Source: an uncultured Chloroflexia bacterium
GTDB taxonomy: Bacteria; Chloroflexota; Limnocylindria; QHBO01
DNA: 64,000 bases
Direction of reading: 5' to 3'
Assembly (NCBI GenBank): GCA_963816215.1
Contig: CAWFKB010000005.1
Span: forward strand, 5,309-69,308
Position numbers and translations under genes: made by a program. How positions within the stretch are numbered: position 1 is the first letter of the stretch; every line of letters begins with the position of its first letter. Below are positions 1 to 64,000 of this stretch, one piece after another. Below the pieces are notes generated by a model. It did not search any database and was not told the origin of the DNA. It saw nothing but the letters and a program-made list of their open reading frames with translations.

Positions 1-323
1 GTCCAGAAGGCCGGGCCCCCTTCCCAGGTTCCGGCCGCCACCCCGCATTCCTCGGCCAGCTCCCGCTCGGCCGTCATGCGCGGATCTTCCCCCGGATCGT
101 GGGTCCCGGCCGGGAGCTCCAACGTCACCCGCCCCGCGGCCTGGCGCCACTGCCGAACGACCGCCAGCCGTTCCCCATTCCAGGCCAGGATTGCCACCGC
201 ACCGGGGTGCTCCACGATCTCGCGGGTCGCCGGCCGCCCGCTGGCCATGGTTACCTCGTCGACCCGCACCTGCAGGAGGCGCCCTTCGAACACCCGCCTG
301 GAACTGACAGTGCGCTCGTCCAT
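1..323 (-). CDS. NUDIX hydrolase (ADP-ribose pyrophosphatase-like); 3' end cut by window edge
   Basis: Reverse translation from ATG (top coordinate 323, GGAGGA Shine-Dalgarno 8 nt upstream) gives MDERTVSSRRVFEGRLLQVRVDEV...ELPAGTHDPGEDPRMTAERELAEECG. This is a canonical Nudix box (GX5EX7REUXEEXGU). It is absent from the ORF track because there is no stop inside the window. An alternative in-frame ATG lies at 338. Confidence 0.72.
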   Translation of the reverse strand, partial: MDERTVSSRRVFEGRLLQVRVDEVTMASGRPATREIVEHPGAVAILAWNGERLAVVRQWRQAAGRVTLELPAGTHDPGEDPRMTAERELAEECGVAAGTWEGGPAFW

Positions 324-414
324 CGGTCCATCCTCCATGGGTCGATCTTGCCATGCCGCCAGGCCAATGGGGCCGCTTCCGGCCCACCCGGGTCCGACTG
401 CTAGCATCGAACCA

Positions 415-1350
415 ATGATCTCGGTCGAAGGCCTCGAGCGCCGCTTTGGGCCCCTCACCGCCGTCCACGACCTGTCGTTCGAGGTGCCCGCGGGCACGAT
501 CTACGGCCTGCTCGGCCCCAATGGGGCGGGGAAGACGACCACGGTCCGGATCCTGGCCGGGCTCATTGCCCCAACGGCCGGCACGGTCCGCATCGGTGAC
601 CTGGCGCTGGGCGCCGACAATCCCGCCATCCGGGGCATGACCGGCATCCTGACCGAGAGCCCCGGCCTCCACGACCGCCTCACCGCGCGCCAGAACCTCG
701 CGTACTACGGGCGCCTGTACGGCCTGACCGATGCGTCCCTGCGGGACGCCGTGTCGCGCTACCTGGAGGTGGTAGGCATGACCGATGCCGCCGACCGCAA
801 GGTCGGCGGCTTCTCGAAGGGCATGCGCCAGCGGGTCGCGATCGCGCGAGCGCTGCTCCACGAGCCGCGAGTCATCTATCTCGACGAGCCCACCAGTGGA
901 CTCGACCCGGAGGCGGCGAAGTCCATCCGCGACCTCATCGCCAGCCTTCGCGACGAAGGCCGGTCGATCATCCTGTGCACCCACAACCTGGACGAGGCCG
1001 AGCGGGTCAGCGACCGGATCGGCGTCCTGAACGGCAGCCTGCTGGCCGAGGGAACGCCGGACGAGCTTCGCCGTCGCGCCCGTCCGGCGGCCACCAGGGT
1101 CATGCTCGACGGGGGCTCACAAACGCCCGCGGACCTGGCCCAGGCAATCGGTCATCTGCCCTTCGTGCGACACGCCAGCGCCCTTGGCCCGAGCCTGTGG
1201 GTGGAGCTGGAGCAGCCCGTCAACGACACGCCGGAGCTCGTGCGCGAGCTCGTCACCCGCGGCGCGCGGGTCATGGCCGTCTCCGAAGAGGTCGCGACCC
1301 TCGAGCAGGTCTATCTCGAGCTGGTGGGGGAGGAGCACCATGCGGATTGA
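415..1350 (+). CDS. ABC transporter ATP-binding protein (ABC-2 exporter type)
   Basis: Walker A GPNGAGKTT, signature FSKGMRQRVAIARAL, Walker B VIYLDEPTSGLD. The track ORF 76..1350 over-extends the N-terminus through the antisense of the Nudix gene. A start at the MISVEGLERRFG motif is typical for NBDs. Confidence 0.85.
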   Translation: MISVEGLERRFGPLTAVHDLSFEVPAGTIYGLLGPNGAGKTTTVRILAGLIAPTAGTVRIGDLALGADNPAIRGMTGILTESPGLHDRLTARQNLAYYGRLYGLTDASLRDAVSRYLEVVGMTDAADRKVGGFSKGMRQRVAIARALLHEPRVIYLDEPTSGLDPEAAKSIRDLIASLRDEGRSIILCTHNLDEAERVSDRIGVLNGSLLAEGTPDELRRRARPAATRVMLDGGSQTPADLAQAIGHLPFVRHASALGPSLWVELEQPVNDTPELVRELVTRGARVMAVSEEVATLEQVYLELVGEEHHAD

Positions 1351-2131
1351 CCTGATCCTGACCGTGTTCGGGAAGGAGTGGCGCGAGATCTCCTCGAACC
1401 GGCTCCTGCTGGGCGCCGTGGCGGCCCCGGCGATCATCTTCGCCGCCATCCCGACGGCCATCGTGGCCTTCATCCAGATCAACGACCTGGACATGTCCCA
1501 GCTGGGCCAGATCGAGTCCATGCTGTCCGCCTTCCCGGGGCTTCCGCCCAAGCTCGCGGCCCAGGGCTTCATCGTGACCAACTTCATGGCCTACTTCCTG
1601 CTGATCCCGGCCATGGTCCCCATCGCGATCGCCTCGCAGTCGGTCATCGGCGAGCGCCAGGCGCGCTCCCTCGAGCCGCAGCTGGCGACCCCGCTGTCCG
1701 TGTCGGAGCTGCTGGCCGGCAAGGTGATCGCCGCCGCCCTGCCCGCGGTCCTCGCGACATGGATCGTGTGGGTCGCCTACGGCCTCATCAACGCGGCCAT
1801 CGCCGATCCCAGGTTGCTGCGGATGGTCTTCAGCCCACAGTGGATCGTTGCCATGGCCAGCCTGGTCCCGCTGATCTGCGTGCTGTCGGTCCTGCTGGGC
1901 GTCATTGTCAGCTCGCGGGTGAGCGACCCGCGCACCGCCCAGCAGTTCGGCGCGTTCGTGGTGCTGCCCATCATCGCCATCGCCGTGGCCCAGTTCCTGG
2001 GCGGCCAGGCGACCTTCACCATGACCCAGGTCCTGGTAGGCGACCTGGTGGTCATCGGTCTGATTGGGGCGCTCCTGGCCATCGGTTCGTGGGCATTTGA
2101 TCGGGAGGAGATCCTGACCCGCCTCGGCTGA
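1340..2131 (+). CDS. ABC-2 type transporter permease
   Basis: ATG at 1340 overlaps the upstream stop. The protein has six hydrophobic segments of the ABC-2/DrrB/NodJ type and is coupled to the ATPase. Confidence 0.75.
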   Translation: MRIDLILTVFGKEWREISSNRLLLGAVAAPAIIFAAIPTAIVAFIQINDLDMSQLGQIESMLSAFPGLPPKLAAQGFIVTNFMAYFLLIPAMVPIAIASQSVIGERQARSLEPQLATPLSVSELLAGKVIAAALPAVLATWIVWVAYGLINAAIADPRLLRMVFSPQWIVAMASLVPLICVLSVLLGVIVSSRVSDPRTAQQFGAFVVLPIIAIAVAQFLGGQATFTMTQVLVGDLVVIGLIGALLAIGSWAFDREEILTRLG

Positions 2132-2181
2132 GGCCGCCCTGTTTCGGTCTCGGCACGGTTCGGGCTACACTCCGGCCCCGC

Positions 2182-2258
2182 GGTGGCCTTAGCTCAACTG
2201 GTAGAGCATCGGATTGTGGCTCCGAAGGTTACGGGTTCAAGCCCCGTAGGCCACCCCA
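2182..2258 (+). tRNA. tRNA-His (anticodon GTG), with G-1 and encoded CCA
   Basis: Cloverleaf read by eye: acceptor GTGGCCT/AGGCCAC, extra 5' G opposite discriminator C, D arm GCTC..GAGC, anticodon loop TTGTGGC, T arm ACGGG-TTCAAGC-CCCGT, 3' CCA. Confidence 0.85.
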
Positions 2259-2271
2259 TCGACAGGAGGGT

Positions 2272-2805
2272 GTGATGACCGCCGAACAACCGCCGCCGCC
2301 CGTATCAGACCCAGCCGCTCCGCCGCCCGCACCTCCCGCGGGATGGACACCCCCGCCGCCCGCACCCGTGGCCGGCCCCGCTCCGGGCCTCCGCTACGGA
2401 GGATTCTGGGTCCGGGTTGTGGCCTTCATCCTCGACGGCATTGTCCTGGGCGTCATCACCGCGGCCCTCGGCCCGATCCTTGGTCAGACGGCCGTCACCA
2501 TCGAGAATGGCGTCTACACCGTCAACTACACGAGCACTGCCCTGAGCGGGCTCATCGGCCTCGTCTACTGGGTTGGCTTCTGGGGCTGGCGGGGCCAGAG
2601 CCCGGGAATGATCCCGTTCAACATGCGGATCGTCATGGCCGACGACGGGAGCAAGGTGGACGTCGTCCGTTCGCTGCTCCGCTACGTGGGCCTGATCATC
2701 AGTTTCGTGATCCTGTTCCTGGGCGTGATCTGGGTCGGGTTCGACCGGCGCAAGCAGGGGTGGCACGACAAGATCGCCGGAACCGTGGTGGTGCGACCGG
2801 CCTGA
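2272..2805 (+). CDS. RDD family membrane protein
   Basis: Pro-rich N-terminus followed by a hydrophobic core and a GFDRRKQGWHDKIAGTVVV motif typical of RDD domain proteins. Confidence 0.7.
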   Translation: MMTAEQPPPPVSDPAAPPPAPPAGWTPPPPAPVAGPAPGLRYGGFWVRVVAFILDGIVLGVITAALGPILGQTAVTIENGVYTVNYTSTALSGLIGLVYWVGFWGWRGQSPGMIPFNMRIVMADDGSKVDVVRSLLRYVGLIISFVILFLGVIWVGFDRRKQGWHDKIAGTVVVRPA

Positions 2806-2945
2806 CCACGGTCCACGCCTGCCCCCGACCTGATGGTCCGGGGCAGTCCGGGGACGACCGGACTAGTGACGATCCTGGTGAGCCCCCCTAGCCTCTGAGC
2901 ACTGTCCGCCACCCAGGCGGTGAGCTCCAGGGGGTGCTCGTCCAC

Positions 2946-3869
2946 ATGCCCTCCGCGCCTCGTGCGCCACGGCGTCAACCCAACGTCCTTGCCCGCGCCA
3001 CGACCCTGGCGGGAAGCGCGCTGCTCGCGGCCGCGGTCCTGGCAGGAGCAGGCGCCGCCCCGGTCACCGGTTGGAACCAGGGCGCAGCCGAGGCGACGCT
3101 GTGGCAGCTCCTGAACGGCGCGCGGGCCAATAACGGCCTCAACGTGCTCATTCAGCACGGCACCCTGTTGTCCATCGCCCGCTGGCGCAGCCAGGACATG
3201 GTCCAGCGCAGCTACTTCAGCCACACGATCCTGGGCACCAGCTATCAGGTCTATCACTGGTATGACCTCAACGGGGTGGCGTACTCGCTGGGTGGCGAGA
3301 ACATCGCCTGGAACAACGGCTACTCCGACGCCGACTCTCCGATTGCCGCCCACAACGGCTTCATGGGCTCCCAGGGCCACCGCGACAACATCCTCCGGCC
3401 CGGCTTTACCCACGGGGCGGTTGGTGCCTATGGCGCCGACAACGTCTCGTTCCTCGGCTCCGTCCGCAGCCCGCGCGTCTACACCGAGCTGTTCCTGACC
3501 TCCCCTGGCGGTGGTGGTGGTGGCGGCGGCGGCGGCGGTGGTGGCGGCGGCGGTGGTGGTGGTGGCGGCGGCGGCGGTGGTGGCGGCGGCGGCGGTTATT
3601 ACACGCCCGCACCCCCTCCTCCCCTTCCGCCTCGGGTCGTCCCGGCCCCGGTCAAGCCCGCCTCGGCCCAGCCCATGAACGGCACGGGCCGCCTGGTCCA
3701 CGCCACGGCTCTGGATCTGCCCAACCGCGCGTGGGCGGGTGCCGACACACGCGGCGCCCCCTCTGCGCCCGCGACCACGGCCAGCCTTCGGGTCGACAGC
3801 GCCCGACCCGCCGATCGCGGCGTGTTCGAGACGCTGCTCGGCTCCCTGATCGGGTTCCTGTTCGGCTGA
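2946..3869 (+). CDS. Secreted CAP/SCP (YkwD-like) domain protein with poly-Gly linker and Pro-rich tail
   Basis: Signal-peptide-like N-terminus (MPSAPRAPRR...AAVLAGAGA). CAP motifs SQDMVQRSYFSHT, GENIAWNNGYS and GSQGHRDNIL. Then 30 consecutive Gly and a PAPPPPLPPRVVPAP tail. Confidence 0.7.
   Translation: MPSAPRAPRRQPNVLARATTLAGSALLAAAVLAGAGAAPVTGWNQGAAEATLWQLLNGARANNGLNVLIQHGTLLSIARWRSQDMVQRSYFSHTILGTSYQVYHWYDLNGVAYSLGGENIAWNNGYSDADSPIAAHNGFMGSQGHRDNILRPGFTHGAVGAYGADNVSFLGSVRSPRVYTELFLTSPGGGGGGGGGGGGGGGGGGGGGGGGGGGGGGYYTPAPPPPLPPRVVPAPVKPASAQPMNGTGRLVHATALDLPNRAWAGADTRGAPSAPATTASLRVDSARPADRGVFETLLGSLIGFLFG
3507..3596 (+). repeat. Perfect (GGY)30 trinucleotide microsatellite encoding 30 consecutive glycines inside the CAP-domain gene
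   Basis: Uninterrupted GGT/GGC codons from 3507 to 3596, seen directly in the sequence. Confidence 0.9.
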
Positions 3870-3912
3870 TCCCCGCGTCCGGGAACTGTCCCCGGCCGTA
3901 TCCTGTCGCCCG

Positions 3913-4659
3913 ATGACCGTCATTCTCGAGGCCCGCGACCTCGTCAAGCGCTATACCGTCGGCGACACCGAGGTCGAAGCCCTGCGGGGCGTGAGCCTCG
4001 CGGTGGAGCGCGGCGAGTTCCTCGCGATCATGGGCGCATCGGGCTCGGGCAAGTCCACCCTCCTCCATCTCCTCGGAGGCCTGGATCGGCCCAGCACCGG
4101 CGAGGTGGTCATCGATGGCGTGGACATCAGCACCCTGAACGACGAGCAGGCCACGCTCACCCGGCGCGACAAGACCGGGTTCGTGTTCCAGTTCTTCAAC
4201 CTCATCCCCCTGCTGAGCGTGCGCGAGAACGTTGCGCTGCCCTTTCTGATCAGTGGCAGCTCGGTGGGCGAGCACACGGAGCGCGTGAACGCGCTGCTCG
4301 AGATGGTTGCCCTGACCGGCAAGGCCGATAACGCCCCCGACCAGCTGTCGGCCGGCGAGCAGCAGCGCGTGGCGCTGGCGCGAGCCCTGGCCACCGAGCC
4401 GGTGCTCCTGCTGGCCGATGAGCCGACCGGCAACCTCGACTACACGACCGGCGGCGAGATCCTCGACCTGTTGTGGCACTCGTGCGTCCAAATGGGGCAG
4501 ACCATCGTGCTCGTCACCCATGAGGCGCGGGCGGCGGCGTACGCGGACCGGGTGCTCGTCGTGCGCGACGGGAAGATCCTGGACGAGATCACGCTCGGCC
4601 GGCGCCCGGACCACGATCCGGGCCAGCTGCTCGCCCGGCTGGCCACGCTGGGGCTGTAG
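3913..4659 (+). CDS. ABC transporter ATP-binding protein, MacB/LolD/FtsE-like
   Basis: Walker [10 protein letters not shown], signature [15 protein letters not shown], Walker [13 protein letters not shown]. Paired with the downstream FtsX-type permease. Confidence 0.85.
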
Positions 4660-4677
4660 GGAGCGACCGCGGACCGC

Positions 4678-7209
4678 ATGCGCCTGTCGGCCATCGCGTG
4701 GAGAAGCCTCACCGCCCGACCGGCGCGCACGCTGCTCACCGGGTTCGGTGTGGCGCTGGGCGTGGCGCTCGTGGCCGGGACCCTCCTCGCGGCTGACGCC
4801 GCAACGCGCGCCGTGTCCCACGCCGCGGAGGAGCTGTACGGGCAGGCCGATCTCCGGGTCCGCGCGTTCGACGCGGACGGGTTCAGCACCGAGTCGGTGG
4901 CGCAGATCCACTCCCTGCCGGGCGTGGCGATCGCGGCGCCCCTGGCCGAACGGCGGCTGACGCTCTCCACCCAGCCCGGACCCAATGAAGCCGTGTTCAC
5001 CCTGGCCGCGATCGGCGTGGATCCCTCGGCCGAAACGGCGCTCGAGCGGCCGTCGCTGTCGTCGGGGGCACCACTGAGAACTGACAACCCCAACGGCGCT
5101 CTCGTGGCCGCCATCTGGGCGGCGGGCTACGGCCTGGGCATCGGAGACGAGCTGCTCCTGGACGGTGCCAAGCTCGACACGCCGCCCCTGACCATCGTGG
5201 GGCTCATGGCCGACACCGGCGTGGGAGCCGAGAACGGGGGAGCGGTCATCCTCTTGGCCGGCGACACCTTGGATGCCGCCTTCGACCTCCCTTCGCCGGT
5301 GACGGCGGTGGACCTGGCGGTCGAGGAGGGGCGCATGGACGAGGTGCAGGCCGGGTTGGATCGGTCCCTGACCGAACCGTTCACGGTCGAGACCGTGGCC
5401 GACGCGGCGGCCGCCTTCGGGCGGGCGCAGGCCGGGTTCTCGGGCATTGCCTTCCTCCTGGGCCTGGTGGCGTTGAGCGCGGCCGCGTTCCTCGTTGCGA
5501 ACACGCTGACCATGACCCTGACCGAGCGGACCCGCGAGATCGGGCTCCTCCGCGCGGCTGGGGCCACCTCCCGCCAGATCCGGGGTCTCGTCCTGCGGCA
5601 GGGGCTCGCCCTGGGGGTCGTGGGGTCCCTGCTCGGTCTGCCGCTGGGGATTGGCCTGGGGGCGTTCCTGGTGAACGCGGTCGCCAGCCAACGGGCGGCG
5701 CTCGTGACGGACCTCCGCTTGGACCCGCTGTCGCTGGTCTTCGCGTTTGGCCTGGGCCTGGCAGTCACCGTGGTGGCGGCCTCCGTGCCCGCCTTCGAGG
5801 CCGCCCGCGTGAGCCCGCTCCAGGCGTTGCATCCATCCGGACGGCCCTCCGGCCGGCTGTGGCACCGCCTGCGCTGGATCGTCCTCCTGGAGCTGGGGGT
5901 GGTGGCCGCCGGATTCCTCCTCTACCCATTGGAACGCGGCGCGCCACCGGTGGTGGCCACGCTCCTCGCGGTTGGGCTGCTGGTGGGCGGCGCGGTCGCG
6001 ACCGGCTTCGTGCTCGATCCCCTGGGTCGCCTGGTGGGCGCCCCGTTCGAGCGCCTGTTCGGGGCAACCGGCCTCCTCGGCCGGGCCAACCTGGGCCGGG
6101 ATCGGGCGCGGACCGGGATGAGCGTGGCGGCGCTCACCATCGCCCTGGCCGCGGTGGTGACGCTGGCCACGACCGCCGCCTCGGCCCGCGGCACCGCCGA
6201 CCGCTGGGTCCAGTCCATCCTCCCCGGCGGCCACGCCATCCGGCTGACCGTTCCCTCGTCCATGGACGCGCTGCAGCAGACCATCTCCGAAACGCCCGGC
6301 ACCCTCGCCGCCACCCCCGTTCCCCAGCTCAACGTGGTGGCCACCGCGGACGGGGAGCCCTCCGAGGCGGCGGTGGCCGGGATCGATCCATCGGTATGGC
6401 AGGACGCCGGCGCGCTCATCGTCAACGGCGACCGCGCGGATGCCTTCGAGGCGCTGCGCGGCGGCGGGGCCGTTCTCGTCCCCGAGTCCTTCGCGACACG
6501 CACCGGGGTGACCACCGGCGATGTCATCCACCTGGCCATCCCCAGCGGGCTCGAGGGCGACTTCCGGATCGCCGGCCTGGTGGCCTACTCGGTCCCCGGC
6601 CGGAATGGCGAAGGATCGCTCCTGATCAGCCTGCCCGACGCCCGGACCACGCTCGGCGCGGAACTGGCCACGATGTGGGCGATGGTCCCCCAACCACAGG
6701 TGGGTGACGACGCGTACGCCCAATTCGTGTCCGAGAAGGCCACCCAGCTGGCGGGCGAGGCCCTGACCGCGGAGCAGCTTGCAGACCAGCTGGCCCGCTC
6801 GCTGGATCGGTTGCTTGGCCTGTTCGATGCGCTGGCGCTCCTGGCGGTGGTCATCGGTGGATTCGGGATCGTCAACACGCTCACCCTGGGCGTCGCCGAA
6901 CGGACGCGCGAGATCGCGGTCCTGCGCGCCCACGGCATGACCGTGGGCCAGGTGGAGGGCATGGTCGTCACCGAGGCCGCGATCATGGGCACCGTGGGCG
7001 GAATTGTTGCCGCCGTTGCCGGGGTGGCCGTGACCGGGCTGCTGGTGACCCTTGCCCCGCGCGACTTCGCCGCGGGGCTGGTCGTTCCATGGCCCATGGT
7101 GCTGGCCGTGGTCCTGCTCGGCCTGGCCGTGGCATCGGTAGCCGGCCTATATCCCGCGCGACTGGCCGGACACCGGCCGGTGCTGGCCAGCCTCAAGCAC
7201 TTCGAATGA
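4678..7209 (+). CDS. ABC transporter permease with two FtsX domains (MacB-like; lacks a fused NBD)
   Basis: 843 aa with two repeats of the FtsX four-helix module. The pattern FLVANTLTMTLTERTREIGLLRAAGA in the first repeat recurs as GIVNTLTLGVAERTREIAVLRAHGM in the second. Large extracytoplasmic loops are present. Confidence 0.8.
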   Translation: MRLSAIAWRSLTARPARTLLTGFGVALGVALVAGTLLAADAATRAVSHAAEELYGQADLRVRAFDADGFSTESVAQIHSLPGVAIAAPLAERRLTLSTQPGPNEAVFTLAAIGVDPSAETALERPSLSSGAPLRTDNPNGALVAAIWAAGYGLGIGDELLLDGAKLDTPPLTIVGLMADTGVGAENGGAVILLAGDTLDAAFDLPSPVTAVDLAVEEGRMDEVQAGLDRSLTEPFTVETVADAAAAFGRAQAGFSGIAFLLGLVALSAAAFLVANTLTMTLTERTREIGLLRAAGATSRQIRGLVLRQGLALGVVGSLLGLPLGIGLGAFLVNAVASQRAALVTDLRLDPLSLVFAFGLGLAVTVVAASVPAFEAARVSPLQALHPSGRPSGRLWHRLRWIVLLELGVVAAGFLLYPLERGAPPVVATLLAVGLLVGGAVATGFVLDPLGRLVGAPFERLFGATGLLGRANLGRDRARTGMSVAALTIALAAVVTLATTAASARGTADRWVQSILPGGHAIRLTVPSSMDALQQTISETPGTLAATPVPQLNVVATADGEPSEAAVAGIDPSVWQDAGALIVNGDRADAFEALRGGGAVLVPESFATRTGVTTGDVIHLAIPSGLEGDFRIAGLVAYSVPGRNGEGSLLISLPDARTTLGAELATMWAMVPQPQVGDDAYAQFVSEKATQLAGEALTAEQLADQLARSLDRLLGLFDALALLAVVIGGFGIVNTLTLGVAERTREIAVLRAHGMTVGQVEGMVVTEAAIMGTVGGIVAAVAGVAVTGLLVTLAPRDFAAGLVVPWPMVLAVVLLGLAVASVAGLYPARLAGHRPVLASLKHFE

Positions 7210-7240
7210 GATTCACCTGACCGATGTGGAGGCCTGACCG

Positions 7241-7675
7241 ATGACCGAGCTGGTGCTGGAGGGGACCCCAGGCCGCGAACTGGTGGGCCGGCTCGCCAAA
7301 GGGACCGATCTCGTGGCCGAGATCGAGCGGATCTGCGCCGAGCGAGGCGTATCCGCCGCCTGGGTCAGCGTCATCGGTGCGGTCAGCCACGCTGCCTACG
7401 CGTACTACCACCAGACCGAACATCGGTATCTCGAGATGGCGTCCGACTCCCATCACGAGATCGTTGGGTTCATCGGCAATGTCAGCATGCGCGACGGCAT
7501 GCCCTTCCTACACGCCCATGGCACGTTCGCCAACGAGGACGGAGCCTGCGTGGGCGGCCACCTCCTGCGCGGGATCACGGTGTTCGCGTGCGAGTTCACG
7601 ATCCGCGAGCTGACCGGCGTCGAGCTGGTCCGGACCTTCGACGAGGAGACCGGCCTGGCCCTGTGGTCGGAATAG
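7241..7675 (+). CDS. PPC domain (DUF296) protein
   Basis: 144 aa with the PCC/DUF296 fold signature (GxVsVIGAVSHAAYAY...HLHAHGTFANEDGACVGGHL). Confidence 0.6.
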   Translation: MTELVLEGTPGRELVGRLAKGTDLVAEIERICAERGVSAAWVSVIGAVSHAAYAYYHQTEHRYLEMASDSHHEIVGFIGNVSMRDGMPFLHAHGTFANEDGACVGGHLLRGITVFACEFTIRELTGVELVRTFDEETGLALWSE

Positions 7676-7807
7676 GGGACCCGATGAACCGAACTCGTCG
7701 GTCGTCAGCCTGATTTCGTACCGAGCCCGAATTTGCCGGTGCGAAAGACCGATGGAATCCTGGCCGGCCGGGCGCCCGAAGCGCCGGCCGGCGTCCGCCA
7801 GACCCTC

Positions 7808-8407
7808 CTAGCCTTCAGCTCCCACCACCGCGGGTGGACCGTCGGTGGGAGGCTGCGACTGCAGGAGCCACACCAGGGTGGTTCCGGTGATCACGCCGGC
7901 GACTGCCGCACCAATGGCGCCGATGACATAGGCCATCGCGGTGGGGCCGCCGATCGCCTCATCCACGGCGCTGATGACGACCCAGCCCACGGCCCAGCCG
8001 AGTGCGCTGGCCAGGACCCACAGCTCTGCCCGCGAGACGTGGCGAACGAGCACCAGCCATTGGGCGAATCCCGACGAAATGCCGATGACGGCTCCGCTCA
8101 AGACCACGCCGACGATCCCGGATTCGGCCTGCACGACGGCATCGGCCGCGAACTTGCCAATCGCAAATCCGACGATGCTCGCGGGAATCCACCACCTCAC
8201 TCCGGTGATTCTTTGTCGCAGGACGAACCACTGTGAAATTCCGATCGAGACACCGATCACCGCGCCATCCGCCGTGAACGATTCCAGGAACGACTTGAAG
8301 GCTTCGCAGATCCCGAACCCCACGAGCCACCCCACCGTGGTTGCCAGGACCCAACCCAGCCCAATTCTCCAGTCGGTCCGTGTGAGTGGTTGCCTGAGTG
8401 CGGTCAT
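7808..8407 (-). CDS. Hypothetical integral membrane protein with internal duplication
   Basis: 199 aa and very hydrophobic. Two related halves (ISQWFVLRQRITGVRWWIPASIVGFAIGKF and FAQWLVLVRHVSRAELWVLASALGWAVGWV). No recognisable family. Confidence 0.5.
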   Translation of the reverse strand: MTALRQPLTRTDWRIGLGWVLATTVGWLVGFGICEAFKSFLESFTADGAVIGVSIGISQWFVLRQRITGVRWWIPASIVGFAIGKFAADAVVQAESGIVGVVLSGAVIGISSGFAQWLVLVRHVSRAELWVLASALGWAVGWVVISAVDEAIGGPTAMAYVIGAIGAAVAGVITGTTLVWLLQSQPPTDGPPAVVGAEG

Positions 8408-8533
8408 GTGTGCCGTCCTTCTCGTTAGTCCGTCGCCATCTCGTGGAGCTCAGGAGGCCCACCGTACTCGGTGGCACTGCGGCCTGACTGCGGCGGGGAC
8501 TCGCCTCCGTCCTTCGATCCGTCGCGGTCGCGC

Positions 8534-8682
8534 GGTAGGATGTCCGCCATTCCGCTCAGTGTGAGCGTGAACGGGCGCCGGTAGCTCAGTGGATAGAGCG
8601 GGTGGCTTCGGACCAGAAACCCCGGAGCGCTGTGGCACGAGCGTCGCTCACCGACCAAATGTGACCTAGTTATCCGCTGTCA
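8534..8682 (+). repeat. tRNA-Arg repeat copy 1: promoter/leader plus truncated tRNA-Arg 5' half (8575..8616) plus a shared non-tRNA arm of about 65 nt
   Basis: GGTAGGATGTCCGCCATTCCGCTCAGTGTGAGCGTGAACGG then GCGCCGGTAGCTCAGTGGATAGAGCGGGTGGCTTCGGACCAG. This matches intact tRNA-Arg (12221..) through the anticodon loop. It then diverges into AAACCCCGGAGCGCTGTGGCACGAGCG..., which recurs in copy 2. Confidence 0.8.
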
Positions 8683-8745
8683 AAGGGTCGCCTAGCCGCG
8701 TCCCACATGGGCGGATGTTGCGCGTTCGGGCCACGAGGTGAGTGT

Positions 8746-9975
8746 CTAGGGCTGGACCTGGCCCACCCAGAGCACGGTCGTGACGGGGTCCGTGCTCTGG
8801 TTCGTGAACAGGGCCACGGTGTCGCCCAGGGCCGCGCCCGTCTCGCCGCCGCCTTGGGTCCGTCCGGACAGCGTCGGCCCAGCGGTCCAGGTCATGCCAT
8901 CGCGGGAGGTCCAGGTCAGCGTGCCGGTGCCGTCGTCGCCGATGGCGAGGAGGCCGTTGTCCAAGGTGACCAGGCCGTGGGCCACGTCGCCACCGCCAGG
9001 GAGGGCGATGGCGGTCCAGGCCAGTCCATCGGTTGAGGTGAAGGCCTGGGGCACGGCACCCGTGATGCCGACGGCCACGATGGTGCCATCGGGCGCGACT
9101 GCAACTGAGCGCATGGAGGCGCCGCTCAGTGCCGATAAGGCTGCGGGCGACTCGACCCAGCTTTGGCCCGTGGGTGAAACGAACGAGACCGCGCTCGTTC
9201 CGGGGCCTCGATCGCCGACGGCCACGAACTGGCTACCCGTCCACACCAGGTCGAAGACGTTGAACCCAGAGTTCGGGAACGGCACGCCGGTGGGGGTCGT
9301 CTCCACCCAGCTGGTGCTCGGGGTCCACCGGTAGGTCCCACCGCTGGGGTCAGGGTAGCCGTGGTTGGCCACGAGCAGCTCCTGGTCGCTCGCCACGAGG
9401 TCCACCACTCCGTATCCGTCGGTGAAGAACGGGTTCGCCGACACGATGAACTCCCAGCTCCGGGCGTCGGTCGTCCGCCAGCCCACCGGCCGCCGGTAGT
9501 CGGTGGGACCGAGGAGGGTGCCGAGCGAAAAGAGGGTATCCCCGAAGCGGGCCAGCGGGCCCATCATCGCGGCGGCCACCCACCAGTTGTTCAAGTAGTC
9601 GTCGTAGAACGGGTCGACCCCCAGCTGGGCGGCGGTTGGCGGGGTGACAGGGTGCGTTTGCCACGTGGTTCCGTCTGACGATGTCCACGCTGCGGGACCC
9701 GCTCCGATCCCGCCAACCGCGACGAACTGGCCCTCGTCAACCGTTACCGCCCTCACCACCCCGCCCGCCGGCTGATCGGTCCAGGTGATGTCTAACTGAC
9801 CGGCCGATGCGGACGCGCTGGAGGGCGCCACGCTCGGTGTCCCGCTGGGGGGCGCCACGCTCGCAGACTGACTCGGAGAGGGGCTCGACAAGGGCTGGCA
9901 TCCGCTGACCGCAATCATCAGCGCCGCCCCAATCACCACCCCCGAAAACCGACGGGCCGTCGCAGCCGGGTGCAT
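8746..9975 (-). CDS. Lipoprotein with BNR/Asp-box repeats (beta-propeller; Ycf48/sialidase-like repeat class)
   Basis: Signal peptide plus lipobox (MHPAATARRFSGVVIGAALMIAVSGC). Repeated SxDxGxTW Asp-box motifs (TSSDGTTWQT, TTDARSWEF, STDGLAWTA, TSRDGMTWTA). The start is chosen at M27 of the track ORF (top coordinate 9975) so that the 5' extension into the tRNA-derived repeat is excluded. Confidence 0.65.
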   Translation of the reverse strand: MHPAATARRFSGVVIGAALMIAVSGCQPLSSPSPSQSASVAPPSGTPSVAPSSASASAGQLDITWTDQPAGGVVRAVTVDEGQFVAVGGIGAGPAAWTSSDGTTWQTHPVTPPTAAQLGVDPFYDDYLNNWWVAAAMMGPLARFGDTLFSLGTLLGPTDYRRPVGWRTTDARSWEFIVSANPFFTDGYGVVDLVASDQELLVANHGYPDPSGGTYRWTPSTSWVETTPTGVPFPNSGFNVFDLVWTGSQFVAVGDRGPGTSAVSFVSPTGQSWVESPAALSALSGASMRSVAVAPDGTIVAVGITGAVPQAFTSTDGLAWTAIALPGGGDVAHGLVTLDNGLLAIGDDGTGTLTWTSRDGMTWTAGPTLSGRTQGGGETGAALGDTVALFTNQSTDPVTTVLWVGQVQP

Positions 9976-10061
9976 CACGGCCTCCACCATACCCCCCACC
10001 CCTGCGGCCGCACTACGGTGGTCCTGCCTCTCTTCGGGTCGATGCTCACACACCGAGAGCG

Positions 10062-10210
10062 GGTAGGATGTCCACCATTCCGCTCAGTCTGAGCGTGAAT
10101 CAGGCGCCGGCAGCTCAGTGGATAGAGCGGGTGGCTTCGGACCAGAAACCCCGAGCGCTGTGGCACAAGCTTGGCTCGCCGAGCGAAATGGGCCGAGTTA
10201 TCGGCTCTCT
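10062..10210 (+). repeat. tRNA-Arg repeat copy 2: promoter/leader plus truncated tRNA-Arg 5' half (10104..10145) plus a shared arm
   Basis: GGTAGGATGTCCACCATTCCGCTCAGTCTGAGCGTGAATCAG then GCGCCGGCAGCTCAGTGGATAGAGCGGGTGGCTTCGGACCAG, followed by AAACCCCGAGCGCTGTGGCACAAGC... The break point and downstream arm match copy 1. There is one substitution at tRNA position 8 (T to C). Confidence 0.8.
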
Positions 10211-10256
10211 GGGCGTCAACGCGACCAGGACCGACAGGCGCTTTTTCACGGAGTAT

Positions 10257-11507
10257 TCACGAACCAGGCGGCCGCGGCTGCCAATCACCCCAGCCGGCTC
10301 CGGGGACGACGAGCTGAACGTCGGAGCCATCGGCGTCGACGCTCCAAAGACCGGTCCCATCCACGCCGCCATCGGTTGCAAAGAGAATCCGGTCCCCGTC
10401 GGGCGAGAATCGGATCGGCCTGATACTCCGCTTCGCCGCAGCCGTCCTGACGATCCCGCTGGCCACGTCGAGCACGCGAAGCTCAGCGGCGCGCTCTACC
10501 GAGGAGCCATTGACATCGAGGGGGGTCCACGTGAAGGCGACGCGATCGCCCGAGGGTGACCAGATGAGGTTATGGAGGAACACGTTATCGACGGTCCCGT
10601 CCTCGAGGGAGTCCGGATAGGGCACGACCCGGAGCTCGGTGCCATCGGCGTCGGCGATCACGAGGGAATTCGTCATGCTCCTTTCCGAACGGTCTTCGGT
10701 GAAGGTGGTGTAGGCGACCCGTGTGCCGTCAGACGAATACGACGAGACCCAGAGGCCTCGGGGGTCGCTTGCCGGCAGGCGCCGAGGCGTGCCACCGTCG
10801 ATCGGCACCTCGCAATCCCCGGCCACGAGCGAGCGGCCGTCCAACGACCACCTCACGTCGTTATCGCCAGACCCCTGGCAGGCGGACGGCGCCGAAAGCA
10901 GTGCTTGGCGCACCCCGTCGAGCCCGTAGACAATGATCGGCTGGTCATAGACATCGACCCAGGTGGCGATACGCGTCGAGTCCGGTGACCATCCGACGAG
11001 CCAGCCCTCGCCAGGGAGCGACGCGACCAGGTGGCCCGCCGCGTCGTGCACCTGGACGATCGCGGGACAGGGATCGTCCACGTCGCCATGCCATCCGTCC
11101 GATCGATATGCGAGGTATTTCCCGTCGGGCGACCACATCGATCCCTCGACTCCGAGGTTCCCGCATTCCGCATCGTCGTCTGGAGGAGCACCGTCTGCTA
11201 TCCGCACTGGGTTCGCCCCGTCCGCATCGGCGACGTAGATGTCGCCAACCAGGCTGTAGGCCAGACGGGGCGCCGAGCTGTCCGGAAGCACAGGCCGGTC
11301 GACGATGCCTGACAAGACGAGCGCGGCACCGCTAACGGCGAGGGCCAGCAGCAGCGCCGCCACCAGAAGCAGCGCGGGTCGCGACGAGCGTCCGGATCGA
11401 CGCATCTCCTGCTGCAGGAGCGCGTAGAGCTGGTCGTCGAAGCCTGGATCGACGTCGGTCGGTCCAGCGTGGGCCGCCAGTCGCTCGAAGATTCGTTCGT
11501 CGTTCAT
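10257..11507 (-). CDS. Anti-sigma factor with single TM helix and C-terminal TolB-like beta-propeller domain
   Basis: N-terminal cytoplasmic region, then a transmembrane segment (RPALLLVAALLLALAVSGAALVL), then repeated SPDG/WSPDG propeller blades (MWSPDGKYLAYRSDG, GWSPDSTRIA, RFSPDGDRILFATDG). It overlaps the upstream ECF sigma gene by 4 nt. Confidence 0.6.
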   Translation of the reverse strand: MNDERIFERLAAHAGPTDVDPGFDDQLYALLQQEMRRSGRSSRPALLLVAALLLALAVSGAALVLSGIVDRPVLPDSSAPRLAYSLVGDIYVADADGANPVRIADGAPPDDDAECGNLGVEGSMWSPDGKYLAYRSDGWHGDVDDPCPAIVQVHDAAGHLVASLPGEGWLVGWSPDSTRIATWVDVYDQPIIVYGLDGVRQALLSAPSACQGSGDNDVRWSLDGRSLVAGDCEVPIDGGTPRRLPASDPRGLWVSSYSSDGTRVAYTTFTEDRSERSMTNSLVIADADGTELRVVPYPDSLEDGTVDNVFLHNLIWSPSGDRVAFTWTPLDVNGSSVERAAELRVLDVASGIVRTAAAKRSIRPIRFSPDGDRILFATDGGVDGTGLWSVDADGSDVQLVVPGAGWGDWQPRPPGS

Positions 11508-12070
11508 CGGTTTGCCTCCGGGAAAGCCTGCCGGAATGCGTCGCGGCCCCGAGCCAGCAGGGAGGCGGTGGCCGCTTCGGTCTTGCCAATTGAGTTCGCT
11601 ACCTCACGGACGCTGAGCTGATCCATGTAGTGCAGGATCAGGACGGCGCGCTGCAAGGCTGGCAGTCCGGCTAAGGCGTCATCGATGTCGTCGGGCGTGG
11701 TTGGCGGCGACGACTCCGCCCGAGCCGCATCGCCGAGCTCGCGGGCACTGAGTGCTGCCAGGCGGCGCGTGTCGCGTTCGGCGCGACGGAAGTGGTCGAC
11801 GAGCTTGTGGCGGGCGATGCCGATGACCCAGGTCGTGGCATTGGCCTGTCCGCGAAATCGGCTGTAATGGCGCACCGCTTCGACAAAGGCCTGCTGGGTC
11901 AGCTCCTCCGCCAAATCGGGGTCTCGTCCACAGCGATGGAACAGATACCCGTATACGGTTGGCAGGCTGCGGTCATACCAGGCACGAAAGGCCTGCTCGT
12001 CAGCGACGACGACCGGGTCCCCGTGAATCGCGGTCGGCGGTCGCACGCTGTCGCTGGCTTCGGATGGCAT
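11504..12070 (-). CDS. ECF (group IV) RNA polymerase sigma factor
   Basis: Sigma-70 region 2 (AFRAWYDRSLPTVYGYLFHRCGRDPDLAEELTQQAFVEAVRHYSRF) and region 4 (LPALQRAVLILHYMDQLSVREVANSIGKTEAATASLLARGR). Translationally coupled to the anti-sigma gene. Confidence 0.8.
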   Translation of the reverse strand: MPSEASDSVRPPTAIHGDPVVVADEQAFRAWYDRSLPTVYGYLFHRCGRDPDLAEELTQQAFVEAVRHYSRFRGQANATTWVIGIARHKLVDHFRRAERDTRRLAALSARELGDAARAESSPPTTPDDIDDALAGLPALQRAVLILHYMDQLSVREVANSIGKTEAATASLLARGRDAFRQAFPEANR

Positions 12071-12179
12071 CTACAGGTTAGTCGCTTGGGACCAGCGAAA
12101 TCGATCGGTGCGGATAGCCGCGATCCTGGGCACGAGCGCCGCAGTCTGGGACCAAGGACCCAGGCGAAATCGATAGCGG

Positions 12180-12220
12180 GGTAGGATGTCCACCATTCCG
12201 CTCCGTTTGAGCGTGAACGG
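12180..12220 (+). promoter_or_regulatory. Conserved leader/promoter of tRNA-Arg (TAGGAT -10-like hexamer); third copy of the repeat's left part
   Basis: GGTAGGATGTCCACCATTCCGCTCCGTTTGAGCGTGAACGG is conserved in all three copies immediately 5' of the tRNA start. TAGGAT fits an actinobacterial TANNNT -10 element. Confidence 0.4.
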
Positions 12221-12296
12221 GCGCCGGTAGCTCAGTGGATAGAGCGGGTGGCTTCGGACCACCAGGCCGCGGGTTCGAATCCTGCCCGGCGCGCCA
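12221..12296 (+). tRNA. tRNA-Arg (anticodon TCG), intact, encoded CCA
   Basis: Acceptor GCGCCGG/CCGGCGC, D arm TAGCTCAGTGGATAGAGC, anticodon stem GGTGG/CCACC, loop CTTCGGA, T arm GCGGG-TTCGAAT-CCTGC, discriminator G, CCA. Confidence 0.9.
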
Positions 12297-12952
12297 TCTC
12301 ACGAATGCACCACTTATCCACATTTGGCGTGCGAAAAACCTGTGCGCCCCATTTGGCCCCTGCTATATTCGGCGCCTGCCCATCCCGGTGGCTTCCAAGT
12401 TGTTGGGACGGGCGGAATGGAGGCCCAAACCTGGCGGTAACACGTTGGCGGAGGGCTTCTGCCGGGCGCTGGTAGCGTAGGAAGCGGAATTAAGCACCCG
12501 CTCCACCGCGCGGCTGGCCCACCACCTCTGCCGGATCGGATCCGCGGAGAGCCGAAAGGCTCCACCAGGCATCCGGTCGGGATGACCACAGGGATGGAGG
12601 TCAAGTGCGCGGGGGTAACAGCCGGGAACCGGCTCGCATCACTCTCGGGTGATGTCAGCAAACCTGGTTGGGCTGGCCTACGGCTCTGGTTCGGCGGCGG
12701 GCGCGCCGTCGAGCGGCTCTTCAAGTCAGGAGTCGCCAAAGCAGTTCGGTACGGAACCCGTGGAGGCAGCTGGTCCCGCTTGGATCGGCCTACGACGCGG
12801 AGGCTCCGAATCGGACGCGGCGTGCGGGCGTCAGTTCGTTCGGGTCAAACCGAGCCGACGGGCGGCCGGTTAGGGGTCTTGGAACGCTTCGCAAGGAGCG
12901 GACCGGGACCCCTGCGTCGTACCTGGGGCGGTGCGGGTCGGGGGATTCGTGC

Positions 12953-15013
12953 TCAGTCGAGGTGGTAGGGCACGTCGGCCACGATCGTGTTGCGGCGTCC
13001 GAAGAGGCGGAGTTTCAGACGCAGGCTGGACTGGTTGTGGAGCAGGTTCTCCCACCAGTGGCGCGGCACGATCTCCGACAGGACGACGACCACCGGTCGT
13101 GACGGATCGAGGGCCTGCAGCGCGTCCATGTAGCGCAGCAGCGGCCCCATCAGGGCGCGATAGGGTGATTCGACCACGACCAGCTCCATGCCGTTTTCGA
13201 GCCGTGCCCATTGCTCTCGGAGGAGCTCCGCCGTCGCCGCGTCGTTTGTCACGTGGACGGCACTTGCCTGCGGGCTGAGCGTTTGCGCGAAGGCAAGCGC
13301 ACCCAGCGCCGGGCGGTCGAGGCGGGCGATGGGAACAATGACGATCGGCTTCGGCGGTGCTGCGGCGACGCGCGGCTCGGAGGGAGGGGCCGGCGTGAGA
13401 GCCGCCTCGACCCGACGATAGTGGCGTCGGATGCCGAGCATCAGGGCCATCAGGAGCGGAATCAGGAGGACCACGATCCATGCTCCGGACAAGAATTTCG
13501 TGCTGACCACGACGACGGCGATGACGGCCGTCGTGGCTGCCCCAACGCCGTTGATGATCAGGCCGCTGCGCCACCTGGGCTCGCGCCGCCGCCACCAGCG
13601 AACGACCATCCCTGACTGGGACAGCGTGAACGCCAGGAAGACGCCGAGCGTATACAGGGGAATCAAGGCCGTGACGCTGGCGTCGAAGACGACCAGCAGG
13701 ACGCAGGCCATGCCGGCCAGGGCGGCAATGCCGGTCGTGAACGCCAGCCGGTCGCCGCGGAAGCCAAACTGGCGGGGCATGAATCCGTCGCGAGCCAGGA
13801 AGGACGACAGGCGCGGGAAGTCCGCGAAGGCGGTGTTGGCGGCCAGGGTGAGGACCAGGGCCGTCGCGATCTGGACGACGACGAGATACCACCCGTCACC
13901 GACAACCTGGCGCGTAATCAGGGACAAGACCGTTTGCTGTTCGGTGGGATCGGGAACGACCTGGATGACCGCCGCCAGGTAGCTGATGCCCAGGAACAGG
14001 GCGCCGAACAGGATCGCCGCCCATGTCAGCGTCGTTCGCGCATTGCGCCATTCCGGGGGCTTGAAGGCCGGGACGCCATCAGACACCGCCTCGACCCCGG
14101 TCAGCGCGGCCGATCCGGAGCTGAACGCGCGGAGGACCAGGAAGACCGACAGCACGGTGGCGGTGCCTGCCTCTGCCTCCGTCCAGCTCGGTGGCGGGAC
14201 GAAGGTCCCCAGGTTGCCGCTGGCCTGGAGGAACAGTCCCCACACGATGACCCCGAAGATCGCCACCAGGTACAGGTAGGTGGGGGCCATGAAGATGGTG
14301 CCGGACTCCCGAATCCCGCGCAGGTTTCCGATGGTCAGCAGCGCCACGATGATCAGCCCGATCAGCACCCGTTCGGGGTACAGGCTCGGAACGAGCGAGG
14401 TGATGGCGGCCACCCCGGCAGAGACCGATACGGCCACCGTCAACGTGTAGTCGATGAGGAGCGCGCCGCCCGCCAGGAGCCCCGCTCCGGTTCCCAGGTT
14501 GTCGCTGGCCACGATGTAGCTGCTGGCACCGTTCGGGTAGGCGCGAATCGTCTGCCTATAGCTGACCGCCACGATCACGAGCACGGCTACGATGGCGACA
14601 GTGATCGGTAGGGTCAGGGCGATGGCGCCCACGCCGGCCAGGATCAGGATCCGCATGATCTCTTCGGTGGCGTAGGCGCTCGAGCTGATGTTGTCGGAGC
14701 TGAAGACGGCCAGTGCCTTGATCTTGGTCAGCCGCTCGTGCTCCTCGTGCTCCGAGGAAATCGGCCGTCCGAAGAGGAAGTTGCGCCCGCCCCGGAACCA
14801 TCGACCGAAGGTGGTGGTCGAATCAATGGTCCGCTCCGACGCGATCAGCTGGCCCTCGTCGCCGTGCTCGAACTCGGATTCGAAGGGCCGCACGATGCGG
14901 ACGTAGGCGTCCCCCGGGCGCGCGCCGACGCTCCGCTCGCGGACTTCGAGCATGGGGTCGACACGGTTGCCGCCCGGCTCGCCGGGCGGCTCAGGTGGTG
15001 GGCGGTTCGTCAT
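12953..15013 (-). CDS. APC-family amino acid permease with C-terminal cytoplasmic domain
   Basis: 686 aa with 12 or more hydrophobic helices. It resembles actinobacterial amino-acid transporters that carry a C-terminal extension of about 200 aa. Confidence 0.75.
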   Translation of the reverse strand: MTNRPPPEPPGEPGGNRVDPMLEVRERSVGARPGDAYVRIVRPFESEFEHGDEGQLIASERTIDSTTTFGRWFRGGRNFLFGRPISSEHEEHERLTKIKALAVFSSDNISSSAYATEEIMRILILAGVGAIALTLPITVAIVAVLVIVAVSYRQTIRAYPNGASSYIVASDNLGTGAGLLAGGALLIDYTLTVAVSVSAGVAAITSLVPSLYPERVLIGLIIVALLTIGNLRGIRESGTIFMAPTYLYLVAIFGVIVWGLFLQASGNLGTFVPPPSWTEAEAGTATVLSVFLVLRAFSSGSAALTGVEAVSDGVPAFKPPEWRNARTTLTWAAILFGALFLGISYLAAVIQVVPDPTEQQTVLSLITRQVVGDGWYLVVVQIATALVLTLAANTAFADFPRLSSFLARDGFMPRQFGFRGDRLAFTTGIAALAGMACVLLVVFDASVTALIPLYTLGVFLAFTLSQSGMVVRWWRRREPRWRSGLIINGVGAATTAVIAVVVVSTKFLSGAWIVVLLIPLLMALMLGIRRHYRRVEAALTPAPPSEPRVAAAPPKPIVIVPIARLDRPALGALAFAQTLSPQASAVHVTNDAATAELLREQWARLENGMELVVVESPYRALMGPLLRYMDALQALDPSRPVVVVLSEIVPRHWWENLLHNQSSLRLKLRLFGRRNTIVADVPYHLD

Positions 15014-15044
15014 GTGCTGTGACCGTATTACAGCACTCGGGACC

Positions 15045-16580
15045 TCAGTTGTGGCGAATGATCAGCCCGGCGTCCGGTTCCAGCTCCACCATCGTGGTGC
15101 GGCGAGTGAGTCCTGCTGCGGGATCGGTATGAGCCGCCAGCGACACCCGTCCCGCGTTCGCCAGACCGATGCGCGCGCTTCGCGCGCCCATGTTGACGAG
15201 AACCGTGAGCCGTTCGCCGGGCGCACGCCTCTCATAGCCCAGCACACCGGCGGGCAGGTCACGCCGCACGGTCAGCAATCCTTCGCGCAGGGCATGAGAC
15301 TCCCGGCGCAGGGTGATCAGCCGCCGATACCACGACAGCACCGAGCCCGGGTCATCTCGTTGCCTGGCGACATCGTCCCAGGCCATCGGTCCGCGGGATC
15401 CATCACGGCCCACCCGGTCCGCCGCCGCCCCCGACAGAGTCGCGTCGGACATGCCCACCTCCTCTCCCTGGTACAGGCACACCACGCCGCGCAGGGTCAG
15501 CAGGACCAAGGCCGCAGGCCGCGCCCGCTCGACGCCCCAGCGCGTGGCCTGGCGCGAGAGATCGTGGTTCGAGAACGCCCAGGCCGGGACCAGTGGGGGA
15601 GCGAGATGCCGTTCGGCGGCCAGCAGCGCTCGGCGGAAGGCAGCCGCATCCCACGGTGACTTCGCGAGCTGGTGGTCGAGGCCGGCGTGAAGCCGGGCCC
15701 CGGAGCGACCGCCCAAGGTCGCCGCCACCCGGTTGGCGGGGGCATACAGCTCGCCGAGCAGCACCCGGTCGGGATACTCGTCAGTGACGCTCCGCAGTCC
15801 CTGCAGCGCATCCCCAAGCTCCGGCTGGTTCCGCGTCCATCGCCGTCGGAGCCCGCCCGGCTCGGGGGACCACGGGCCGCGCACCGGACCGGCGGGCGGG
15901 TTGTCCCGCAGCCGCGCGTCCTTGATCAGGAACTCGATCGCATCCACCCGGAAGCCGTCCACGCCCCGATCGAGCCAGAAGCGCATGGCGTCGCCCATCG
16001 CCGCCCGGACGGCGGGGTTCCGCCAATTGAGATCGGGTTGCTCGGCGTAGAACGAGTGGAGGTACGACTGCCCGCTGGGATCTGGGGTCCAGGCCGACCC
16101 ACCGAACTCGGAAACCCAGTTACTCGGAGGACTGCCGTCCGGGCGGGCATCGGCCCACAGGTACCAGTCGCGGTGCGGGCTGGTCCGGGCGGAACGCGCC
16201 GAGGCGAACCACGGGTGGCGGTCCGAGGAATGGCCCGTGACCAGGTCCAGGAGAACGCGCACCCCGCGTTCGTGACACGCCGCCACAAGGGCATCGAGGT
16301 CGGCGAGCGAACCGAACTCGGGGGATACATCGGTGAAATGGGTGACGTCGTAGCCGCCGTCCACGCCCCCATGCGGGTAGAACGGGGAGAGCCAGATAGC
16401 GTCCACGCCCAGCGAATCGGACTGCCCGGCCAGGTGATCGAGTCGCCCCACGATCCCGCCCAGGTCGCCCACGCCGTCGCCGTTTCCGTCCGCGAACGCG
16501 CGCGGATAGACCTGGTACAGCACCGCCCCCGAAGCCCAGGCGGGCGTCACGCCTCGCGCATCTGCTGGGGGACGCCCCAT
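15045..16580 (-). CDS. Glycoside hydrolase family 13 (alpha-glucosidase / oligo-1,6-glucosidase-like)
   Basis: VLYQVYPRAFADGNGDGVGDLGGI N-terminal GH13 signature, FRVDAIEF catalytic region, GEEVGM motif. The true start is M109 of the track ORF (top coordinate 16580). The upstream 108 codons are Arg/Gly-rich artefact. Confidence 0.8.
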   Translation of the reverse strand: MGRPPADARGVTPAWASGAVLYQVYPRAFADGNGDGVGDLGGIVGRLDHLAGQSDSLGVDAIWLSPFYPHGGVDGGYDVTHFTDVSPEFGSLADLDALVAACHERGVRVLLDLVTGHSSDRHPWFASARSARTSPHRDWYLWADARPDGSPPSNWVSEFGGSAWTPDPSGQSYLHSFYAEQPDLNWRNPAVRAAMGDAMRFWLDRGVDGFRVDAIEFLIKDARLRDNPPAGPVRGPWSPEPGGLRRRWTRNQPELGDALQGLRSVTDEYPDRVLLGELYAPANRVAATLGGRSGARLHAGLDHQLAKSPWDAAAFRRALLAAERHLAPPLVPAWAFSNHDLSRQATRWGVERARPAALVLLTLRGVVCLYQGEEVGMSDATLSGAAADRVGRDGSRGPMAWDDVARQRDDPGSVLSWYRRLITLRRESHALREGLLTVRRDLPAGVLGYERRAPGERLTVLVNMGARSARIGLANAGRVSLAAHTDPAAGLTRRTTMVELEPDAGLIIRHN

Positions 16581-17887
16581 GCAATCGCGGCCAGGGTGGT
16601 GACGATCACGAGCACGCCGGCCCCGATGTACATGGGTGTCGCCGCCCCGAGGTCGACCAGGACCCCGGCCAGGGCCAGCGACAGTGGCGACATGACCACC
16701 CCGCCCATCATCACCAGGCTCATCACCCGACCGATCATGGACTCCGGCGTACGAGCCTGCAGCCAGGCCACGATGCGGACGTTGGTGAAGCCGATGCCCA
16801 CGCCCACCAGCGCACCGATGAGCATGACCCCGGGCACCGACGGCGCGACACCCATGAAGCTGAAGCCGACCCCGATGGCGAGCGAGGTGCCGACCGTGAC
16901 CCAACCGAGCTCGCGCACCCGGCCGACCGATCCGCCGACGATGGCCCCGACCAGCGCTCCCGCCCCGAAGGCCGCGAGCATGAACCCGAAGGCGCCCGCT
17001 CCGCCGTCGAACTTGTTGTCCGCCATCCAGGCCAGGCCCACCGTGATCGGGCCGCTGAGCGCGAAGTTCAGGGCGGCGGAGAGGAGCAGCAATGAGCGGA
17101 GGGCCGGATCGCGCCAGGCGTAGGCAACGCCGGTGGCGATCGTGCTCAGCATGCCCGGCTGCGCTTCTTCACCGGTAGCGGCCGGACGCCGGCCGCCCAC
17201 GATGAGATACAGGGCCAGAGCGGCGACGGCGAACGTGGCGGCGTCGAGGCCGAACGCCCAACCCGTGCCCACCGCGGCCACGAAGACGCCGGCGATGGCC
17301 GGACCGATCAGTCCGGTCAGCTGCTGGCTGCCCTGGGTCAGCCCATTGGCGGCGGGCAGGTCGTCCTCGCTCACGAGCATGGGCACGATCGTGCCCTGCG
17401 CGGGCCAGAAGAACGCGTCCACCGCGCCGAAGAAGAAGGCGAATGGATAGAGCATCCAGAGCTCGACCCGCTCGCTGAGGACCAGGACGGCGAGCAGTGC
17501 CACGACGCCGGTGCGCAGGGCATTCGACACGAGCATCACGCTCCGCGGCGAGATGCGGTCGGCCAGCGCTCCCCCGACCAGCATGAGCACCATGCGCGGC
17601 AGCCCCGCGACCAGCAGGACGCTGCCCAGCACCAGGCCCGAGCCGGTCAGCTCCAGGGCCAGCCAGGCGAGGGCGATGAAATGGAACTGGTCGCCGATGA
17701 GCGAGATCGTTTCGCCGGTGAACAGCAGGCGGAAGTCGCGCAGGCGGAGGGGCCGGAGCATGGATCCCGAGCCTGCTCCGGACGCCCTGACCACATCGGT
17801 TGCGGCGGCCATGTCGCTGGTCGCAGCGGCCACATCGGTCGCGGTTTCCACGGTGGTCGCCTGGCCCACGGCTTCGTCGTTCATCAC
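16547..17887 (-). CDS. MFS transporter
   Basis: 12 hydrophobic segments. LRDFRLLFTGETISLIGDQ is an N-terminal MFS motif. The real start may be M43 (top coordinate 17761); the first 42 residues are low complexity. Confidence 0.75.
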   Translation of the reverse strand: MMNDEAVGQATTVETATDVAAATSDMAAATDVVRASGAGSGSMLRPLRLRDFRLLFTGETISLIGDQFHFIALAWLALELTGSGLVLGSVLLVAGLPRMVLMLVGGALADRISPRSVMLVSNALRTGVVALLAVLVLSERVELWMLYPFAFFFGAVDAFFWPAQGTIVPMLVSEDDLPAANGLTQGSQQLTGLIGPAIAGVFVAAVGTGWAFGLDAATFAVAALALYLIVGGRRPAATGEEAQPGMLSTIATGVAYAWRDPALRSLLLLSAALNFALSGPITVGLAWMADNKFDGGAGAFGFMLAAFGAGALVGAIVGGSVGRVRELGWVTVGTSLAIGVGFSFMGVAPSVPGVMLIGALVGVGIGFTNVRIVAWLQARTPESMIGRVMSLVMMGGVVMSPLSLALAGVLVDLGAATPMYIGAGVLVIVTTLAAIAWGVPQQMREA

Positions 17888-18255
17888 TCGAGGCTGATCA
17901 GGACGGCGTCGCCGTCGGGGTCTTCTACGTCGATGATCGGACCGATGGCGCCGCCCTCCAGGGCGGCGCGGACCCGCGCGGCCTGCTCCCCCGCGAGGCC
18001 GGGAACCATGTTCAATGCGGTTTCGGCCACGGACAGGGGGACCCGGAGGTTGACCACGGTGCGCCCCTGCTCCTCGACCCGGATGCGCAGCTGACGGGCG
18101 CCCTCTCCAGGGGACTGGACGACGGTCGGCTGGATGTCGGTGATCGGCGGGGGAGCGTGCCGCTCCGATAGAGCCGCGACGATGGGCGCAGCGTCCTCGG
18201 GCGTCAGCGTGCCCTCCGCCACGAGGCGCAGGATGGTCTCCAGCTCCTCGCTCAT
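17884..18255 (-). CDS. Hypothetical protein with SHOCT-like/LiaG-N-terminal-like helix
   Basis: MSEELETILRLVAEGTLTPEDAAPIVAALSE resembles the short helical module found at the ends of DUF4097/LiaG-type proteins. 4-nt overlap with the upstream DUF4097 gene. Confidence 0.45.
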   Translation of the reverse strand: MSEELETILRLVAEGTLTPEDAAPIVAALSERHAPPPITDIQPTVVQSPGEGARQLRIRVEEQGRTVVNLRVPLSVAETALNMVPGLAGEQAARVRAALEGGAIGPIIDVEDPDGDAVLISLE

Positions 18256-19241
18256 CGCCCGCCTCCCAGCTGGCGCATCGCCTCGTCCACGTCGATCTCG
18301 CCCCGCTCCAGGGCGCCGAGGATCTCGATCCGTCGGTCGGCGCTCGCGGCTGGCTTCACCGTTTTCGCCGGCGCCGCGGGTGGAGTCACCGCTGCCGGCT
18401 CCGACGGAGCCTGGCGCGACGGGACGACCGCCAGGTCTCCCGACATGGAGTTGAATGCGACCGATGCCGCGCCGTCGCCCACCGTCAGCCGCCGCCGCTC
18501 GGCCGTGCCCTCGATCCGGTGGGGGAGCGAGGAGCGGACGTCGCCTGACAGGCCGCGCACCTCGATCGTGGCGCCGCTCGCCAGGGCAAGCCGGCAGTCG
18601 CCGCTGACCGTCTCCACCATGTGAGTGGTGCGGGCCGCGAGCTGCCCGTCGACCGAGATGTCGCCGCTCACGCTCTGCGCCCGCAGGCGCTCGAAGGTGG
18701 GCGCTTCGGCGGACAGGTCGCCCGACACGTTGTTCATCTTCAGGGAGACCGCCCGCACGGCCCGCAGGGTCACGTCCCCGGACACCGAGTCGATGTCAAG
18801 GTCCCCATTGCCCTCGACCAGGCGCACGTCACCGGACACGGACTGGAATCGCTGCGCCCCACCGAAGCCCGACGCCTGCTGGTCCCCACTGACGGTGCGG
18901 ACCTCGAGCCGGCATCCGGCCGGCGCCTCGACCTGGACCTCCTCCAGCTCGACCGTGTCGACGCCGAAGAACCGGGAGATCGCGCCAAACCCGTGATGTC
19001 CGTCGTTCCGATCACTCACGGTCAGGGAGCCCGGTGCGGCCTGCGCCCGTAGGCTGTATTCGCCGAAGAATTGATCGGCTTCGGCGTCCGATCCGGCGTG
19101 GATCTCGAAGGTGGCGCTCACCCGCACCACGCTGCCCGTGGTCGCAATCAGCCTGACGTCGGCCGAGGTGACCGAAAGAGAGAAGCTCCCGTTCGGGCCA
19201 ATCTCGTGCTCGATCTCCTGGGTTCGGCCGTAGGAGGGCAT
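18252..19241 (-). CDS. DUF4097 (putative adhesin / LiaG-like) beta-strand repeat protein
   Basis: Reiterated VSGD/ LSGD/ MSGD strand repeats (VSGDQQ, VSGDVRL, VSGDVTL, VSGDLSA, VSGDISV, VSGDCRL, LSGDVRS, MSGDLAV) and a C-terminal RRIEILGALERGEIDVDEAMRQL SHOCT-like helix. Confidence 0.65.
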   Translation of the reverse strand: MPSYGRTQEIEHEIGPNGSFSLSVTSADVRLIATTGSVVRVSATFEIHAGSDAEADQFFGEYSLRAQAAPGSLTVSDRNDGHHGFGAISRFFGVDTVELEEVQVEAPAGCRLEVRTVSGDQQASGFGGAQRFQSVSGDVRLVEGNGDLDIDSVSGDVTLRAVRAVSLKMNNVSGDLSAEAPTFERLRAQSVSGDISVDGQLAARTTHMVETVSGDCRLALASGATIEVRGLSGDVRSSLPHRIEGTAERRRLTVGDGAASVAFNSMSGDLAVVPSRQAPSEPAAVTPPAAPAKTVKPAASADRRIEILGALERGEIDVDEAMRQLGGGR

Positions 19242-19672
19242 CAGTCCGATTCCTCGATCGCGCGCAACGCTGCGGCTGCCGCGGCCGCATCGATCTCGCC
19301 CTTGGCCAGCTTCTCGAGGACGGCGCGTCGTCCCGCGGATGCCTTGCCATCGTCGGCGGCGGCCTGTTCGCTTGACTCGTCGATATCGGCCGGTACGTCG
19401 CCGTCTCCCAGGCCGAGTGCCTGGACAAGGGCCTCAACGCGGGCCCGAACGGTGGGGTAGGAGATCCCGAGCATGCGCTCCATCTCCTTGAGGTTGCCCC
19501 GCGAGCGGAGGAAGCTCTCCAGCAACGCCATCTGCTCGTGGCTCAGGCGGCCGAATCGGCCGACGCCGAACTCTCCCTCGATGGTCGTCCCGCAGCTGCC
19601 GCAGTGAAGGCGGCTGATCTCCAGCTCGCCGGCGCAGACGGGGCAGGTGGCGATGACGTCGCGTGGTGCCAT
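19241..19672 (-). CDS. DUF2089 protein (zinc-ribbon plus HTH)
   Basis: CPVCAGEL...CGSCG zinc ribbon and the ISYPTVRARVEAL helix-turn-helix region characteristic of DUF2089. 1-nt overlap with the DUF4097 gene. Confidence 0.65.
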   Translation of the reverse strand: MAPRDVIATCPVCAGELEISRLHCGSCGTTIEGEFGVGRFGRLSHEQMALLESFLRSRGNLKEMERMLGISYPTVRARVEALVQALGLGDGDVPADIDESSEQAAADDGKASAGRRAVLEKLAKGEIDAAAAAAALRAIEESD

Positions 19673-19674
19673 GT

Positions 19675-19818
19675 CTAGCGGCGGCCCGTGGCCGGGGTCT
19701 GGCGCGCGGTCTCGCGGTTGTGGACGCGGGTCGCGGGCTGAATGCTCTGGGTGGGACGCTTCTGGCGGAGGCGGTCCTCGATGACGAGCTGCGCGTAGTG
19801 GATCCGGTAGTCCAACAT
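19675..19818 (-). CDS. Small ORF (47 aa) tightly coupled upstream of the DUF2089 gene
   Basis: MLDYRIHYAQLVIEDRLRQKRPTQSIQPATRVHNRETARQTPATGRR. Strong Shine-Dalgarno AGGGAGA 5 nt before the ATG. The stop is 2 nt before the DUF2089 ATG. It is below the 60-aa cutoff of the ORF track. Confidence 0.35.
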   Translation of the reverse strand: MLDYRIHYAQLVIEDRLRQKRPTQSIQPATRVHNRETARQTPATGRR

Positions 19819-19820
19819 CC

Positions 19821-19915
19821 CTGTCTCCCTATCTGAGTGAGTTGCTGCGGAGACAGTAATGTCTGCTTTCTATTCTGTCAAGTCTCCTTTCTATTTTGGT
19901 GTCTGCAATGTCAGA
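19821..19915 (-). promoter_or_regulatory. AT-rich promoter/operator region with TGTC repeats and an inverted repeat (CTGTCTCC-N20-GGAGACAG)
   Basis: Local GC drops sharply. Motifs TGTCTCC, TGTCTGC, TGTCAAG, TGTCTGC, TGTCAGA and a TTTCTATT direct repeat. Sits between the aceE stop and the small-ORF/DUF2089 operon start. Confidence 0.35.
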
Positions 19916-22591
19916 TCATGGGGCGGCTGGGTCATTTCGATCGGGATCGATGCCCAACGCCATCTGCGCCCCGGTGACCTCCTCGGCGGTCGCCTCCCCG
20001 GTCTGCAGGAGCCCAAACAGGGCGGCGTAGGCGATGTACTCGGCGCTGACCTCGAAGTAGGAGCGCAATGACTCGCGGGTGTCAGATCGGCCGAAGCCAT
20101 CGGTTCCCAGGACGATGTACGGGCGCTGGACCCAGCGGGCGATGAGGTCCGGCACCGCCCTGACATAGTCGGTGGCGGCCACGACCGGTCCCGGGGCGTC
20201 GGCCAGGGTCCGGACCACGTACGGCAGGTGGCGGTCCTCTTCGGGGTGCAGCCGGTTATGACGCTCTGCCCGCAGGCCGTCGGCCCGCAGCTGCTGGAAC
20301 GAGGTCGCGCTCCACACGTCGGCGGCCACGTTGAACTGCTCGGCGAGCAGGTCCGCCGCGCGCAGGGCCTGGTGCAGGATCGATCCCGAGGCCAGGATCT
20401 GCACCGGGCGACCCCCGCCGGTCGCCGGCTTGCATCGGTACAGCCCCTTCAGGATGCCCTTGGCCACGCCGTCGGGCAGGGCCGGTTGGTGCCAATTCTC
20501 GTTGTACAGGGTGATGTAGTAGAAGATGTCCTCGCCCTTCTGCCACATCCGCTTGATGCCGTCGCGGACGATGACTCCCAGCTCGTAGGCGAAGGCCGGG
20601 TCGTAGGCCATCAGGTTGGGGATGGCGTTGGCGTACAGGTGGCTCTGGCCGTCGTCGTGCTGGAGACCCTCCCCGGTGAGCGTGGTGCGGCCCGCCGTCG
20701 CCCCCATCAGGAACCCCCGGCCGCGGGAGTCCCCGAAGGCCCAGGCCTGGTCGCCGGTCCGCTGCAGGCCGAACATCGAGTAGAAGACGTAGAACGGGAT
20801 CATGGGCTGGCCGTGGACCGCGTAGGCGGTGCCCGCCGCCGTGAACGACGCCATGGAACCCGCCTCGGTGATGCCCTCCTCCAGGATCTGCCCATCCGTC
20901 GCCTCGCGGTACGACAGGAGGAGCTCCCGGTCGACCGATGCGTAGCGCTGCCCGAGCGGGTTGTAGATCCCGATCTCCTTGAACAGGGGGTCCATGCCGA
21001 AGGTCCGCGCCTCGTCCGGGATGATCGGGACAACCCGGCGGCCCAGCTCCGGGTCGCGGACGAGGTTTCGGAGCAGCCGCCCGAAGGCCATGGTCGTGGA
21101 GGCGGCCAGGTCGGACCCGGAGAACACGTCCGCGAACACCGCCTCGCCCGGCTCCGGGAGCGGCTCGGTCGACGGCTTCCGGCGCGGGATCAGTCCGCCG
21201 AGCACCTTCCGCCGCTCGAGCATGTATCGGATCTCGGGGCTGTCGGCGCCGGGGTGGTAGTACGGCGCATCGGCCAGCTTGTCGTCGGGGATTGGGAGCT
21301 CGAGGCGGTCCCGGAAGATGCGCAGCTCGTCCACGGTCAGCTTCTTGGCCTGGTGGGTGACGTTCCGGGCTTCGATCCCCGGGCCCAGCGTCCAGCCCTT
21401 GACCGTCTTGGCCAGGATCACCACCGGCGCGCCCTCGTGCTGGGTGGCGTAGGTGTAGGCGGCGAAGAGCTTGCGATAGTCGTGGCCGCCTCGCCGGAGC
21501 CCGGCCAGCTCGGCATCGGTTCTGTCGGCGACCATCGCCGCCAGGCGCGGATCAGGGCCGAAGAAATGTTCACGCACATACGCGCCATCGGCAGTGGATA
21601 GGGTCTGGTAGTCCCCGTCCAGGGTCTCGGTCATCTTGTTGAGCAGCACGCCATCGGTGTCGTGCTCGAGGAGGGCGTCCCACTCGCGGCCCCAGATGAC
21701 CTTGATCACGTGCCAGCCCGCGCCGCGGAACACCGACTCCAGCTCCTGGATGATCTTTCCGTTGCCGCGGACCGGGCCGTCGAGCCGCTGCAGGTTGCAG
21801 TTGACGACAAAGATCAAATTGTCGAGGCCCTCCCGGGCGGCGAGGCTCAACCCGGCCAGGGATTCGGGCTCGTCCATCTCGCCGTCACCCACGAAGCTCC
21901 AAACCCGTGATTGGGACGTATCGGCGATGCCGCGGGCCGCCAGGTAGCGATTGAACCGGGCCTGGTAGATGGCGCTCAGCGGACCGAGGCCCATGGAGAC
22001 GGTGGGGAACTGCCAGAACTCGGGCATCGTCCGCGGGTGCGGGTAGGAGGGCAGACCGCCAGGGGCCAGCGCCTCCCGACGGAAGTGGTCGAGCTGATCG
22101 GCCGACAGGCGGCCCTCGAGGAAGGCGCGGGCATAGATGCCGGGCGCGGCATGACCCTGGAAGTAGACGAGGTCGCCGGGACCGTCGTCCCAGCCACGGA
22201 AGAAGTGGTTGAAGCCCACCTCGTACAGGCTGGCGGCAGACGCATACGTGGAGAGATGACCACCGATGCCTTCGAACCGCGTGTTGGCGCGCAGGACCAT
22301 GGCCAACGCGTTCCACCGGATCATGCGACGGATGCGATGCTCCATCACCTCGTCCCCGGGGAAGGCGGGCTCCTGCTCGGGCGAGATCGTGTTGACGTAG
22401 CGAGTCTGGGTCAGTGGCGGAATGCCGACCTGGAGCTGGCGGGCGCGCTTCAGGAGGCGAAACAGGATGAAGCGCGCCCGTTCGGGCCCCGCCTGTTCGA
22501 CCACCGCGTCAAGTGAATCGAGCCATTCCTCGGTCTCGGTGGGGTCGACATCCGGGAGCTGCTGCTTGAACTGGTCGAAGACGTCGTGCAC
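19916..22591 (-). CDS. aceE: Pyruvate dehydrogenase E1 component, homodimeric type
   Basis: 891 aa. N-terminal MHDVFDQFKQQLPDVDPTETEEWLDSLDAVVE and thiamine-diphosphate binding regions typical of AceE. Confidence 0.9.
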   Translation of the reverse strand: MHDVFDQFKQQLPDVDPTETEEWLDSLDAVVEQAGPERARFILFRLLKRARQLQVGIPPLTQTRYVNTISPEQEPAFPGDEVMEHRIRRMIRWNALAMVLRANTRFEGIGGHLSTYASAASLYEVGFNHFFRGWDDGPGDLVYFQGHAAPGIYARAFLEGRLSADQLDHFRREALAPGGLPSYPHPRTMPEFWQFPTVSMGLGPLSAIYQARFNRYLAARGIADTSQSRVWSFVGDGEMDEPESLAGLSLAAREGLDNLIFVVNCNLQRLDGPVRGNGKIIQELESVFRGAGWHVIKVIWGREWDALLEHDTDGVLLNKMTETLDGDYQTLSTADGAYVREHFFGPDPRLAAMVADRTDAELAGLRRGGHDYRKLFAAYTYATQHEGAPVVILAKTVKGWTLGPGIEARNVTHQAKKLTVDELRIFRDRLELPIPDDKLADAPYYHPGADSPEIRYMLERRKVLGGLIPRRKPSTEPLPEPGEAVFADVFSGSDLAASTTMAFGRLLRNLVRDPELGRRVVPIIPDEARTFGMDPLFKEIGIYNPLGQRYASVDRELLLSYREATDGQILEEGITEAGSMASFTAAGTAYAVHGQPMIPFYVFYSMFGLQRTGDQAWAFGDSRGRGFLMGATAGRTTLTGEGLQHDDGQSHLYANAIPNLMAYDPAFAYELGVIVRDGIKRMWQKGEDIFYYITLYNENWHQPALPDGVAKGILKGLYRCKPATGGGRPVQILASGSILHQALRAADLLAEQFNVAADVWSATSFQQLRADGLRAERHNRLHPEEDRHLPYVVRTLADAPGPVVAATDYVRAVPDLIARWVQRPYIVLGTDGFGRSDTRESLRSYFEVSAEYIAYAALFGLLQTGEATAEEVTGAQMALGIDPDRNDPAAP

Positions 22592-22630
22592 GACGTTCGC
22601 ATCCTACCGGCAGATAGACTTGGCCACCTC

Positions 22631-22966
22631 ATGTCACGCGCCGAGCGTCGCCAGTACCAGCGAATGATGAAGGGGCAGGACCCGAATGCCCCGCGGACGC
22701 CGCCGGGCGGCACCAAGCCGCCCCGCCGACGGAATGCGAACGAGTCGCGCGACTGGTCGTTCACGCGTCGATTCTGGGTGCGCAGCGGTCTGGCGTCCGT
22801 CGCGGTCGGGATCATCGGTCTGTCGGTCGCCTGGCCGTCCGGAGCAGACCGGGCGCTCCTGATCGGGGCGGCCTTGACCGCCGGCGTGTGGGGCATCCTG
22901 GTGCTCGTCCGCTGGTACCTGAAACGCTCGGCCCAGCGCTCTGCGCCCGGAGCCGCTGCCCGCTGA
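22631..22966 (+). CDS. Hypothetical small membrane protein
   Basis: Basic N-terminus followed by two hydrophobic helices. Divergent from aceE. Start chosen at M16 of the track ORF. Confidence 0.4.
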   Translation: MSRAERRQYQRMMKGQDPNAPRTPPGGTKPPRRRNANESRDWSFTRRFWVRSGLASVAVGIIGLSVAWPSGADRALLIGAALTAGVWGILVLVRWYLKRSAQRSAPGAAAR

Positions 22967-22993
22967 TCGCGGGCGGCTGATCGCGGGCCGCTG

Positions 22994-23671
22994 ATGACCG
23001 AGTCTGCGGTGCTGGCCCTGGGCGGGGCGCTGGTGTTCGGCTATCTCCTGGGCGCGATCCCCTTCGGCGTGATCATTGCCCGCCTGGTCGGCGGGCGAGA
23101 TCCGCGGACCCTGGGGTCGCAACGGACCGGGGCCACGAACACGGTCCGGGCTCTGGGCCTGGGCTGGGGGGTCCTGGTGGGCGCCCTGGACGTGGCAAAG
23201 GGGTTGGTTGCCGCTGCCGCGGGGGCGGCCGTCGGGACCGCGGCGGGCCTCCCGCCCGAATGGGTTGCCGCCGGCGGCTGCGTGGCGGCGGTGACCGGCC
23301 ACATCAAATCGGTCTTCATCGGGTTCCGGGGCGGTCGCGGCGTGGCCACGGCCGCCGGAGGCTTCCTGATCCTGGTGCCGGCCGCATTGCTGATCGTGAT
23401 CCCGATCATCGGCGTGGTCCTGGCACTGACGCGCTACGTCTCGCTGGCCTCGATCGTGGGCGCCGTCAGTGCGCCGATCGTCGTGGCCGGGCTGGCCTGG
23501 GGCGGGTACGCCTCGAGCGCGGACATCGCGTACGCCGCATTGGTGGGAGTCCTGATCGTGCTTGCCCACTGGGACAACATCGGCCGCCTGCGTTCGGGGA
23601 CCGAGCGGCGGATCGGGACGCCCCGCGGCCATCATCCGTCCGACCCCGGGCCTCCCGACATCGTCGCCTGA
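22994..23671 (+). CDS. plsY: Glycerol-3-phosphate acyltransferase PlsY
   Basis: GSQRTGATNTVRALG and HIKSVFIGFRGGRGVATAAG motifs characteristic of PlsY. Confidence 0.85.
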   Translation: MTESAVLALGGALVFGYLLGAIPFGVIIARLVGGRDPRTLGSQRTGATNTVRALGLGWGVLVGALDVAKGLVAAAAGAAVGTAAGLPPEWVAAGGCVAAVTGHIKSVFIGFRGGRGVATAAGGFLILVPAALLIVIPIIGVVLALTRYVSLASIVGAVSAPIVVAGLAWGGYASSADIAYAALVGVLIVLAHWDNIGRLRSGTERRIGTPRGHHPSDPGPPDIVA

Positions 23672-23681
23672 GGGCCGCACC

Positions 23682-24275
23682 GTGTCCCGCCTGACCCTCC
23701 CCAACCTGCTGGGCCTGTTCCGGCTGGCGGCCACGCCAGTCCTGGTGGCACTCATCCTGTGGCCCTTCCCCGGCGCCGGGTTCGTGGCCTTCGTGCTCTA
23801 CGTCCCGGCGGCGTTGTCCGACTTCGTCGACGGCCGCATTGCCCGGGCTCGCAACCAGGTCACCACCTTCGGCGTGTTCCTGGACCTGACCGCCGACAAG
23901 GTCCTGGTGGCGGGCGTGCTCATCGCGCTGGCCCAGACCGATCTGGTGCCCGCCTGGCTCGTGATCGTGATCCTGATCCGCGAGCTGGTGGTGGGCGGGG
24001 TGCGCCAGGTGGCTGCCAACGAGCAGATCGTGGTCGGGTCCCAGCTCCTGGGCAAGGCCAAGACCGTGGTCACCATGATCGCGATAGCGGTGCTGCTGCT
24101 CGCGTTCGACGCCCAGACCGGCGGCCCCATGGCTTCGACCGACCTGGGCCCGGCGCTGGCCACCACGGGAGCGTGGCTGCTGTTCGCCGGGATGATCCTG
24201 GCCGTGATCTCGGGACTGGACTACCTGCGCGCTGCGTGGCCCATCCTGGCCGGGGAGGATCCGCCCGCTACTTGA
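23682..24275 (+). CDS. pgsA: CDP-alcohol phosphatidyltransferase (phosphatidylglycerophosphate synthase-like)
   Basis: SDFVDGRIARARNQVTTFGVFLDLTADKV is the CDP-OH phosphotransferase motif D-G-x2-A-R-x8-G-x3-G-x3-D-x3-D. GTG start right after the plsY stop. Confidence 0.8.
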   Translation: MSRLTLPNLLGLFRLAATPVLVALILWPFPGAGFVAFVLYVPAALSDFVDGRIARARNQVTTFGVFLDLTADKVLVAGVLIALAQTDLVPAWLVIVILIRELVVGGVRQVAANEQIVVGSQLLGKAKTVVTMIAIAVLLLAFDAQTGGPMASTDLGPALATTGAWLLFAGMILAVISGLDYLRAAWPILAGEDPPAT

Positions 24276-25092
24276 CCAGCTTGGTGGCCAGCCGCCGCCG
24301 AGCGATGACCATGGCCACCGAGCCGAAGACCGCCAGGTACGCGACGTGGACCAGAATCGTCCAGCCCACCACGCCCGTGGTCAGGCCACGGAGCAGCTCG
24401 ACCGCGTGGTACAGGGGCGTGGCCTGGACCACGACCTGGAGCCACGGCGGATAGATGCTGATCGGGAAGAACGTGCCGCTGAACAGGAACATGGGCATGA
24501 TCACGAGCCCGAACGGCAGGTCGAAGTCCTGGACCGTGCGCAGGAACGTGGTGGTGGCCAGCCCCGCGGCGCAGAACGCCAGGGAGCAGAAGAGGGTCGC
24601 CGGCAGCGCGAGGATGGCCCACGGGCTGATCAGGAGGCCCAGCAGCAGCATCACGGCCACGAAGGCAACGGCGTAGATGGTGGCCCGGATCATGGCCCAC
24701 ATCAGCTCGCCCAGGGCGATGTCATTGATGCCCAGGGGCGTGACCAGGATCGCGTCGTAGACCTTTTCGAAGTTCAGCTTGAAGAAGACGTTGAAGATCG
24801 TCTCGCTGATGGCTCCGTTCATGGTCGACTGGGCCAGCAGGGCGGGGGCCACGAATGCGGCATAGGCCACGACCCGCCCATCGGTGAGTGTCACGTCGCC
24901 CACGATCGTCCCCAGGCCGTAGCCGATCCCCAGCAGGTAGAACACCGGCTCGAAGAAGCCGGAGAGGATGACGATCCAGCCGTGGCGGTAGACGAGCATG
25001 TTGCGCTGGACCAGGCGACGGGCCCGCATGAACGTGCCCAATGCGGCGGGGTATGGCGCGGGAGCCCGGGACGGCCGGACGACGACGGCCAT
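24268..25092 (-). CDS. ABC-2 type transporter permease (second of a tandem pair)
   Basis: Real start MAVVVRPSRAP at top coordinate 25092. The track ORF extends upstream by read-through of an antisense frame. Six TM helices. Paralogous to the 25095..25862 gene. Confidence 0.75.
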   Translation of the reverse strand: MAVVVRPSRAPAPYPAALGTFMRARRLVQRNMLVYRHGWIVILSGFFEPVFYLLGIGYGLGTIVGDVTLTDGRVVAYAAFVAPALLAQSTMNGAISETIFNVFFKLNFEKVYDAILVTPLGINDIALGELMWAMIRATIYAVAFVAVMLLLGLLISPWAILALPATLFCSLAFCAAGLATTTFLRTVQDFDLPFGLVIMPMFLFSGTFFPISIYPPWLQVVVQATPLYHAVELLRGLTTGVVGWTILVHVAYLAVFGSVAMVIARRRLATKLVK

Positions 25093-25094
25093 GG

Positions 25095-25862
25095 CTACTT
25101 CACCATCCGCCGGAACAGGAGCCGGTAGGCGAGGTAGGCGGCCACCGAGCCGAAGATCAGCAGGTAGCCAAGGTGGATGGGCCAGTTGGCCAGCTCCGGC
25201 GTCTGGAGCACGAGGCCGCGAATGAGGGCCACGCCGTGGTACAGCGGGGTCAGAGCGGCGACGACATGCAGGGCGTCGGGCAGGCGGTCGACCGGGAAGA
25301 ACGTGCCGCTGAACAGGAACAGCGGGTTGATCACGAAGCGGAACAGGGCCGCGAACCCGCTGTCGTTCTTCTGGGTCGCGGTGAAGGCCATGATCGCGCA
25401 GAAGAAGCACAGGCCGGTCAGGATCGCGGCCGGGGCCCCGAGCAGGGCGAGGGGCGAGGTCGGGATGCCGAACAGGGTCAGGACGATCAGGAACGCGACC
25501 GAGATCGTCGTCAGGCGGATCGTCATCCAGCCCATCTCGCCCAGGACCAGGTCGCGGACCGACAGCGGCGCGGCCAGCATGGCCTCGTAGTTCCGCCGCC
25601 AGCTGATCTTGCCCATGATCGGGAACGTGGCTTCGAAGGTCGCCGTCTGCATGCAGGTCGCGGCCAGCAGGCCCGGCCCCAGGAACTGGAGGTAGGTCAC
25701 GCCCCCCAGCGCTGACGTGTCCTGCGCGGCGATGAAGCTGCCCAGCCCCACGCCCAGCGCCCCGAGGTACAGGAGCGGGGTCAGGAATGACCCGAACACG
25801 CTCCCGCGCCACGTTCGGCGGTAGACCCACAGGTTGCGCTGGGTGACCCGCAGCGCGGTCAT
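25095..25862 (-). CDS. ABC-2 type transporter permease (first of a tandem pair)
   Basis: 255 aa with six hydrophobic helices and a conserved C-terminal LYRRLFRRMVK-like tail shared with its paralog. Confidence 0.75.
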   Translation of the reverse strand: MTALRVTQRNLWVYRRTWRGSVFGSFLTPLLYLGALGVGLGSFIAAQDTSALGGVTYLQFLGPGLLAATCMQTATFEATFPIMGKISWRRNYEAMLAAPLSVRDLVLGEMGWMTIRLTTISVAFLIVLTLFGIPTSPLALLGAPAAILTGLCFFCAIMAFTATQKNDSGFAALFRFVINPLFLFSGTFFPVDRLPDALHVVAALTPLYHGVALIRGLVLQTPELANWPIHLGYLLIFGSVAAYLAYRLLFRRMVK

Positions 25863-25883
25863 CGGTCCGGCCTCATCGGTCGG

Positions 25884-26819
25884 TCATTCGATCAGGGTGC
25901 GGCCCGTGAGCCGGAGGAACACGTCCTCCAGGGTGGAGCGACGGACAAGGGCTGACTCGATCGGAATCTGGCGGGCGTGAACGTGCTCCAGGGTCTGCTC
26001 GCCATCAGCCGCATACAGGAGGATCCGGTCGGGCAGCTCTTCGACGCGCTCGGCCAGGTCGTCCAGGCGGCCGTCGAGCCTCTCGCGGTTGGCATCGGTC
26101 AGGCGCAGCTCGAGCACCTCGCGGGTCGAGTACTGCTCGATCAGCTCGCGGGGCGAGCCTTCGGCCACGATCTTGGCGTGGTCCATGACCACCAGCCGGT
26201 CGCACAGCTGCTCGGCCTCGTCCATGTAGTGGGTCGTGATGACCAGGGTCACCCCGCGGCTCTTGAGCCGATAGAGGCGGTCCCAGACCAGGTGGCGAGC
26301 CTGCGGGTCGAGGCCGGTGGTGGGCTCGTCCAGGAGGAGGAGGTCCGGCTCGTTGATGAGCGCGCGGGCGATGGTCAGCCGCCGCTTCATCCCGCCGGAC
26401 AGGGGCTCGACCTGGTCCCCGGCCCGCTCGGTGAGCTGCACGAAGTCCAGCAGCTCATCGGCGCGGCGACGCGCTTCGGGGCCGGGGATGTCGAAGTAGC
26501 GGGCGTACATGAGCAGGTTCTCGAGCACGGTCAGCTCGGCGTCGAGGTTGTCGATCTGCGGGACGACACCCAGGCGAGCCTTGATCTTGGTCCCCTCGCG
26601 GCCGGGATCCATCCCCACCACGGTCAGCGTCCCGTCGGTCACCGGGCTGGTGCACGAGATCATGCGCATGGTCGAGGTCTTTCCCGCCCCGTTGGGCCCG
26701 AGGAAGCCGAACGCCTCGCCGACATGTACGTCGAAGTCCACGCCGTTCACGGCGGTCAGGTCGCCGAACCGCTTGGTCAGGCCGCGGGCGTGGATGAGGA
26801 CATCGGTCGAGACGGTCAT
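25884..26819 (-). CDS. ABC transporter ATP-binding protein (DrrA/NodI-like)
   Basis: Start MTVSTDVLIHARGL (top 26819). Walker A GPNGAGKTST, signature LSGGMKRRLTIARAL, Walker B LLLLDEPTTGLD. Confidence 0.85.
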   Translation of the reverse strand: MTVSTDVLIHARGLTKRFGDLTAVNGVDFDVHVGEAFGFLGPNGAGKTSTMRMISCTSPVTDGTLTVVGMDPGREGTKIKARLGVVPQIDNLDAELTVLENLLMYARYFDIPGPEARRRADELLDFVQLTERAGDQVEPLSGGMKRRLTIARALINEPDLLLLDEPTTGLDPQARHLVWDRLYRLKSRGVTLVITTHYMDEAEQLCDRLVVMDHAKIVAEGSPRELIEQYSTREVLELRLTDANRERLDGRLDDLAERVEELPDRILLYAADGEQTLEHVHARQIPIESALVRRSTLEDVFLRLTGRTLIE

Positions 26820-26874
26820 GAGGGCCGTTGATTGTACCGATGCCGCCCGAAGGGGCGGTGCTAGGCTCGGACCG

Positions 26875-29085
26875 ATGGCGAACGGACCCGGCGCGTTCCT
26901 GCTGGACGGCGGGTCGCAGGCCTTTGAGCCGGGCGACACGGTGGCCATGGCCATCGTGCGTGGCGGCGCGCATCCGCGCGCCGGGGGCACGCTGTGCCTG
27001 GCGGGGGACTGCGGCAACTGCGTGGCCGAGGTCGACGGGATTGCCTACGTCCGAACCTGCCTGACCCCGGCGCGCGCCGAGCTGGCGGTCCGTCGCCATC
27101 CGGCTGACGCCCCGCCCGCGTGGGATCCGGCGGACCGTCCGCTCCCGCCGGTTCGGCCGGGAGAGGTTCGGCGCCTCGAGACCGGGGTGGTGGTGATTGG
27201 TGCCGGCTCGACCGGTCGCGCGGCGGCAGCCGAGGTGGGGGCGGCCGGAGATGAGGCCACCGTCTTCGATGGCGCCCGGGGGCACGAGGTCGTGGGCATC
27301 TTCCCCGGCCCCACGGTCATCGTTCGGCTGCCGGCGGACAATGCCATGCTCCACGTGCGCGCTCGCCGAGTGGTCATTGCCACCGGATCGGCCGAGCTCC
27401 ACCCAGTCGTCCCGGGCAATCGGCTCGAGGGCCTGTACACGGCCCGGGCTGCCACCGAGCTGGTCGCGGCCGGCGTCGATCTGCCGGGGGCGGTGGTGGT
27501 CGGGGATCCTCTCCCCGGGGTGGCGGCCACGCAGGTCGCGGGGCGGCTGCTCCGAATCGAAGGCGAAGGGCGGGTTTCGGCCGTCGTGACCGAGGCAGAC
27601 GGCGAGGAGCGGCGGACCGTCTGTCAGACGCTCATCCTCAACCTCGGTCGGGCGCCGCGTGATGTCCTGGCCCGGATGAGCGACTACGCGATAACCGTCG
27701 TTGGCTCCGCCGCCGAGGACTTCCCGCTGCCACCATCACCGGCGGCGGGCATCGTCTGCCCATGTGTCGGCACGACCGTCGAGGATCTCGAGGGCGGCTG
27801 GGCCCGTGGCTTCCACGAGGTCGAACTGCTCAAGCGAGCGACGCTGTGCGGGACGGGGACCTGCCAGGGTGGGGCCTGCCTGCCGCACCTGCGGGCGTTC
27901 GTCGCCGCCCGGACCGGCACGGTCCCGGCGCCGTTCACCGCCCGTCCGGCGTCACGGCAGATCACTCTTGGCGAGGCCGCGGCCGACGTTCATCTCGATG
28001 CCTTCCGGCGCACCGCCCTCCATGACGAGCACGTGGCCGCCGGCGCGCACATGGATCGGTTCGGCGGCTGGTGGCGTCCCTGGCACTACGGCGACCACCT
28101 TGCCGAGTACCGCGCCGTCCGTGAGGCCGTCTCGGTGGGGGACGTGTCAACGCTCGGCAAGTTCATCGTCGATGGACCCGACGCGGTCGAGTTCCTTCAG
28201 CGCCTGTACCCCACCGACGTCAGCACCATTCGGCCAGGTCGGAGCCGATACGCCCTGCTTCTGAATGAACGAGGGCACGTCATCGACGATGGCATGATCT
28301 GCCGCGAGTCCGAGTCGCGGTTCGTGCTGACGTTCACCACCGGCGGGGCTGGGAACGCCGAAATGTGGATGCGCGACTGGATCGAAACCTGGGGCCTGGA
28401 CGTTCTCCTTCTTGACCGCACGATGTCGCTGGGCGCCATCAACGTCACCGGCCCCCGGGCCGCGGAGCTGCTGGCCCGAGTCGGCCTCCCCGAGCCCCCG
28501 AAGTTCCTCCAGCACGTGCGCATGGAGTTCGCCGGCATGCCCTGCCACATCATGCGGCTGAGCTTCACCGGGGAGTCCTCGTTCGAGATCCATCACCCGG
28601 TTGACCGGTCGGCCGACCTGTGGCGCGGCCTCCTGGCGGCGGGCGCGGACCTGGGCATCCGGCCCCACGGGCTCCAGGCCCTCTTCGCGCTCCGCCTCGA
28701 GAAGGGCCACGTGATCATCGGGATGGACACCGAGCTTGACACGACCCCGCGCCGGTTGGGCATGGACTGGGCGGTGAACATGGACAAGACCGACTTCAAC
28801 GGCCGCCAGGCACTTGCACGGACCGCGGATCTCCCGGATCAGCGGCGCCTGGTCGGGCTGACGATGGCCGGCAATGCCCCAACCGAGGGCAGCCCGATCT
28901 GGTCGGAGGGCGATGTGGTTGGCCACGTGACGTCCACCTTCGCGTCGCCCACCCTCGGCCGGGCGGTCATGCTGGGCTGGCTGAAGCGGAGCCCGTTCCC
29001 GGTCAATGTTGAGATCGATGGTCGAGCGGCCACTGTCAGCACCACGCCCTTCTACGACCCGGAGGGAACTCGTGCGCGCGCCTGA
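26875..29085 (+). CDS. soxA: Sarcosine oxidase alpha subunit (compact form)
   Basis: N-terminal 2Fe-2S-like Cys cluster CLAGDCGNCV, an NAD/FAD region, and a C-terminal GcvT-like folate domain (FIVDGPDAVEFLQRL...GKFIV). The first 122 codons of the track ORF 26509.. overlap the ABC ATPase gene and are not coding. Confidence 0.8.
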   Translation: MANGPGAFLLDGGSQAFEPGDTVAMAIVRGGAHPRAGGTLCLAGDCGNCVAEVDGIAYVRTCLTPARAELAVRRHPADAPPAWDPADRPLPPVRPGEVRRLETGVVVIGAGSTGRAAAAEVGAAGDEATVFDGARGHEVVGIFPGPTVIVRLPADNAMLHVRARRVVIATGSAELHPVVPGNRLEGLYTARAATELVAAGVDLPGAVVVGDPLPGVAATQVAGRLLRIEGEGRVSAVVTEADGEERRTVCQTLILNLGRAPRDVLARMSDYAITVVGSAAEDFPLPPSPAAGIVCPCVGTTVEDLEGGWARGFHEVELLKRATLCGTGTCQGGACLPHLRAFVAARTGTVPAPFTARPASRQITLGEAAADVHLDAFRRTALHDEHVAAGAHMDRFGGWWRPWHYGDHLAEYRAVREAVSVGDVSTLGKFIVDGPDAVEFLQRLYPTDVSTIRPGRSRYALLLNERGHVIDDGMICRESESRFVLTFTTGGAGNAEMWMRDWIETWGLDVLLLDRTMSLGAINVTGPRAAELLARVGLPEPPKFLQHVRMEFAGMPCHIMRLSFTGESSFEIHHPVDRSADLWRGLLAAGADLGIRPHGLQALFALRLEKGHVIIGMDTELDTTPRRLGMDWAVNMDKTDFNGRQALARTADLPDQRRLVGLTMAGNAPTEGSPIWSEGDVVGHVTSTFASPTLGRAVMLGWLKRSPFPVNVEIDGRAATVSTTPFYDPEGTRARA

Positions 29086-29434
29086 ATCGCTGCACGCGAC
29101 GCGGATCATCGGCGCACCGTCGGTCCTGGATGCGTTTCCGGTACCGGAGGGCCTTGACGCGCTGCGGTTCGCGCCAGACGAGCTGTTCGTCCTCGCCACG
29201 CTCATGCACGACGATCGTGAGTCGCTGATCCAGGAAGACGAACCCGGCTTCGTGGGCTGGTGGCTGACCCAGGAGGAACTGGCGCACGTTCGCCATCACG
29301 TCGACTGGCCGCTGGTGGCGGGCTTGAACCAGGGGCTGGTGGTCGGGGTGCCGGCCAAGGTCTGGCTCGGGTCGGATCGGTCGTTGCTGCTCGTGGCGCG
29401 GGCCTATGCCCACGAGCTCGAGGCGCGGCTGTGA
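29072..29434 (+). CDS. soxG: Sarcosine oxidase gamma subunit (short)
   Basis: Position between soxA and soxB, with the soxG-like motif GWWLTQEELAHVRHHVDWPLV. A GTG start overlapping the soxA end is preferred. The alternative ATG at 29006 would overlap soxA by 80 nt. Confidence 0.55.
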   Translation: MRAPESLHATRIIGAPSVLDAFPVPEGLDALRFAPDELFVLATLMHDDRESLIQEDEPGFVGWWLTQEELAHVRHHVDWPLVAGLNQGLVVGVPAKVWLGSDRSLLLVARAYAHELEARL

Positions 29435-30639
29435 ACGAGTTCGTCGAGCGGATCCTCGACCTGCCCTGGCAGGAGCCGAAGCGCAGCTACGAGGTCGTGA
29501 TCATCGGTGGCGGAGGACACGGCCTGGCCACCGCCTACTACCTGGCCACCCGTCACGGCCTGACCGACGTCGCGGTCGTCGAGGCCGACTACATCGGTTC
29601 GGGCAACACGGGCCGGAACACGACCATCATTCGGGCCAACTACGGGATCGCCGAGTCGGTCCGCTTCTACCAGCGCGCCCTCGACCTCTACGCGGCACTC
29701 GAGGAGGAGACCGGCTCGTGGATCATGCACAAGACCAAGGGCCTGCTGTGGCTGGCCCACACCGAGTCGGGCCTCCGCGCCGAGCGGGCCCGCACCCTGC
29801 TCAACCAGGCGATGGGCGCCCGAACCGAGATGGTCACACCGGAGGAGGCGCTGGCCCTGTGCCCGCACCTCGACCTCACCGGCGGCGGCCGCTATCCGGT
29901 GATGGGCGGCTCCTATCACCTGGGCGGGGCGACCGCCCGTCACGACCGGGTCGTATGGGCCTATGCCCAGGGAGCTCTCCGGCGTGGGACTCATATCCTC
30001 CAGCACACCCCGGTTACCGGGCTGCTCCGCGACGGCGCGCGGGTCACCGGGGTCCAGACCGCGACCGGACCGATTTCCGCGCGCATCGTCATGAGCGCGG
30101 TGGCGGGCTGGTCAACCCACGTGGCGAGCATGGCCGGCGTCCGGCTGCCGATCCGGACCCACCCGCTCCAGGCGCTGGTCACCAATCCCTACGCCCTGGG
30201 CTTCGAGCCGATCGTCGCCAGCTCGGAACTGCTGTGCTACGTCTCGCAGACGGCGCGCGGCCACATGCTGATGGGCGCGGAGTTCGATTCCCAGCCGTCG
30301 TATTCGCGGGCATCGTCATTCGAATTCCTGGCCAGCGTGTCGGCCAAGGTCACCAAGCTCCTGCCGTTCATGGGTGACCTGCGGGTCCTGCGCCAGTGGG
30401 CCGGCATCTGCGACATCACCCCCGACTACTCACCGATCATGGGCGAGACCGGCACGCCCGGGTTCCTGATCTCCACCGGCTGGGGCACGTGGGGGTTCAA
30501 GGCCATTCCTGCCGGCGGGGAGGCCATGGCTGAGCTCATCGCCACCGGCTCCACCCCGCCTCTGATTGGTTCGTTTGGATTGGACCGATTCGCCCGCGAC
30601 CATGCCATGGCGGACCAGGGATCGGCAGGGACCCGCTGA
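29431..30639 (+). CDS. soxB: Sarcosine oxidase beta subunit
   Basis: GTG start overlapping the soxG stop. VVIIGGGGHGLATAYYLA dinucleotide-binding motif. DAO-family fold. Confidence 0.85.
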   Translation: MNEFVERILDLPWQEPKRSYEVVIIGGGGHGLATAYYLATRHGLTDVAVVEADYIGSGNTGRNTTIIRANYGIAESVRFYQRALDLYAALEEETGSWIMHKTKGLLWLAHTESGLRAERARTLLNQAMGARTEMVTPEEALALCPHLDLTGGGRYPVMGGSYHLGGATARHDRVVWAYAQGALRRGTHILQHTPVTGLLRDGARVTGVQTATGPISARIVMSAVAGWSTHVASMAGVRLPIRTHPLQALVTNPYALGFEPIVASSELLCYVSQTARGHMLMGAEFDSQPSYSRASSFEFLASVSAKVTKLLPFMGDLRVLRQWAGICDITPDYSPIMGETGTPGFLISTGWGTWGFKAIPAGGEAMAELIATGSTPPLIGSFGLDRFARDHAMADQGSAGTR

Positions 30640-30875
30640 TGCTGTGGATCACCTGCCCGACCTGCGGCGAGCGCCCCGTGACCGAGTACCGATTCGGCGG
30701 CGAGATCCCGCAGGTGCCGGACCGGCTGACCGATCCCGACGCGCGGAACCTCGACTACGTCTGGATGCAGAGCAATGTCGCCGGCACCACCACCGAACGC
30801 TGGTTCCACGCGGCCGGCTGCCGCCGCTGGCTGACGGTGCGCCGGGATACGACCACCGACCGAATCGTGGCCTGA
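30639..30875 (+). CDS. soxD: Sarcosine oxidase delta subunit
   Basis: 78 aa, MLWITCPTCGERPVTEYRFGGEI with a CxxC zinc motif typical of SoxD. Overlapping start and stop. Confidence 0.8.
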   Translation: MLWITCPTCGERPVTEYRFGGEIPQVPDRLTDPDARNLDYVWMQSNVAGTTTERWFHAAGCRRWLTVRRDTTTDRIVA

Positions 30876-32042
30876 TGGCTGACACCGCGGACGTCATCAT
30901 CGTCGGGGCCGGGGATCCACGGCGCCAGCCTCGCGTTCCACCTGGCAGAGCGGGGTATCGCGGTCACCATCCTCGAGAAGTCGACCGTTGCGTCGGGCGC
31001 TACCGGGCGGAGCAGCGGCATGGTCCGAATGCATTACGACGTCGAGGCTGAAGCCCGCTTGGCATGGCGCAGCCTGACCTACTTCAAGAACTGGGCCGAG
31101 CGGATCGGTGGTGACTGCGGATTCACCGAGATCGGTTTCCTGCAACTGGTCCCGCCCGTCGTGGGCGATGCGCTGCGAGCCAACGTGGAGATGCAGCAGC
31201 GCATCGGCATCGTCACCGAGATCGTTGGGGCGGACGACGTCCGCCGCGTGCTGCCGGGAATCGAGATCGGCGACGACCAGGTGGCAGCGTTCGAGTCGGG
31301 TTCGGGCTACGCGGACCCGAGCACGGCCACCGGCAGCCTGGTGGCGGCCGCGCTCACGCGGGGCGCGCGCCTCGTCCAGCACTGCGAGGTGACCGATGTC
31401 CGCGTCGTGGCGGGCCGGGTGGCAGGGGTGGACACGTCGCGGGGCGAGTTCGACGCCCCGATCGTCGTCGATGCCGCAGGCGCATGGGCCGGTCGCCTGG
31501 CGTCCATGGTCGGTCTGGATGTGCCGATCAGCGTCTGGCGCCATGACGTGGCGTTCATCCGGCGTCCGCCGGACATTCCTCGTCACGTGGCCTTCATCGA
31601 CTTCGCCAACCTGTTCTACAGCCGCCCCGAGGGCGAGTCGCTGACCCTGGTGGCCCTGGAGGACGGCAATCCCATTGGCGGGGATCCCGACGCGCCCGTC
31701 GACGCCGCGGCGCCCGGCTTCCTGCTCCGAGCGGCGGAACGGATCATGCGCCGCCTCCCCGACTTCGGACGGGCGGGCATCCACTCCGCGCACAGCGGCC
31801 AGGACGGCATCACCCCGGACCAACACCCGATCATCGGCCCGGCCGGACCGGAGGGCTTCTGGCTCGACTGCGGCTACTCGGGGACCGGGTTCAAGACCGC
31901 GCCGGCGGTCGGCGCCAGCCTGGCCCAGTTGATCGTCGAGGGTCCGTCAGCCAACGACGACCTCGCGCTGTACCGCCTCGCCCGCTTCGAGGAAGGGACG
32001 CCGATCCGGGGCGAGCACTCGTACGGGCAGATGTGGAGCTAG
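30875..32042 (+). pseudogene. FAD-dependent oxidoreductase (DAO family) interrupted by a +1 frameshift in a G4 run at 30911-30914
   Basis: Frame A from ATG 30875 gives MADTADVIIVGAG then runs out of frame. The continuation IHGASLAFHLAERGIAVTILEKSTVASGATGRSSGMVRMHYD... is in the +1 frame and joins track ORF 31020..32042. Deleting one G restores the GxGxxG Rossmann N-terminus. Confidence 0.7.
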
Positions 32043-32051
32043 GGGACCCGG

Positions 32052-32753
32052 TCAGGCCTCCCAGCTTTCTCCGGGTTCGAGCGCCACGACCTCGGCATCG
32101 GTCGCTTCGGCCAGCTCGGCCGGCGTGCCGGCCAGGATGGGGAAGGTCCCGTAGTGGACGGGGATCACGGTCCGGGCGCCCACCAGGGCCACCGCGCGGG
32201 CCGCGTCGGTAGGCCCCATCGTGTAGTGACCGCCGATGGGCATGACCGCGATCGTGGGCGTCCAGCGCTCGCGGACGAGCGCCATGTCGCCGAACACATC
32301 GGTGTCGCCCGAGTGGTAGACGACGGTGCCGTCCTCGAAGCGGATGATCCAGCCCCAGCAGCCCACCTCGCGAGTGGTCGCCCCGCCGCCGGTCAACGTC
32401 ACCGCGCCGGTGTGCTCGGCGTGGACCATGGTGAAGCCGATCCCCGCCGCCTCGAATGTCCCGCCCTTGTTCATCCCGACCGCTTCAACGCCCCGCTCCC
32501 CGAGGTACAAGCTCATTTCATGTGACCCAATGACGGTGGCGCCGTCCTGCGCCAGATCCACGACATCGATCGCGTCGTCGCCGACATGATCGAAGTGGCC
32601 GTGGGTGGGTGCCACGACATCGACCTGCCACGGCTCCGGCGGCGCGACGTAGGTCGGCGCGCCGCTCCATCGGTCCACCCAGATCCACTTGTCGCCAGGC
32701 GACTGGTACAGGATGCCGCCGTGGCCGAGTCGGGTGATACGCAGGCGGGACAT
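32052..32753 (-). CDS. MBL-fold metal-dependent hydrolase (UPF0173/UlaG-like)
   Basis: HGHFDHVGD metal-binding motif within a beta-lactamase fold. 233 aa. Confidence 0.7.
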   Translation of the reverse strand: MSRLRITRLGHGGILYQSPGDKWIWVDRWSGAPTYVAPPEPWQVDVVAPTHGHFDHVGDDAIDVVDLAQDGATVIGSHEMSLYLGERGVEAVGMNKGGTFEAAGIGFTMVHAEHTGAVTLTGGGATTREVGCWGWIIRFEDGTVVYHSGDTDVFGDMALVRERWTPTIAVMPIGGHYTMGPTDAARAVALVGARTVIPVHYGTFPILAGTPAELAEATDAEVVALEPGESWEA

Positions 32754-32772
32754 GGGCTCCTCCGCTGTGGGA

Positions 32773-33471
32773 CTAGCCGGGGATGACGAGGCGCCCGCTG
32801 GCCGCGACGCGCTCCAGCCAGGACGACTCGTGACCGATGGTGGTCTCCGGCCCGTGGCCGGGCAGGACGCGAGTGCCGGGCGGAATCTCGCGCAGCAGGC
32901 GGGTCAGCGAGGTGACCATCTGTTCGTCGTCCCCGCCCGCCAGGTCGGTCCGGCCGTACGAGCGCAGGAACAGGACGTCGCCCGCCAGGAGCAGGCCACG
33001 GTCCGGTTCGTACAGGCAGACCGATCCTTCCGAGTGCCCCGGGGTGTGCAGAACGGTGAACGAGAGCTGACCGATGACCAGGCGATCGCCCTCCCGCAGC
33101 TCCTGCTCGGCCACGACGGGCTCTAGCTGGTAACCGTAGATGTTCTGCCCGCTGAGCCGATACGCGTCGTCGGGGTGAATGGCCAGAGGCGCACCACTGG
33201 CTGCCTTGAGCGGGGCGTTGTCGAAGATGTGGTCGATGTGGCCGTGACTGTTGGCGATGACGTGCAGCCGCAGGCCAAGCTCGCCGGCGCGGGCCATGAG
33301 GGCCGGCGCGGCGCCCATCCCCGGATCGACGACCAGCACGTCAGTCGAGGTACCGTCCCACACGAGGTAGGCGTTCGTCTGCCACGGGCCGAAGGAGCCG
33401 ACCTCGAGCCGCACACCGTGGTGCGGGTCGCCCTGCCCGCCGGCACGCTCGATGACCAGCTCGTCGGTCAT
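32773..33471 (-). CDS. MBL-fold hydrolase, hydroxyacylglutathione hydrolase (glyoxalase II)-like
   Basis: HSHGHIDH motif, later His/Asp ligands (HTPGHSEGS, LPGHGP). Confidence 0.72.
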   Translation of the reverse strand: MTDELVIERAGGQGDPHHGVRLEVGSFGPWQTNAYLVWDGTSTDVLVVDPGMGAAPALMARAGELGLRLHVIANSHGHIDHIFDNAPLKAASGAPLAIHPDDAYRLSGQNIYGYQLEPVVAEQELREGDRLVIGQLSFTVLHTPGHSEGSVCLYEPDRGLLLAGDVLFLRSYGRTDLAGGDDEQMVTSLTRLLREIPPGTRVLPGHGPETTIGHESSWLERVAASGRLVIPG

Positions 33472-34226
33472 CGGTCCTTCGCCAGCCGGAGCCCGAATGC
33501 GGTGGCCAGGTGCTTCGTCATCTCGTCGGCGACACTCGCCATGTCGACGACGGCGCCGGTCTCGCGCTCAAGGCTCGTCACCTCGCAGTCGGGGATGCCG
33601 CACGGGATCATCTCCCGGAACCAGGCGAGGTCGGTACTCACATTGAGCGCCAATCCATGGGTCGTGACCCCGCGCTTCACGCGGACCCCTACCGCGGCAA
33701 GCTTCCGCCGGCCGTCCACCCACACGCCGGGTCGCCCCTCCACCCGGTCTGCCTCCACGCCGAACGCGGCCGCGGTCCCGATGACCGCTGCCTCGAGGGC
33801 GCGGACGTAGCGGCGCAGGTCCAGCGGGTCACGCAGCTCGACGATGGGATAGGCCACCAGCTGACCAGGCCCATGGAACGTGACGTCCCCGCCTCGGTCG
33901 ATCCGGACCAGCTCCGTCCCGAGCTCCGCCAGTCGCTCGGGCGGCGCGAGCATGTTGGCCAGGTCACCGCCGCGACCGATCGTGTACACCGGGTCGTGCT
34001 CCAGGAGCAGGAGGCGGTCGCCGATCTCCCGCCGCCGGCGGCGTTCCGCCAGCTCGTCCTGGAGCTCCCAGGTGGGGCGGTAGGGAACGCGGCCCAGCCA
34101 CTCCACGGCCAGCAGGCCACCGTCTCCGAGCAGCAGGGGCTGTCCGGGTTCGGCTGCGGCTTTCCGCGCCCGCGGCGGTGCCCGGACCGGCTGCGGCGCG
34201 AGGCTGATGTCGCGCATCTCAACCAC
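33468..34226 (-). CDS. lipB: Octanoyltransferase LipB
   Basis: EHDPVYTIGRGG, RIDRGGDVTFHGPGQLVAYPI and catalytic CGIPD region, typical of LipB. Confidence 0.85.
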   Translation of the reverse strand: MVEMRDISLAPQPVRAPPRARKAAAEPGQPLLLGDGGLLAVEWLGRVPYRPTWELQDELAERRRRREIGDRLLLLEHDPVYTIGRGGDLANMLAPPERLAELGTELVRIDRGGDVTFHGPGQLVAYPIVELRDPLDLRRYVRALEAAVIGTAAAFGVEADRVEGRPGVWVDGRRKLAAVGVRVKRGVTTHGLALNVSTDLAWFREMIPCGIPDCEVTSLERETGAVVDMASVADEMTKHLATAFGLRLAKDR

Positions 34227-34230
34227 GACG

Positions 34231-34770
34231 TCAGGAGGTAGCGGTGCCGTGATCGCCTCGCATGCCCCGCAGTGCCTCGATCATGCCCAGGTGGCGGCTG
34301 ACGTGGGACAGATGGCGAATCAGCGAGTCATCGATCGGGGCCGTCTTTCCCATCAGGTCGTCGGCCGTGTGCAGGATCGTCTCGTCGTCCAGCGCGCCCA
34401 CGGCCTGCTCGAGATCGGAGAACGCGCCACGCAGGTACGTCGCCAGCTGGTCGCGACCGGGGAACGGCAGGAGCGAGGCTTCGTCGTCGGACAGGTGCAT
34501 CCCTGTCCCCCCCTCGCCCTGCTCCTCGGGAAAGCCCCACTTCGTGGTCAGGCCCTCGCGGTTCCATCGCTGCTGGTGGCCACTCAGGGCCTCCGCCCAG
34601 CGATCCGCCCAGCGGCCGGCATGCCACAGGTGAAACGCAATGGGCGGCGACGTCGGTCCCGCGCGGAACGCCAGGTCGGCATCGGTTCCGGCCTGGGCCG
34701 CCTCCATCAGGTGGCGATGGGTGATCGCGATTCGCTCCGCGAGGATGGCGACGTGGGTTCGTGCGGCCAT
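34231..34770 (-). CDS. DinB/YfiT-like (DinB_2) metal-dependent hydrolase-like protein
   Basis: Four-helix bundle protein with conserved His residues (HLWHAGRWADRW...HVSRHLGMIEAL). Its start overlaps the lipA stop in a TGATG arrangement. Confidence 0.55.
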   Translation of the reverse strand: MAARTHVAILAERIAITHRHLMEAAQAGTDADLAFRAGPTSPPIAFHLWHAGRWADRWAEALSGHQQRWNREGLTTKWGFPEEQGEGGTGMHLSDDEASLLPFPGRDQLATYLRGAFSDLEQAVGALDDETILHTADDLMGKTAPIDDSLIRHLSHVSRHLGMIEALRGMRGDHGTATS

Positions 34771-35813
34771 CAGACGGCGACCGCCTCGGCGCTGCCGGGG
34801 ACCTGCTCCGCGGCGTGGTAGCTGGAGCGCACCAGCGGCCCGGACTGGACGTGGGCAAACCCCAACTCGAGCCCGATCCGGCGGAGGGCCATGAACTCGG
34901 CGGGGGTGTAGTACTTCATGAGCGGCAGGTGCTGGCGGCTGGGGCGCAGGTACTGACCGATGGTCAGCACGTCGATCTCGGCTTCGCGCAGCAGGCCGAG
35001 GGCCGCGACCAGCTCGTCCCAGGTCTCGCCCAGCCCCACCATGAGCCCGGTCTTGGTCGCCATCGAATGACCGATGTCGGCCGCCACCCGGCGGCCGGTG
35101 GTCAGCACGGCCACGCTGCGATCCCACCGGGCCCGGCGGCGAACTGGTCGCTGGAGACGGGGGACCGTCTCGACGTTGTGGTTGAGGATCTCCGGCTGGG
35201 ACTCGACCACGGTCCGGATGTCGTCCTCGCGGCCGTTGAGGTCCGAGATGAGGACCTCGATGCTCGTGCCGGGGGACGCAAGCCGGATCTGGCGGACGGT
35301 GTCGGCCACCACGTCGGCGCCGCCGTCCGGCAGGTCATCGCGCGCCACCATGGTGATGACCGCGTGCTTGAGACCCATCCGCAGGGCGGCCTCCGCCACG
35401 CGGCGCGGCTCATCCAGGTCGGTCCCCGCGGGACGCCCGGTCGCGATGGCGCAGAACCCGCAGTTCCGGGTGCAGACGCTGCCCAGGACCATGAACGTGG
35501 CCGTTCCCAGCGTCCAGCACTCCCCCTGGTTGGGGCAGCGCGCCTCCTCGCAGACCGTGTTCAGGCCCTCGTCCCGGATCAGGCGCCGGAGGCCGGCGTA
35601 TGTCTCGCCTGCACCGATCCGGACCTTGAGCCAGTCAGGGCGTCGACCGCCGGGTCCCGCGTTCTCGGGCACGGGCTCACCCGGAGCGGGAAGGCCGCTA
35701 TCCGTGTCCGGACCACCGGGGTACATGACCTCCGATGGGCCGGCGTGGCCGCCCTGGCCGGGTGGTGGGCCGAGGACGGAAAGCTCGCCCAGCGATGAGA
35801 AGTCGCGCGACAT
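34770..35813 (-). CDS. lipA: Lipoyl synthase LipA
   Basis: CEEARCPNQGEC auxiliary cluster and CTRNCGFC radical-SAM motif. True start MSRDFSSLGEL at top coordinate 35813. The 232 codons upstream in the track ORF are antisense artefact. Confidence 0.9.
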   Translation of the reverse strand: MSRDFSSLGELSVLGPPPGQGGHAGPSEVMYPGGPDTDSGLPAPGEPVPENAGPGGRRPDWLKVRIGAGETYAGLRRLIRDEGLNTVCEEARCPNQGECWTLGTATFMVLGSVCTRNCGFCAIATGRPAGTDLDEPRRVAEAALRMGLKHAVITMVARDDLPDGGADVVADTVRQIRLASPGTSIEVLISDLNGREDDIRTVVESQPEILNHNVETVPRLQRPVRRRARWDRSVAVLTTGRRVAADIGHSMATKTGLMVGLGETWDELVAALGLLREAEIDVLTIGQYLRPSRQHLPLMKYYTPAEFMALRRIGLELGFAHVQSGPLVRSSYHAAEQVPGSAEAVAV

Positions 35814-35853
35814 CAGTGCCAGTCTAGCGAAGGTGACCGATAGACTCGACCGC

Positions 35854-36591
35854 ATGTCCTGGGATGCTCGCGCCGTGGCTGATCGGATCGAGTCGGACCT
35901 CCGCGCGATCGGCACCCCCGAGCGCGCGGAATCGGAGAAGCGATACCTCAAGAGCGAGCTGACGTTTCTCGGAGCCACCGTCTGGCAGATTCGGGACGTC
36001 GTCAAGGCCGCGCCGGACGCGCAGGCGCTGGACCACGATCGGCTCGTTGCCCTTGTTGAGACACTGTGGGCGACGCTGATCTTCGACCGCCGCATGGCCG
36101 CGGCCATGCTTCTGGAACTGCATCCAGAGCTCCTCACCCGCACCGACGTGTCGCTTCTTGAGCGGCTTCTACGCGAATCACTGACCTGGGCCCTCGTCGA
36201 CGGGCTGGCGGCGAACGTGGTCGGTGGCCTGAACCGGGGCGACCCCGCCATGGAACCGATTCTCGACCGCTGGGCCGCGGACCCCGACTTCTGGATTCGA
36301 CGCTCATCACTCCTGGCGGAGCTCATGCCACTGAAAGATGGGGCCCCAATGGGGCCGTTCCTGCGCCGCGCCGATGCGATGCTCGAGGAGAAGGAGTTCT
36401 TCATCCGCAAGGCCATCGGCTGGGTGTTGCGCGAAGTCGGGAAGAAGCGGCCGGCCGAGGTCGTGGCCTGGCTTGCGCCGCGCACGGCGCGCGCCTCCGG
36501 GGTCACCATGCGTGAGGCCGTCCGCTACCTGCCGGAGGCCGATGGCGAGCGGCTGATGGCCGCCTACCGGGAGAAGCGCCCCGCCTCCTGA
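35854..36591 (+). CDS. DNA alkylation repair protein (AlkD-like HEAT-repeat family)
   Basis: Start MSWDARAVADRIESDLRAIGTPERAESEKRYLKSELTFLG matches the N-terminus of AlkD/DNA_alkylation family proteins. Helical repeats follow. Confidence 0.6.
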   Translation: MSWDARAVADRIESDLRAIGTPERAESEKRYLKSELTFLGATVWQIRDVVKAAPDAQALDHDRLVALVETLWATLIFDRRMAAAMLLELHPELLTRTDVSLLERLLRESLTWALVDGLAANVVGGLNRGDPAMEPILDRWAADPDFWIRRSSLLAELMPLKDGAPMGPFLRRADAMLEEKEFFIRKAIGWVLREVGKKRPAEVVAWLAPRTARASGVTMREAVRYLPEADGERLMAAYREKRPAS

Positions 36592-36716
36592 ACCCAAAGG
36601 TACCCCGCGGGTCCCATGCATCTGGGAGGGGCTGTCGCGGGCTGTTGGTGCGCCGACGCACCGGGTGCCCGATTCTCCTATCGACCACGCTGGGCGCCGA
36701 CCGTAGTTTGATCCCC

Positions 36717-38567
36717 ATGCCGCTTCTGCGGAAGCCACGCGACTCGTCCGCCCGATCTCGACGGCCGGTTCTTCTGGTGCTTGTCTTCGGCATCTTCCTG
36801 GTGCTCATCGGTGTCACCGCGACCGCGCTTGTCGCGATCACCGCCATGCACCTGTCGAGCGCCACCCTGAACGCGGTCGTGTCGCGAGACCGATCCCTGG
36901 TCGAGCTGTTCGTGAACGGCAACATGTCCTCCTCGGACATCGACGCCAATGGACCAAGCCGCGCATCCGCCGACAAGCTCGAGTCCATGCTGGGGACGCT
37001 CACCACCCAGGACGAGATCCTGCGCATCGACCTGCGCGCAGTGGACGGCACCATCCTGGCCAGCTCGTCCCCGGGCCTCCGTGGCACGACGCCACCCCCT
37101 TCGGAGGCTATGCAGACAGCCCTCGATGGAACGCCGAGCGTGGCCCTGCTCGATTCGACCGCCGCAAGCGACGCCGGCGGCGCCAGGCTGGACACCGACC
37201 AGGTCGTCCAGGAATACCTGCCCCTCTTGTCGGACCAGGGCAAGCCTCTCGCCGTGGTCGCCCTGTGGCGCGACGCCGCACCACTTCTCGCGGGCGTCGA
37301 CTCCGCCCGGCGCGACATCGTGGTCGTGACCCTGGCCGCCGCCGTTCTGCTGGGCTTCGTCCTCCTGGGCGTGTTCTGGGCCGCGCAGAAGCGCATCCTC
37401 CGCCAACAGGCTGACCTGGTCGAGGCCGAGCGCCGCGACCCCTTGACCAACCTGCTGAATCACGGCGCCGTGGTGAACCTGCTTGCGGCAGCCGTCGAGC
37501 ACGCTCGGACCAAGGGCGGCCACTTTGGGCTGGCCCTCATCGACATCGACAACTTCCGCCTGTTCAACGAAGCCCATGGTCACGAGGCGGCCGACCAGGT
37601 CCTCCTCCGGGTGGCCGACCAGCTCGACCAGGAGGACGGCGAAGGCAAGTCCATCGCCCGCTATGGTCCGGACGAGTTCCTGATCTTCCTGCCCAGCGGG
37701 GGCCAGCCCGAGATGGAAGCGGCGGTGGGACGGCTGCGGGCCGGTCTGTCCACGCTCAGCGTCCAGTTCGGCGAATCCGAGCAGCTCCCGGTCACGGTGA
37801 GCGCCGGCATCTGCCTCTATCCGCTCCACGCCGACTCGGTGACCGAGCTCCTGTCGGCCGTTACCGTGGCCGTGGGCGAGGCCAAAGCCAGCGGCGGAGA
37901 CGCCGTCGTGGTCGCCCCCCTGGGCGAGGAGCGCCAGAAGGCGGTGACGGGCAGCTTTGACGTCCTCCAGGGGCTGGTCATCGCGGTCGACTCCAAGGAC
38001 CGGTACACCAAGCGCCATTCCGAGGACGTCGCCCGCTACGCCGTGTTCCTCGCCGCCCAGCTCGGCCTCGATTCCGAGCTGCGCCGCACGATTCATCTGT
38101 CCGGCCTGCTCCACGACGTGGGGAAGATCGGCATTCCCGACCACCTCCTGCGCAAGCCGGGCCGGCTGACCGCGGAGGAGTTCGACGTCTTCAAGCAGCA
38201 TGTGGCCCTGGGCGACTCGATTGTCCGGGACATCCCCAACGTGGACATCGTGCGGGCCGGCATCCGTCACCACCACGAGCGATGGGACGGCCGGGGCTAC
38301 CTCGACGGCCTGGAGGGTGGCGACATCCCGATCATCGCCCGCGTCCTGGCGGTCGCCGACGCCTTCTCGGCGATGACCACCACCCGGCCCTACCGCAAGG
38401 CGCTGAGCGTCGAAGAGGCGCTCAAGCGACTGGGTGATGCCGCCGGAAAACAGCTCGAGGAGGACCTGGTCACCATCTTCATCAAGGGAATGGAAACGGC
38501 ACCCGATGCACCGATTCCGGCCGAACGACCGACCGGGATCTGGCGTCCCGCCGAGTGGGTGGCCTGA
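36717..38567 (+). CDS. Membrane sensor with degenerate GGDEF (GPDEF) domain and HD-GYP phosphodiesterase domain
   Basis: TM helix, periplasmic region, second TM helix, then a GGDEF domain whose signature reads RYGPDEF, then HD-GYP motifs HDVGKIGIPDHLL and HHERWDGRGY. Confidence 0.75.
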   Translation: MPLLRKPRDSSARSRRPVLLVLVFGIFLVLIGVTATALVAITAMHLSSATLNAVVSRDRSLVELFVNGNMSSSDIDANGPSRASADKLESMLGTLTTQDEILRIDLRAVDGTILASSSPGLRGTTPPPSEAMQTALDGTPSVALLDSTAASDAGGARLDTDQVVQEYLPLLSDQGKPLAVVALWRDAAPLLAGVDSARRDIVVVTLAAAVLLGFVLLGVFWAAQKRILRQQADLVEAERRDPLTNLLNHGAVVNLLAAAVEHARTKGGHFGLALIDIDNFRLFNEAHGHEAADQVLLRVADQLDQEDGEGKSIARYGPDEFLIFLPSGGQPEMEAAVGRLRAGLSTLSVQFGESEQLPVTVSAGICLYPLHADSVTELLSAVTVAVGEAKASGGDAVVVAPLGEERQKAVTGSFDVLQGLVIAVDSKDRYTKRHSEDVARYAVFLAAQLGLDSELRRTIHLSGLLHDVGKIGIPDHLLRKPGRLTAEEFDVFKQHVALGDSIVRDIPNVDIVRAGIRHHHERWDGRGYLDGLEGGDIPIIARVLAVADAFSAMTTTRPYRKALSVEEALKRLGDAAGKQLEEDLVTIFIKGMETAPDAPIPAERPTGIWRPAEWVA

Positions 38568-39562
38568 TGCGACGACGGGGGGCGATTCTCGCGGCGTCCA
38601 TCGCGACCGCGACCCTGGCTCTGATCGGCCCGGTCGGGGCCGTCGTCGTCCCCTGGACGTTGGTCGGCGGCCCGATCACGGCGACGGTCTTTCAGTCCAC
38701 CACGTACACCTTCACGGCGACCAACACGGGCCAGTCCAACGGGGTGGGATGCGTCGAGGTCGACTTTCCGGTTGAGTTTGTGATCGAGTCACTGGGAACC
38801 CCGGTCGGATCCGATGACGGAGGGTGGTCGTCCACGATCTACGGGGGTACGAATTGGGTGCTTGTCCACGCCGGCTCAGGCGGCGAACGCCTCGAAATCG
38901 GCCAATCCGTCACCTTCAGTGTGCAGGCCCAGGCGACCCAACCCGGAGCCTACGACTTCATCAACCACACGCACCGGCGCCAGGACTGCACGGGCGCCCA
39001 GGTGGATGGGCTCCCATGGGCCATGGTCGTCGCCCCCGTCATCGTCGCCACGCCAACCCCGGTCCCAACGCCGGTCCCAACCCCCGTCGCGACGCCGGTC
39101 CCAACCCCCGTCCCCACACCCAAGCCGACGCCGATTCCGACACCCGTCCCCACCACGGAACCGGTAGCGACGCCAGCGGTCGATCCGACGCCCACCGGGC
39201 GCCCGACGCCTTCGCCAAGCCCGACCGCCTCGCCGCGTTCGACCACTCTGGTGATCCCAGCCGCCGCGCCACCGCCGACCGGTCCCGGCTCGGCGCCGGC
39301 CGCCGTCCTCGCACCCCTGCAGGACACCGAGAGTGGCACGTCGTCGGTCGGTGTGGGTACCGAGGTATTCGCCCTGTTGAACGGCCCGCTGGTGTGGTTC
39401 GTCCCCGGTGCCGTCGTGGGCGTCCCCGGCCTGTTGGTCATGCTGTGGATCGCGCTCCAGGCCTTGGGCACATTGGCCTGGATCCCGGCCGTGCGTCGGA
39501 TGAGCGGTGACGAGATGCCCATCCGCCGCCGCCGCCGGCCCGGGCAGGCAATGGGGGCCTAG
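38567..39562 (+). CDS. Secreted/cell-surface protein with Pro-Thr-Val repeat linker and C-terminal membrane anchor
   Basis: Signal peptide MRRRGAILAASIATATLALIGPVGA, a beta-rich domain, a (PTPVPTPV)n linker at about 39040..39150, and a C-terminal hydrophobic helix plus an RRRRR stop-transfer. Confidence 0.5.
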   Translation: MRRRGAILAASIATATLALIGPVGAVVVPWTLVGGPITATVFQSTTYTFTATNTGQSNGVGCVEVDFPVEFVIESLGTPVGSDDGGWSSTIYGGTNWVLVHAGSGGERLEIGQSVTFSVQAQATQPGAYDFINHTHRRQDCTGAQVDGLPWAMVVAPVIVATPTPVPTPVPTPVATPVPTPVPTPKPTPIPTPVPTTEPVATPAVDPTPTGRPTPSPSPTASPRSTTLVIPAAAPPPTGPGSAPAAVLAPLQDTESGTSSVGVGTEVFALLNGPLVWFVPGAVVGVPGLLVMLWIALQALGTLAWIPAVRRMSGDEMPIRRRRRPGQAMGA

Positions 39563-41196
39563 GCCAGGGGCGTTTCGGGATCCCAACCCTCGAGCCGCTT
39601 ACGCACATCGGCCATGAAGTAGCCGACCTGGGCGCCGTCGAGGACGCGGTGGTCGAATGAGCAGGTCATGTTCATCATGTGCCGGACGGCGATCACGTCG
39701 GCGCCATCCACCTCGATCACCTTGGGCCGCTTGACAATGGCTTCCATCGACAGGATGGCCACTTCGGGGGCATTGATGATCGGCATCGATGAGATCGACC
39801 CGAACCACCCGGTGTTGTTCACGGTGAACGTCCCGCCCTGGATCTCGTCGAGCTTGAGCCGGTTGGAACGAGCCCGGGCGGCGAGGTCCTGGACCTTACG
39901 ATTGACCCCGCTGATCGAGAGCTGATCGGCGTCAGCGATAACCGGCACCACGAGACCATTTTCCACGGCGACCGCGATGCCGATGTTCAGGCGGCTCTTG
40001 AGGATGATCCGATCTCCGGCGAACTGGCTGTTCATGGTCGGATGGGCGCGCAGGCCTTCGGTGACGGCCTTGATCACGACCCCGACGTAGCTGATGCCAG
40101 TCCCCTCGCGGGCCTTGTACGCCTCGTTGTTCGCCTCACGCCAGCGGACCACGTTGGTCATGTCGACCTCGACCACGGTGTAGGCGTGGGGGACGGTCTG
40201 CTTGACCTGGGTCATCTTGGCCGCGATGCCCCGCCGCATCTGGGTCATCGGCCACTCCACGTCGCCACCAATGGGCGCGGGAACGGCGGCTTCCGGAGCA
40301 GGAGCCGGCGCGGGCGAGGGCGCTGAAGGTGCTGGTGCTGCGGGTGCGGGCGCCGGAGTCGCCGCCACGACCGGAGTCGCCGGGGGAACGGCGGCGGCGG
40401 CCGCGGCCAACGGCGGCGGGGGAGCGACGACGGGTGACGGTGCTGCCGGCTCGGGTTCTGGTGCTGCCGGCTCGGGTTCTGGTGCTGCCGGTTCGGGTTC
40501 TGGCACCGTCTCGGCCGCTGGAGCCGCAGCCGCCGCGCCTTCGCGTCCCGCCACGAATGCCAGGACGTCGTCACGGGTGACGCGCCCACCAGCCCCGGTG
40601 CCGGGGATCTCGGTCACGTCAAGATTGTGCTCGCGGACCAGGCGGCGCACGGCCGGCGTCATCCGCATCGAGCCATCGGTCGCCAGATCCTCTTCGGCCA
40701 CAGCCGTAACCGCGGCCATCGGATGCGGCTCGGGTTCGGGTTCCGCCACGGGCTCGGGCGCTGCTGCCGGCTGTGATTCGGAAGCCGCCTGGGCGATCGC
40801 GATGTCCTCGGTGATCGGTTCCGCTGCCTCGCTCGCCGGCGGCGCCTCGAGCTCGGGTTCGGGGGCCTCAGGGAGGGCAGGCGACTCGGCGGCGGCGACC
40901 GGCTCGGCCGCTTGCTCAGCTGCGGGCACGGGCTCCGGGGCCGCTGCGGCGCCCTCGCCGTTCTCGCTGATCTCGGCCAGGGGCGTCCCGACCTTCACCG
41001 TCTGCCCGTCGCCGACCAGGATATTGGTCACCACCCCGCCGACTTCGGCAGGGACTTCGGCGTTGACCTTGTCGGTCACGACCTCGAACAACGGGTCGTA
41101 CTGGGCCACGCTGTCGCCCACCTTGACCAGCCATCGCTCGATGGTGCCCTCGGTGACCGACTCGCCCAGCTGCGGCATCTTGATCGTGGTTGCCAT
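39559..41196 (-). CDS. Dihydrolipoamide acyltransferase E2 (single lipoyl domain, long Ala/Pro linkers)
   Basis: Lipoyl domain MATTIKMPQLGESVTEGTIERWLVKVGD...VTDKVNAEV, a peripheral subunit-binding domain, and the catalytic motif DHRVLDGA at the C-terminus. Confidence 0.85.
   Translation of the reverse strand: MATTIKMPQLGESVTEGTIERWLVKVGDSVAQYDPLFEVVTDKVNAEVPAEVGGVVTNILVGDGQTVKVGTPLAEISENGEGAAAAPEPVPAAEQAAEPVAAAESPALPEAPEPELEAPPASEAAEPITEDIAIAQAASESQPAAAPEPVAEPEPEPHPMAAVTAVAEEDLATDGSMRMTPAVRRLVREHNLDVTEIPGTGAGGRVTRDDVLAFVAGREGAAAAAPAAETVPEPEPAAPEPEPAAPEPEPAAPSPVVAPPPPLAAAAAAVPPATPVVAATPAPAPAAPAPSAPSPAPAPAPEAAVPAPIGGDVEWPMTQMRRGIAAKMTQVKQTVPHAYTVVEVDMTNVVRWREANNEAYKAREGTGISYVGVVIKAVTEGLRAHPTMNSQFAGDRIILKSRLNIGIAVAVENGLVVPVIADADQLSISGVNRKVQDLAARARSNRLKLDEIQGGTFTVNNTGWFGSISSMPIINAPEVAILSMEAIVKRPKVIEVDGADVIAVRHMMNMTCSFDHRVLDGAQVGYFMADVRKRLEGWDPETPLA
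40439..40501 (-). repeat. Three tandem copies of a 21-nt unit encoding (EPEPAAP)3 in the E2 linker
   Basis: ggtgctgccggctcgggttct repeated three times on the plus strand, in-frame within the E2 gene. Confidence 0.8.
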
Positions 41197-41216
41197 CGGT
41201 CCGGAACTCTAGCCGA

Positions 41217-42206
41217 TCAGAACGCGGCCAGCCGACGCGCGGCTTCGGCAATGCGCTCGGGGTTGACCATGAACCAGTCCTCGAGGTTGTGGGCGAACGG
41301 GACGCCGGGCACCTCGGGACCGGTGAGGCGGGTAACCGGCGCATCGAGGTGTTCGAAGCCGCCCTCCGCGATGACGGCGGCGATCTCGCCCCCGAAACCG
41401 CCGAACCCATTCGCCTCGTGGACGACGAGCGCGCGACCAGTGCGGGCGACCGATGCGAGGATCGTCTCGGTGTCGAGCGGGCGGAGGGTCCGAAGATCCA
41501 CGACCTCGGCCTGGATCCCGTCCTGGGTGGCGAGCGCTTCGGCGGCCTCCAGTGCGCAGTAGCGCATGTACCCGTAGCAGAAGATCGACAGATCGGTGCC
41601 TGCTCGAGCCACCACCGCCGGACCGATGGGCACGAGTCCATCGCCGTTGTCCGGGACGCCGGCCTTGAACAGCCGATAGGTCTTCTTGTGCTCGAAGAAC
41701 ATGACCGGGTCGGGGTCACGGATGGCCGCCTTGAGCAGGCCGTAGGCGTCGGCCGGAGTACCCGGGGCGACAACCTTGAGCCCAACCGTCGCGGTGAAGT
41801 AGGCCTCGTTGGACTGCGAGTGGTACAGGGCGCCGTGGACGCCGCCGCCGTACGGCATGCGGATGACGAGGGGCACCCCGAACGCCCCGTTGGAGCGGAA
41901 GCGCATACGGGCGATCTCGCTCACGATCTGGTTGAAGGCGGGGTACACGAAGTCGGCGAACTGGATCTCGGCCACCGGCCGAAGGCCGTAGAGCGCAGCG
42001 CCCATGGCCGCCCCTGCAATGAGGCCCTCGCTCAAAGGCGTGTCGAGCACGCGCTTGTCGCCGTACTTGGCCCACAGGCCATCGGTGGCGCCGAAGACGC
42101 CGCCTTTGCGGCCCACGTCTTCGCCCATGACCATGACCCGGTCATCCGCGGCCAGTTCCTCGTCCATGGCCCGCCGAATCGCCTCGAGGATGTTCATCTC
42201 GGCCAT
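41217..42206 (-). CDS. 2-oxoacid dehydrogenase E1 component beta subunit
   Basis: Start MAEMNILEAIRRAMDEEL (M55 of the track ORF, top 42206). Transketolase-like Pyr and C-terminal domains. Confidence 0.85.
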   Translation of the reverse strand: MAEMNILEAIRRAMDEELAADDRVMVMGEDVGRKGGVFGATDGLWAKYGDKRVLDTPLSEGLIAGAAMGAALYGLRPVAEIQFADFVYPAFNQIVSEIARMRFRSNGAFGVPLVIRMPYGGGVHGALYHSQSNEAYFTATVGLKVVAPGTPADAYGLLKAAIRDPDPVMFFEHKKTYRLFKAGVPDNGDGLVPIGPAVVARAGTDLSIFCYGYMRYCALEAAEALATQDGIQAEVVDLRTLRPLDTETILASVARTGRALVVHEANGFGGFGGEIAAVIAEGGFEHLDAPVTRLTGPEVPGVPFAHNLEDWFMVNPERIAEAARRLAAF

Positions 42207-42207
42207 G

Positions 42208-43212
42208 TCAGGACCCGTCCGCATAGACGTGGCGCATGATGGTCGACAGGTCAGGCTCGGGGTGGGCCTCGGCCCGGGCGGCGGCCTCGACCACAGACGC
42301 CTTGACCTCGGCCCGCAGCGCTTCGTCGGCGGCGTCGTCCAGCAGGCCCCACTCCCGGAGGCTGGCACCCAGGCGAGGGATGGGGTCGTTCTCCTTGAGC
42401 GCCTCGACCTCGGCGGAGTCGCGGTACCGCCGCTGGTCGTCGTCCGAGGAGTGGCTCGTGAGGCGAACCACGTGGGCCTCGATCAGGGTTGGGCCGCCGC
42501 CGGATCGGGCCCGCTCGTGCGCCTCCCGACCAGCCGCATAGCAGGCCAGCAGGTCGCCACCGTCCACCTCGATCCCCGGGAAGCCGTACCCCGCCGCGCG
42601 GGCGGCCACCGAGCCGCCACCCACCTGGCGTGCCAGCGGGACACTGATCGCGTACCCGTTGTTCTCGCACACGAAGATGACGGGCAGGTGCAGGACGCCG
42701 GCGAAGTTCATGCCCTCGTGAATCTCGCCCTGGTTGGCGGTTCCCTCGCCGAAGGCGGTCATCGCCACCGCGTCATCCCCGCGCACCCAGGCCCCCAGGC
42801 CCAGCCCCACGGCGTGGAGCACCTGGGTGCCCACCGGGGAGCTCACGCTGAGGATGTTGTGCGCTGCGGCGCCGTAGTGCCCCGGCATCTGGCGGCCGCC
42901 CGACGAGATGTCGTCACCCTTGGCCAGGTGGGCGGTGATGATGTCCTCGGGGGTCATCCCAAAGGTCATCGCCGAGGCGATGGACCGATAGAAGGGCGCG
43001 AGCCAATCGTGGTGCTTGCGCAGGGACCAGGCGATGCCGACCTGGGCCACCTCGTGGCCCTGGACGCTGATGATGAAGGCAATCTTGCCGGCCCGCTGCA
43101 TCAGCCACATCCGTTCGTCGACGGCCCGGGCGGTGAGGACCTGGCGGTACATCGCCAGCACGTCCTCATCGGTCAGGCCCAGCGCGCGGTGGGGTGCCTC
43201 GGTCATGGTCAT
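42208..43212 (-). CDS. 2-oxoacid dehydrogenase E1 component alpha subunit (TPP-binding)
   Basis: TPP motif GEGTANQGEIHEGMNFAGV...VCENNGYAIS. Confidence 0.85.
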   Translation of the reverse strand: MTMTEAPHRALGLTDEDVLAMYRQVLTARAVDERMWLMQRAGKIAFIISVQGHEVAQVGIAWSLRKHHDWLAPFYRSIASAMTFGMTPEDIITAHLAKGDDISSGGRQMPGHYGAAAHNILSVSSPVGTQVLHAVGLGLGAWVRGDDAVAMTAFGEGTANQGEIHEGMNFAGVLHLPVIFVCENNGYAISVPLARQVGGGSVAARAAGYGFPGIEVDGGDLLACYAAGREAHERARSGGGPTLIEAHVVRLTSHSSDDDQRRYRDSAEVEALKENDPIPRLGASLREWGLLDDAADEALRAEVKASVVEAAARAEAHPEPDLSTIMRHVYADGS

Positions 43213-43215
43213 CGG

Positions 43216-44634
43216 TCAGATGTGGATCGCGGCCCCGTCGACGGCCAGGGCGGCCTCGGCCAGGACCTCGGTCAGGGTGGGATGAGGATGAACCGACATC
43301 GCGATCTCCTCCGCGGTCCCTTCCACCAGGCGCGCGAACGTGGGCTCCGCCAGCAGGTCGCCGGCGTGGGCACCGATGATATGCGCCCCGAGCAGCTCCC
43401 CGGTCTGCGCATCGGCCACGAACTTCGCGAATCCGTCCACCTCGCCCACGATCGTCGCCTTGCCCAGCGCCCGGAATGGGAAGGACCCGATCTTCACCGC
43501 GCGGCCGGCCGCGGCGGCATCAGCCTCGCTCATGCCCACGCTGGCGATCTCGGGTCGGCAGAAGGTGACGCGCGGCATGAGGTCCATCCGGATCGGATCG
43601 GGCTCCAGCCCCGCGATGGTCTCGACCGCCAGGACCGCCTCGTGGCTGGCCACGTGGGCCAGCGCATAGCCGGGCACGATGTCACCGATGGCGTACAGGT
43701 GCGGAACGTCCGTCCGCAGATGGCCGTCGACCAGGACGTAGCCGCGCTCCATGCGCAGGCCGTCCAGCTGCTCCAGACCGATGTTCTCGGTCACGGGACG
43801 CCGCCCAATCGCGACCAGGATCCAGTCGCTCCCGACCTCGGTCCGCGTACCGCCGTCGTTGGCGATGATCGCGTGGCGGATGCCGGCATCGGTCCGCTCC
43901 AGCGAACCGGGGTCGATGGTCGATGCGGTGTGGACCTCGATCCCGCGCTTGCGGAACAGGCGATGGAGCTCCTTGCTGACCTCCGCGTCCTCGAGCGGCA
44001 CGACGCGGTCCAGGAATTCCACCAGGCGAACCTGGGCGCCGAGGTCGTGGTACAGGCTCGCCCACTCCACGCCGATCGCGCCGGCGCCCACGATCGTGAC
44101 CGATTCGGGGATCCGGTCGCGCTTGAGCGCCTCGTCCGAGTCGATCACTCGGTCCTGGTCCACGTCCAGGCCGGGGAGGGCCTTTGGCGCGCTGCCGGTG
44201 GCCAGGATGAGGTCGGTGGCACTGGCCTCCAGCTCGCCGGACTCGCCCCCGCCCACCCGAACGCTGGTGGGACCGGTGAGGACCCCGTGCCCGCGCAGGA
44301 TGGTCACGCCGTTCTTCTTCATGAGGAACTCGACGCCCTTGACGTGCTTGTCGACCACAGCGTCGCGGCGCTGGCCCAGCGCAACGGGATCCACGCCCAG
44401 CCCATCGGTCCCGGTCAGCCCGAACTCGGCGCCCTGCTCGCGGGCGCGGTGGAACAGGCCGGCCGTCTCGAGCAACGCCTTGGACGGGATGCAGCCGCGG
44501 TTGAGGCATGTCCCGCCCATTCGGTCCCGTTCGACGAGACCGACCTTCATCCCGAGCTGCGCCGCCCGAATGGCGCCGACGTAGCTCATCCCGCCGCCCA
44601 GGATGAGCAGGTCGTATCGCTGCTCGTCGTTCAC
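43216..44634 (-). CDS. lpd: Dihydrolipoyl dehydrogenase (E3)
   Basis: FAD motif DLLILGGGMSYVGAIRAAQLG, redox disulfide GGTCLNRGCIPSK, C-terminal dimerisation HPHPTLTE. A GTG start at 44634, abutting the thioesterase stop, is preferred over ATG 44685. Confidence 0.85.
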   Translation of the reverse strand: MNDEQRYDLLILGGGMSYVGAIRAAQLGMKVGLVERDRMGGTCLNRGCIPSKALLETAGLFHRAREQGAEFGLTGTDGLGVDPVALGQRRDAVVDKHVKGVEFLMKKNGVTILRGHGVLTGPTSVRVGGGESGELEASATDLILATGSAPKALPGLDVDQDRVIDSDEALKRDRIPESVTIVGAGAIGVEWASLYHDLGAQVRLVEFLDRVVPLEDAEVSKELHRLFRKRGIEVHTASTIDPGSLERTDAGIRHAIIANDGGTRTEVGSDWILVAIGRRPVTENIGLEQLDGLRMERGYVLVDGHLRTDVPHLYAIGDIVPGYALAHVASHEAVLAVETIAGLEPDPIRMDLMPRVTFCRPEIASVGMSEADAAAAGRAVKIGSFPFRALGKATIVGEVDGFAKFVADAQTGELLGAHIIGAHAGDLLAEPTFARLVEGTAEEIAMSVHPHPTLTEVLAEAALAVDGAAIHI

Positions 44635-45074
44635 TTCGGTCGCTCCAGGCTGCGGCCCTCGTACCTTTCGAAGGCCGCGCGCCATTCGGCGGGGACGGGG
44701 ATCGGCTGCTCCGTCCCGTAGTCGTAGGCCACCAGCACGGTCTGCGCCTCGGCCGCGAGGCGGGTCTCGGCCTCATCGCCGTGGCCGGCCGTCATCCGAT
44801 GTGAAAGGGAGAAGCTCGTGCGCCCGATCCAGTCCACGCGGCTGTCGACCACCACGCTCATCCCGAACTCGATCGGGGCACGGTAGTCCACGTCAATGGC
44901 GGCCAGGATGACGGGCATCTCCTGGAAGACCTCGACATGGAGGGTATCGATCAGATAGTGGATGCGAGCCTGCTCGAGGTAGGTCACGAACGCCGCGTTG
45001 TTGACGTGGCGAAAGGCATCGATGTCCCGAAACCGGACCTCGAGGCGGGTTCGGTGGCGATAGGCATCGGTCAC
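44631..45074 (-). CDS. Hotdog-fold acyl-CoA thioesterase (YbgC/4HBT-like)
   Basis: 147 aa, RFRDIDAFRHVNNAAFVTYLEQAR 4HBT signature. Confidence 0.7.
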   Translation of the reverse strand: MTDAYRHRTRLEVRFRDIDAFRHVNNAAFVTYLEQARIHYLIDTLHVEVFQEMPVILAAIDVDYRAPIEFGMSVVVDSRVDWIGRTSFSLSHRMTAGHGDEAETRLAAEAQTVLVAYDYGTEQPIPVPAEWRAAFERYEGRSLERPK

Positions 45075-45111
45075 GGACTGCCGATTCTAGCCGCCCGCGC
45101 CCGAATCCCGG

Positions 45112-46287
45112 TCACAGCGCCTGGTCGATCCGGGCAATGAGTCCGGCGACCAGGCTGGTCCGTGGCACGACGCTCCCCAGGTCGAGCCATTCGGCCGGGG
45201 CATGGTCGTCGCCTCCGATCGGGCCCAGGCCGTCAAGGGTGGGGAGTCCGACGGCGGCGGTCGTGTTCGCGTCGGACGCGCCGCCCGTCGCGGCGTCCTG
45301 GACCGCGAACCCCAGCTCGCCGGCGACCGATTGGGCCAGGGTCACCAGGCGCGCGGTGGCCGGGGACTTCTCCATGGGTGGATGCGAGGCGATGACCGAG
45401 AGCTCGCTCGTGGTGTCGGGCACGTGGGACCGACCCGCGATCTCGCGCAGGACGTCCTCGGCCTCGGCGAACTCGGCGGCGCTGGCCGCGCGGAGATCGA
45501 CCTCCAGGCGACACGTCTCCGCCACGACGTTGGGGCGCGTTCCGCCTGCGATCACGCCCACGTTGCAGGTCACGGTCGGCCACCGACCGTTGAGCTCGGT
45601 GAGGGCTTCGACCATGCGGGACGCGGCGAGGATCGCATTGCGCCCCTTCTCGGGCTCGATCCCGGCGTGCGCGGCGCGCCCGTGGACTGTCAGCGCGATG
45701 TCCGCGATCCCCTTGCGGGCGCTGACGATGTCCCCGTTGGCGCGGGCGCATTCAAGGACGAGCGCCGCGTCGTGATCCGCGGCGAGGGTCCGGATGTGCG
45801 GCCCGGAGAACGGTGAACCGATCTCCTCGTCGGGATTGGCGACGAAGGTGACCGATGGATGGATGCCGGTGGCCAGGAGCGCCGCGAGTGCCGACAGGCC
45901 GGCCAGGAGGCCGCCCTTCATGTCGGACACGCCCGGACCCAGCGCCCGGTCGCCTTCGGTCCGGTACGGGCGGGCGGCGGCGGTACCGGGGTCGAACACG
46001 GTGTCCATGTGACCGATGAGCAGGAGCCGGGGGCCGCTGCCCGTGAGCGTTCCAACCACGAGGTCGCCCAGGGGCCGCCCGTCGGGTGCGGTCCCGCCAT
46101 CGGTCCGGCTGACCAACGCGCCCATGGTCTCGAGTCGCTGGCTGACGAGGTCAGCCACCTGGTTGACCCCCGTTGGGGTGTACGAACCGCAGTCGATCCG
46201 GACCAGGAACTCCAGGTCGGCGAGGTACGTCGGAAGGTGCTCCTCGACGGCGCCGCGGATCGTGGACAGGGCTGGGCTGGCGGTCAT
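45112..46287 (-). CDS. M20 family metallopeptidase (ArgE/DapE/CPG2-like)
   Basis: Metal ligands in LLLIGHMDTVFD, GVSDMKGG and ANPDEEIGSP. Start MTASPALSTIRG at top 46287. The 621 upstream codons of the track ORF are antisense to the cphA-like gene. Confidence 0.75.
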   Translation of the reverse strand: MTASPALSTIRGAVEEHLPTYLADLEFLVRIDCGSYTPTGVNQVADLVSQRLETMGALVSRTDGGTAPDGRPLGDLVVGTLTGSGPRLLLIGHMDTVFDPGTAAARPYRTEGDRALGPGVSDMKGGLLAGLSALAALLATGIHPSVTFVANPDEEIGSPFSGPHIRTLAADHDAALVLECARANGDIVSARKGIADIALTVHGRAAHAGIEPEKGRNAILAASRMVEALTELNGRWPTVTCNVGVIAGGTRPNVVAETCRLEVDLRAASAAEFAEAEDVLREIAGRSHVPDTTSELSVIASHPPMEKSPATARLVTLAQSVAGELGFAVQDAATGGASDANTTAAVGLPTLDGLGPIGGDDHAPAEWLDLGSVVPRTSLVAGLIARIDQAL

Positions 46288-46311
46288 GGGCCCGAAACTA
46301 TACTGGCCGCC

Positions 46312-47913
46312 ATGGCCTCCGACCGCTCGACCGAGCCGGCCGCCGAGCTGCTCGAGCTGCGGGTGCTGGAGGGGCCGAATCGCTTCGCCAACCGGCCGGC
46401 GATCAAGATCGAGTTCAGCGGTGAACCCGACGCGGTCGTCGACGTGGCGCGCGCGGCCGGCCAGGCAGTCCGTGACTTCCACCGGGCATTGGGGCTGCCC
46501 GTGCCGCGGGTTACGTTTCGTCGTTCGGCTGACCGGACACGGGCGATGGCGGCGTTCGCCTGGCGGCGCCGGACCATTGCCCAGGCCATCGCCGGTGCCG
46601 CAGCGCGGGTCGCGCTGGGCGGAAGCGAGCGACGCGAGCTGCGCGCCCTGCGGGCGGTCGCCAGCGGCCAGCGGCCGGTGCTCCCCGTCCCGCGGGTTCC
46701 GATCGTGGCCATCACCGGGACCAACGGGAAGAGCACGACCACCCGGCTGATCGCCCAGGTTGCGTCCCACGCCGGGATGCGGGTGGGGATGACCAACTCG
46801 GACGGGATCTACGTCCGCGGGGAGCTCGTCGAGGCGGGAGACTGGACCGGGTTCGGGGGCGCGGGCCGGATCTTGGCCGAGCCGGACCTGGACCTGGCGG
46901 TCCTCGAGACCGCGCGCGGCGGGATCCTGCTGCGCGGGATCGGGTACGAGCACAACGACGTGTCCGTGGTCACCAACGTCAGTGCGGATCACCTGGGGTT
47001 GCAGGGGATCGACACCCTGGACGAGCTGGCCGAGGTCAAGGGCGCGGTGGTCCGGATCACGAAGCGCGGGGGATGGGCCGTGCTGAACGCGGAGGACCCC
47101 CGGGCGTGGGCCATGCGCGCCCATTCGCGCGCGCGTCCGTACGCCTTCAGCCTCGACCCCCGGGCGCCCGGCGTGGCCGAGGCGCTGCGCGAGGGTGGAC
47201 GCGCGGCGGTGCTGGAGCGCGGGGCGCTGGTGCTTCGCCGCCGCGGATCGCGACCAGTGCGTCTGGCCAGGGCCGCGGATCTGCCCGTCACGTTCGCCGG
47301 GCTGTCCCGCTACAACATCGCCAATGCCCTCGCGGCCGCGGCGGCCTGCGACGCGCTCGGTATGCCCGCCGGCCAGATCGTTGCCGGGCTGTCGTCCTTC
47401 GCCCAGGACGAATCGGTCAATCCAGGGCGCTTGAACCTGTACGGACGGAACGGCGTGCTGGCGCTGGTCGACTTCGCCCACAACGAGGCCGGACTGGCCG
47501 GGCTGCTGGAGGTGTGCCACCGCCTCGCGTCGAGCCGCGGCGGAAAGGTCCGGCTCGCGCTCGGGACGGCCGGCGACCGGACGGATGAGATCCTCCACAA
47601 CCTCGGTGTCCTCGCCGGCGCCCGATCCGACGACCTCGTGATCTGCGAGAAGCGCCATTACCTGCGTGGTCGGAACCTGGGCGAGATGAACGCCATCTTC
47701 CGGCGCGCGGCGGCCGAGGCGGGATACCACGGCCGAGTGACCGCGTATGCCACCGAGCTGGGCGCGTTTCGGGCGCTGCTCGCCCGGAGCCGGCGAGGCG
47801 ACGTGGCGGCGGTCATGAGCCACGTCGAGCGGGCCGAGATCTTCGCCTGGCTGGCGAAGGAGGGCTATCGGCCCATCACCCTGGCCCGCCTGCGGACCCT
47901 GGTTACCCGTTAG
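46312..47913 (+). CDS. Cyanophycin synthetase-like protein with partial N-domain plus Mur-ligase (M) domain, lacking the ATP-grasp (G) domain
   Basis: N-terminus LLELRVLEGPNRFANRPAIKIEFS parallels the CphA start RIVEERVYRGPNFWSYEPAIKLIVDL. Residue ~135 onward, PVLPVPRVPIVAITGTNGKSTT, aligns with the CphA M-domain start PVLDILFPPGTPVRIPIVAVTGTNGKTTT. There is no intervening ATP-grasp region of about 320 aa. Confidence 0.7.
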   Translation: MASDRSTEPAAELLELRVLEGPNRFANRPAIKIEFSGEPDAVVDVARAAGQAVRDFHRALGLPVPRVTFRRSADRTRAMAAFAWRRRTIAQAIAGAAARVALGGSERRELRALRAVASGQRPVLPVPRVPIVAITGTNGKSTTTRLIAQVASHAGMRVGMTNSDGIYVRGELVEAGDWTGFGGAGRILAEPDLDLAVLETARGGILLRGIGYEHNDVSVVTNVSADHLGLQGIDTLDELAEVKGAVVRITKRGGWAVLNAEDPRAWAMRAHSRARPYAFSLDPRAPGVAEALREGGRAAVLERGALVLRRRGSRPVRLARAADLPVTFAGLSRYNIANALAAAAACDALGMPAGQIVAGLSSFAQDESVNPGRLNLYGRNGVLALVDFAHNEAGLAGLLEVCHRLASSRGGKVRLALGTAGDRTDEILHNLGVLAGARSDDLVICEKRHYLRGRNLGEMNAIFRRAAAEAGYHGRVTAYATELGAFRALLARSRRGDVAAVMSHVERAEIFAWLAKEGYRPITLARLRTLVTR

Positions 47914-50744
47914 GCGAAGCCGTCGCCGTCGGCGACCTCCGATTCGTCGGTCGGGCCGCTGCCTCCGTTCCCCTCGACCTCGTCCGCGCCATCGGCTCCG
48001 TTGGGCGTCCCGTGGCGACGGTGCTGGAGCTCCTTCCAGGCCAGGTTGGCGTGGTCCACGCACAGGACGACGATGTCCCCCTCCTTGCCCAGGTCGAGCG
48101 CGCGACGCGTAGCCTCCAGCTCGTCGAGCACCGTCTCGACTTTCCGGCATCGCGCCCCTTCGGCCATCGCCGCCGTGATGCCTTCGTGGATGAGCGCCGC
48201 CGTGGTGCCCCGCGCCCGTCCCCGCGTCTTCGCGTCCTCGCGGATGACGATCCGATCGAAGTAGCGGGCGGCCACCTGACCCAGCTCGCGGATATCGCGG
48301 TCGCGCCGGTCACCGGCCGTGGCCACCACCCCGATCCGCTTGCCGGTGACCAGTGGCTGGTGGCCGTTCGACGCTTCCGCCGACACCGCATCGATGAAGG
48401 AGCCCAGCGCGGTCATGGCGTGCGGGTTGTGCGCGTAGTCGACCAGGACGCGGTAGCCGTCGAGGTCGAACAGGTTCATGCGGCCGGGCGCCTGGAAGTA
48501 CGACGTGGAGAAGGTCCGCAGCCCCTGGCGGATGTCGTGCAGGTGGGCACCGGCAGCCCACGCCGCCGCGGTCGCGGCCAGCGCATTGGCGACGTTCATC
48601 CGGGCCCGCCCCTCGAACGTGGCCGGAATGAGGTGGGTCCAGACCAGGGGCAGACTCTTGCGTCCCTGGCGCAGGACGATCATCTCCCCGTTGCGACCCT
48701 GTTCCAGGGTCACCGAGCGGCGGCCGCGGGACCCCTGGCGGCGGAGCGTCTCGTTGTCGGGATTCATGCTGAAGTAGATGACCGCGCCCGAGCAGGCAGC
48801 CGCCATCTTGGAGACGAGCGGATCGTCGGCATTCAGGACCGCCGTCCCGCTGCGGGGAACCGCTTCCACGATGACCTGCTTCACGCCAGCCAACTGGCGC
48901 ACGCTGTTGATCCCGCCCAGGCCCAGGTGGTCGGCCGCCACATTGAGCACGACCGCGACCTCGTTGCGCTGGTAGCCCAGGCCCTCGCGCAGGATCCCGC
49001 CTCGCGCCACCTCGAACACCGCGGTGTCGACCAGCGGGTTCTGGAGGACCATCGAGGCGGACTTCGGCCCGCTCATGTCCCCGCGCCGAATCATCCGACC
49101 GTCGATGAAGATGCCATCGGTGCTGGTCATCCCAACCTTGCGGCCCATGCCCTTGAGGATGTGGCTGATCATCCGGACCGTGGTCGTCTTCCCATTGGTG
49201 CCGGTTACGGCCACGATCGGGATACGCACCGGCGTGCCGGGCGGGAAGAGGATGTCGAGCACTGGCTTGGCCACGTACTGGGCCTCGCCCTCGGTCGGGT
49301 TGGTGTGCATCCGGAACCCAGGGGCGGCGTTGACCTCCACGATCCCGCCGCCCGTTTCCCGAACGGGGAGGCTGATATCGGGGCACACGAAGTCGATGCC
49401 CGCGATGTCGAGGCCCACGACCTTGGCCGCCTGCTCGGCGATCTCGGCGTTCTCGGGGTGGATCTCATCGGTCCGGTCGATGCTGATCCCGCCGGTGCTC
49501 ATGTTCCCGGTTCGTTTGAGGAAGACGCGCTTCCCCTTGGGCGGCACCGTGTCGAGCGCGTGACCCTGCTCCGCGGCGTAGCTCACCGACTCGTCGTCGA
49601 CCGCGATCCGGGTCAGCACCTTCTCGTGACCGATGCCCCGGCGCGGGTCGGCGTTGGTGATCTCCACCAGCTCCGCCACGGTGTGCTTGCCGTCGCCGTC
49701 CACGTGAGCTGGGAGACGCTGGGCCACGGCGCGCAGGACCCCGCCCACGACCAGGCATCGGTAGTCATTGCCGACCAGGTAGGACTCGACCACGACCCCG
49801 CCGAAGCGCGACTCCTCGCGGGCGGTGGGGTAGGCGGCGCGAACCGAGGCTTCGTCGCCCAGGTTGAGCATCACGCCCCGCCCGTGGTTGCCGTCCAGGG
49901 GCTTGATGGCCACCGGAAACCCGATCCGCGCCGCCGCCGTGACCGCTTCCTCCGGCCCGCCCACGACCTCAGCACGCGGCACGGGGACGCCGGTGGCGGC
50001 CAGCAGCCGATTGGTGAGCTTCTTGTCCTGGGCGATGTCGACGCCCAGGGCGCTGGTGTGGGAGGTCATCGTGGCCCGGATCCGCTTCTGGTGGACGCCA
50101 TGGCCCAGCTGGACGAGGGAGGCCTCGTTCAGGCGGATCCAGGGGATGTCGCGCAGGTTGGCCTCGTCCAGCAGTGACTGGGTGGACGGGCCGAAGGCCG
50201 CCCGCTCGGCCAGGCGGATGAGCTGTTCGAACTCGGTCTGGTAGTCGAAGGTGGGGTCGGGTTCGACCAGGTGGTTCACGAGGCGGACCGCCAGGTGCCC
50301 CGCGGCGAGACCGACCGACTCCTCGGCGTAGGTGTAGATCACGTGATAGCGCCCCGGCTGGCCGGTGGAGCGGGTCTTGCCCCGGCCGACCTCGGTGCCC
50401 GCGTCACGCTGCACCTGCAGGGCGATGTGCTCGGCCACGTGGCCCAGCCAGGTGCCGTCGCGCAACCGTTCCTCGAATCCGCCTCGTCGACCGGTTCCGC
50501 ACGAGTGGGCGGCGACTCCCGGGACCGTGGCCAGCAGCTTTTCGGTGAAGCCGGGCAGCTTGTTGGTGGGGTATTCCTCGAGGGGCCCGAGATCGACGAT
50601 CAGCTTGATCGCGGGCTCATACGACCAGAAGTTCGGGCCGCGGTAGACGCGCTCCTCGACGATGCGCAGGGTCCCACCCGGGGTCGCGGCCGGAGGGGTC
50701 GCGCGCCGGGCTTTTCGGCCGCCGGGCGAGGCGGCTTTGGTCAC
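47910..50744 (-). CDS. cphA: Cyanophycin synthetase (N, ATP-grasp and Mur-ligase domains)
   Basis: 944 aa. ATP-grasp core (PVAIKPLDGNHGRGV) and Mur ligase P-loop VTGTNGKTTT. 4-nt convergent overlap with the cphA-like gene. The ATG overlaps the cphB stop. Confidence 0.9.
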   Translation of the reverse strand: MTKAASPGGRKARRATPPAATPGGTLRIVEERVYRGPNFWSYEPAIKLIVDLGPLEEYPTNKLPGFTEKLLATVPGVAAHSCGTGRRGGFEERLRDGTWLGHVAEHIALQVQRDAGTEVGRGKTRSTGQPGRYHVIYTYAEESVGLAAGHLAVRLVNHLVEPDPTFDYQTEFEQLIRLAERAAFGPSTQSLLDEANLRDIPWIRLNEASLVQLGHGVHQKRIRATMTSHTSALGVDIAQDKKLTNRLLAATGVPVPRAEVVGGPEEAVTAAARIGFPVAIKPLDGNHGRGVMLNLGDEASVRAAYPTAREESRFGGVVVESYLVGNDYRCLVVGGVLRAVAQRLPAHVDGDGKHTVAELVEITNADPRRGIGHEKVLTRIAVDDESVSYAAEQGHALDTVPPKGKRVFLKRTGNMSTGGISIDRTDEIHPENAEIAEQAAKVVGLDIAGIDFVCPDISLPVRETGGGIVEVNAAPGFRMHTNPTEGEAQYVAKPVLDILFPPGTPVRIPIVAVTGTNGKTTTVRMISHILKGMGRKVGMTSTDGIFIDGRMIRRGDMSGPKSASMVLQNPLVDTAVFEVARGGILREGLGYQRNEVAVVLNVAADHLGLGGINSVRQLAGVKQVIVEAVPRSGTAVLNADDPLVSKMAAACSGAVIYFSMNPDNETLRRQGSRGRRSVTLEQGRNGEMIVLRQGRKSLPLVWTHLIPATFEGRARMNVANALAATAAAWAAGAHLHDIRQGLRTFSTSYFQAPGRMNLFDLDGYRVLVDYAHNPHAMTALGSFIDAVSAEASNGHQPLVTGKRIGVVATAGDRRDRDIRELGQVAARYFDRIVIREDAKTRGRARGTTAALIHEGITAAMAEGARCRKVETVLDELEATRRALDLGKEGDIVVLCVDHANLAWKELQHRRHGTPNGADGADEVEGNGGSGPTDESEVADGDGFA

Positions 50745-51730
50745 TCGCTGGCTTCCTCGAGGGGCCGGGAGCGGACCGTCCGCTTGCGCGATCGCTCAGG
50801 GGCGGTGTCGTCGGCTCCCTCCGCCGCGATGCGGCGGATGAGGCGCCGGGTGCGCTCGGTGGCCGCGCTCACCGCGGCAACCTCGCGATCAGTGGCGTCC
50901 ACCGGGCGCAGGGTCGCGCGCAGCTGGCGTCGCCGCAGGTCGAATCGGTATCCCGCGGGAAGGCTATGCAGGACTACGCCGCTGACCATGATCGGTCGGT
51001 AGCGCTTGGCCTCGTAGGCATCGGTCTGGAGATGGGCCGGGTCCAGGATGGTGACCGAGCCCCTGCCGATGACCTCCAGCAGCCCGGTCGGGGCGACCAG
51101 CGCGGCGGTGTCCTCGTCGATACCGATGCCCAGCAGTCCGGGCGACTGGGCGACCAGTGCCAGGAGGCGACCGATCCGGTTGCGCTGCTCGAAGTGCTGG
51201 TCGATGACGACACCGGGCAGGAGGCCGAGCCCCGCGCTCATCTGGGTCATGCGCTGCTTGGGCGTCGCCCCGCCGGTGCCGAAGGCGACCATGTGGCTGG
51301 CAATCGCCGATGCGCCCGCACTCGTGCCGGCCACGACCAGCCCGCGTCGATGGTTCTCGAGCAGCGCGCGACCGAGCCGCGTGCCGCCGACCACGGCGGC
51401 GAGCCGAAGCTGGTTGCCCCCGGTCAGGAACACGGCGGTCGCTTCGTCGACCATGTCGGCCACACCGGGGGCGTCTGCTTCCTCGCGAAGGAGGGGGCGT
51501 ACCGCGTTCACCTCGGCCGCGCCAAGCTGGCGGAACACCTGGGCATAGAGGTCCGTTGCCTCGTCCCCGAGCGAGGACGCGGTGGAGATGACCAGGATCC
51601 GCGCCGTGGGGCCTCCGGCGAGGCTCACGAAGCGGGTCAGGATCGTCTTGTGTCGAAGCTTGTCCTCCGCGCCGCCGATGATCAGCAGATGGCCGGCGCG
51701 GGGCCGCGCAGAGCGGGCGGTCGCAGCCAT
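50741..51730 (-). CDS. cphB: Cyanophycinase (peptidase S51)
   Basis: LLIIGGAEDK and VVAGTSAGASAI catalytic-Ser motifs. Start MAATARSARP at top 51730. Upstream track-ORF residues are artefact. Confidence 0.85.
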   Translation of the reverse strand: MAATARSARPRAGHLLIIGGAEDKLRHKTILTRFVSLAGGPTARILVISTASSLGDEATDLYAQVFRQLGAAEVNAVRPLLREEADAPGVADMVDEATAVFLTGGNQLRLAAVVGGTRLGRALLENHRRGLVVAGTSAGASAIASHMVAFGTGGATPKQRMTQMSAGLGLLPGVVIDQHFEQRNRIGRLLALVAQSPGLLGIGIDEDTAALVAPTGLLEVIGRGSVTILDPAHLQTDAYEAKRYRPIMVSGVVLHSLPAGYRFDLRRRQLRATLRPVDATDREVAAVSAATERTRRLIRRIAAEGADDTAPERSRKRTVRSRPLEEASE

Positions 51731-51783
51731 TGCCCGTGAGCATAGCAATCCCGATCCAACTCGCGGACCCGTACACTCGTCGG

Positions 51784-52950
51784 ATGCCCAGCTCGGCAGA
51801 CGTCCTCCACCAGGACCTCGACTACTACGCCGTGCTCGACGTGGACCCCGACGCCACCCTCGACGAGCTCCGCGTCGCGTTTCGACGAGCCGTCCTCCAC
51901 CATCATCCGGACCGCAGCGACGCGTCGGCACCGCTCGCCACGCGGCGGACCTCGCTCCTGAACCGCGCATGGTCCGAGCTGCGCGACCCGGGTCGTCGCC
52001 GGTCGTACGACGGAGCCCTGGCCCGGGGGGACGCGGCGACGGTGGCCTGGCCGCTGTCCCCCGGCGAGCCGCTCCCGGCCGGGGCGCGTGCGACGCGACG
52101 GCCGCGGAAGACCCGCGAGCCCGCGGGGCCCAGCCCCTGGCACCAGCCCGCCTGGCGGTCCGTGGCCGGGTTCCGCGTTCCGGCCGCCGTGTTCCTCGAC
52201 CAGCCGGACGCCCAGCGCCGTTGGATCGTCGAGCACTACATCCAGGGCCAGGATTGGCGCGATCACCGGGAGCGGTACTGGCTCCGGTTCGTGGCGGACT
52301 ACTACCACGATCGAGGGCGGATCGAAGACTGGGTCGGGGTTCTGGAGCGGTTGGTCGAGATCGATCCCTCGTTCGAGACCCTCGTCCGGGCCGACCTCCG
52401 CAATGCCTACCAGGCCTCCGACCGGCATCTCGCCGGGGCGAGCTTCCTGGGAGAGGTGGGGGAACGCTGGGCACCCGGATCGGTGCCCCGGGCCTGGCTG
52501 GAGCGCGAGGAGCGCGCGCTGTTGGCGGACTTCCGCGACCAGCACGTCCGTCGTGGAACGGACCGAGCCAACCAGGCGGACCTGCTCCTCGACTACCTGG
52601 CCAGCCTCGACCTGGAGCCCACGCCCACCGACCTGCGGGCGGCCTATGCCGCCTACCGGCGGGCCGGGCGGACCGATGCCGCCGGAGCCTTGCTGGATCG
52701 GCTGCTGGCCATCCCGGTCACCGATGGCGATGGGTGGTACACGCGAGTTCAGCTCCTGACCGAGGCAGGAGCTCTCGACGCTGCCTCGGCGTTGCTGGCC
52801 GAGATCGCCCGGGGCGAGCACCCCGCTGCCCTGGATGGACGCCGTCTCCGCGGTCAGCCCTCGGTTCGCATTGCCCGCGCGCGGGACCGCCTGGTGCGGG
52901 CGAAGCGCCGCAAGGAGCCGGCCGCCAGCCGGCGGTCGGCCGAAGGCTAG
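51784..52950 (+). CDS. J-domain (DnaJ-like) protein with helical/TPR-like C-terminal region
   Basis: DYYAVLDVDPDATLDELRVAFRRAVLHHHPDR is a J domain with the HPD motif. Start at M19 of the track ORF. Confidence 0.6.
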   Translation: MPSSADVLHQDLDYYAVLDVDPDATLDELRVAFRRAVLHHHPDRSDASAPLATRRTSLLNRAWSELRDPGRRRSYDGALARGDAATVAWPLSPGEPLPAGARATRRPRKTREPAGPSPWHQPAWRSVAGFRVPAAVFLDQPDAQRRWIVEHYIQGQDWRDHRERYWLRFVADYYHDRGRIEDWVGVLERLVEIDPSFETLVRADLRNAYQASDRHLAGASFLGEVGERWAPGSVPRAWLEREERALLADFRDQHVRRGTDRANQADLLLDYLASLDLEPTPTDLRAAYAAYRRAGRTDAAGALLDRLLAIPVTDGDGWYTRVQLLTEAGALDAASALLAEIARGEHPAALDGRRLRGQPSVRIARARDRLVRAKRRKEPAASRRSAEG

Positions 52951-54308
52951 GAGTCGGCGGGTCGGACGACCTCCACCGGACCCAGGTCGGCGGCCTCGAT
53001 CGGACCCCGGACCCGGGACGCATCGCCGGCCAGGACGATGAGCGACTCCGCCGGTCGCAGGAGATCGACCGCGGCCTGGTGGGCCTCGACAGGGCCGACG
53101 GCTTCCACCCGGTCGCGATAGGTTGCCCACCAGTCGTGGTCCAGGCCGTACACCGCGATGGGCTCGATCCCGGCGGCTGCGCCCATCGTCGTCTCGAAGC
53201 GGAGCGGGAAGACGCCGATCATGTAGTCGGTCACTTCCCGCAGCTCCGAGGCCTCCGGTGGCGCCGCCTGCATGCGCTCCAGCTGGAGCAGCGTCTCGCG
53301 GATGGCATCGGCGGTGACCTCGGTCTGGACCGCGGCCCGGGCCGAGAAGGGGCCCGCCGAGCGGCGCGGGTCGAAGGCCGCTCGCGCCCCGTAGGTGTAG
53401 CCCAGCTCCTCGCGCAAACGCTGGTTCAGGCGGCTGCTGAACGTCCCGCCCAGCAAGCCGGCCATGACCATGGCCGGGAAGTAGTCCGGATGGCGGCGGT
53501 CGATCCCGACGTGACCGATGCGCAGCTCGCTCTGGACCGATCCGGGCCGATCGACGATGACCACCCGCCGCCCCCCTCGATCGGAGACGTCGATGGACCG
53601 ATGGCCGGGGCTCGTCCCCGCCCAGTCGCCAAAGGTGGCCTGGACCTGGTTCGCGACCGCATCCACGTCCACCGGTCCGGCCACGACCAGGTGGGACCGA
53701 TCCGGGCGCCAGTTCCGCGCGTGGTGGGCGCGCGCCTGGGACACGACAAGCGGTTCCACTGTCTCTGGCGTGCCGGCCGACAGCCGGCCGTACGGGGCGC
53801 CCTCGCCGAAGACATGGCGCAGGAAGAACTCGTCGGCCAACCGCCCCGGTTCGGAGCGAGCCTGGAGGATGTCGGCCAGGCGCTCCTCGCGGATCCGATC
53901 GAACTCGCCCTCGTCGAAGCCCGGCTCGCGGACCATCTCGGCCAGCAACGCGAGCCCGGCCGTCCACTGGGCCCGCAGGGCGACGAAGCCGGCACGCGCC
54001 ACGTCCCACGACGAGTCGGCGAAGAGCTCGATCCCCAGGCGTTCGCTGGCCTCGGCGAGGGCATGTCCGTCCAGGCGCTGGGTCCCGGTGACGAGCGACT
54101 CCGCGGTCAGGGCCGCAATCCCGCCTTCGGCCTCCGACTCCGATGCCGCGCCGCCGTCGACCAGGAGGTGGACGCTCACCATGTCGCGGTCGGGGAGGGG
54201 GACGACCCACAGCGTCAGGCCGCTGTCCAGCGGTCGATGGATGAAGTTCGGGAAGTGGTACGGCCGCGGCGCGCCGGGCGCGGGGCGGAGCGGGTTGGGG
54301 TCCGTCAT
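52947..54308 (-). CDS. M16 family peptidase, non-catalytic partner subunit (no HxxEH motif)
   Basis: Insulinase fold without an HxxEH motif. Coupled 4-nt overlap with the upstream M16 gene. Confidence 0.8.
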   Translation of the reverse strand: MTDPNPLRPAPGAPRPYHFPNFIHRPLDSGLTLWVVPLPDRDMVSVHLLVDGGAASESEAEGGIAALTAESLVTGTQRLDGHALAEASERLGIELFADSSWDVARAGFVALRAQWTAGLALLAEMVREPGFDEGEFDRIREERLADILQARSEPGRLADEFFLRHVFGEGAPYGRLSAGTPETVEPLVVSQARAHHARNWRPDRSHLVVAGPVDVDAVANQVQATFGDWAGTSPGHRSIDVSDRGGRRVVIVDRPGSVQSELRIGHVGIDRRHPDYFPAMVMAGLLGGTFSSRLNQRLREELGYTYGARAAFDPRRSAGPFSARAAVQTEVTADAIRETLLQLERMQAAPPEASELREVTDYMIGVFPLRFETTMGAAAGIEPIAVYGLDHDWWATYRDRVEAVGPVEAHQAAVDLLRPAESLIVLAGDASRVRGPIEAADLGPVEVVRPADS

Positions 54309-55624
54309 GCCGCCGCCGCTCCGTCCTCATCGGTCGCACGGTCGACCTCGTCGTCGTCATCGGCCGGCACGTAGGTGAGGACGAGTCGGTTGTCCGCACC
54401 CGCCTGCGCGCCCACGGCCCCGCGGATGTGGTCGGCGCTCACCGCGTCATAGCGCGCGATCTCGGTGTTGATCTGGTTCGGGTCGTCGAAGAGGCACGCG
54501 TACTGGCTGATCCGGTCGGCTCGCTCGCCCAGCTGCTCCAGGCCCACCTCCACGGCCGCGGCGTGCATGGTCCGCACCCGGGCCAGCTCGTCGTCGGCGG
54601 GGCCATCGGTCGCCAGCCGGCCGATCTCTTCGAGCAGGCGCGCTTCCAACGCCTCGATCTCGACCTCGGGCCGGGCGGTGGCGTAGCAGGCGATGGCGGT
54701 CGAGCCGCCGACCCACGGGAACACGAAGGCCCCGATGTCCGCGGCCAGCTGCTCCTCGCGGACGAGGGTCCGATACAGGCGGCTCGCACGACCCGTGCCC
54801 AGCAGGTCGCTGACCACGTCGAAGGCCTGGTGTCCATCGGTCCCGAAGGGGGGAATCCGGTACGCGACGTGGACCCGGGGCAGCTCGACCTGGTCGGTCA
54901 CCGTCTCGCGGATCTCGCCGCCCAGGCTGTCCGGAACCTCCCCCGAGGGCGTTGGCGGCCGAACCGGGTTGGCGGGGATGGGTCCGAAGTGGCGCTCGAT
55001 GGCCGCCAGCGCGGCATCCCGATCGATGTCGCCGGCCACGGTCAGGACCGCGTTGTTGGGGGCGTAGTAGGTCGCAAAGAAGCGGCTCACGTCCTCCATC
55101 GACGCGGCGGACAGATCTTCCATCGACCCGATCGTCGAGTGGTGGTACGGATGCCCTTCCGGCCACAGGAGGGCCTGGAGGCGCTCCTCCCAGGTCCCGT
55201 AGGGCTGGTTGTCGACCGACACCCGCCGCTCGTTCTTCACCACGTCGCGCTGGTTGTCGAGCTTTTCCTGGGTCATGGCCGGCAGGAGGCTGGCCATGCG
55301 GTCCGCTTCGAGCCACAGCACCAGCTCGAGCTCGTGGCTGGGCACGGTGTCGAAGTAGTTGGTCCGATCGTTCCAGGTCGACGCGTTCAGGGTGCCGCCC
55401 GCGGCCTGGATCTGGGCGAAGTGCTCACCCTTGGCCACGTTGGCGCTGCCCTGGAACATCATGTGCTCGAACAGGTGCGCGAAGCCGGTCTTGCCCTGCT
55501 CCTCGTTCCGGCTCCCCACGTCGTACCACAGGTTGACGGCCACGATCGGGGTGCGGTCGTCGGGGGACAGGATCACCCGCAGGCCGTTGTCCAGCTGATG
55601 ACGTTCGATGGGAACGTGGGCCAC
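54305..55624 (-). CDS. M16 family zinc peptidase (catalytic subunit)
   Basis: HLFEHMMFQGS inverted zincin motif (HxxEH) followed by the insulinase fold. Confidence 0.85.
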   Translation of the reverse strand: MAHVPIERHQLDNGLRVILSPDDRTPIVAVNLWYDVGSRNEEQGKTGFAHLFEHMMFQGSANVAKGEHFAQIQAAGGTLNASTWNDRTNYFDTVPSHELELVLWLEADRMASLLPAMTQEKLDNQRDVVKNERRVSVDNQPYGTWEERLQALLWPEGHPYHHSTIGSMEDLSAASMEDVSRFFATYYAPNNAVLTVAGDIDRDAALAAIERHFGPIPANPVRPPTPSGEVPDSLGGEIRETVTDQVELPRVHVAYRIPPFGTDGHQAFDVVSDLLGTGRASRLYRTLVREEQLAADIGAFVFPWVGGSTAIACYATARPEVEIEALEARLLEEIGRLATDGPADDELARVRTMHAAAVEVGLEQLGERADRISQYACLFDDPNQINTEIARYDAVSADHIRGAVGAQAGADNRLVLTYVPADDDDEVDRATDEDGAAAA

Positions 55625-55704
55625 GGGTTCCTCGCGAGTCGGGGGACTGACGGGCCTACGGGAGCCCGCGATAGGCGACGAGTTGATTCGGTGTGGGCGA
55701 TGAC

Positions 55705-55779
55705 TGGTGAGCGCCCAGGGATTCGAACCCTGAACCTAGTGATTAAGAGTCACTTGCTCTGCCGTTGAGCTAGGCGCCC
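55705..55779 (-). tRNA. tRNA-Lys (anticodon CTT), encoded CCA
   Basis: The reverse complement reads GGGCGCC-TA-GCTC-AACGGCA-GAGC-A-AGTGA-CTCTTAA-TCACT-AGGTT-CAGGG-TTCGAAT-CCCTG-GGCGCTC-A-CCA. Confidence 0.85.
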
Positions 55780-55814
55780 ATCGGATGATGCCCGACCCGA
55801 GGCGCGGCCCGCAA

Positions 55815-56459
55815 CTACTGGGCCGGCGGCCCTGGTCCGCCCGCCGGCTCCGGCGACTGGCCGTAATGCTGGTCGATGAACGTGTCCATCAGCTCGGTGT
55901 CGACCGTGTCCAGGTCCAGCAACCAGGTCCAGGCCACCATGGCCAGGGGGTGGCCGAAGTCTTCGCCGCCCCACGGGGCAAGTAGAACCTTGTATCGCTC
56001 GCTCGCGTTCCATCGCTTGGTGTAGGTCGTGAGCGCCGTCACGTCCTCGGCGCTGACCTGGTCGGCCTGGTACCAGATCACGATCCCGCCGTGCTCGAGG
56101 TTGTGGATCGCCGGCTCTTGGGGGATGGCCTGGGTGTAGACACCCCATTCGATCGGTTGCGGCCAGTGCGGCCCCGATGCGGCCGGCACCGACGAGTACG
56201 GCCCACCAGCCGTTCCCTGCTCGATGTGGGTCCGCCCGTCCATGGCTTCCGGCGTGCCGACCACGCCGGCCGCCCCCGGCGAGAGGAGCGCCAGGGCCGC
56301 GATGGTGGTCAGACCGATGATGATCAACAGCCCGACACCGATGATCGCCAGGGTGGTCCCGCTCAGCCGGCTCGCGCCGCTCGTCGTCGCCTTGCGTTGC
56401 ATGGCCGCGTCCGTGGCACGGGCGCGGCGCTGCGGGGCTGAAGTCTTCCTGCCAGTCAT
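55815..56459 (-). CDS. DUF3105 domain membrane-anchored protein
   Basis: N-terminal TM helix, then HNLEHGGIVIWY and downstream conserved His residues typical of DUF3105. Confidence 0.6.
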   Translation of the reverse strand: MTGRKTSAPQRRARATDAAMQRKATTSGASRLSGTTLAIIGVGLLIIIGLTTIAALALLSPGAAGVVGTPEAMDGRTHIEQGTAGGPYSSVPAASGPHWPQPIEWGVYTQAIPQEPAIHNLEHGGIVIWYQADQVSAEDVTALTTYTKRWNASERYKVLLAPWGGEDFGHPLAMVAWTWLLDLDTVDTELMDTFIDQHYGQSPEPAGGPGPPAQ

Positions 56460-56512
56460 CGGCGCGACAGGATAGCCGAGGTCGCCCGAACGGTCCCCGG
56501 CGGGGAATTAGG

Positions 56513-56944
56513 GTGCCGTTGTTAGAATCGGCAGGCGTGACGGCCCAGGAACCCACACCTACCGGACTTCGAGGTCAGATCGGCCTGCTCCTCGAGCAGG
56601 TCATCGAGCTCGCGCGCCTGTACGCGTCCGCCGCGCGCCAGGAGGTCGAGGCCGGCCTCAACGAGCTGAAGATCGGTGCCGCCTTCCTCGGCATCGCGGT
56701 GGCGTTCGTGGCCGTCGCCTTCATGGTGCTCGTCCTGCTCCTCGTGTCGGCCATCAGCGCGGCCACCGGTCTGGCCCTGTGGGTCACCGCGCTGTTCGTG
56801 CTTGCCGTCGTGCTCTTGCTCGCCGCCCTATTCGGATGGCTCGCGTATCGCCGATTCACGAAAGCGCGCCTCATCCCCGAGGAAACCATCGCCGCAGCCC
56901 AGGAGGATCTCGAGTGGGCGCAACACTGGACGAGACGCGGGTAG
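56513..56944 (+). CDS. Putative actinobacterial holin-X (holin superfamily III-like) membrane protein
   Basis: 143 aa. Amphipathic N-terminus plus two TM helices. Typically paired with DUF3618, as it is here. Confidence 0.5.
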   Translation: MPLLESAGVTAQEPTPTGLRGQIGLLLEQVIELARLYASAARQEVEAGLNELKIGAAFLGIAVAFVAVAFMVLVLLLVSAISAATGLALWVTALFVLAVVLLLAALFGWLAYRRFTKARLIPEETIAAAQEDLEWAQHWTRRG

Positions 56945-57681
56945 AGCTGGAGGCCCAGCGGGCGCGCGTGCGCGCGACCGCCGATGACCTCCAGACCACG
57001 GCCCGCCGATCCCTCGACCTCCGCGAGCTGGTCGGCCGCCATCCGGCGCGAACGGCGGCGATGGTCGGTGGTCTGGCCTTCATTCTCATCGGCGGCCCGC
57101 GGCGGACGCTGCGCGCCCTGCGCCAGACCGTCGCTGGTTCAGCCGACGCCGAGCGCGCCTACGCGTCCCTGCCCGCCACCCTGCGCGCCTTCGTGGACGA
57201 CGTCGCACCACACGGCTCGGATCGTGATCAAGCGCGCGGCGCCATGGCGCTGGCGCTCCACGCCTGGCGCGAGGACCCGAAGAACCGAAAGAAGGCCGAC
57301 CGCCTGGTCAGTGAGGCGCTCACCCCGCCTGGGCCGCGGCGCGTGTTCTGGGAGTTCACCGAAGCCGTTGCGGTGGCGGCCGCAGCGCTGGTGGCGCGCC
57401 AGATCATGGCCAGGGCGCTTGTGGCCGGGACCGGAGGCAACAAGAAGGGCGCCGCGGACTCATCGCCGGCGACTTCGCAGGCGTCGGCTGATGCGGCAAG
57501 TACGAAGCCCGCACCAACGACGAAGCCGGCCTTCTACGCCGGCTGGTCGGGCCGTCGCCCCAGCACTGCCGGTCCGGGTGAGGCCGCCGCCGCGGGATCG
57601 GCATCCGACTCGGGAAGCAAACCGGCCTCGGGAACCAACCCCGCCTCGGCAGCCGGCTCGAAGGGAAGCCCCACTTCCTGA
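56914..57681 (+). CDS. DUF3618 domain protein with Ala/Ser/Pro-rich tail
   Basis: GTG start gives VGATLDETRVELEAQRARVRATADDLQTTARRSLDLRELVGRHP (DUF3618-like helix), then a TM segment (MVGGLAFILIGGP), then a low-complexity tail. Confidence 0.5.
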   Translation: MGATLDETRVELEAQRARVRATADDLQTTARRSLDLRELVGRHPARTAAMVGGLAFILIGGPRRTLRALRQTVAGSADAERAYASLPATLRAFVDDVAPHGSDRDQARGAMALALHAWREDPKNRKKADRLVSEALTPPGPRRVFWEFTEAVAVAAAALVARQIMARALVAGTGGNKKGAADSSPATSQASADAASTKPAPTTKPAFYAGWSGRRPSTAGPGEAAAAGSASDSGSKPASGTNPASAAGSKGSPTS

Positions 57682-57731
57682 GCCCCCAAACCGGTTTGCT
57701 AGACTCCCCGGGCCGCCGAGGACCCTGATCC

Positions 57732-57815
57732 GGGCGAGTGGCGGAACGGCAGACGCGCCAGCTTTAGGAGCTGGTGTCGCAAGACGTGCGAGTTCGAATC
57801 TCGCCTCGCCCACCA
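57732..57815 (+). tRNA. tRNA-Leu (anticodon TAG), class II long variable arm, encoded CCA
   Basis: Acceptor GGGCGAG/CTCGCCC, anticodon stem CCAGC/GCTGG with loop TTTAGGA, T arm GCGAG-TTCGAAT-CTCGC. Confidence 0.85.
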
Positions 57816-57864
57816 CTGCATCGGAGGCAATCGTGCGGAGCCAACTGCCGGTGATCGCGGTCGA

Positions 57865-59244
57865 ATGACGACGGTCACCAGCCAACCGGAGCCCGGCTCG
57901 AGGGTCCGATTCGAGATCGAGGTCCCGGCCGACGAGGTCGCTCGTCATTTCGACACGGCCTTTCTTCACCTCGCCGCGCGAACCCGCGTCCCCGGGTTCC
58001 GGCCCGGCAAGGCGCCGCGCCCGGTCATCGAGCGGTTCGTGGGGCCCGAGGCCGTCCTGGCGGAGGCGGTCGATCACCTCGTCGAGGCCGGCTACGACGC
58101 CGCGCTGGACCAGAGCGATGTCATCCCCATCGACCAGCCGCAGGTCGAGATCGACACCACGACGGTCCGTCAGGGTGAAGCGGCACGGTTCACGGCCATC
58201 GTCGCGGTCCGTCCGACCGTCTCATTGGGCGCCTACACCGACTACCCGTTCACGCTCGAGGTTCCGTTGGTGAACGACGAGGACGTCGAGTCGGTCATCA
58301 ACGAGCTGCGCGGGGAGCAGGGGACGCTGCGACCAGTCGATGGGCGCGGTGCCGAGAAGGGGGACCTGGTGGCGGTCTCGTTCCAGGGCACGATCGACGG
58401 CGAGCCGTTCGACGGGGGCTCGGCCGAGCGGCTGCCGCTGGTACTTGGCGAGGATCGGATGATCCCCGGCTGGGAGGACCACCTCGTCGGCCAGGCCATC
58501 GACGAGACCAGGGACTTCGACCTTCCCTTTCCTGATGACTATCGAGTCGACGAGCTGGCCGGCAGGCAGGCCCACTTCAGCGTGACCCTGATCGACATGC
58601 GCGAACGGATCCTGCCCGACCTGGACGACGCCTTCGCGGCATCGGTGTCCGAGGGGCAGACCCTCGAGCAGCTGCGGGCCGAGGTCCGCGACGCGCTGGA
58701 GCAGCGGGCGGGCGCCGAGGCGCGCCACCAGTTCGGCGATCGGATCATCGACTTCGCGACGTCCAACGCATCGGTCGAGCTGCCCGAGGTCATGATCGCC
58801 AACGAGGTCGAGATCATGCGCGACGAGCTCCGGGCCCGACTGGCGGAACAGCGGATCGGGATCGACCAGTACCTCGAGATCGCCCGTCAAACGCCCGACG
58901 AGCTCATGAACGAGCTGCGCGAGCCCGCCAGCCAGCGGGTGAAGACGCTCCTGGTCCTCTCGGCCATCGCCGAGCAGGAGGGGATTGATGCCACCGATGA
59001 GCAGATCGCCGACGAGGTCGCGCGCCAGCTGGAGCGGTATCCGGACGAGCCGCGCCTGAGCGAATACCTCGCTTCCCGCCGTGGCCGGTCGTACCTGCGG
59101 ATGACGCTCCGGAACCGTACACTCGTGGACAGCCTCATCGAGCGGGCCGTCCCCTCGGTCGCGCCGGCAGAACCGGCCCCCGAGCCCGAGTCGGCGCCCG
59201 CGGAACCAGCCACCGAACCCCAGCCCGCAGCAGATCCGGAGTGA
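57865..59244 (+). CDS. tig: Trigger factor
   Basis: 459 aa. PPIase core region ([20 protein letters not shown]) and position upstream of clpP-clpX. Confidence 0.9.
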
Positions 59245-59876
59245 ACACCATGCTCGTCCCGATGGTCATTGAAAGCAGCGCCCGGGGAGAGCGCGCATTC
59301 GACATCTACTCGCGGCTCCTCAAGGAGCGGATCATCTTCCTGGGGGAGCCCATCGAGGACCACGTCGCCAACCTGGTCATCGCCCAGCTCCTGTTCCTCG
59401 AGAGCGAGGATCCCGAGAAGGACATCTCGCTGTACATCAACACGCCGGGTGGCGTGGTCACCAGCGGCCTGGCCATCTACGACACGATGCAGTACCTGAA
59501 GGCCCCGGTGAGCACCATCTGCATCGGTCAGGCGGCCAGCATGGGGGCCGTCCTGCTGGCGGCCGGGGCCAAGGGCAAGCGCTTCGCCCTCGCCAACTCG
59601 CGGGTCATGATCCACCAGGGTTCGGGCGGGTTCCGGGGCAACACCCCTGACGTCGAGATCCAGGTCAAGGAGATGCTGGCCCTCACCGACCGGCTGATCG
59701 ACATCCTCGCCATGCACACGGGGCAGGACCGGGACAAGGTCAAGAAGGACTCGGACCGCGACTACTTCATGGGCGCCGAGGAAGCGAAGGCCTACGGCAT
59801 CGTGGACGAGGTCTTCTCGCGCGGCGGGGAGTCGCCCATCGGCAAGCACGACGAGGACGGGAAGCCCAAGAAGTAG
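59241..59876 (+). CDS. clpP: ATP-dependent Clp protease proteolytic subunit
   Basis: Catalytic triad context GQAASMGA (Ser), HQ (His), D. Canonical IYDTMQY. Confidence 0.9.
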
Positions 59877-59963
59877 CCAGTCGCCCTGCCGGGCGTCCCG
59901 GGGCGGGCAGTCCCATCGGTCCATGGCTGACCGCGCACGGGTGCGTGCTATCCTCGAAATCGG

Positions 59964-61265
<1,302 letters not shown>

Positions 61266-61424
61266 GCGATAGCCCCGACGGTGGTACCACCGTTCGGCGG
61301 GCACGGTACGACCGGGCAGGCGGGTTTGGTGGGGAACGGGGTCTAGGATGGCATCTGGCGCTGGTCCGTCACCCAGGGCCGGACCGCTTTCGCGGCCGAA
61401 CGGGTCCCCGATCATGCATCGGGA

Positions 61425-62492
61425 GTGGGAGAGCAAACGAGCAAGACCACGATGGTTGATTCTTCCGATTCCGAACGAACGTCCGCTGCCGCCCTCGATC
61501 CGGGGAACGGCGCGGAACCGTCGGATCAGTTCCTCAACTCGCTGACCTCGGCCATGCGCCGCGTCGCCGACGACGCGCGCGAGACGAGCCTGGCCGACGC
61601 TCGGGGCGCGGTGGCCTCCAAGATCGCCGCCATGCGAACCAGCGCCGGCGCCCGCGCCGAGGAGCTGCGGACCCGTGCCGAGCAGGACGTGACCGGCATC
61701 GGTGACTGGTCGCGTGCCGAGATCGTTCGGATCGAGGCCGAGACCCAGCGCAAGATCGAGCAGCGGCGCGCGCAGCTCGCCGAACAGCTCGAGGAGCACG
61801 ATCGCCGCTCGGCCGAGGAGATCGCCGGTTTGGAAGCGCAGGTCGAGCAGTACGAACGCGAGCTGGCCCTCTTCTTCTCCCAGCTGGGCGAGATCAGCGA
61901 CCCCGACACCTTCATCGCCGCCGCCCGTCGCATGCCGCGCCTGCCGCAGGTCAATGGCGAGGAGCCCGCGGCGTCAGCGCAGGCTTCCTCGGCGCCGGCG
62001 CCCGCGGATGAATCCCCGATCAGTGGGCACGCGGAGAGCCTGCGTACCCTGGGCATCGAGCGCAACGGCGACACGGACATGGCCGAGACCGACGCGCCGA
62101 CCAATGGTGTGTACGCGGAGTCCGAGCCCGAAACCGCCGACACTACTGTCCCGGCCCCGCCTGCCCTCGCTCCGGCCGTGGCCGCGTCTGATGAGTTTGC
62201 GCCCGCCGCCCCAGCGGCTGCCGCGATGGGCGACGACACGGTGACCACGACCGTCGCCGCGGTGGGCCTGGGCAGCTTCGGCGCAGTGACCTCCTTCAAG
62301 TCCGCGCTCGAGAAGGCCGATGGCGTGGCCGGCGTCCGGCTGAGCCTGGGATCGGGCGGCGAGTTCGTCTACACCGTCATGCACGCCCCGACCCTGGACC
62401 TCGCCGCGGTGGCCACCGCGGCGCAGCCGGGCGCGTCCGTCCAGCGCGACGACGACGGCGTCCTGCACCTGAGCGCCGGCAAGCGTCGCTGA
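61425..62492 (+). CDS. Hypothetical coiled-coil protein with Ala/Pro-rich linker and small C-terminal domain
   Basis: Charged heptad-like central region (AEELRTRAEQDV...EQRRAQLAEQLEEHDRRSAEEIAGLEAQVEQYERELA). Conserved-looking C-terminus VAAVGLGSFGAVTSFKSALEKADGVAGVRL. No family assignable by eye. Confidence 0.45.
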   Translation: MGEQTSKTTMVDSSDSERTSAAALDPGNGAEPSDQFLNSLTSAMRRVADDARETSLADARGAVASKIAAMRTSAGARAEELRTRAEQDVTGIGDWSRAEIVRIEAETQRKIEQRRAQLAEQLEEHDRRSAEEIAGLEAQVEQYERELALFFSQLGEISDPDTFIAAARRMPRLPQVNGEEPAASAQASSAPAPADESPISGHAESLRTLGIERNGDTDMAETDAPTNGVYAESEPETADTTVPAPPALAPAVAASDEFAPAAPAAAAMGDDTVTTTVAAVGLGSFGAVTSFKSALEKADGVAGVRLSLGSGGEFVYTVMHAPTLDLAAVATAAQPGASVQRDDDGVLHLSAGKRR

Positions 62493-62499
62493 TCCCTTT

Positions 62500-62726
62500 G
62501 GTAGACTCCTCGCACGGCACTGACCGTGAGGAGTAGCCTCCCACGGCCGACAGAGACAGCGGGCCACGGCTGAGAGCCCGCTTCGGCAGGCAGAGGTGAA
62601 CGTCGCACGAGAGCCGACCGGGATCCGCCCGATAGCGCGGGACTGAGGGCGTCGCCGATGAGGCGGCGTCGAACGAAGGTGGTACCACGGGGCCCGCTCG
62701 TCCTTCGACGAGCGGGCGTTGTTGTG
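62500..62726 (+). promoter_or_regulatory. T-box-like riboswitch leader with terminator, upstream of valS
   Basis: Stem I-like hairpin CTCCTCGCACGG/CCGTGAGGAG (62507..62534). T-box motif GGTGGTACCACGG (62678..62690; consensus GGUGGNACCGCGG). An 11-bp terminator GCCCGCTCGTC-CTTC-GACGAGCGGGC followed by GTTGTTGTG. Then a GGAGGA SD and the valS ATG. Confidence 0.5.
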
Positions 62727-62740
62727 CATGGAGGAATGTC

Positions 62741-64000
62741 ATGGCAGGCGAACCAGCCGGGCTGCCGCCGCGCTACGTCGCCGGGGACGTCGAGTCCCGC
62801 GTGTACGAGCGCTGGTTGGCCAGTGGTGCATTCACGCCTGCCGCGGAACCGCCCGACGGGGCCGAGCGGTTCGTGATCACCATGCCGCCGCCCAACGTCA
62901 CCGGCTCGCTGCACACCGGCCACGCCCTGTTCGTCACGGCGCAGGACGTCCTCATCCGGTACCACCGCATGCGCGGCGATGACACGCTGTGGGTCCCCGG
63001 GGTGGACCACGCGTCCATCGCCGCCCAGTTCGTCCTGGACAAGATCATCGCCGCGGAGGGGGAGAGTCGCGAGAGCCTTGGCCGTGAGGCGTACCTGGAG
63101 CGGATGTGGCGCTTCATGGACGAAACCCGCGAGGCCATCTCGCTCCAGCTCCGTCGGCTCGGAGCCAGTGCCGACTGGTCACGGAATCGGTTCACCATGG
63201 ACGCGGGCAGCGCGCGGGCGGTCCGGGTCGCGTTCAAACGGCTGTGGGACGCGGGGCTGGTGTATCGCGGCGAGGCGATGGTCAACTGGTGCCCGCGCTG
63301 CCGGACCACGATCAGCGACCTCGAGAACGTCCACCGCGACCAGACCGGCACGCTATGGACCATGCGCTACCACTTGGCCGGGCTGGACGGGGCGGCCATC
63401 GCGGACCAGTGGATCTCGGTTGCCACCACCCGCCCCGAGACGTTGCTCGGCGACGTGGCGGTGGCGGTCCATCCGGACGACGATCGGTATCGGGCGCTCG
63501 TCGGCCGCGAGGCCATCCTCCCGTTCCTCGGGCGGCGGCTGCCGATCATCGCCGACGCCGCGGTGGACCCCGCCTTTGGCACCGGAGCCGTGAAGATCAC
63601 CCCGGCCCACGACCCGGACGACTACCAGATGAGCCGTCGCCGCAACTTGCCCGCCATCAACGTCCTCGACGAGGAGGCCCGCATCAACGAGGCGGGCGGC
63701 GAGTTCGCCGGCCTGGATCGGTTCGATGCCCGCACCGCCATCGTGGCCCGCCTGAAGGACGTGGGCGACCTGGAGGGCGAGGCCGCGCACCAGATGGTGG
63801 TCGGCACCTGCGACCGGTGCGGGACGATCATCGAGCCACGCCTCTCGATCCAGTGGTTCATCCGGACCGAGACTCTCGCGGCCCGGGCCCTGGCATCGGT
63901 TCGCGAAGGGCGAACCACCATCCTGCCGCCGCGCTTCGAGAAGGTGTACGCCCACTGGATGGAGAACATCCGCGACTGGGCGGTGGGGCGTCAGCTGTGG
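62741..64000 (+). CDS. valS: Valyl-tRNA synthetase, N-terminal part (continues beyond window)
   Basis: MAGEPAGLPPRYVAGDVESRVYERWL...PPPNVTGSLHTGHA (HIGH motif), CP1 editing-domain onset, zinc knuckle CPRCRT. Not in the ORF track because no stop is reached. Confidence 0.9.
   Translation, partial: MAGEPAGLPPRYVAGDVESRVYERWLASGAFTPAAEPPDGAERFVITMPPPNVTGSLHTGHALFVTAQDVLIRYHRMRGDDTLWVPGVDHASIAAQFVLDKIIAAEGESRESLGREAYLERMWRFMDETREAISLQLRRLGASADWSRNRFTMDAGSARAVRVAFKRLWDAGLVYRGEAMVNWCPRCRTTISDLENVHRDQTGTLWTMRYHLAGLDGAAIADQWISVATTRPETLLGDVAVAVHPDDDRYRALVGREAILPFLGRRLPIIADAAVDPAFGTGAVKITPAHDPDDYQMSRRRNLPAINVLDEEARINEAGGEFAGLDRFDARTAIVARLKDVGDLEGEAAHQMVVGTCDRCGTIIEPRLSIQWFIRTETLAARALASVREGRTTILPPRFEKVYAHWMENIRDWAVGRQLW

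Follow-up and report, generated by a model that had tools for sequence, protein, structure and literature searches.

The window analyzed here, a single stretch of DNA 64 kb in length from a soil Chloroflexota bacterium, holds an intact tRNA-Arg(TCG) gene preceded by two truncated copies of its own leader and 5′ half, with small groups of genes between them. This raises the question of how the 5′ half of a tRNA gene comes to be repeated together with its upstream region. The evidence below indicates that the locus is, very probably, a tandem array of att junctions arising from repeated site-specific integration at the anticodon loop of this tRNA gene, with reversed polarity.

Repeat anatomy of the tRNA-Arg(TCG) locus

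The features of the locus are listed in order, with P arm denoting the conserved right end of the element and P′ arm its conserved left end.

7241–7675 (+): PCC-domain gene (Pfam PCC, E = 1e-29), the left backbone neighbor of tRNA-Arg in relatives
7676–8466 (−): probable oldest islet, with the gene for a 199-residue multi-pass membrane protein at 7808–8407
8467–8574 (+): copy 1 P arm, with leader at 8534–8573 (nhmmer profile from other genomes, E = 1.9e-9; repeat family D3)
Within 8534–8573 (+): copy 1 leader motifs, a TAGGAT box and the palindrome TTCCGCTC-N5-GAGCGTGAA
8575–8615 (+): copy 1 of tRNA-Arg(TCG) nt 1–41, cut in the 3′ strand of the anticodon stem (41/41 identical to 12221–12261)
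8616–8681 (+): islet 1 P′ arm, with motifs GCGCTGTGGCA and TTATCCGCTGTC (profile; aligned with 22 other junctions)
8746–9975 (−): islet 1 cargo, a 409-residue lipoprotein with SxDGxxW (BNR/Asp-box-like) repeats (lipobox AVSGC and repeats seen in the translation)
9989–10103 (+): copy 2 P arm, with leader at 10062–10102 (profile, E = 1.6e-11; repeat family D3)
10104–10144 (+): copy 2 of tRNA-Arg nt 1–41, with a single mismatch (T9C) and the same break nucleotide as copy 1
10145–10210 (+): islet 2 P′ arm (profile; repeat family D5 with the first arm)
10257–11507 (−): islet 2 cargo, a 416-residue membrane-anchored PD40 β-propeller protein (Pfam PD40, E = 6.7e-12)
11504–12070 (−): islet 2 cargo, an ECF sigma factor, divergent from the tRNA (Pfam Sigma70_r2, Sigma70_r4_2, ECF)
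12146–12220 (+): copy 3 P arm, with leader at 12180–12219, now upstream of the intact tRNA (profile, E = 6.8e-12; identical in copy 3 of contig L100)
12221–12296 (+): intact tRNA-Arg(TCG), nt 1–41 probably element-derived (ARAGORN; Rfam)
12953–15013 (−): amino-acid permease gene (Pfam AA_permease_2), the conserved right backbone neighbor

The sole ARAGORN call at the locus is the intact tRNA-Arg(tcg) at 12221–12296 (Rfam score 68.8 bits). Its leader, of approximately 40 nt, and its nucleotides 1–41 are present as three direct copies, at 8534, 10062, and 12180, as the preliminary description of this DNA had stated. A repeat finder placed the leaders at 8533–8571, 10061–10099, and 12179–12217 (92–100% identical) and the starts of the tRNA 5′ parts at 8574, 10103, and 12220. 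In the alignment, both truncated copies match the tRNA as far as …GGACCA (nt 41; positions 8615 and 10144), diverge at nt 42, and continue into a common arm of approximately 66 nt (8616–8681 and 10145–10210; 77% identical over 64 nt), which bears out the shared junction reported earlier. Chance is excluded for both elements of the repeat: a 24-nt leader pattern gave three matches and the arm pattern two, against 0.00 expected in each case.

An arm profile built from other genomes only matches 8616–8681 (E = 4.6e-16) and 10146–10210 (E = 6.7e-16), with no further significant match across the 64 kb. The arm is thus not a dispersed intergenic repeat within the window, a possibility that would have refuted the integration or cassette interpretation. 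The arm fragments previously described at 12090–12175 gave no match to this profile; from 12146 onwards, that segment is the conserved region upstream of the leader (envelope 12146–12220).

Neither truncated copy is called as a tRNA by ARAGORN, and in Rfam searches copy 1 scores 22.4 bits (threshold 29) and copy 2 has no match. Three copies of a promoter region and 5′ half in one orientation might suggest a former cluster of three tRNA-Arg genes in which two decayed, each losing its 3′ half separately. However, independent decay is at odds with an identical break nucleotide followed by a homologous arm in both copies, and no relative carries several complete tRNA-Arg genes at the locus, let alone three. 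A tRNA cluster with pseudogenes was rejected on these grounds, its probability being negligible.

A further reading is that the truncated copies are functional, giving tRNA-half or tRNA-like small RNAs or antisense transcripts into the convergent 3′ ends of the cargo genes, and that RNA function accounts for their conservation. Each truncated copy keeps the full leader with its TAGGAT box, the arm is conserved over approximately 70 nt among distant genomes, and a cmscan alignment of copy 1 shows that the arm stretch immediately past the break is able to pair with the 5′ strand of the acceptor. Predicted folding, however, is no better than that of shuffled sequence (leader, half, and arm together, z = +1.14 and +0.12; arms, z = −0.41 and −1.56), and no structured tRNA-half RNA is supported. 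No terminator-like site was found at the leaders or arms, and a sigma-70 consensus scan found no promoter at the three leaders or at the arms; the "intact promoter" of the preliminary description is thus reduced to a putative one, suggested by the conserved TAGGAT box. Arm conservation ends abruptly at GCTGTC and consists of directly repeated, DNA-motif-like blocks that also occur upstream of the tRNA. As RNA function would also leave unexplained the empty sites and the integrase link described below, we consider it quite improbable.

Backbone and cargo genes

The PCC gene is syntenic in eight relatives (L001, L002, L003, L011, L041, L085, L100, and L101), and homology between the window and relatives stops exactly at its stop codon. 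On the right, the permease gene is conserved, and loci L001–L079 were retrieved through it. Between these backbone genes lie two islets (8616–10103 and 10145–12220), each limited by a P′ arm on one side and a P arm with core on the other.

The gene content agrees with that first described. The islet 1 lipoprotein has no match in Pfam searches; 17 homologs were found, six with a precomputed DUF6242_C match that is marked faint where the context was looked up. In islet 2, the stop of the ECF sigma gene and the start of the PD40 gene share 4 nt, and a hydrophobic segment is visible in the PD40 translation; this protein is a putative anti-sigma factor. The ECF sigma gene occupies the position held by the integrase gene in L011, and ECF genes are found at the same position in L031, L092, L096, and L100.

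The segment 7676–8466, whose right limit is the copy 1 upstream region, is probably the oldest islet, its left att junction having been lost. Its membrane-protein gene has no homolog in 79 related loci and was found only in the closely related L100. Because the arm profile detected no arm remnant on its left side, we infer its islet status from context.

No integrase or integrase fragment was found in the window islets (7676–12220) or in the whole 64 kb (Pfam; tblastn with the L011 integrase, best E = 0.84). This and the lack of a consensus promoter count against repeated site-specific integration as the origin of the array.

Empty sites and array variants in relatives

The preliminary description had proposed a search for empty sites, and these were found in two Candidatus Limnocylindria relatives, L002 and L041, with PCC as the left neighbor of the tRNA. 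In both, PCC, native leader, and tRNA are contiguous: the PCC stop codon is followed by approximately 25 nt containing a TACAAT box and then by the intact tRNA. In L011, L085, L088, and L097, attL joins the native leader with its TACAAT box to the 5′ half and arm, and attR joins an element-type leader to the intact tRNA. In the window, all three copies carry the element-type leader. Because no attL with a native leader survives there, the first insertion is reconstructed from the relatives.

The L100 contig, 91–98% identical to the window at the nucleotide level, shows the same array with one additional islet. This 3.26-kb block, inserted exactly between tRNA nt 41 and 42, is the sole difference between the two, with the exchange point lying within the 41-nt tRNA part. 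Copy 3 of L100 runs into a new arm, an islet of ECF sigma, anti-sigma, and Kelch genes, a different leader, and then the intact tRNA; the window is thus an empty site for the fourth islet of L100. The additional islet has no integrase; a unit lacking its own recombinase was therefore precisely gained or lost at least once. A less tractable arrangement is that of L101, where a homolog of the BNR-like gene is flanked by PCC and a native-type leader and no att remnant is present; a simple integration model does not predict this, and it counts against that model.

The junction is widespread. Of 17 metagenome contigs with the junction 20-mer, 15 have the tRNA 5′ part and a homologous arm, and in all 27 truncated junctions read identity ends at tRNA nt 38–41, just past the anticodon loop CTTCGGA. 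Seven islets delimited on both sides (L044, L055, L080, L085, L087, L092, and L093) are 1.4–1.7 kb in size and carry one gene each, and that of L088 measures 3.3 kb; none of the eight contains an integrase. The same architecture is present on a different tRNA-Arg(TCG) sequence variant in L044, L055, and L105.

These comparisons bear on nested segmental duplication, one of the explanations first offered, in which the tRNA 5′ half, arm, and gene were duplicated in tandem without any mobile element and the genes then diverged. The direct repeats, their regular 1.5–2.1 kb period, and a junction common to both truncated copies, as if copied, fit such an origin. The cargo, however, is unrelated (a BNR-like lipoprotein against an ECF sigma factor and PD40 protein), the arms and leaders of neighboring units differ, and the additional unit of L100 has yet another arm and leader. 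The same junction and arm also occur in many genomes beside different genes and native leaders, and empty sites and integrase-bearing versions exist. Duplication is highly improbable on this evidence.

Ordinary homologous recombination, for instance after DNA uptake, could also add and remove integrase-less islets, with a site-specific step only for the founding event; the conserved leader and 5′ half, and the tRNA 3′ half with the permease gene, would provide portable homology. Repeats of 82–150 nt, 92–100% identical, do flank each unit, neither the window nor the polymorphic L100 islet has an integrase, and the difference between L100 and the window formally fits deletion between direct repeats. 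With differing leaders and arms, however, the flanks of the L100 islet have in common only the 41-nt tRNA part and approximately 12 nt of leader, a poor RecA substrate. Nor would such exchange explain why the break falls at tRNA nt 38–41 in every truncated junction rather than being scattered, and integrases of one family are abundant in the same clade. We regard this explanation as unlikely.

Integrase-bearing relatives

Site-specific integration is linked to the locus by L011, a single 2.6-kb element with a XerD-like tyrosine integrase. Its order is PCC, native leader, tRNA nt 1–41, arm, Kelch lipoprotein, 314-residue integrase, element-type leader, and intact tRNA. The integrase matches Pfam Phage_integrase (83.7 bits) together with a SAM-like domain, the phrog_1 integrase family, and the XerD structure 1a0p (E = 2.7e-21). 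The elements of L097, L104, and L105 are larger (7.5–10 kb) and encode a capsid protein or terminase; in each, this integrase again lies next to the same leader and tRNA.

At least 880 homologs of this integrase were found. The six contexts examined (L011, L097, L098, L099, L104, and L105) all have the integrase gene divergent from an element-type leader and tRNA-Arg or its 5′ part beside it, although in L099 the contig ends after the first 8 nt. Where the contig is long enough, a truncated 5′ half is found at a distance of 8.0, 7.5, or 9.8 kb. Integrase fragments adjoin the tRNA in L032, L044, and L051. Because the integrase is Xer-like and without an arm-binding domain, the role of the conserved arm motifs is left unexplained, which counts against the integration reading.

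Taken with the empty sites of L002 and L041 and the L100 polymorphism, the elements of L011, L097, L104, and L105 support successive insertions by elements whose attP brings its own promoter and tRNA 5′ half, the first of the explanations proposed from the window itself. Mobilization of integrase-less cassettes in trans, another of these, may hold as well and is partly favored by the L100 polymorphism.

A model for the array

In the proposed mechanism, attP would comprise a right end (the P arm, with a promoter-like box, the leader, and tRNA nt 1–38/41), the crossover region, and a left end of approximately 70 nt (the P′ arm). From the sequence, crossover is predicted to take place in the anticodon loop CTTCGGA (12252–12258). 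Integration would split the host tRNA gene, leaving the host 5′ part, fused to the P′ arm of the element, upstream as a truncated copy, while the leader and 5′ half of the element would be fused to the host 3′ half, restoring a functional tRNA gene. Each newcomer would land beside the tRNA 3′ half and shift older units leftwards. The suggested order of arrival, oldest first, is the membrane-protein unit (left junction deleted), the BNR-like lipoprotein unit, and the ECF sigma/anti-sigma unit.

The likely recombinase is the XerD-like tyrosine integrase of approximately 315 residues encoded by autonomous relatives (2.6–10 kb, some with capsid and terminase genes). The units in the window would be non-autonomous and CIME-like, having either decayed or been mobilized in trans. 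With the native promoter lost in the window, the host tRNA-Arg(TCG) would now be transcribed from element-derived DNA, assuming the putative promoter to be active.

Comparison with known integration systems

The locus has much in common with classical islands and prophages at tRNA anticodon loops (Williams 2002; tandem arrays and symmetry hypothesis, PMC7192596): both involve a tyrosine recombinase and use a tRNA gene for attB, the identity block stops at the anticodon stem-loop, a functional tRNA is restored with the integrase gene beside it, and reuse of the restored site gives tandem arrays. As in tRNA integrative elements generally, part of the target tRNA gene is directly repeated beside one intact copy and empty sites exist; an own integrase is found in the relatives L011, L097, L104, and L105 but not in the window. 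In classical islands, however, the identity block covers the tRNA from its loop through its 3′ end; here it is mirrored and extends from tRNA nt 1 to the loop. The repeat comprises nt 1–41 with the upstream leader, the truncated copies lie upstream of the tRNA, attP contains the tRNA 5′ part with its upstream signals, and the displaced host 5′ fragment keeps its native upstream sequence (L011, L085, L088, and L097). Because of this mirrored polarity, the element must also bring a promoter and a processable leader.

The preliminary description was right about the polarity; its reversal of the usual 3′ signature is nonetheless rare rather than undescribed. Integration at the 5′ side of tRNA genes is documented (Zhao & Williams 2002, as cited in PMC6563490) and termed "considerably less frequent" than 3′-side integration in that citing account. 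In the cases as summarized there, the 5′ portion of the tRNA gene likewise comes from the element rather than the host, and a displaced 5′ fragment is left upstream of the restored gene. Compared with that summary, the present family is set apart by its at least 880 related integrases, with reversed polarity at one tRNA species in all six contexts examined, by a carried leader of approximately 40–110 nt, and by arrays of 1.4–2.1 kb integrase-less units.

CIMEs formed by site-specific accretion (ICESt1 type; definition in PMC5704250) are also att-flanked units without integration or transfer genes, stacked with relatives at one target gene. Both window islets are flanked by att sites, and the 3.26-kb integrase-less islet of L100 is precisely absent from the window, a difference that may reflect an integrase acting in trans, an integrase that was lost afterwards, or homologous recombination. 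CIMEs, however, are defined with respect to conjugative or mobilizable elements at gene 3′ ends (PMC5704250), whereas here the autonomous relatives are small and phage-like, polarity is reversed, most units carry a single gene, and mobilization is putative. In Dehalococcoides, another Chloroflexota lineage, many tandem islands likewise occupy one essential small-RNA gene, ssrA, bounded by its direct repeats; 15 of these are without an integration module, and cis-mobilization was proposed for them (PMC3146451).

In outline, the array also resembles integron cassette arrays, with short, mostly single-gene units that lack a recombinase, each bounded by a recombination site, that gather at one platform with the newest nearest the insertion point. 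In contrast to integrons, there is no IntI-type integrase, no attI/Pc platform, and no attC-like folded single-strand site; the site here is the tRNA anticodon loop, autonomous members of the family carry the integrase, and the cargo genes are oriented away from the platform. An integron cassette array was rejected since no tyrosine recombinase adjoins the array and the arms do not fold in an attC-like manner. The dusA-specific integrases target a protein-coding gene and belong to a different family, and their abstract does not mention cassette-like arrays (PMC4482086). Precedents exist for integration at the 5′ side of tRNA genes, for tandem accretion, and for integrase-less islands, each taken singly. 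The novelty lies in the combination of the three, in units of single-gene size, in the promoter that they carry, and in the host group.

Implications

Island finders seek 3′ tRNA fragments, an integrase in each unit, and sizes of at least 2 kb; the units described here fall below the 2-kb, integrase-containing limits of Islander and TIGER (PMC7192596). Mirror-image, integrase-less units of 1.4–2.1 kb match none of these three criteria; as a result, this source of differences between strains of an abundant soil lineage is probably missing from annotations. By exchanging the promoter and 5′ half of a tRNA gene for its own, an element would also take control of the expression of that gene, and no native promoter is left at the window locus. 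Integration further leaves tRNA halves whose putative promoter points into neighboring genes.

It is tempting to speculate, though the idea is tentative and rather doubtful at present, that the 5′ side of tRNA-Arg(TCG) in Limnocylindria is a platform for cassette accretion. Integrase-less units of one or two genes, each with a complete attP-like site of P arm, tRNA 5′ half, and P′ arm, would be actively inserted, excised, and reshuffled in trans by the Xer-like integrase of small phage-like relatives, diversifying sets of secreted β-propeller proteins and ECF sigma/anti-sigma pairs, and each arrival would take over transcription of the tRNA. If true, a tRNA gene and a phage integrase would here support a logic like that of integrons. 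If the units do move in trans, cassette arrays would have arisen by a second route independent of integrons, and the system would offer a compact integrase with an att pair through which a promoter is carried over the junction.

Anatomy of the array

Three direct repeats of a leader and nucleotides 1–41 of tRNA-Arg(TCG) were located in the window by a repeat finder and three-way alignment. The third runs on into an intact gene (ARAGORN; Rfam, 68.8 bits), while copies 1 and 2 continue into a common non-tRNA arm.

Features of the array in the window
8533–8571, 10061–10099, 12179–12217: leader of about 40 nt, GGTAGGATGTCC.CCATTCCGCTC.GT.TGAGCGTGAA
8547–8569, 10075–10097, 12193–12215: leader palindrome, TTCCGCTC-N5-GAGCGTGAA
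8575–8615, 10104–10144, 12221–12261: tRNA nucleotides 1–41, directly after each leader
8616–8681, 10145–10210: common arm of the two upstream copies
8746–9975 (−): lipoprotein gene with SxDGxxW repeats (translation)
10257–11507 (−): PD40-repeat protein gene (Pfam)
11504–12070 (−): ECF sigma gene (Pfam)
12221–12296: intact tRNA-Arg(tcg)

Both upstream copies switch from tRNA to arm after ...GGACCA, at nucleotide 41 on the 3′ strand of the anticodon stem. Pattern searches return three leader and two arm matches, and none in shuffled sequence. ARAGORN, repeat finder, alignment and pattern searches together bear out the three copies, shared breakpoint and shared arm of the preliminary description. 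As it had also anticipated, neither truncated copy is called as a tRNA (no ARAGORN call; 22.4 bits against an Rfam threshold of 29). The cargo it had named is recovered: Pfam identifies the ECF sigma factor and the propeller-type PD40 protein, and the lipoprotein, which has no Pfam match, is recognized by its repeats. Exact-protein look-up of the window genes returned no record for the membrane protein encoded left of copy 1, and the ECF sigma factor on a single 2.1-kb contig.

Consensus scans found no sigma-70 promoter at the leaders, and no promoter or terminator at leaders or arms. Rfam returned only tRNA, with no other RNA family at copies or arms. The ViennaRNA z scores (+1.14, +0.12, −0.41, and −1.56) indicate no excess structure at either, and the idea of a structured RNA there was rejected. 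In the cmscan alignment of copy 1 the start of the arm pairs with the acceptor strand, as in a T-armless tRNA-like fold; judged by eye rather than by computed covariation, this pairing requires a bulge and does not change alongside the acceptor-stem variant GCGCCCG.

Backbone and empty sites

A scan with the flanking permease (12953–15013) retrieved 79 loci, labeled mostly as Candidatus Limnocylindria, Chloroflexota or Chloroflexia MAGs. The backbone conserved in the synteny analysis runs ABC transporter, FtsX, PCC-domain gene, tRNA-Arg(TCG), and permease. In two of these relatives, L002 and L041, only about 25 nt, with a TACAAT box, lie between the PCC stop (...LALW*) and the intact tRNA; these are empty sites with the native leader.

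The tRNA and permease are separated by 14–19 nt in L001, L002, and L041, and by about 650 nt in the window, where 12297–12952 between the tRNA 3′ end and the permease stop may be an insertion on the tRNA 3′ side. It contains a 141-aa ORF (12314–12739, −) that has no Pfam match and a homolog only in L100, a close relative of the window.

An integrative element with the same junctions

The locus L011 reads PCC, native leader, tRNA nucleotides 1–41, an arm homologous to that of the window, a Kelch lipoprotein gene (−), an integrase gene (−), an element-type leader (TTTTACGCTCTATTTGAGCGTGAA), and the intact tRNA. The 314-aa tyrosine recombinase matches Pfam Phage_integrase (83.7 bits) with a SAM-like N-domain and phrog_1 integrase, and its closest solved structure is E. 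coli XerD. Layout and recombinase together make L011 a 2.6-kb integrative element whose attP comprises leader, tRNA 5′ half, and arm. This is the structure proposed from the sequence beforehand, with insertion by elements carrying their own tRNA promoter and 5′ half in attP.

At least 880 homologs of this integrase were found at E ≤ 1e-20, almost all of about 315 aa, and the contexts of five were inspected in addition to L011.

Integrase contexts, with identity to the L011 integrase
L097, 82%: integrase divergent from an element-type leader and intact tRNA-Arg; truncated 5′ half 8.0 kb off; major head and scaffold genes
L098, 73%: contig breaks off within the tRNA 5′ part, beside the integrase
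L099, 66%: only the first 8 nt of the tRNA lie beside the integrase before the contig ends
L104, 64%: arranged as L097; truncated 5′ half 7.5 kb off; TerL, HNH, and HTH genes
L105, 55%: arranged as L097; truncated 5′ half 9.8 kb off

On these contexts the family is judged to be tied to the tRNA-Arg(TCG) site. N-terminal integrase fragments adjoin the tRNA in three further loci (L032, L044, and L051), which shows in-place decay of integrase genes. Although arm motifs are conserved, the integrase has no arm-binding domain.

Phage-type genes occur in L097:4323–12273 (major head protein, scaffold) and L104:9001–16428 (large terminase, HNH), with a weak TerL nuclease match in L105:9001–18703, in elements of only 7.5–10 kb, which are possibly tiny prophages of Limnocylindria or phage satellites. 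Beside the family integrase of L098 (1377–5434) lie genes for a Replic_Relax protein, a protein with a Mu-type transposase C-terminal domain, and an IstB-like ATPase, placing L011-type integrases also on plasmid-like or transposon-bearing elements.

All three window copies carry the element-type leader, from which it follows that even the leftmost junction of the array joins two elements. The stretch 7676–8466 would then be an older unit whose attL has been deleted. Homology of the window to its relatives stops exactly at the PCC stop codon, and the 199-aa membrane protein gene has a homolog in L100 alone among the loci compared.

Junction, arm, and leader motifs

The architecture is also found on another tRNA-Arg(TCG) sequence variant, whose anticodon stem differs (L044, L055, and L105). 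In every variant tRNA identity ends at nucleotides 38–41, just after the loop CTTCGGA, mirroring the anticodon-loop sublocation of classical integrases (Williams 2002, as relayed by PMC1635311). The crossover is predicted to fall within this loop. When 23 distinct arms are aligned, a module of about 70 nt emerges, GAAACCCCC.AGCGCTGTGGCA.GAGCGTGG...GA.CGAAA...GTT(T/A)TCCGCTGTC, beyond which conservation stops. The P arm, upstream of the tRNA at the element's right end, contains a −10-like box and the palindrome, at −27 to −5. Its half-site recurs in the arms as the TTxTCCGCT motif, and integrase-bearing elements have an extra copy upstream. The palindrome is a candidate protein-binding site. 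Motifs of the att region include TTCCGCT half-sites and GCGCTGTGGC. At the second junction of contig L092 (arm after oriented position 3027), the arm motif TTATCCGCTCT runs on as at least four tandem CCGCTCT units to the contig end, a microsatellite-like expansion of the conserved half-site.

Profiles built without window and L100 sequences match exactly five places in the 64-kb window, the two arms and the three P arms. A common intergenic repeat, the reading of the arm that would have spoken against integration, is thereby ruled out within the window. The arm fragments earlier proposed at 12090–12175 did not hold up: the arm profile has no significant match there, and short similarities, at 12090–12145 and likewise beside the PCC stop (~7700–7800), are seen by eye only.

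Small units and a recent gain or loss

A junction 20-mer matched 17 metagenome contigs and no viral contig. Fifteen of the 17 are true instances, with a native or element-type leader and a homologous arm; the others (L083 and L095) match by chance, in unrelated DNA. Islets with both boundaries defined measure 1.4–1.7 kb in seven contigs (L044, L055, L080, L085, L087, L092, and L093) and 3.3 kb in L088. Most hold a single gene, directed away from the tRNA except in L080. None of the eight contains a full integrase gene, L044 keeping an N-terminal fragment. Cargo was identified by inspecting translations and tblastn matches.

Cargo of the small units
L085, L087, L093: Kelch-repeat lipoproteins
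L080: PD40-type protein
L055: adenosine-deaminase-like protein, by appearance
L088: 1058-aa putative regulator
L092, L096: ECF sigma genes, left of the first junction

L100 (ERZ25039457), reached via a homolog of the BNR-like protein, is 91–98% identical to the window in nucleotide sequence on both sides, with units identical in kind and order. At its third copy, the leader of copy 3 in the window and tRNA nucleotides 1–41 are followed by a new arm (AGACGGCCCATGCGCTGTGGCACC...AGTTTTCCGCTGTCC), a 3.26-kb block (ECF sigma, PD40 anti-sigma, and Kelch fragment), a different leader, and the intact tRNA. The window is thus the precise empty site for this unit, the exchange point lying within the 41-nt tRNA segment, and the unit adjoins the tRNA 3′ half, as the integration model predicts. 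Searches for integrase remnants in both sequences (tblastn, up to E = 10) gave chance-level matches only. A unit without an integrase and precisely absent from the window implies at least one exact gain or loss of a recombinase-less unit between sequences differing by about 2–8% in their flanks. An integrase acting in trans could have produced the difference, as could insertion followed by loss of the integrase, or RecA-dependent exchange across the 41 nt. Sequence alone does not separate the three, and active movement of integrase-less units in trans is regarded as a tentative proposal, on balance doubtful.

Other possible insertions

In L101 (reverse-complement coordinates 3270–4630) the PCC stop is followed by a 56% identical homolog of the BNR-like lipoprotein, then by a native-type TACAAT leader and intact tRNA. 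There is no truncated tRNA half, arm, or att remnant, and the simple integration model does not account for this. At L001:12137–13482, a 1.3-kb insert between the PCC stop and native tRNA leader encodes a 218-aa membrane protein and a 124-aa lipoprotein. A direct repeat of 16 nt from the PCC 3′ end (CCTGGCCCTCTGGTGA) borders this insert, which looks like a different, canonical-polarity insertion targeting that end. In L058, from another Limnocylindria genome, a second copy of the tRNA-Arg(TCG) 3′ part, with two mismatches, lies 8.6 kb downstream of the intact gene (13243–13272 and 21916–21992), which suggests a conventional 3′-polarity island at the same tRNA species. At L018:9762–9853, just upstream of a permease paralog, ARAGORN calls a "tRNA-???" whose anticodon has four bases (ctct).

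Comparison with known systems

Two defining features of the canonical tRNA island, its own integrase and 3′ polarity, fail at the window locus. Nor is the locus an integron, having no IntI, attI, or attC-like folding. Integration into the 5′-distal part of tRNA genes is documented, and described as "considerably less frequent" than 3′ integration in the part of PMC6563490 that cites Zhao & Williams 2002 and archaeal cases. Accretion of elements in tandem is an established concept, as are CIMEs, att-flanked units without an integrase (PMC5704250); they have been proposed for the ssrA islands of a further Chloroflexota lineage, Dehalococcoides (PMC3146451). PMC7192596 treats tRNA genes that carry tandem arrays, with a symmetry argument for anticodon stem-loops, and its tools require at least 2 kb and one integrase per unit. 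The window locus works like these 5′-side integration, CIME/accretion, and tRNA tandem-array systems, and it is very probable that, in line with the first option of the preliminary description, site-specific integration of reversed polarity created the array.

Follow-up and report, generated by a model that had tools for sequence, protein, structure and literature searches.

A cyanophycin synthetase paralog without the ATP-grasp domain, probably an accessory ligase, encoded beside cphA1, cphB and an M20 peptidase gene

The gene at 46312-47913 of the window, a 64,000-nucleotide stretch of DNA from an uncultured Chloroflexia bacterium, encodes a CphA paralog in which the ATP-grasp (G) domain is absent and the N domain runs directly into a Mur-ligase-type M domain. 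This G-less protein probably belongs to a branch of the cyanophycin synthetase family that is old, conserved and hitherto uncharacterised, and most likely it would serve as an accessory ligase that uses ATP and has cyanophycin or pieces of cyanophycin as its substrate. Cyanophycin is a nitrogen-storage polymer, the metabolism of which as now described comprises the synthetases CphA1 and CphA2, the cyanophycinases and the dipeptidases IadA, IaaA and CphZ. The features of the locus are as follows.

45112-46287, minus strand: M20 peptidase gene (391 aa; CPG2-like di-metal peptidase with no evident signal peptide)
46288-46311, no strand: divergent spacer between the M20 gene and the G-less ligase gene (24 bp)
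46312-47913, plus strand: gene of the G-less CphA paralog (533 aa)
46312-46689, plus strand: reduced CphA-type N domain of the G-less paralog (aa 1-126)
46690-47913, plus strand: Mur-ligase-type M domain, core and lid, of the G-less paralog (aa 127-533 and stop codon)
47910-50744, minus strand: cphA1 with full N, G and M domains (944 aa; TIGR02068 and Pfam)
50741-51730, minus strand: cphB, cyanophycinase of family S51 (TIGR02069 and Peptidase_S51)

The sequence bears out the layout described in the initial annotation in its coordinates, in the 24-bp divergent M20 gene and in the 4-nt convergent overlap with cphA1, in which TTAG is shared by the TAG stop codon of the paralog and the TAA stop codon of cphA1. 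The stop codon of cphB overlaps the start codon of cphA1 within GTGA. The cphA1 gene of the window scores 1153.8 bits against TIGR02068 (cut-off 850) with Pfam matches to Cyanophycin_syn, ATP-grasp, Mur_ligase_M and Mur_ligase_C, its N domain carrying the HxxEH motif as HVAEH, while cphB is assigned as a cyanophycinase by TIGR02069 (240.3 bits, cut-off 126.6) and Pfam Peptidase_S51. A split cphA1 gene was ruled out by the complete cphA1 alongside and by the paralog having an N domain of its own.

Domain scans and the AF2 model confirmed the initial reading of one more CphA-like protein, which has an N-like region and a complete M domain and from which the G domain is absent. The paralog has only two Pfam matches, Mur_ligase_M (aa 134-346; 64.9 bits, cut-off 24) and Mur_ligase_C (aa 372-503; 32.9 bits, cut-off 28.4), placing it within the Mur ligase superfamily, and the P-loop GxxGK(T/S) is present as GTNGKST at aa 136-142; neither ATP-grasp nor PF18921 was matched in the Pfam scan. 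Against TIGR02068 the protein scored 371 bits over model positions 478-848 only, under the 850-bit cut-off for a full-length CphA1. BLASTP comparison with the neighbouring CphA1 gave 39% identity in the M domain (E 1e-61) and a short N-terminal match of aa 5-33 to CphA1 aa 14-48 (E 0.002), and Foldseek aligned the M domain with that of CphA1 7wae_A with an E of 1.8e-38 and an rmsd of 1.7 Å over 396 columns. In the full-length structure model (pLDDT 94.9) the N fold (aa 11-114) is followed by the P-loop strand of the Mur domain, which begins at aa 131, so that no room is left for an ATP-grasp fold in aa 130-200 and the cryptic domain that had been considered there is absent.

The N-terminal region was likewise expected to resemble the CphA N domain, and its CphA-type homology stands, but the domain is cut down. 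Profile-profile comparison with CphA1 N domains in hhalign gave a probability of 96.4% and an E of 1.2e-9 over 116 columns. Modelled separately by AF2 (pLDDT 92.9), aa 1-129 show the topology beta-beta-alpha-beta-beta-alpha-alpha, and the best 14 PDB matches of this model in Foldseek were all N domains of CphA1 or CphA2, with query-normalised TM values of 0.58-0.64 for 13 of them and 0.44 for 7ta5. An E-x-R-x-L-x-G-P-N motif is conserved in the N domain. The HxxEH/Cys metallopeptidase motif, invariant in 20 aligned CphA1 N domains, is gone from the paralog, in this lineage together with the loop that bears the peptidase site.

The exact paralog sequence of the window has no database record and relatives were taken in its place. 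They form a large and varied family, 83 of the best 150 representatives at 50% clustering being 500-620 aa in length. In a midpoint-rooted neighbour-joining tree drawn without support values, the G-less proteins form one clade and the CphA1 M domains another, with mirrored sub-topologies and with longer branches for the G-less proteins than for their partnered CphA1s, so the M-domain phylogeny called for in the initial annotation sets the family apart as a clade of its own. The G-less M domains are 35-47% identical to those of CphA1, which are also the closest solved relatives in a PDB search (235 bits, against about 60 for MurE and lower for FolC). The paralog falls far under every NCBIfam equivalog cut-off for MurE, MurF, MurC, MurD, FolC and MurT, the murE model giving 86.6 bits (cut-off 257). 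Orthology to MurE, FolC or CapB, which had been named as an alternative identity, is thereby excluded. A second, more distant G-less subfamily also adjoins cphA1 in two loci (L081 and L087). A literature search on cyanophycin synthetases, Mur ligases and these phyla found no description of a G-less CphA, and the name CphA3 turned up only in papers on an Aeromonas beta-lactamase. In a paper on pseudomurein, the CphA clade takes in two divergent sequences annotated as MurE/MurF.

Across an alignment of 57 relatives with an overall identity of 37-83%, the P-loop K140, E199, D226-H227, R373, H390-N391, D422-R423 and R452 are invariant. The pair D226-H227 is equivalent to D585/H586 of SuCphA1, mutation of which renders the M domain inactive (PMC9262961), and the equivalents of the M-domain catalytic residues K499, E558, R731 and H748 of TeCphA1 (PMC9427784) are likewise invariant in all 57 G-less sequences. 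The alignment shows a complete M domain with an intact predicted ATP and acyl-phosphate catalytic set, and the G-less enzyme is apparently catalytically active. A recent degenerate copy or pseudogene was ruled out by the separate deep clade and the invariant catalytic residues.

The substrate side of the M domain has diverged. The conserved CphA1 lid residues R814, D817, R835 and D837 are all replaced in the G-less family, the near-invariant D837, which aligns to D413 of MurE, being K in 33 of the 57 sequences and T, L or A in the others. Specific to the G-less family are Y450 (100% conserved) and R507 (95% conserved), aligning to the DNPR and E468 positions of MurE, and the R of the MurE DNPR motif has a conserved equivalent in the paralog. 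Because the amino-acid-selecting sites of MurE are occupied by other residues here than in CphA1 (D837 to K or T; Y450; R507), the amine or acyl substrate of the G-less ligase probably differs from that of the CphA1 arginine reaction, judging from the MurE alignment and the conservation patterns. As such, of the activities initially suggested for the protein, a different product is favoured over the addition of arginine exactly as in CphA1.

The association with cyanophycin genes, which might have proved peculiar to this window, recurs in other genomes. A cphA1 gene was found in the flank of 48 of 56 G-less loci, in 48/48 convergent and downstream, and in 43 of the 46 species-level loci from Chloroflexota and Actinomycetota whose downstream flank spans 6 kb or more, cphB being present in 41, these counts overstating independence since the loci are phylogenetically clustered. 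The cphA1-cphB linkage persists across Limnocylindria, Chloroflexia-type lineages and many genera of Actinomycetota while the other neighbours change; as a synteny control, the 2-oxoacid dehydrogenase genes, a thioesterase gene, a DnaJ-domain gene and an M16 pair are kept only within Limnocylindria. Three loci (L037 from Nakamurella, L045 from Sphaerobacteraceae, and L051) have no cphA1 within 10 kb, implying either that the G-less gene works without a linked cphA1 or that cphA1 lies elsewhere in the genome. The catalytic residues of the M domain are intact in 47 of 47 CphA1s adjoining a G-less paralog, which rules out that the paralog makes up for an inactive M domain in the CphA1 next to it.

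The M20 gene has Pfam matches to Peptidase_M20 and M20_dimer (95.6 and 80.4 bits), and its best NCBIfam match is PRK06133 'glutamate carboxypeptidase' at 295.4 bits, under the cut-off of 349, so that the protein is related to this family without a specificity being assigned. The best PDB match was CPG2 (1cg2, 151 bits). Alignment with it shows conserved metal-ligand motifs (HxD, D, EE, E and H) and an aligned catalytic Glu, the ligand identities of CPG2 being those of the CPG2 structure literature. The neighbour has the catalytic and dimerisation domains of CPG2 and all five metal-ligand motifs, and differs from it in having no periplasmic targeting and in its cyanophycin context. A possible role shared with IadA, IaaA and CphZ is the last step of cyanophycin breakdown, from within a cyanophycin cluster (PMC9974463; PMC10206079), although none of these described beta-Asp-Arg dipeptidases is an M20 enzyme. 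IadA has the fold of an amidohydrolase and IaaA that of an Ntn-hydrolase, while CphZ is a cyanophycin dipeptide hydrolase of the M14, AstE/AspA-like fold (PMC9974463). By Pfam the M20 neighbour lacks the M14 fold of CphZ. A specific relationship to the poly(aspartic acid) hydrolase 7LJH was rejected, the match of 52 bits being no better than that to ArgE or PepT.

The tight pairing of ligase and peptidase described initially holds in the window, and in other genomes the M20 gene recurs beside the ligase in a lineage-restricted rather than universal way. It is present at 19 of the 56 G-less loci, in Limnocylindria, Chloroflexia-type MAGs and three loci of Actinomycetota, lying divergently upstream of the ligase in 18 of the 19, and no copy was found in roughly 30 loci with cphA1 only. 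The link is optional because most G-less loci of Actinomycetota have no M20 gene, and the peptidase is a lineage-specific, non-obligate partner of the ligase. The possibility that it serves the downstream string of 2-oxoacid dehydrogenase genes was rejected, the string being kept only in Limnocylindria and the M20 gene occurring beside the ligase more widely.

Within the 24-bp spacer, TATACT at 46299-46304 lies 7 nt 5' of the ligase ATG, and TATAGT on the opposite strand lies 9 nt 5' of the M20 ATG. The arrangement TATACT-N7-ATG has a single occurrence in the window, with 0.00 expected, and the window shares it with seven further loci (L001-L003 and L007-L010). This conservation supports the ligase start codon and its expression and suggests a leaderless ligase transcript, the predicted promoter being drawn from the conserved arrangement. 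A generic scan of 45000-52000 for sigma-70 promoters and terminators revealed no full -35/-10 pair and no terminator.

In comparison with known systems the G-less paralog stands closest to CphA1 (7LG5; 7WAE), with which it shares the N-domain fold, a homologous M domain (35-39% identity), a cluster with cphB, and identical P-loop, Mg2+ ligands, D-H pair and lid R/H residues. It differs in the absence of the roughly 320-aa ATP-grasp domain, and therefore cannot extend the Asp backbone, in the loss of the HxxEH/Cys peptidase site from the N domain, in the replacement of the lid residues R814, D817, R835 and D837, and in the gain of Y450 and R507. CphA2 (7TA5; 8FXH) is also a reduced CphA paralog with a retained yet non-catalytic N domain, and it polymerises beta-Asp-Arg with its G domain while the M domain is truncated and inactive (PMC10273328). 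As the initial annotation had argued from the retention of the G domain in CphA2, the two architectures differ; they are mirror images, CphA2 keeping G with M truncated and the paralog dropping G and keeping the full M, each given over to one of the two reactions of CphA1, predictively so for the paralog. With the Mur ligases (MurC-F, FolC, CapB and MurT) the protein shares the two-domain ATP-dependent ligase fold and catalytic motifs, differing in that a CphA N domain takes the place of the UDP-binding N-terminal domain and that its context is cyanophycin rather than the cell wall.

On the reading that we prefer, the G-less protein would be a stand-alone ATP-dependent amide ligase that phosphorylates a free carboxylate of cyanophycin or of a piece of it. 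This carboxylate might sit at the end of a chain, on a short (beta-Asp-Arg)n or (beta-Asp-Arg)n-Asp, or on the beta-Asp-Arg that CphB sets free. Once activated, it would be coupled to a free amino acid through the alpha-amine of the latter, with the substrate gripped in a CphA1-like manner between the M core and the N domain that the protein has kept. Because the MurE-selecting positions differ and the charged lid residues of CphA1 are lost, the reaction is probably not a simple duplicate of CphA1 arginine addition and may involve a different amine substrate, which could be acidic or neutral, or a different acyl site; primer making, chain capping and chain modification are possible roles. The M20 protein would be a cytosolic CPG2-like carboxypeptidase cutting N-acyl-amino-acid bonds, the type such a ligase forms, and its target may be the ligase product or beta-Asp-Arg itself.

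A doubtful but serious alternative is that the G-less ligase carries out the M chemistry of CphA1 in trans, attaching L-Arg (or Lys) through the beta-carboxylate to Asp that is still undecorated. This Asp might stand at a chain end or be free, and the outcome would be beta-Asp-Arg or the completion of chains that CphA1 had not finished, with the M20 peptidase as the beta-Asp-Arg dipeptidase of the locus replacing IadA, IaaA or CphZ. The close relationship of the M domain to those of CphA1 with the full catalytic set would be in keeping with this, as would the retained N domain, since in CphA1 that domain and the M core flank the polymer (PMC9427784), and the first, primer-creating ligations are the slow steps of CphA1 (PMC9262961). 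In addition, beta-Asp-Arg is an N-acyl-arginine and thus a plausible substrate for an M20 enzyme of the CPG2/ArgE type, and Actinomycetota without the M20 neighbour reportedly always have iadA and/or iaaA (PMC10206079). However, the replacement of D837, the loss of D817, R814 and R835 and the gain of R507 and Y450 would leave a pocket that, if MurE-like, is poorly suited to a cationic side chain, and a duplicate arginine ligase seems redundant because the neighbouring CphA1 has an intact M domain and a primer-generating N domain with HxxEH.

Two further explanations separate the protein from ligation of cyanophycin. That it is a Mur-type ligase for a non-cyanophycin carboxylate (cell-wall, cofactor or small-peptide), with its adjacency to cphA1 being inherited synteny, would account for the three loci without cphA1 within 10 kb, for the substrate-side residues unlike those of CphA1 and for the position of the gene in Actinomycetota, where it follows fabG/fabI-like genes immediately and in the same orientation. 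It is very unlikely given that the cphA1-cphB linkage outlasts all other neighbours across lineages, that the distant second subfamily adjoins cphA1 too, and that the protein keeps a CphA-specific N domain, matched in these comparisons by CphA1 and CphA2 only. A non-catalytic structural or regulatory subunit docking on the CphA1 tetramer or on cyanophycin granules, with a loss of activity like that of the CphA2 M domain, is scarcely to be expected, as the invariance of the ATP-binding, Mg2+ and acyl-phosphate residues in 57/57 sequences is not anticipated in a pseudoenzyme and the inactive M domain of CphA2 is, by contrast, truncated (PMC10273328); the faster evolution and loss of the N-domain active site, which resemble subfunctionalised paralogs, and the convergent overlap with cphA1, suggesting coordinated dosage, would fit such a subunit.

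Returning to the accessory ligase, it is conceivable, if rather improbable, that ligase and M20 peptidase form a write/erase pair for the ends of cyanophycin chains or for fragments of them, the ligase adding a non-arginine residue and the peptidase removing it. The addition might be of Asp to beta-Asp-Arg, yielding the minimal CphA1 primer (beta-Asp-Arg)-Asp, or of a capping residue blocking CphA1 or CphB. Were this so, polymer start, extension and degradation would be under joint control, cyanophycin biosynthesis would have a third enzymatic activity, and the in vivo source of primer would be genetically encoded.

The G-less genes are labelled 'cyanophycin synthetase' by KO-style pipelines, so metagenomic counts of cyanophycin producers are inflated in these phyla. 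This third CphA architecture is conserved next to the cphA1-cphB pair both in Chloroflexota that abound in soil and freshwater and in Actinomycetota that can be cultured (such as Nocardioides, Kribbella and Terrabacter), and may offer a stand-alone side-chain ligase for the production of modified cyanophycin. As a conserved and seemingly active enzyme, the G-less paralog probably represents an unstudied step of cyanophycin metabolism in soil Chloroflexota and Actinomycetota, which could be primer formation, side-chain diversification or end-capping.

The window (G+C ~70%), whose proteins are closest to those of Candidatus Limnocylindria (phylum Chloroflexota), carries the following features around a CphA-like protein with N and M regions and no ATP-grasp G domain (hereafter G-less).

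39559-45074, minus strand: immediately downstream of M20, a 4HBT thioesterase gene followed by those for the E3, E1-alpha, E1-beta and E2 components of a branched-chain-type 2-oxoacid dehydrogenase
45112-46287, minus strand: M20 peptidase gene
46288-46311: spacer of 24 bp, from which the M20 and G-less ligase genes diverge
46312-47913, plus strand: G-less ligase ORF, 533 aa
47910-50744, minus strand: cphA1 (TIGR02068, 1153.8 against a cut-off of 850)
50741-51730, minus strand: cphB (TIGR02069, 240.3 against a cut-off of 126.6)
51730-52950, plus strand: DnaJ-domain protein gene, diverging from cphB
52947-55624, minus strand: M16 peptidase gene pair, after the DnaJ-domain gene

The coordinates and strands of the M20, 533-aa, cphA1 and cphB genes and the spacer length in the initial annotation were reproduced exactly. 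The 533-aa ORF and cphA1 share TTAG at their ends and the cphB stop and cphA1 start share GTGA, with both cphA1 and cphB passing the curated cut-offs of their families. Some genes of the thioesterase/dehydrogenase string overlap and its E2 has a long Ala/Pro-rich linker. The M16 pair was noticed for the distant resemblance of CphA1 N domains to M16 proteins (PMC9262961); there was no sign of a functional link between the pair and the cyanophycin genes.

Pfam matches in the G-less protein were limited to Mur_ligase_M (aa 134-346) and Mur_ligase_C (aa 372-503), and the cyanophycin synthetase model TIGR02068 aligned only over model positions 478-848 (371 bits). The M domain is 39% identical to that of the neighbouring CphA1 (BLASTP). 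A confident AlphaFold2 model of the full protein (pLDDT 94.9, pTM 0.93), which drew on 29 family members, matched TeCphA1 over its M part with an rmsd of 1.7 Å (396 columns). In this model aa 11-114 form a small beta-beta-alpha-beta-beta-alpha-alpha unit with the Mur P-loop strand next, at aa 131, which leaves no possibility of a hidden ATP-grasp fold. The proposed absence of the G domain therefore stands, with no ATP-grasp in the Pfam scan and no room for one in the model, as does the proposed N+M composition, the N region being of CphA type by profile and structure comparison. A profile of the N region (19 family members) matched that of CphA1 N domains (n=20) with a probability of 96.4% (E 1.2e-9, 116 columns), and the 14 best PDB matches of an isolated aa 1-129 model (pLDDT 92.9) were CphA1 and CphA2 N domains; LuxS proteins came next as weak matches (TM ~0.35). 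The N-terminal unit is a reduced CphA N domain. In CphA1 an HxxEH motif and a Cys loop make up the cryptic peptidase site that generates primers (PMC9262961); both are invariant in 20/20 aligned CphA1 N domains, including that of the window (HVAEH), and both are missing from the G-less proteins aligned with them.

The G-less protein falls outside the definition of CphA1, lacking a G domain and scoring below the TIGR02068 cut-off, and outside that of CphA2, which has G together with a truncated, inactive M domain (PMC10273328), whereas the G-less protein drops G and keeps a complete M, effectively as the mirror image of CphA2. It belongs to the Mur superfamily but is an ortholog of no named Mur, FolC or MurT family; its best solved relatives in sequence searches were CphA1 structures (235 bits against ~60 bits for MurE). 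The orthology to MurE or FolC that would have spoken against the initial proposal did not hold. The family has no Pfam or NCBIfam model of its own, and it appeared undescribed in a literature search of incomplete coverage, so that an earlier mention is possible.

Close relatives (533-554 aa) number more than 120, and an exhaustive search gave 1272 matches below 1e-30 among 50%-identity representatives. Among the best 150 of these, 83 were of 500-620 aa, and the motif E-x-R-x-L-x-G-P-N starts most of the 40 inspected of the 83. In a midpoint-rooted NJ tree of 134 M domains, without support values, G-less proteins and CphA1 M domains separated completely into two clades with parallel sub-topologies, which suggests that the two arose by an old duplication and were then inherited together. 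A second, more distant G-less subfamily (~566 aa, N terminus 'RRLTGPN...') is encoded in two homologous loci (L081:11979-13184; L087:5074-6774), from an Acidobacteria MAG and a metagenome contig, where its gene comes right after cphA1 and in the same orientation. In L087 the gene is followed by a 308-aa ORF without Pfam match and an Amidohydro_1/3 gene, possibly IadA-like, and cphA1 (L087:2274-5059) is divided between two gene calls, N+G (477 aa) and M (451 aa), which may reflect either a naturally split gene or a frameshift in the assembly.

Screening of 86 loci by tblastn with the window proteins (80 at one genome per species and six from encoding-contig look-ups) detected the G-less protein in 56, from Limnocylindria, Chloroflexia-type and other Chloroflexota MAGs and from Actinomycetota (Nocardioides, Kribbella, Terrabacter, Marmoricola, Microlunatus, Nakamurella, Propionibacteriaceae). 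The pairing with cphA1 recurs, a full-length cphA1 lying within the examined flank in 48/56 loci, downstream and convergent in all 48. Where the downstream flank reached 6 kb or more, cphA1 was present in 43/46 loci and cphB in 41. The 2-oxoacid dehydrogenase genes, thioesterase, DnaJ-domain protein and M16 pair, serving as synteny control, were confined to Limnocylindria loci, which leaves the G-less ligase, cphA1 and cphB as the conserved core. Three loci (L037, L045, L051; a Nakamurella, a Sphaerobacteraceae and an unclassified MAG) had no cphA1, cphB or M20 within ~10 kb downstream and 3.9-10.4 kb upstream. In four Actinomycetota loci (L013, L014, L023, L035; ~8400-9990) an enoyl-ACP reductase-like gene (FabI/InhA type, 'MGILEGK..') precedes the G-less ligase on the same strand, itself preceded in L013 and L014 by a short-chain dehydrogenase gene (FabG type), as judged by eye from N-termini only.

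The M20 protein is a cytosolic, CPG2-like di-metal peptidase that scored 151 bits against CPG2 (1CG2), with metal-ligand motifs aligned. Its match to the curated glutamate carboxypeptidase family fell short of the cut-off of that family. Orthologs (51-74% identity) were present in 19/56 G-less loci, from Limnocylindria, Chloroflexia-type MAGs and three Actinomycetota loci, divergent from the ligase gene in 18/19; none was found by tblastn in ~30 cphA1-only loci. As CPG2-like M20 enzymes cut N-acyl-amino-acid bonds, the type made by Mur-type ligases and also present in beta-Asp-Arg, the M20 protein is a reasonable candidate hydrolase of the ligase product or of the cyanophycin dipeptide. The known dedicated dipeptidase CphZ differs in being an M14 enzyme (PMC9974463). 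Most Actinomycetota G-less loci lack M20, and these belong to a group reported always to carry iadA and/or iaaA (PMC10206079).

Within the spacer TATACT (46299-46304) lies exactly 7 nt ahead of the ligase ATG, with the spacing kept in eight Limnocylindria-type sequences (the window and seven related loci). The TATACT-N7-ATG pattern occurs once in the window, where chance would give 0.00. These observations support the ligase start codon and suggest a leaderless transcript. This sole AT-rich box of the spacer reads TATAGT on the opposite strand, 9 nt before the M20 ATG, and both genes may be leaderless, sharing overlapping -10 elements. In two related loci (L003, L010) the box is a perfect palindrome, AGTATACT.

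The P-loop lysine, Mg2+ glutamate, D-H pair and lid Arg and His were invariant across 57 G-less sequences, as in an active enzyme and unlike a decaying copy or pseudoenzyme. The D-H pair is the counterpart of SuCphA1 D585/H586, mutation of which abolishes M activity (PMC9262961), and the lid residues those of TeCphA1 R731 and H748 (PMC9427784). Replacement of a dead CphA1 M domain was ruled out, this domain being intact in 47/47 partnered CphA1s. The near-invariant CphA1 lid residues R814, D817, R835 and D837 are lost in the G-less family, as is near-invariant E627, equivalent to SuCphA1 E607, which touches the polymer when this occupies the peptidase site of the N domain (PMC9262961). Only the G-less family has Y450 (100% conserved) and R507 (95%). 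Both groups were aligned with E. coli MurE, whose DNPR motif and E468 hold diaminopimelate by its distal charged groups. In this alignment MurE D413 corresponds to CphA1 D837 and to K/T/L/A in the G-less family, N414 to Y450 and E468 to R507, with R416 kept in all three groups. As far as alignment can show, these differences at the selecting positions suggest an incoming substrate bound in another way than arginine would be by CphA1, and possibly an acidic or neutral one.

The G-less protein is read, with some preference, as a putative accessory ATP-dependent ligase whose target would be a carboxylate on cyanophycin or on cyanophycin fragments. Weighed between the CphA1-type M domain and the altered selecting positions, an arginine ligase that simply works in trans is possible but doubtful. 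An unrelated function, to be weighed between the three cphA1-free loci and the recurrent core, and a non-catalytic role, between the lost N-domain motifs and the invariant catalytic residues, are less likely, the former improbable and the latter even more so.

Relatives of ~540 aa are named 'cyanophycin synthetase' (JGI) or 'Mur ligase family protein' (NCBI), the former name being misleading, and would be included wherever cyanophycin synthetase genes are counted by KO in metagenomes of Chloroflexota and Actinomycetota. Rather than a new kind of system, the putative G-less ligase adds a clear, conserved and testable member to the gene clusters of cyanophycin metabolism.
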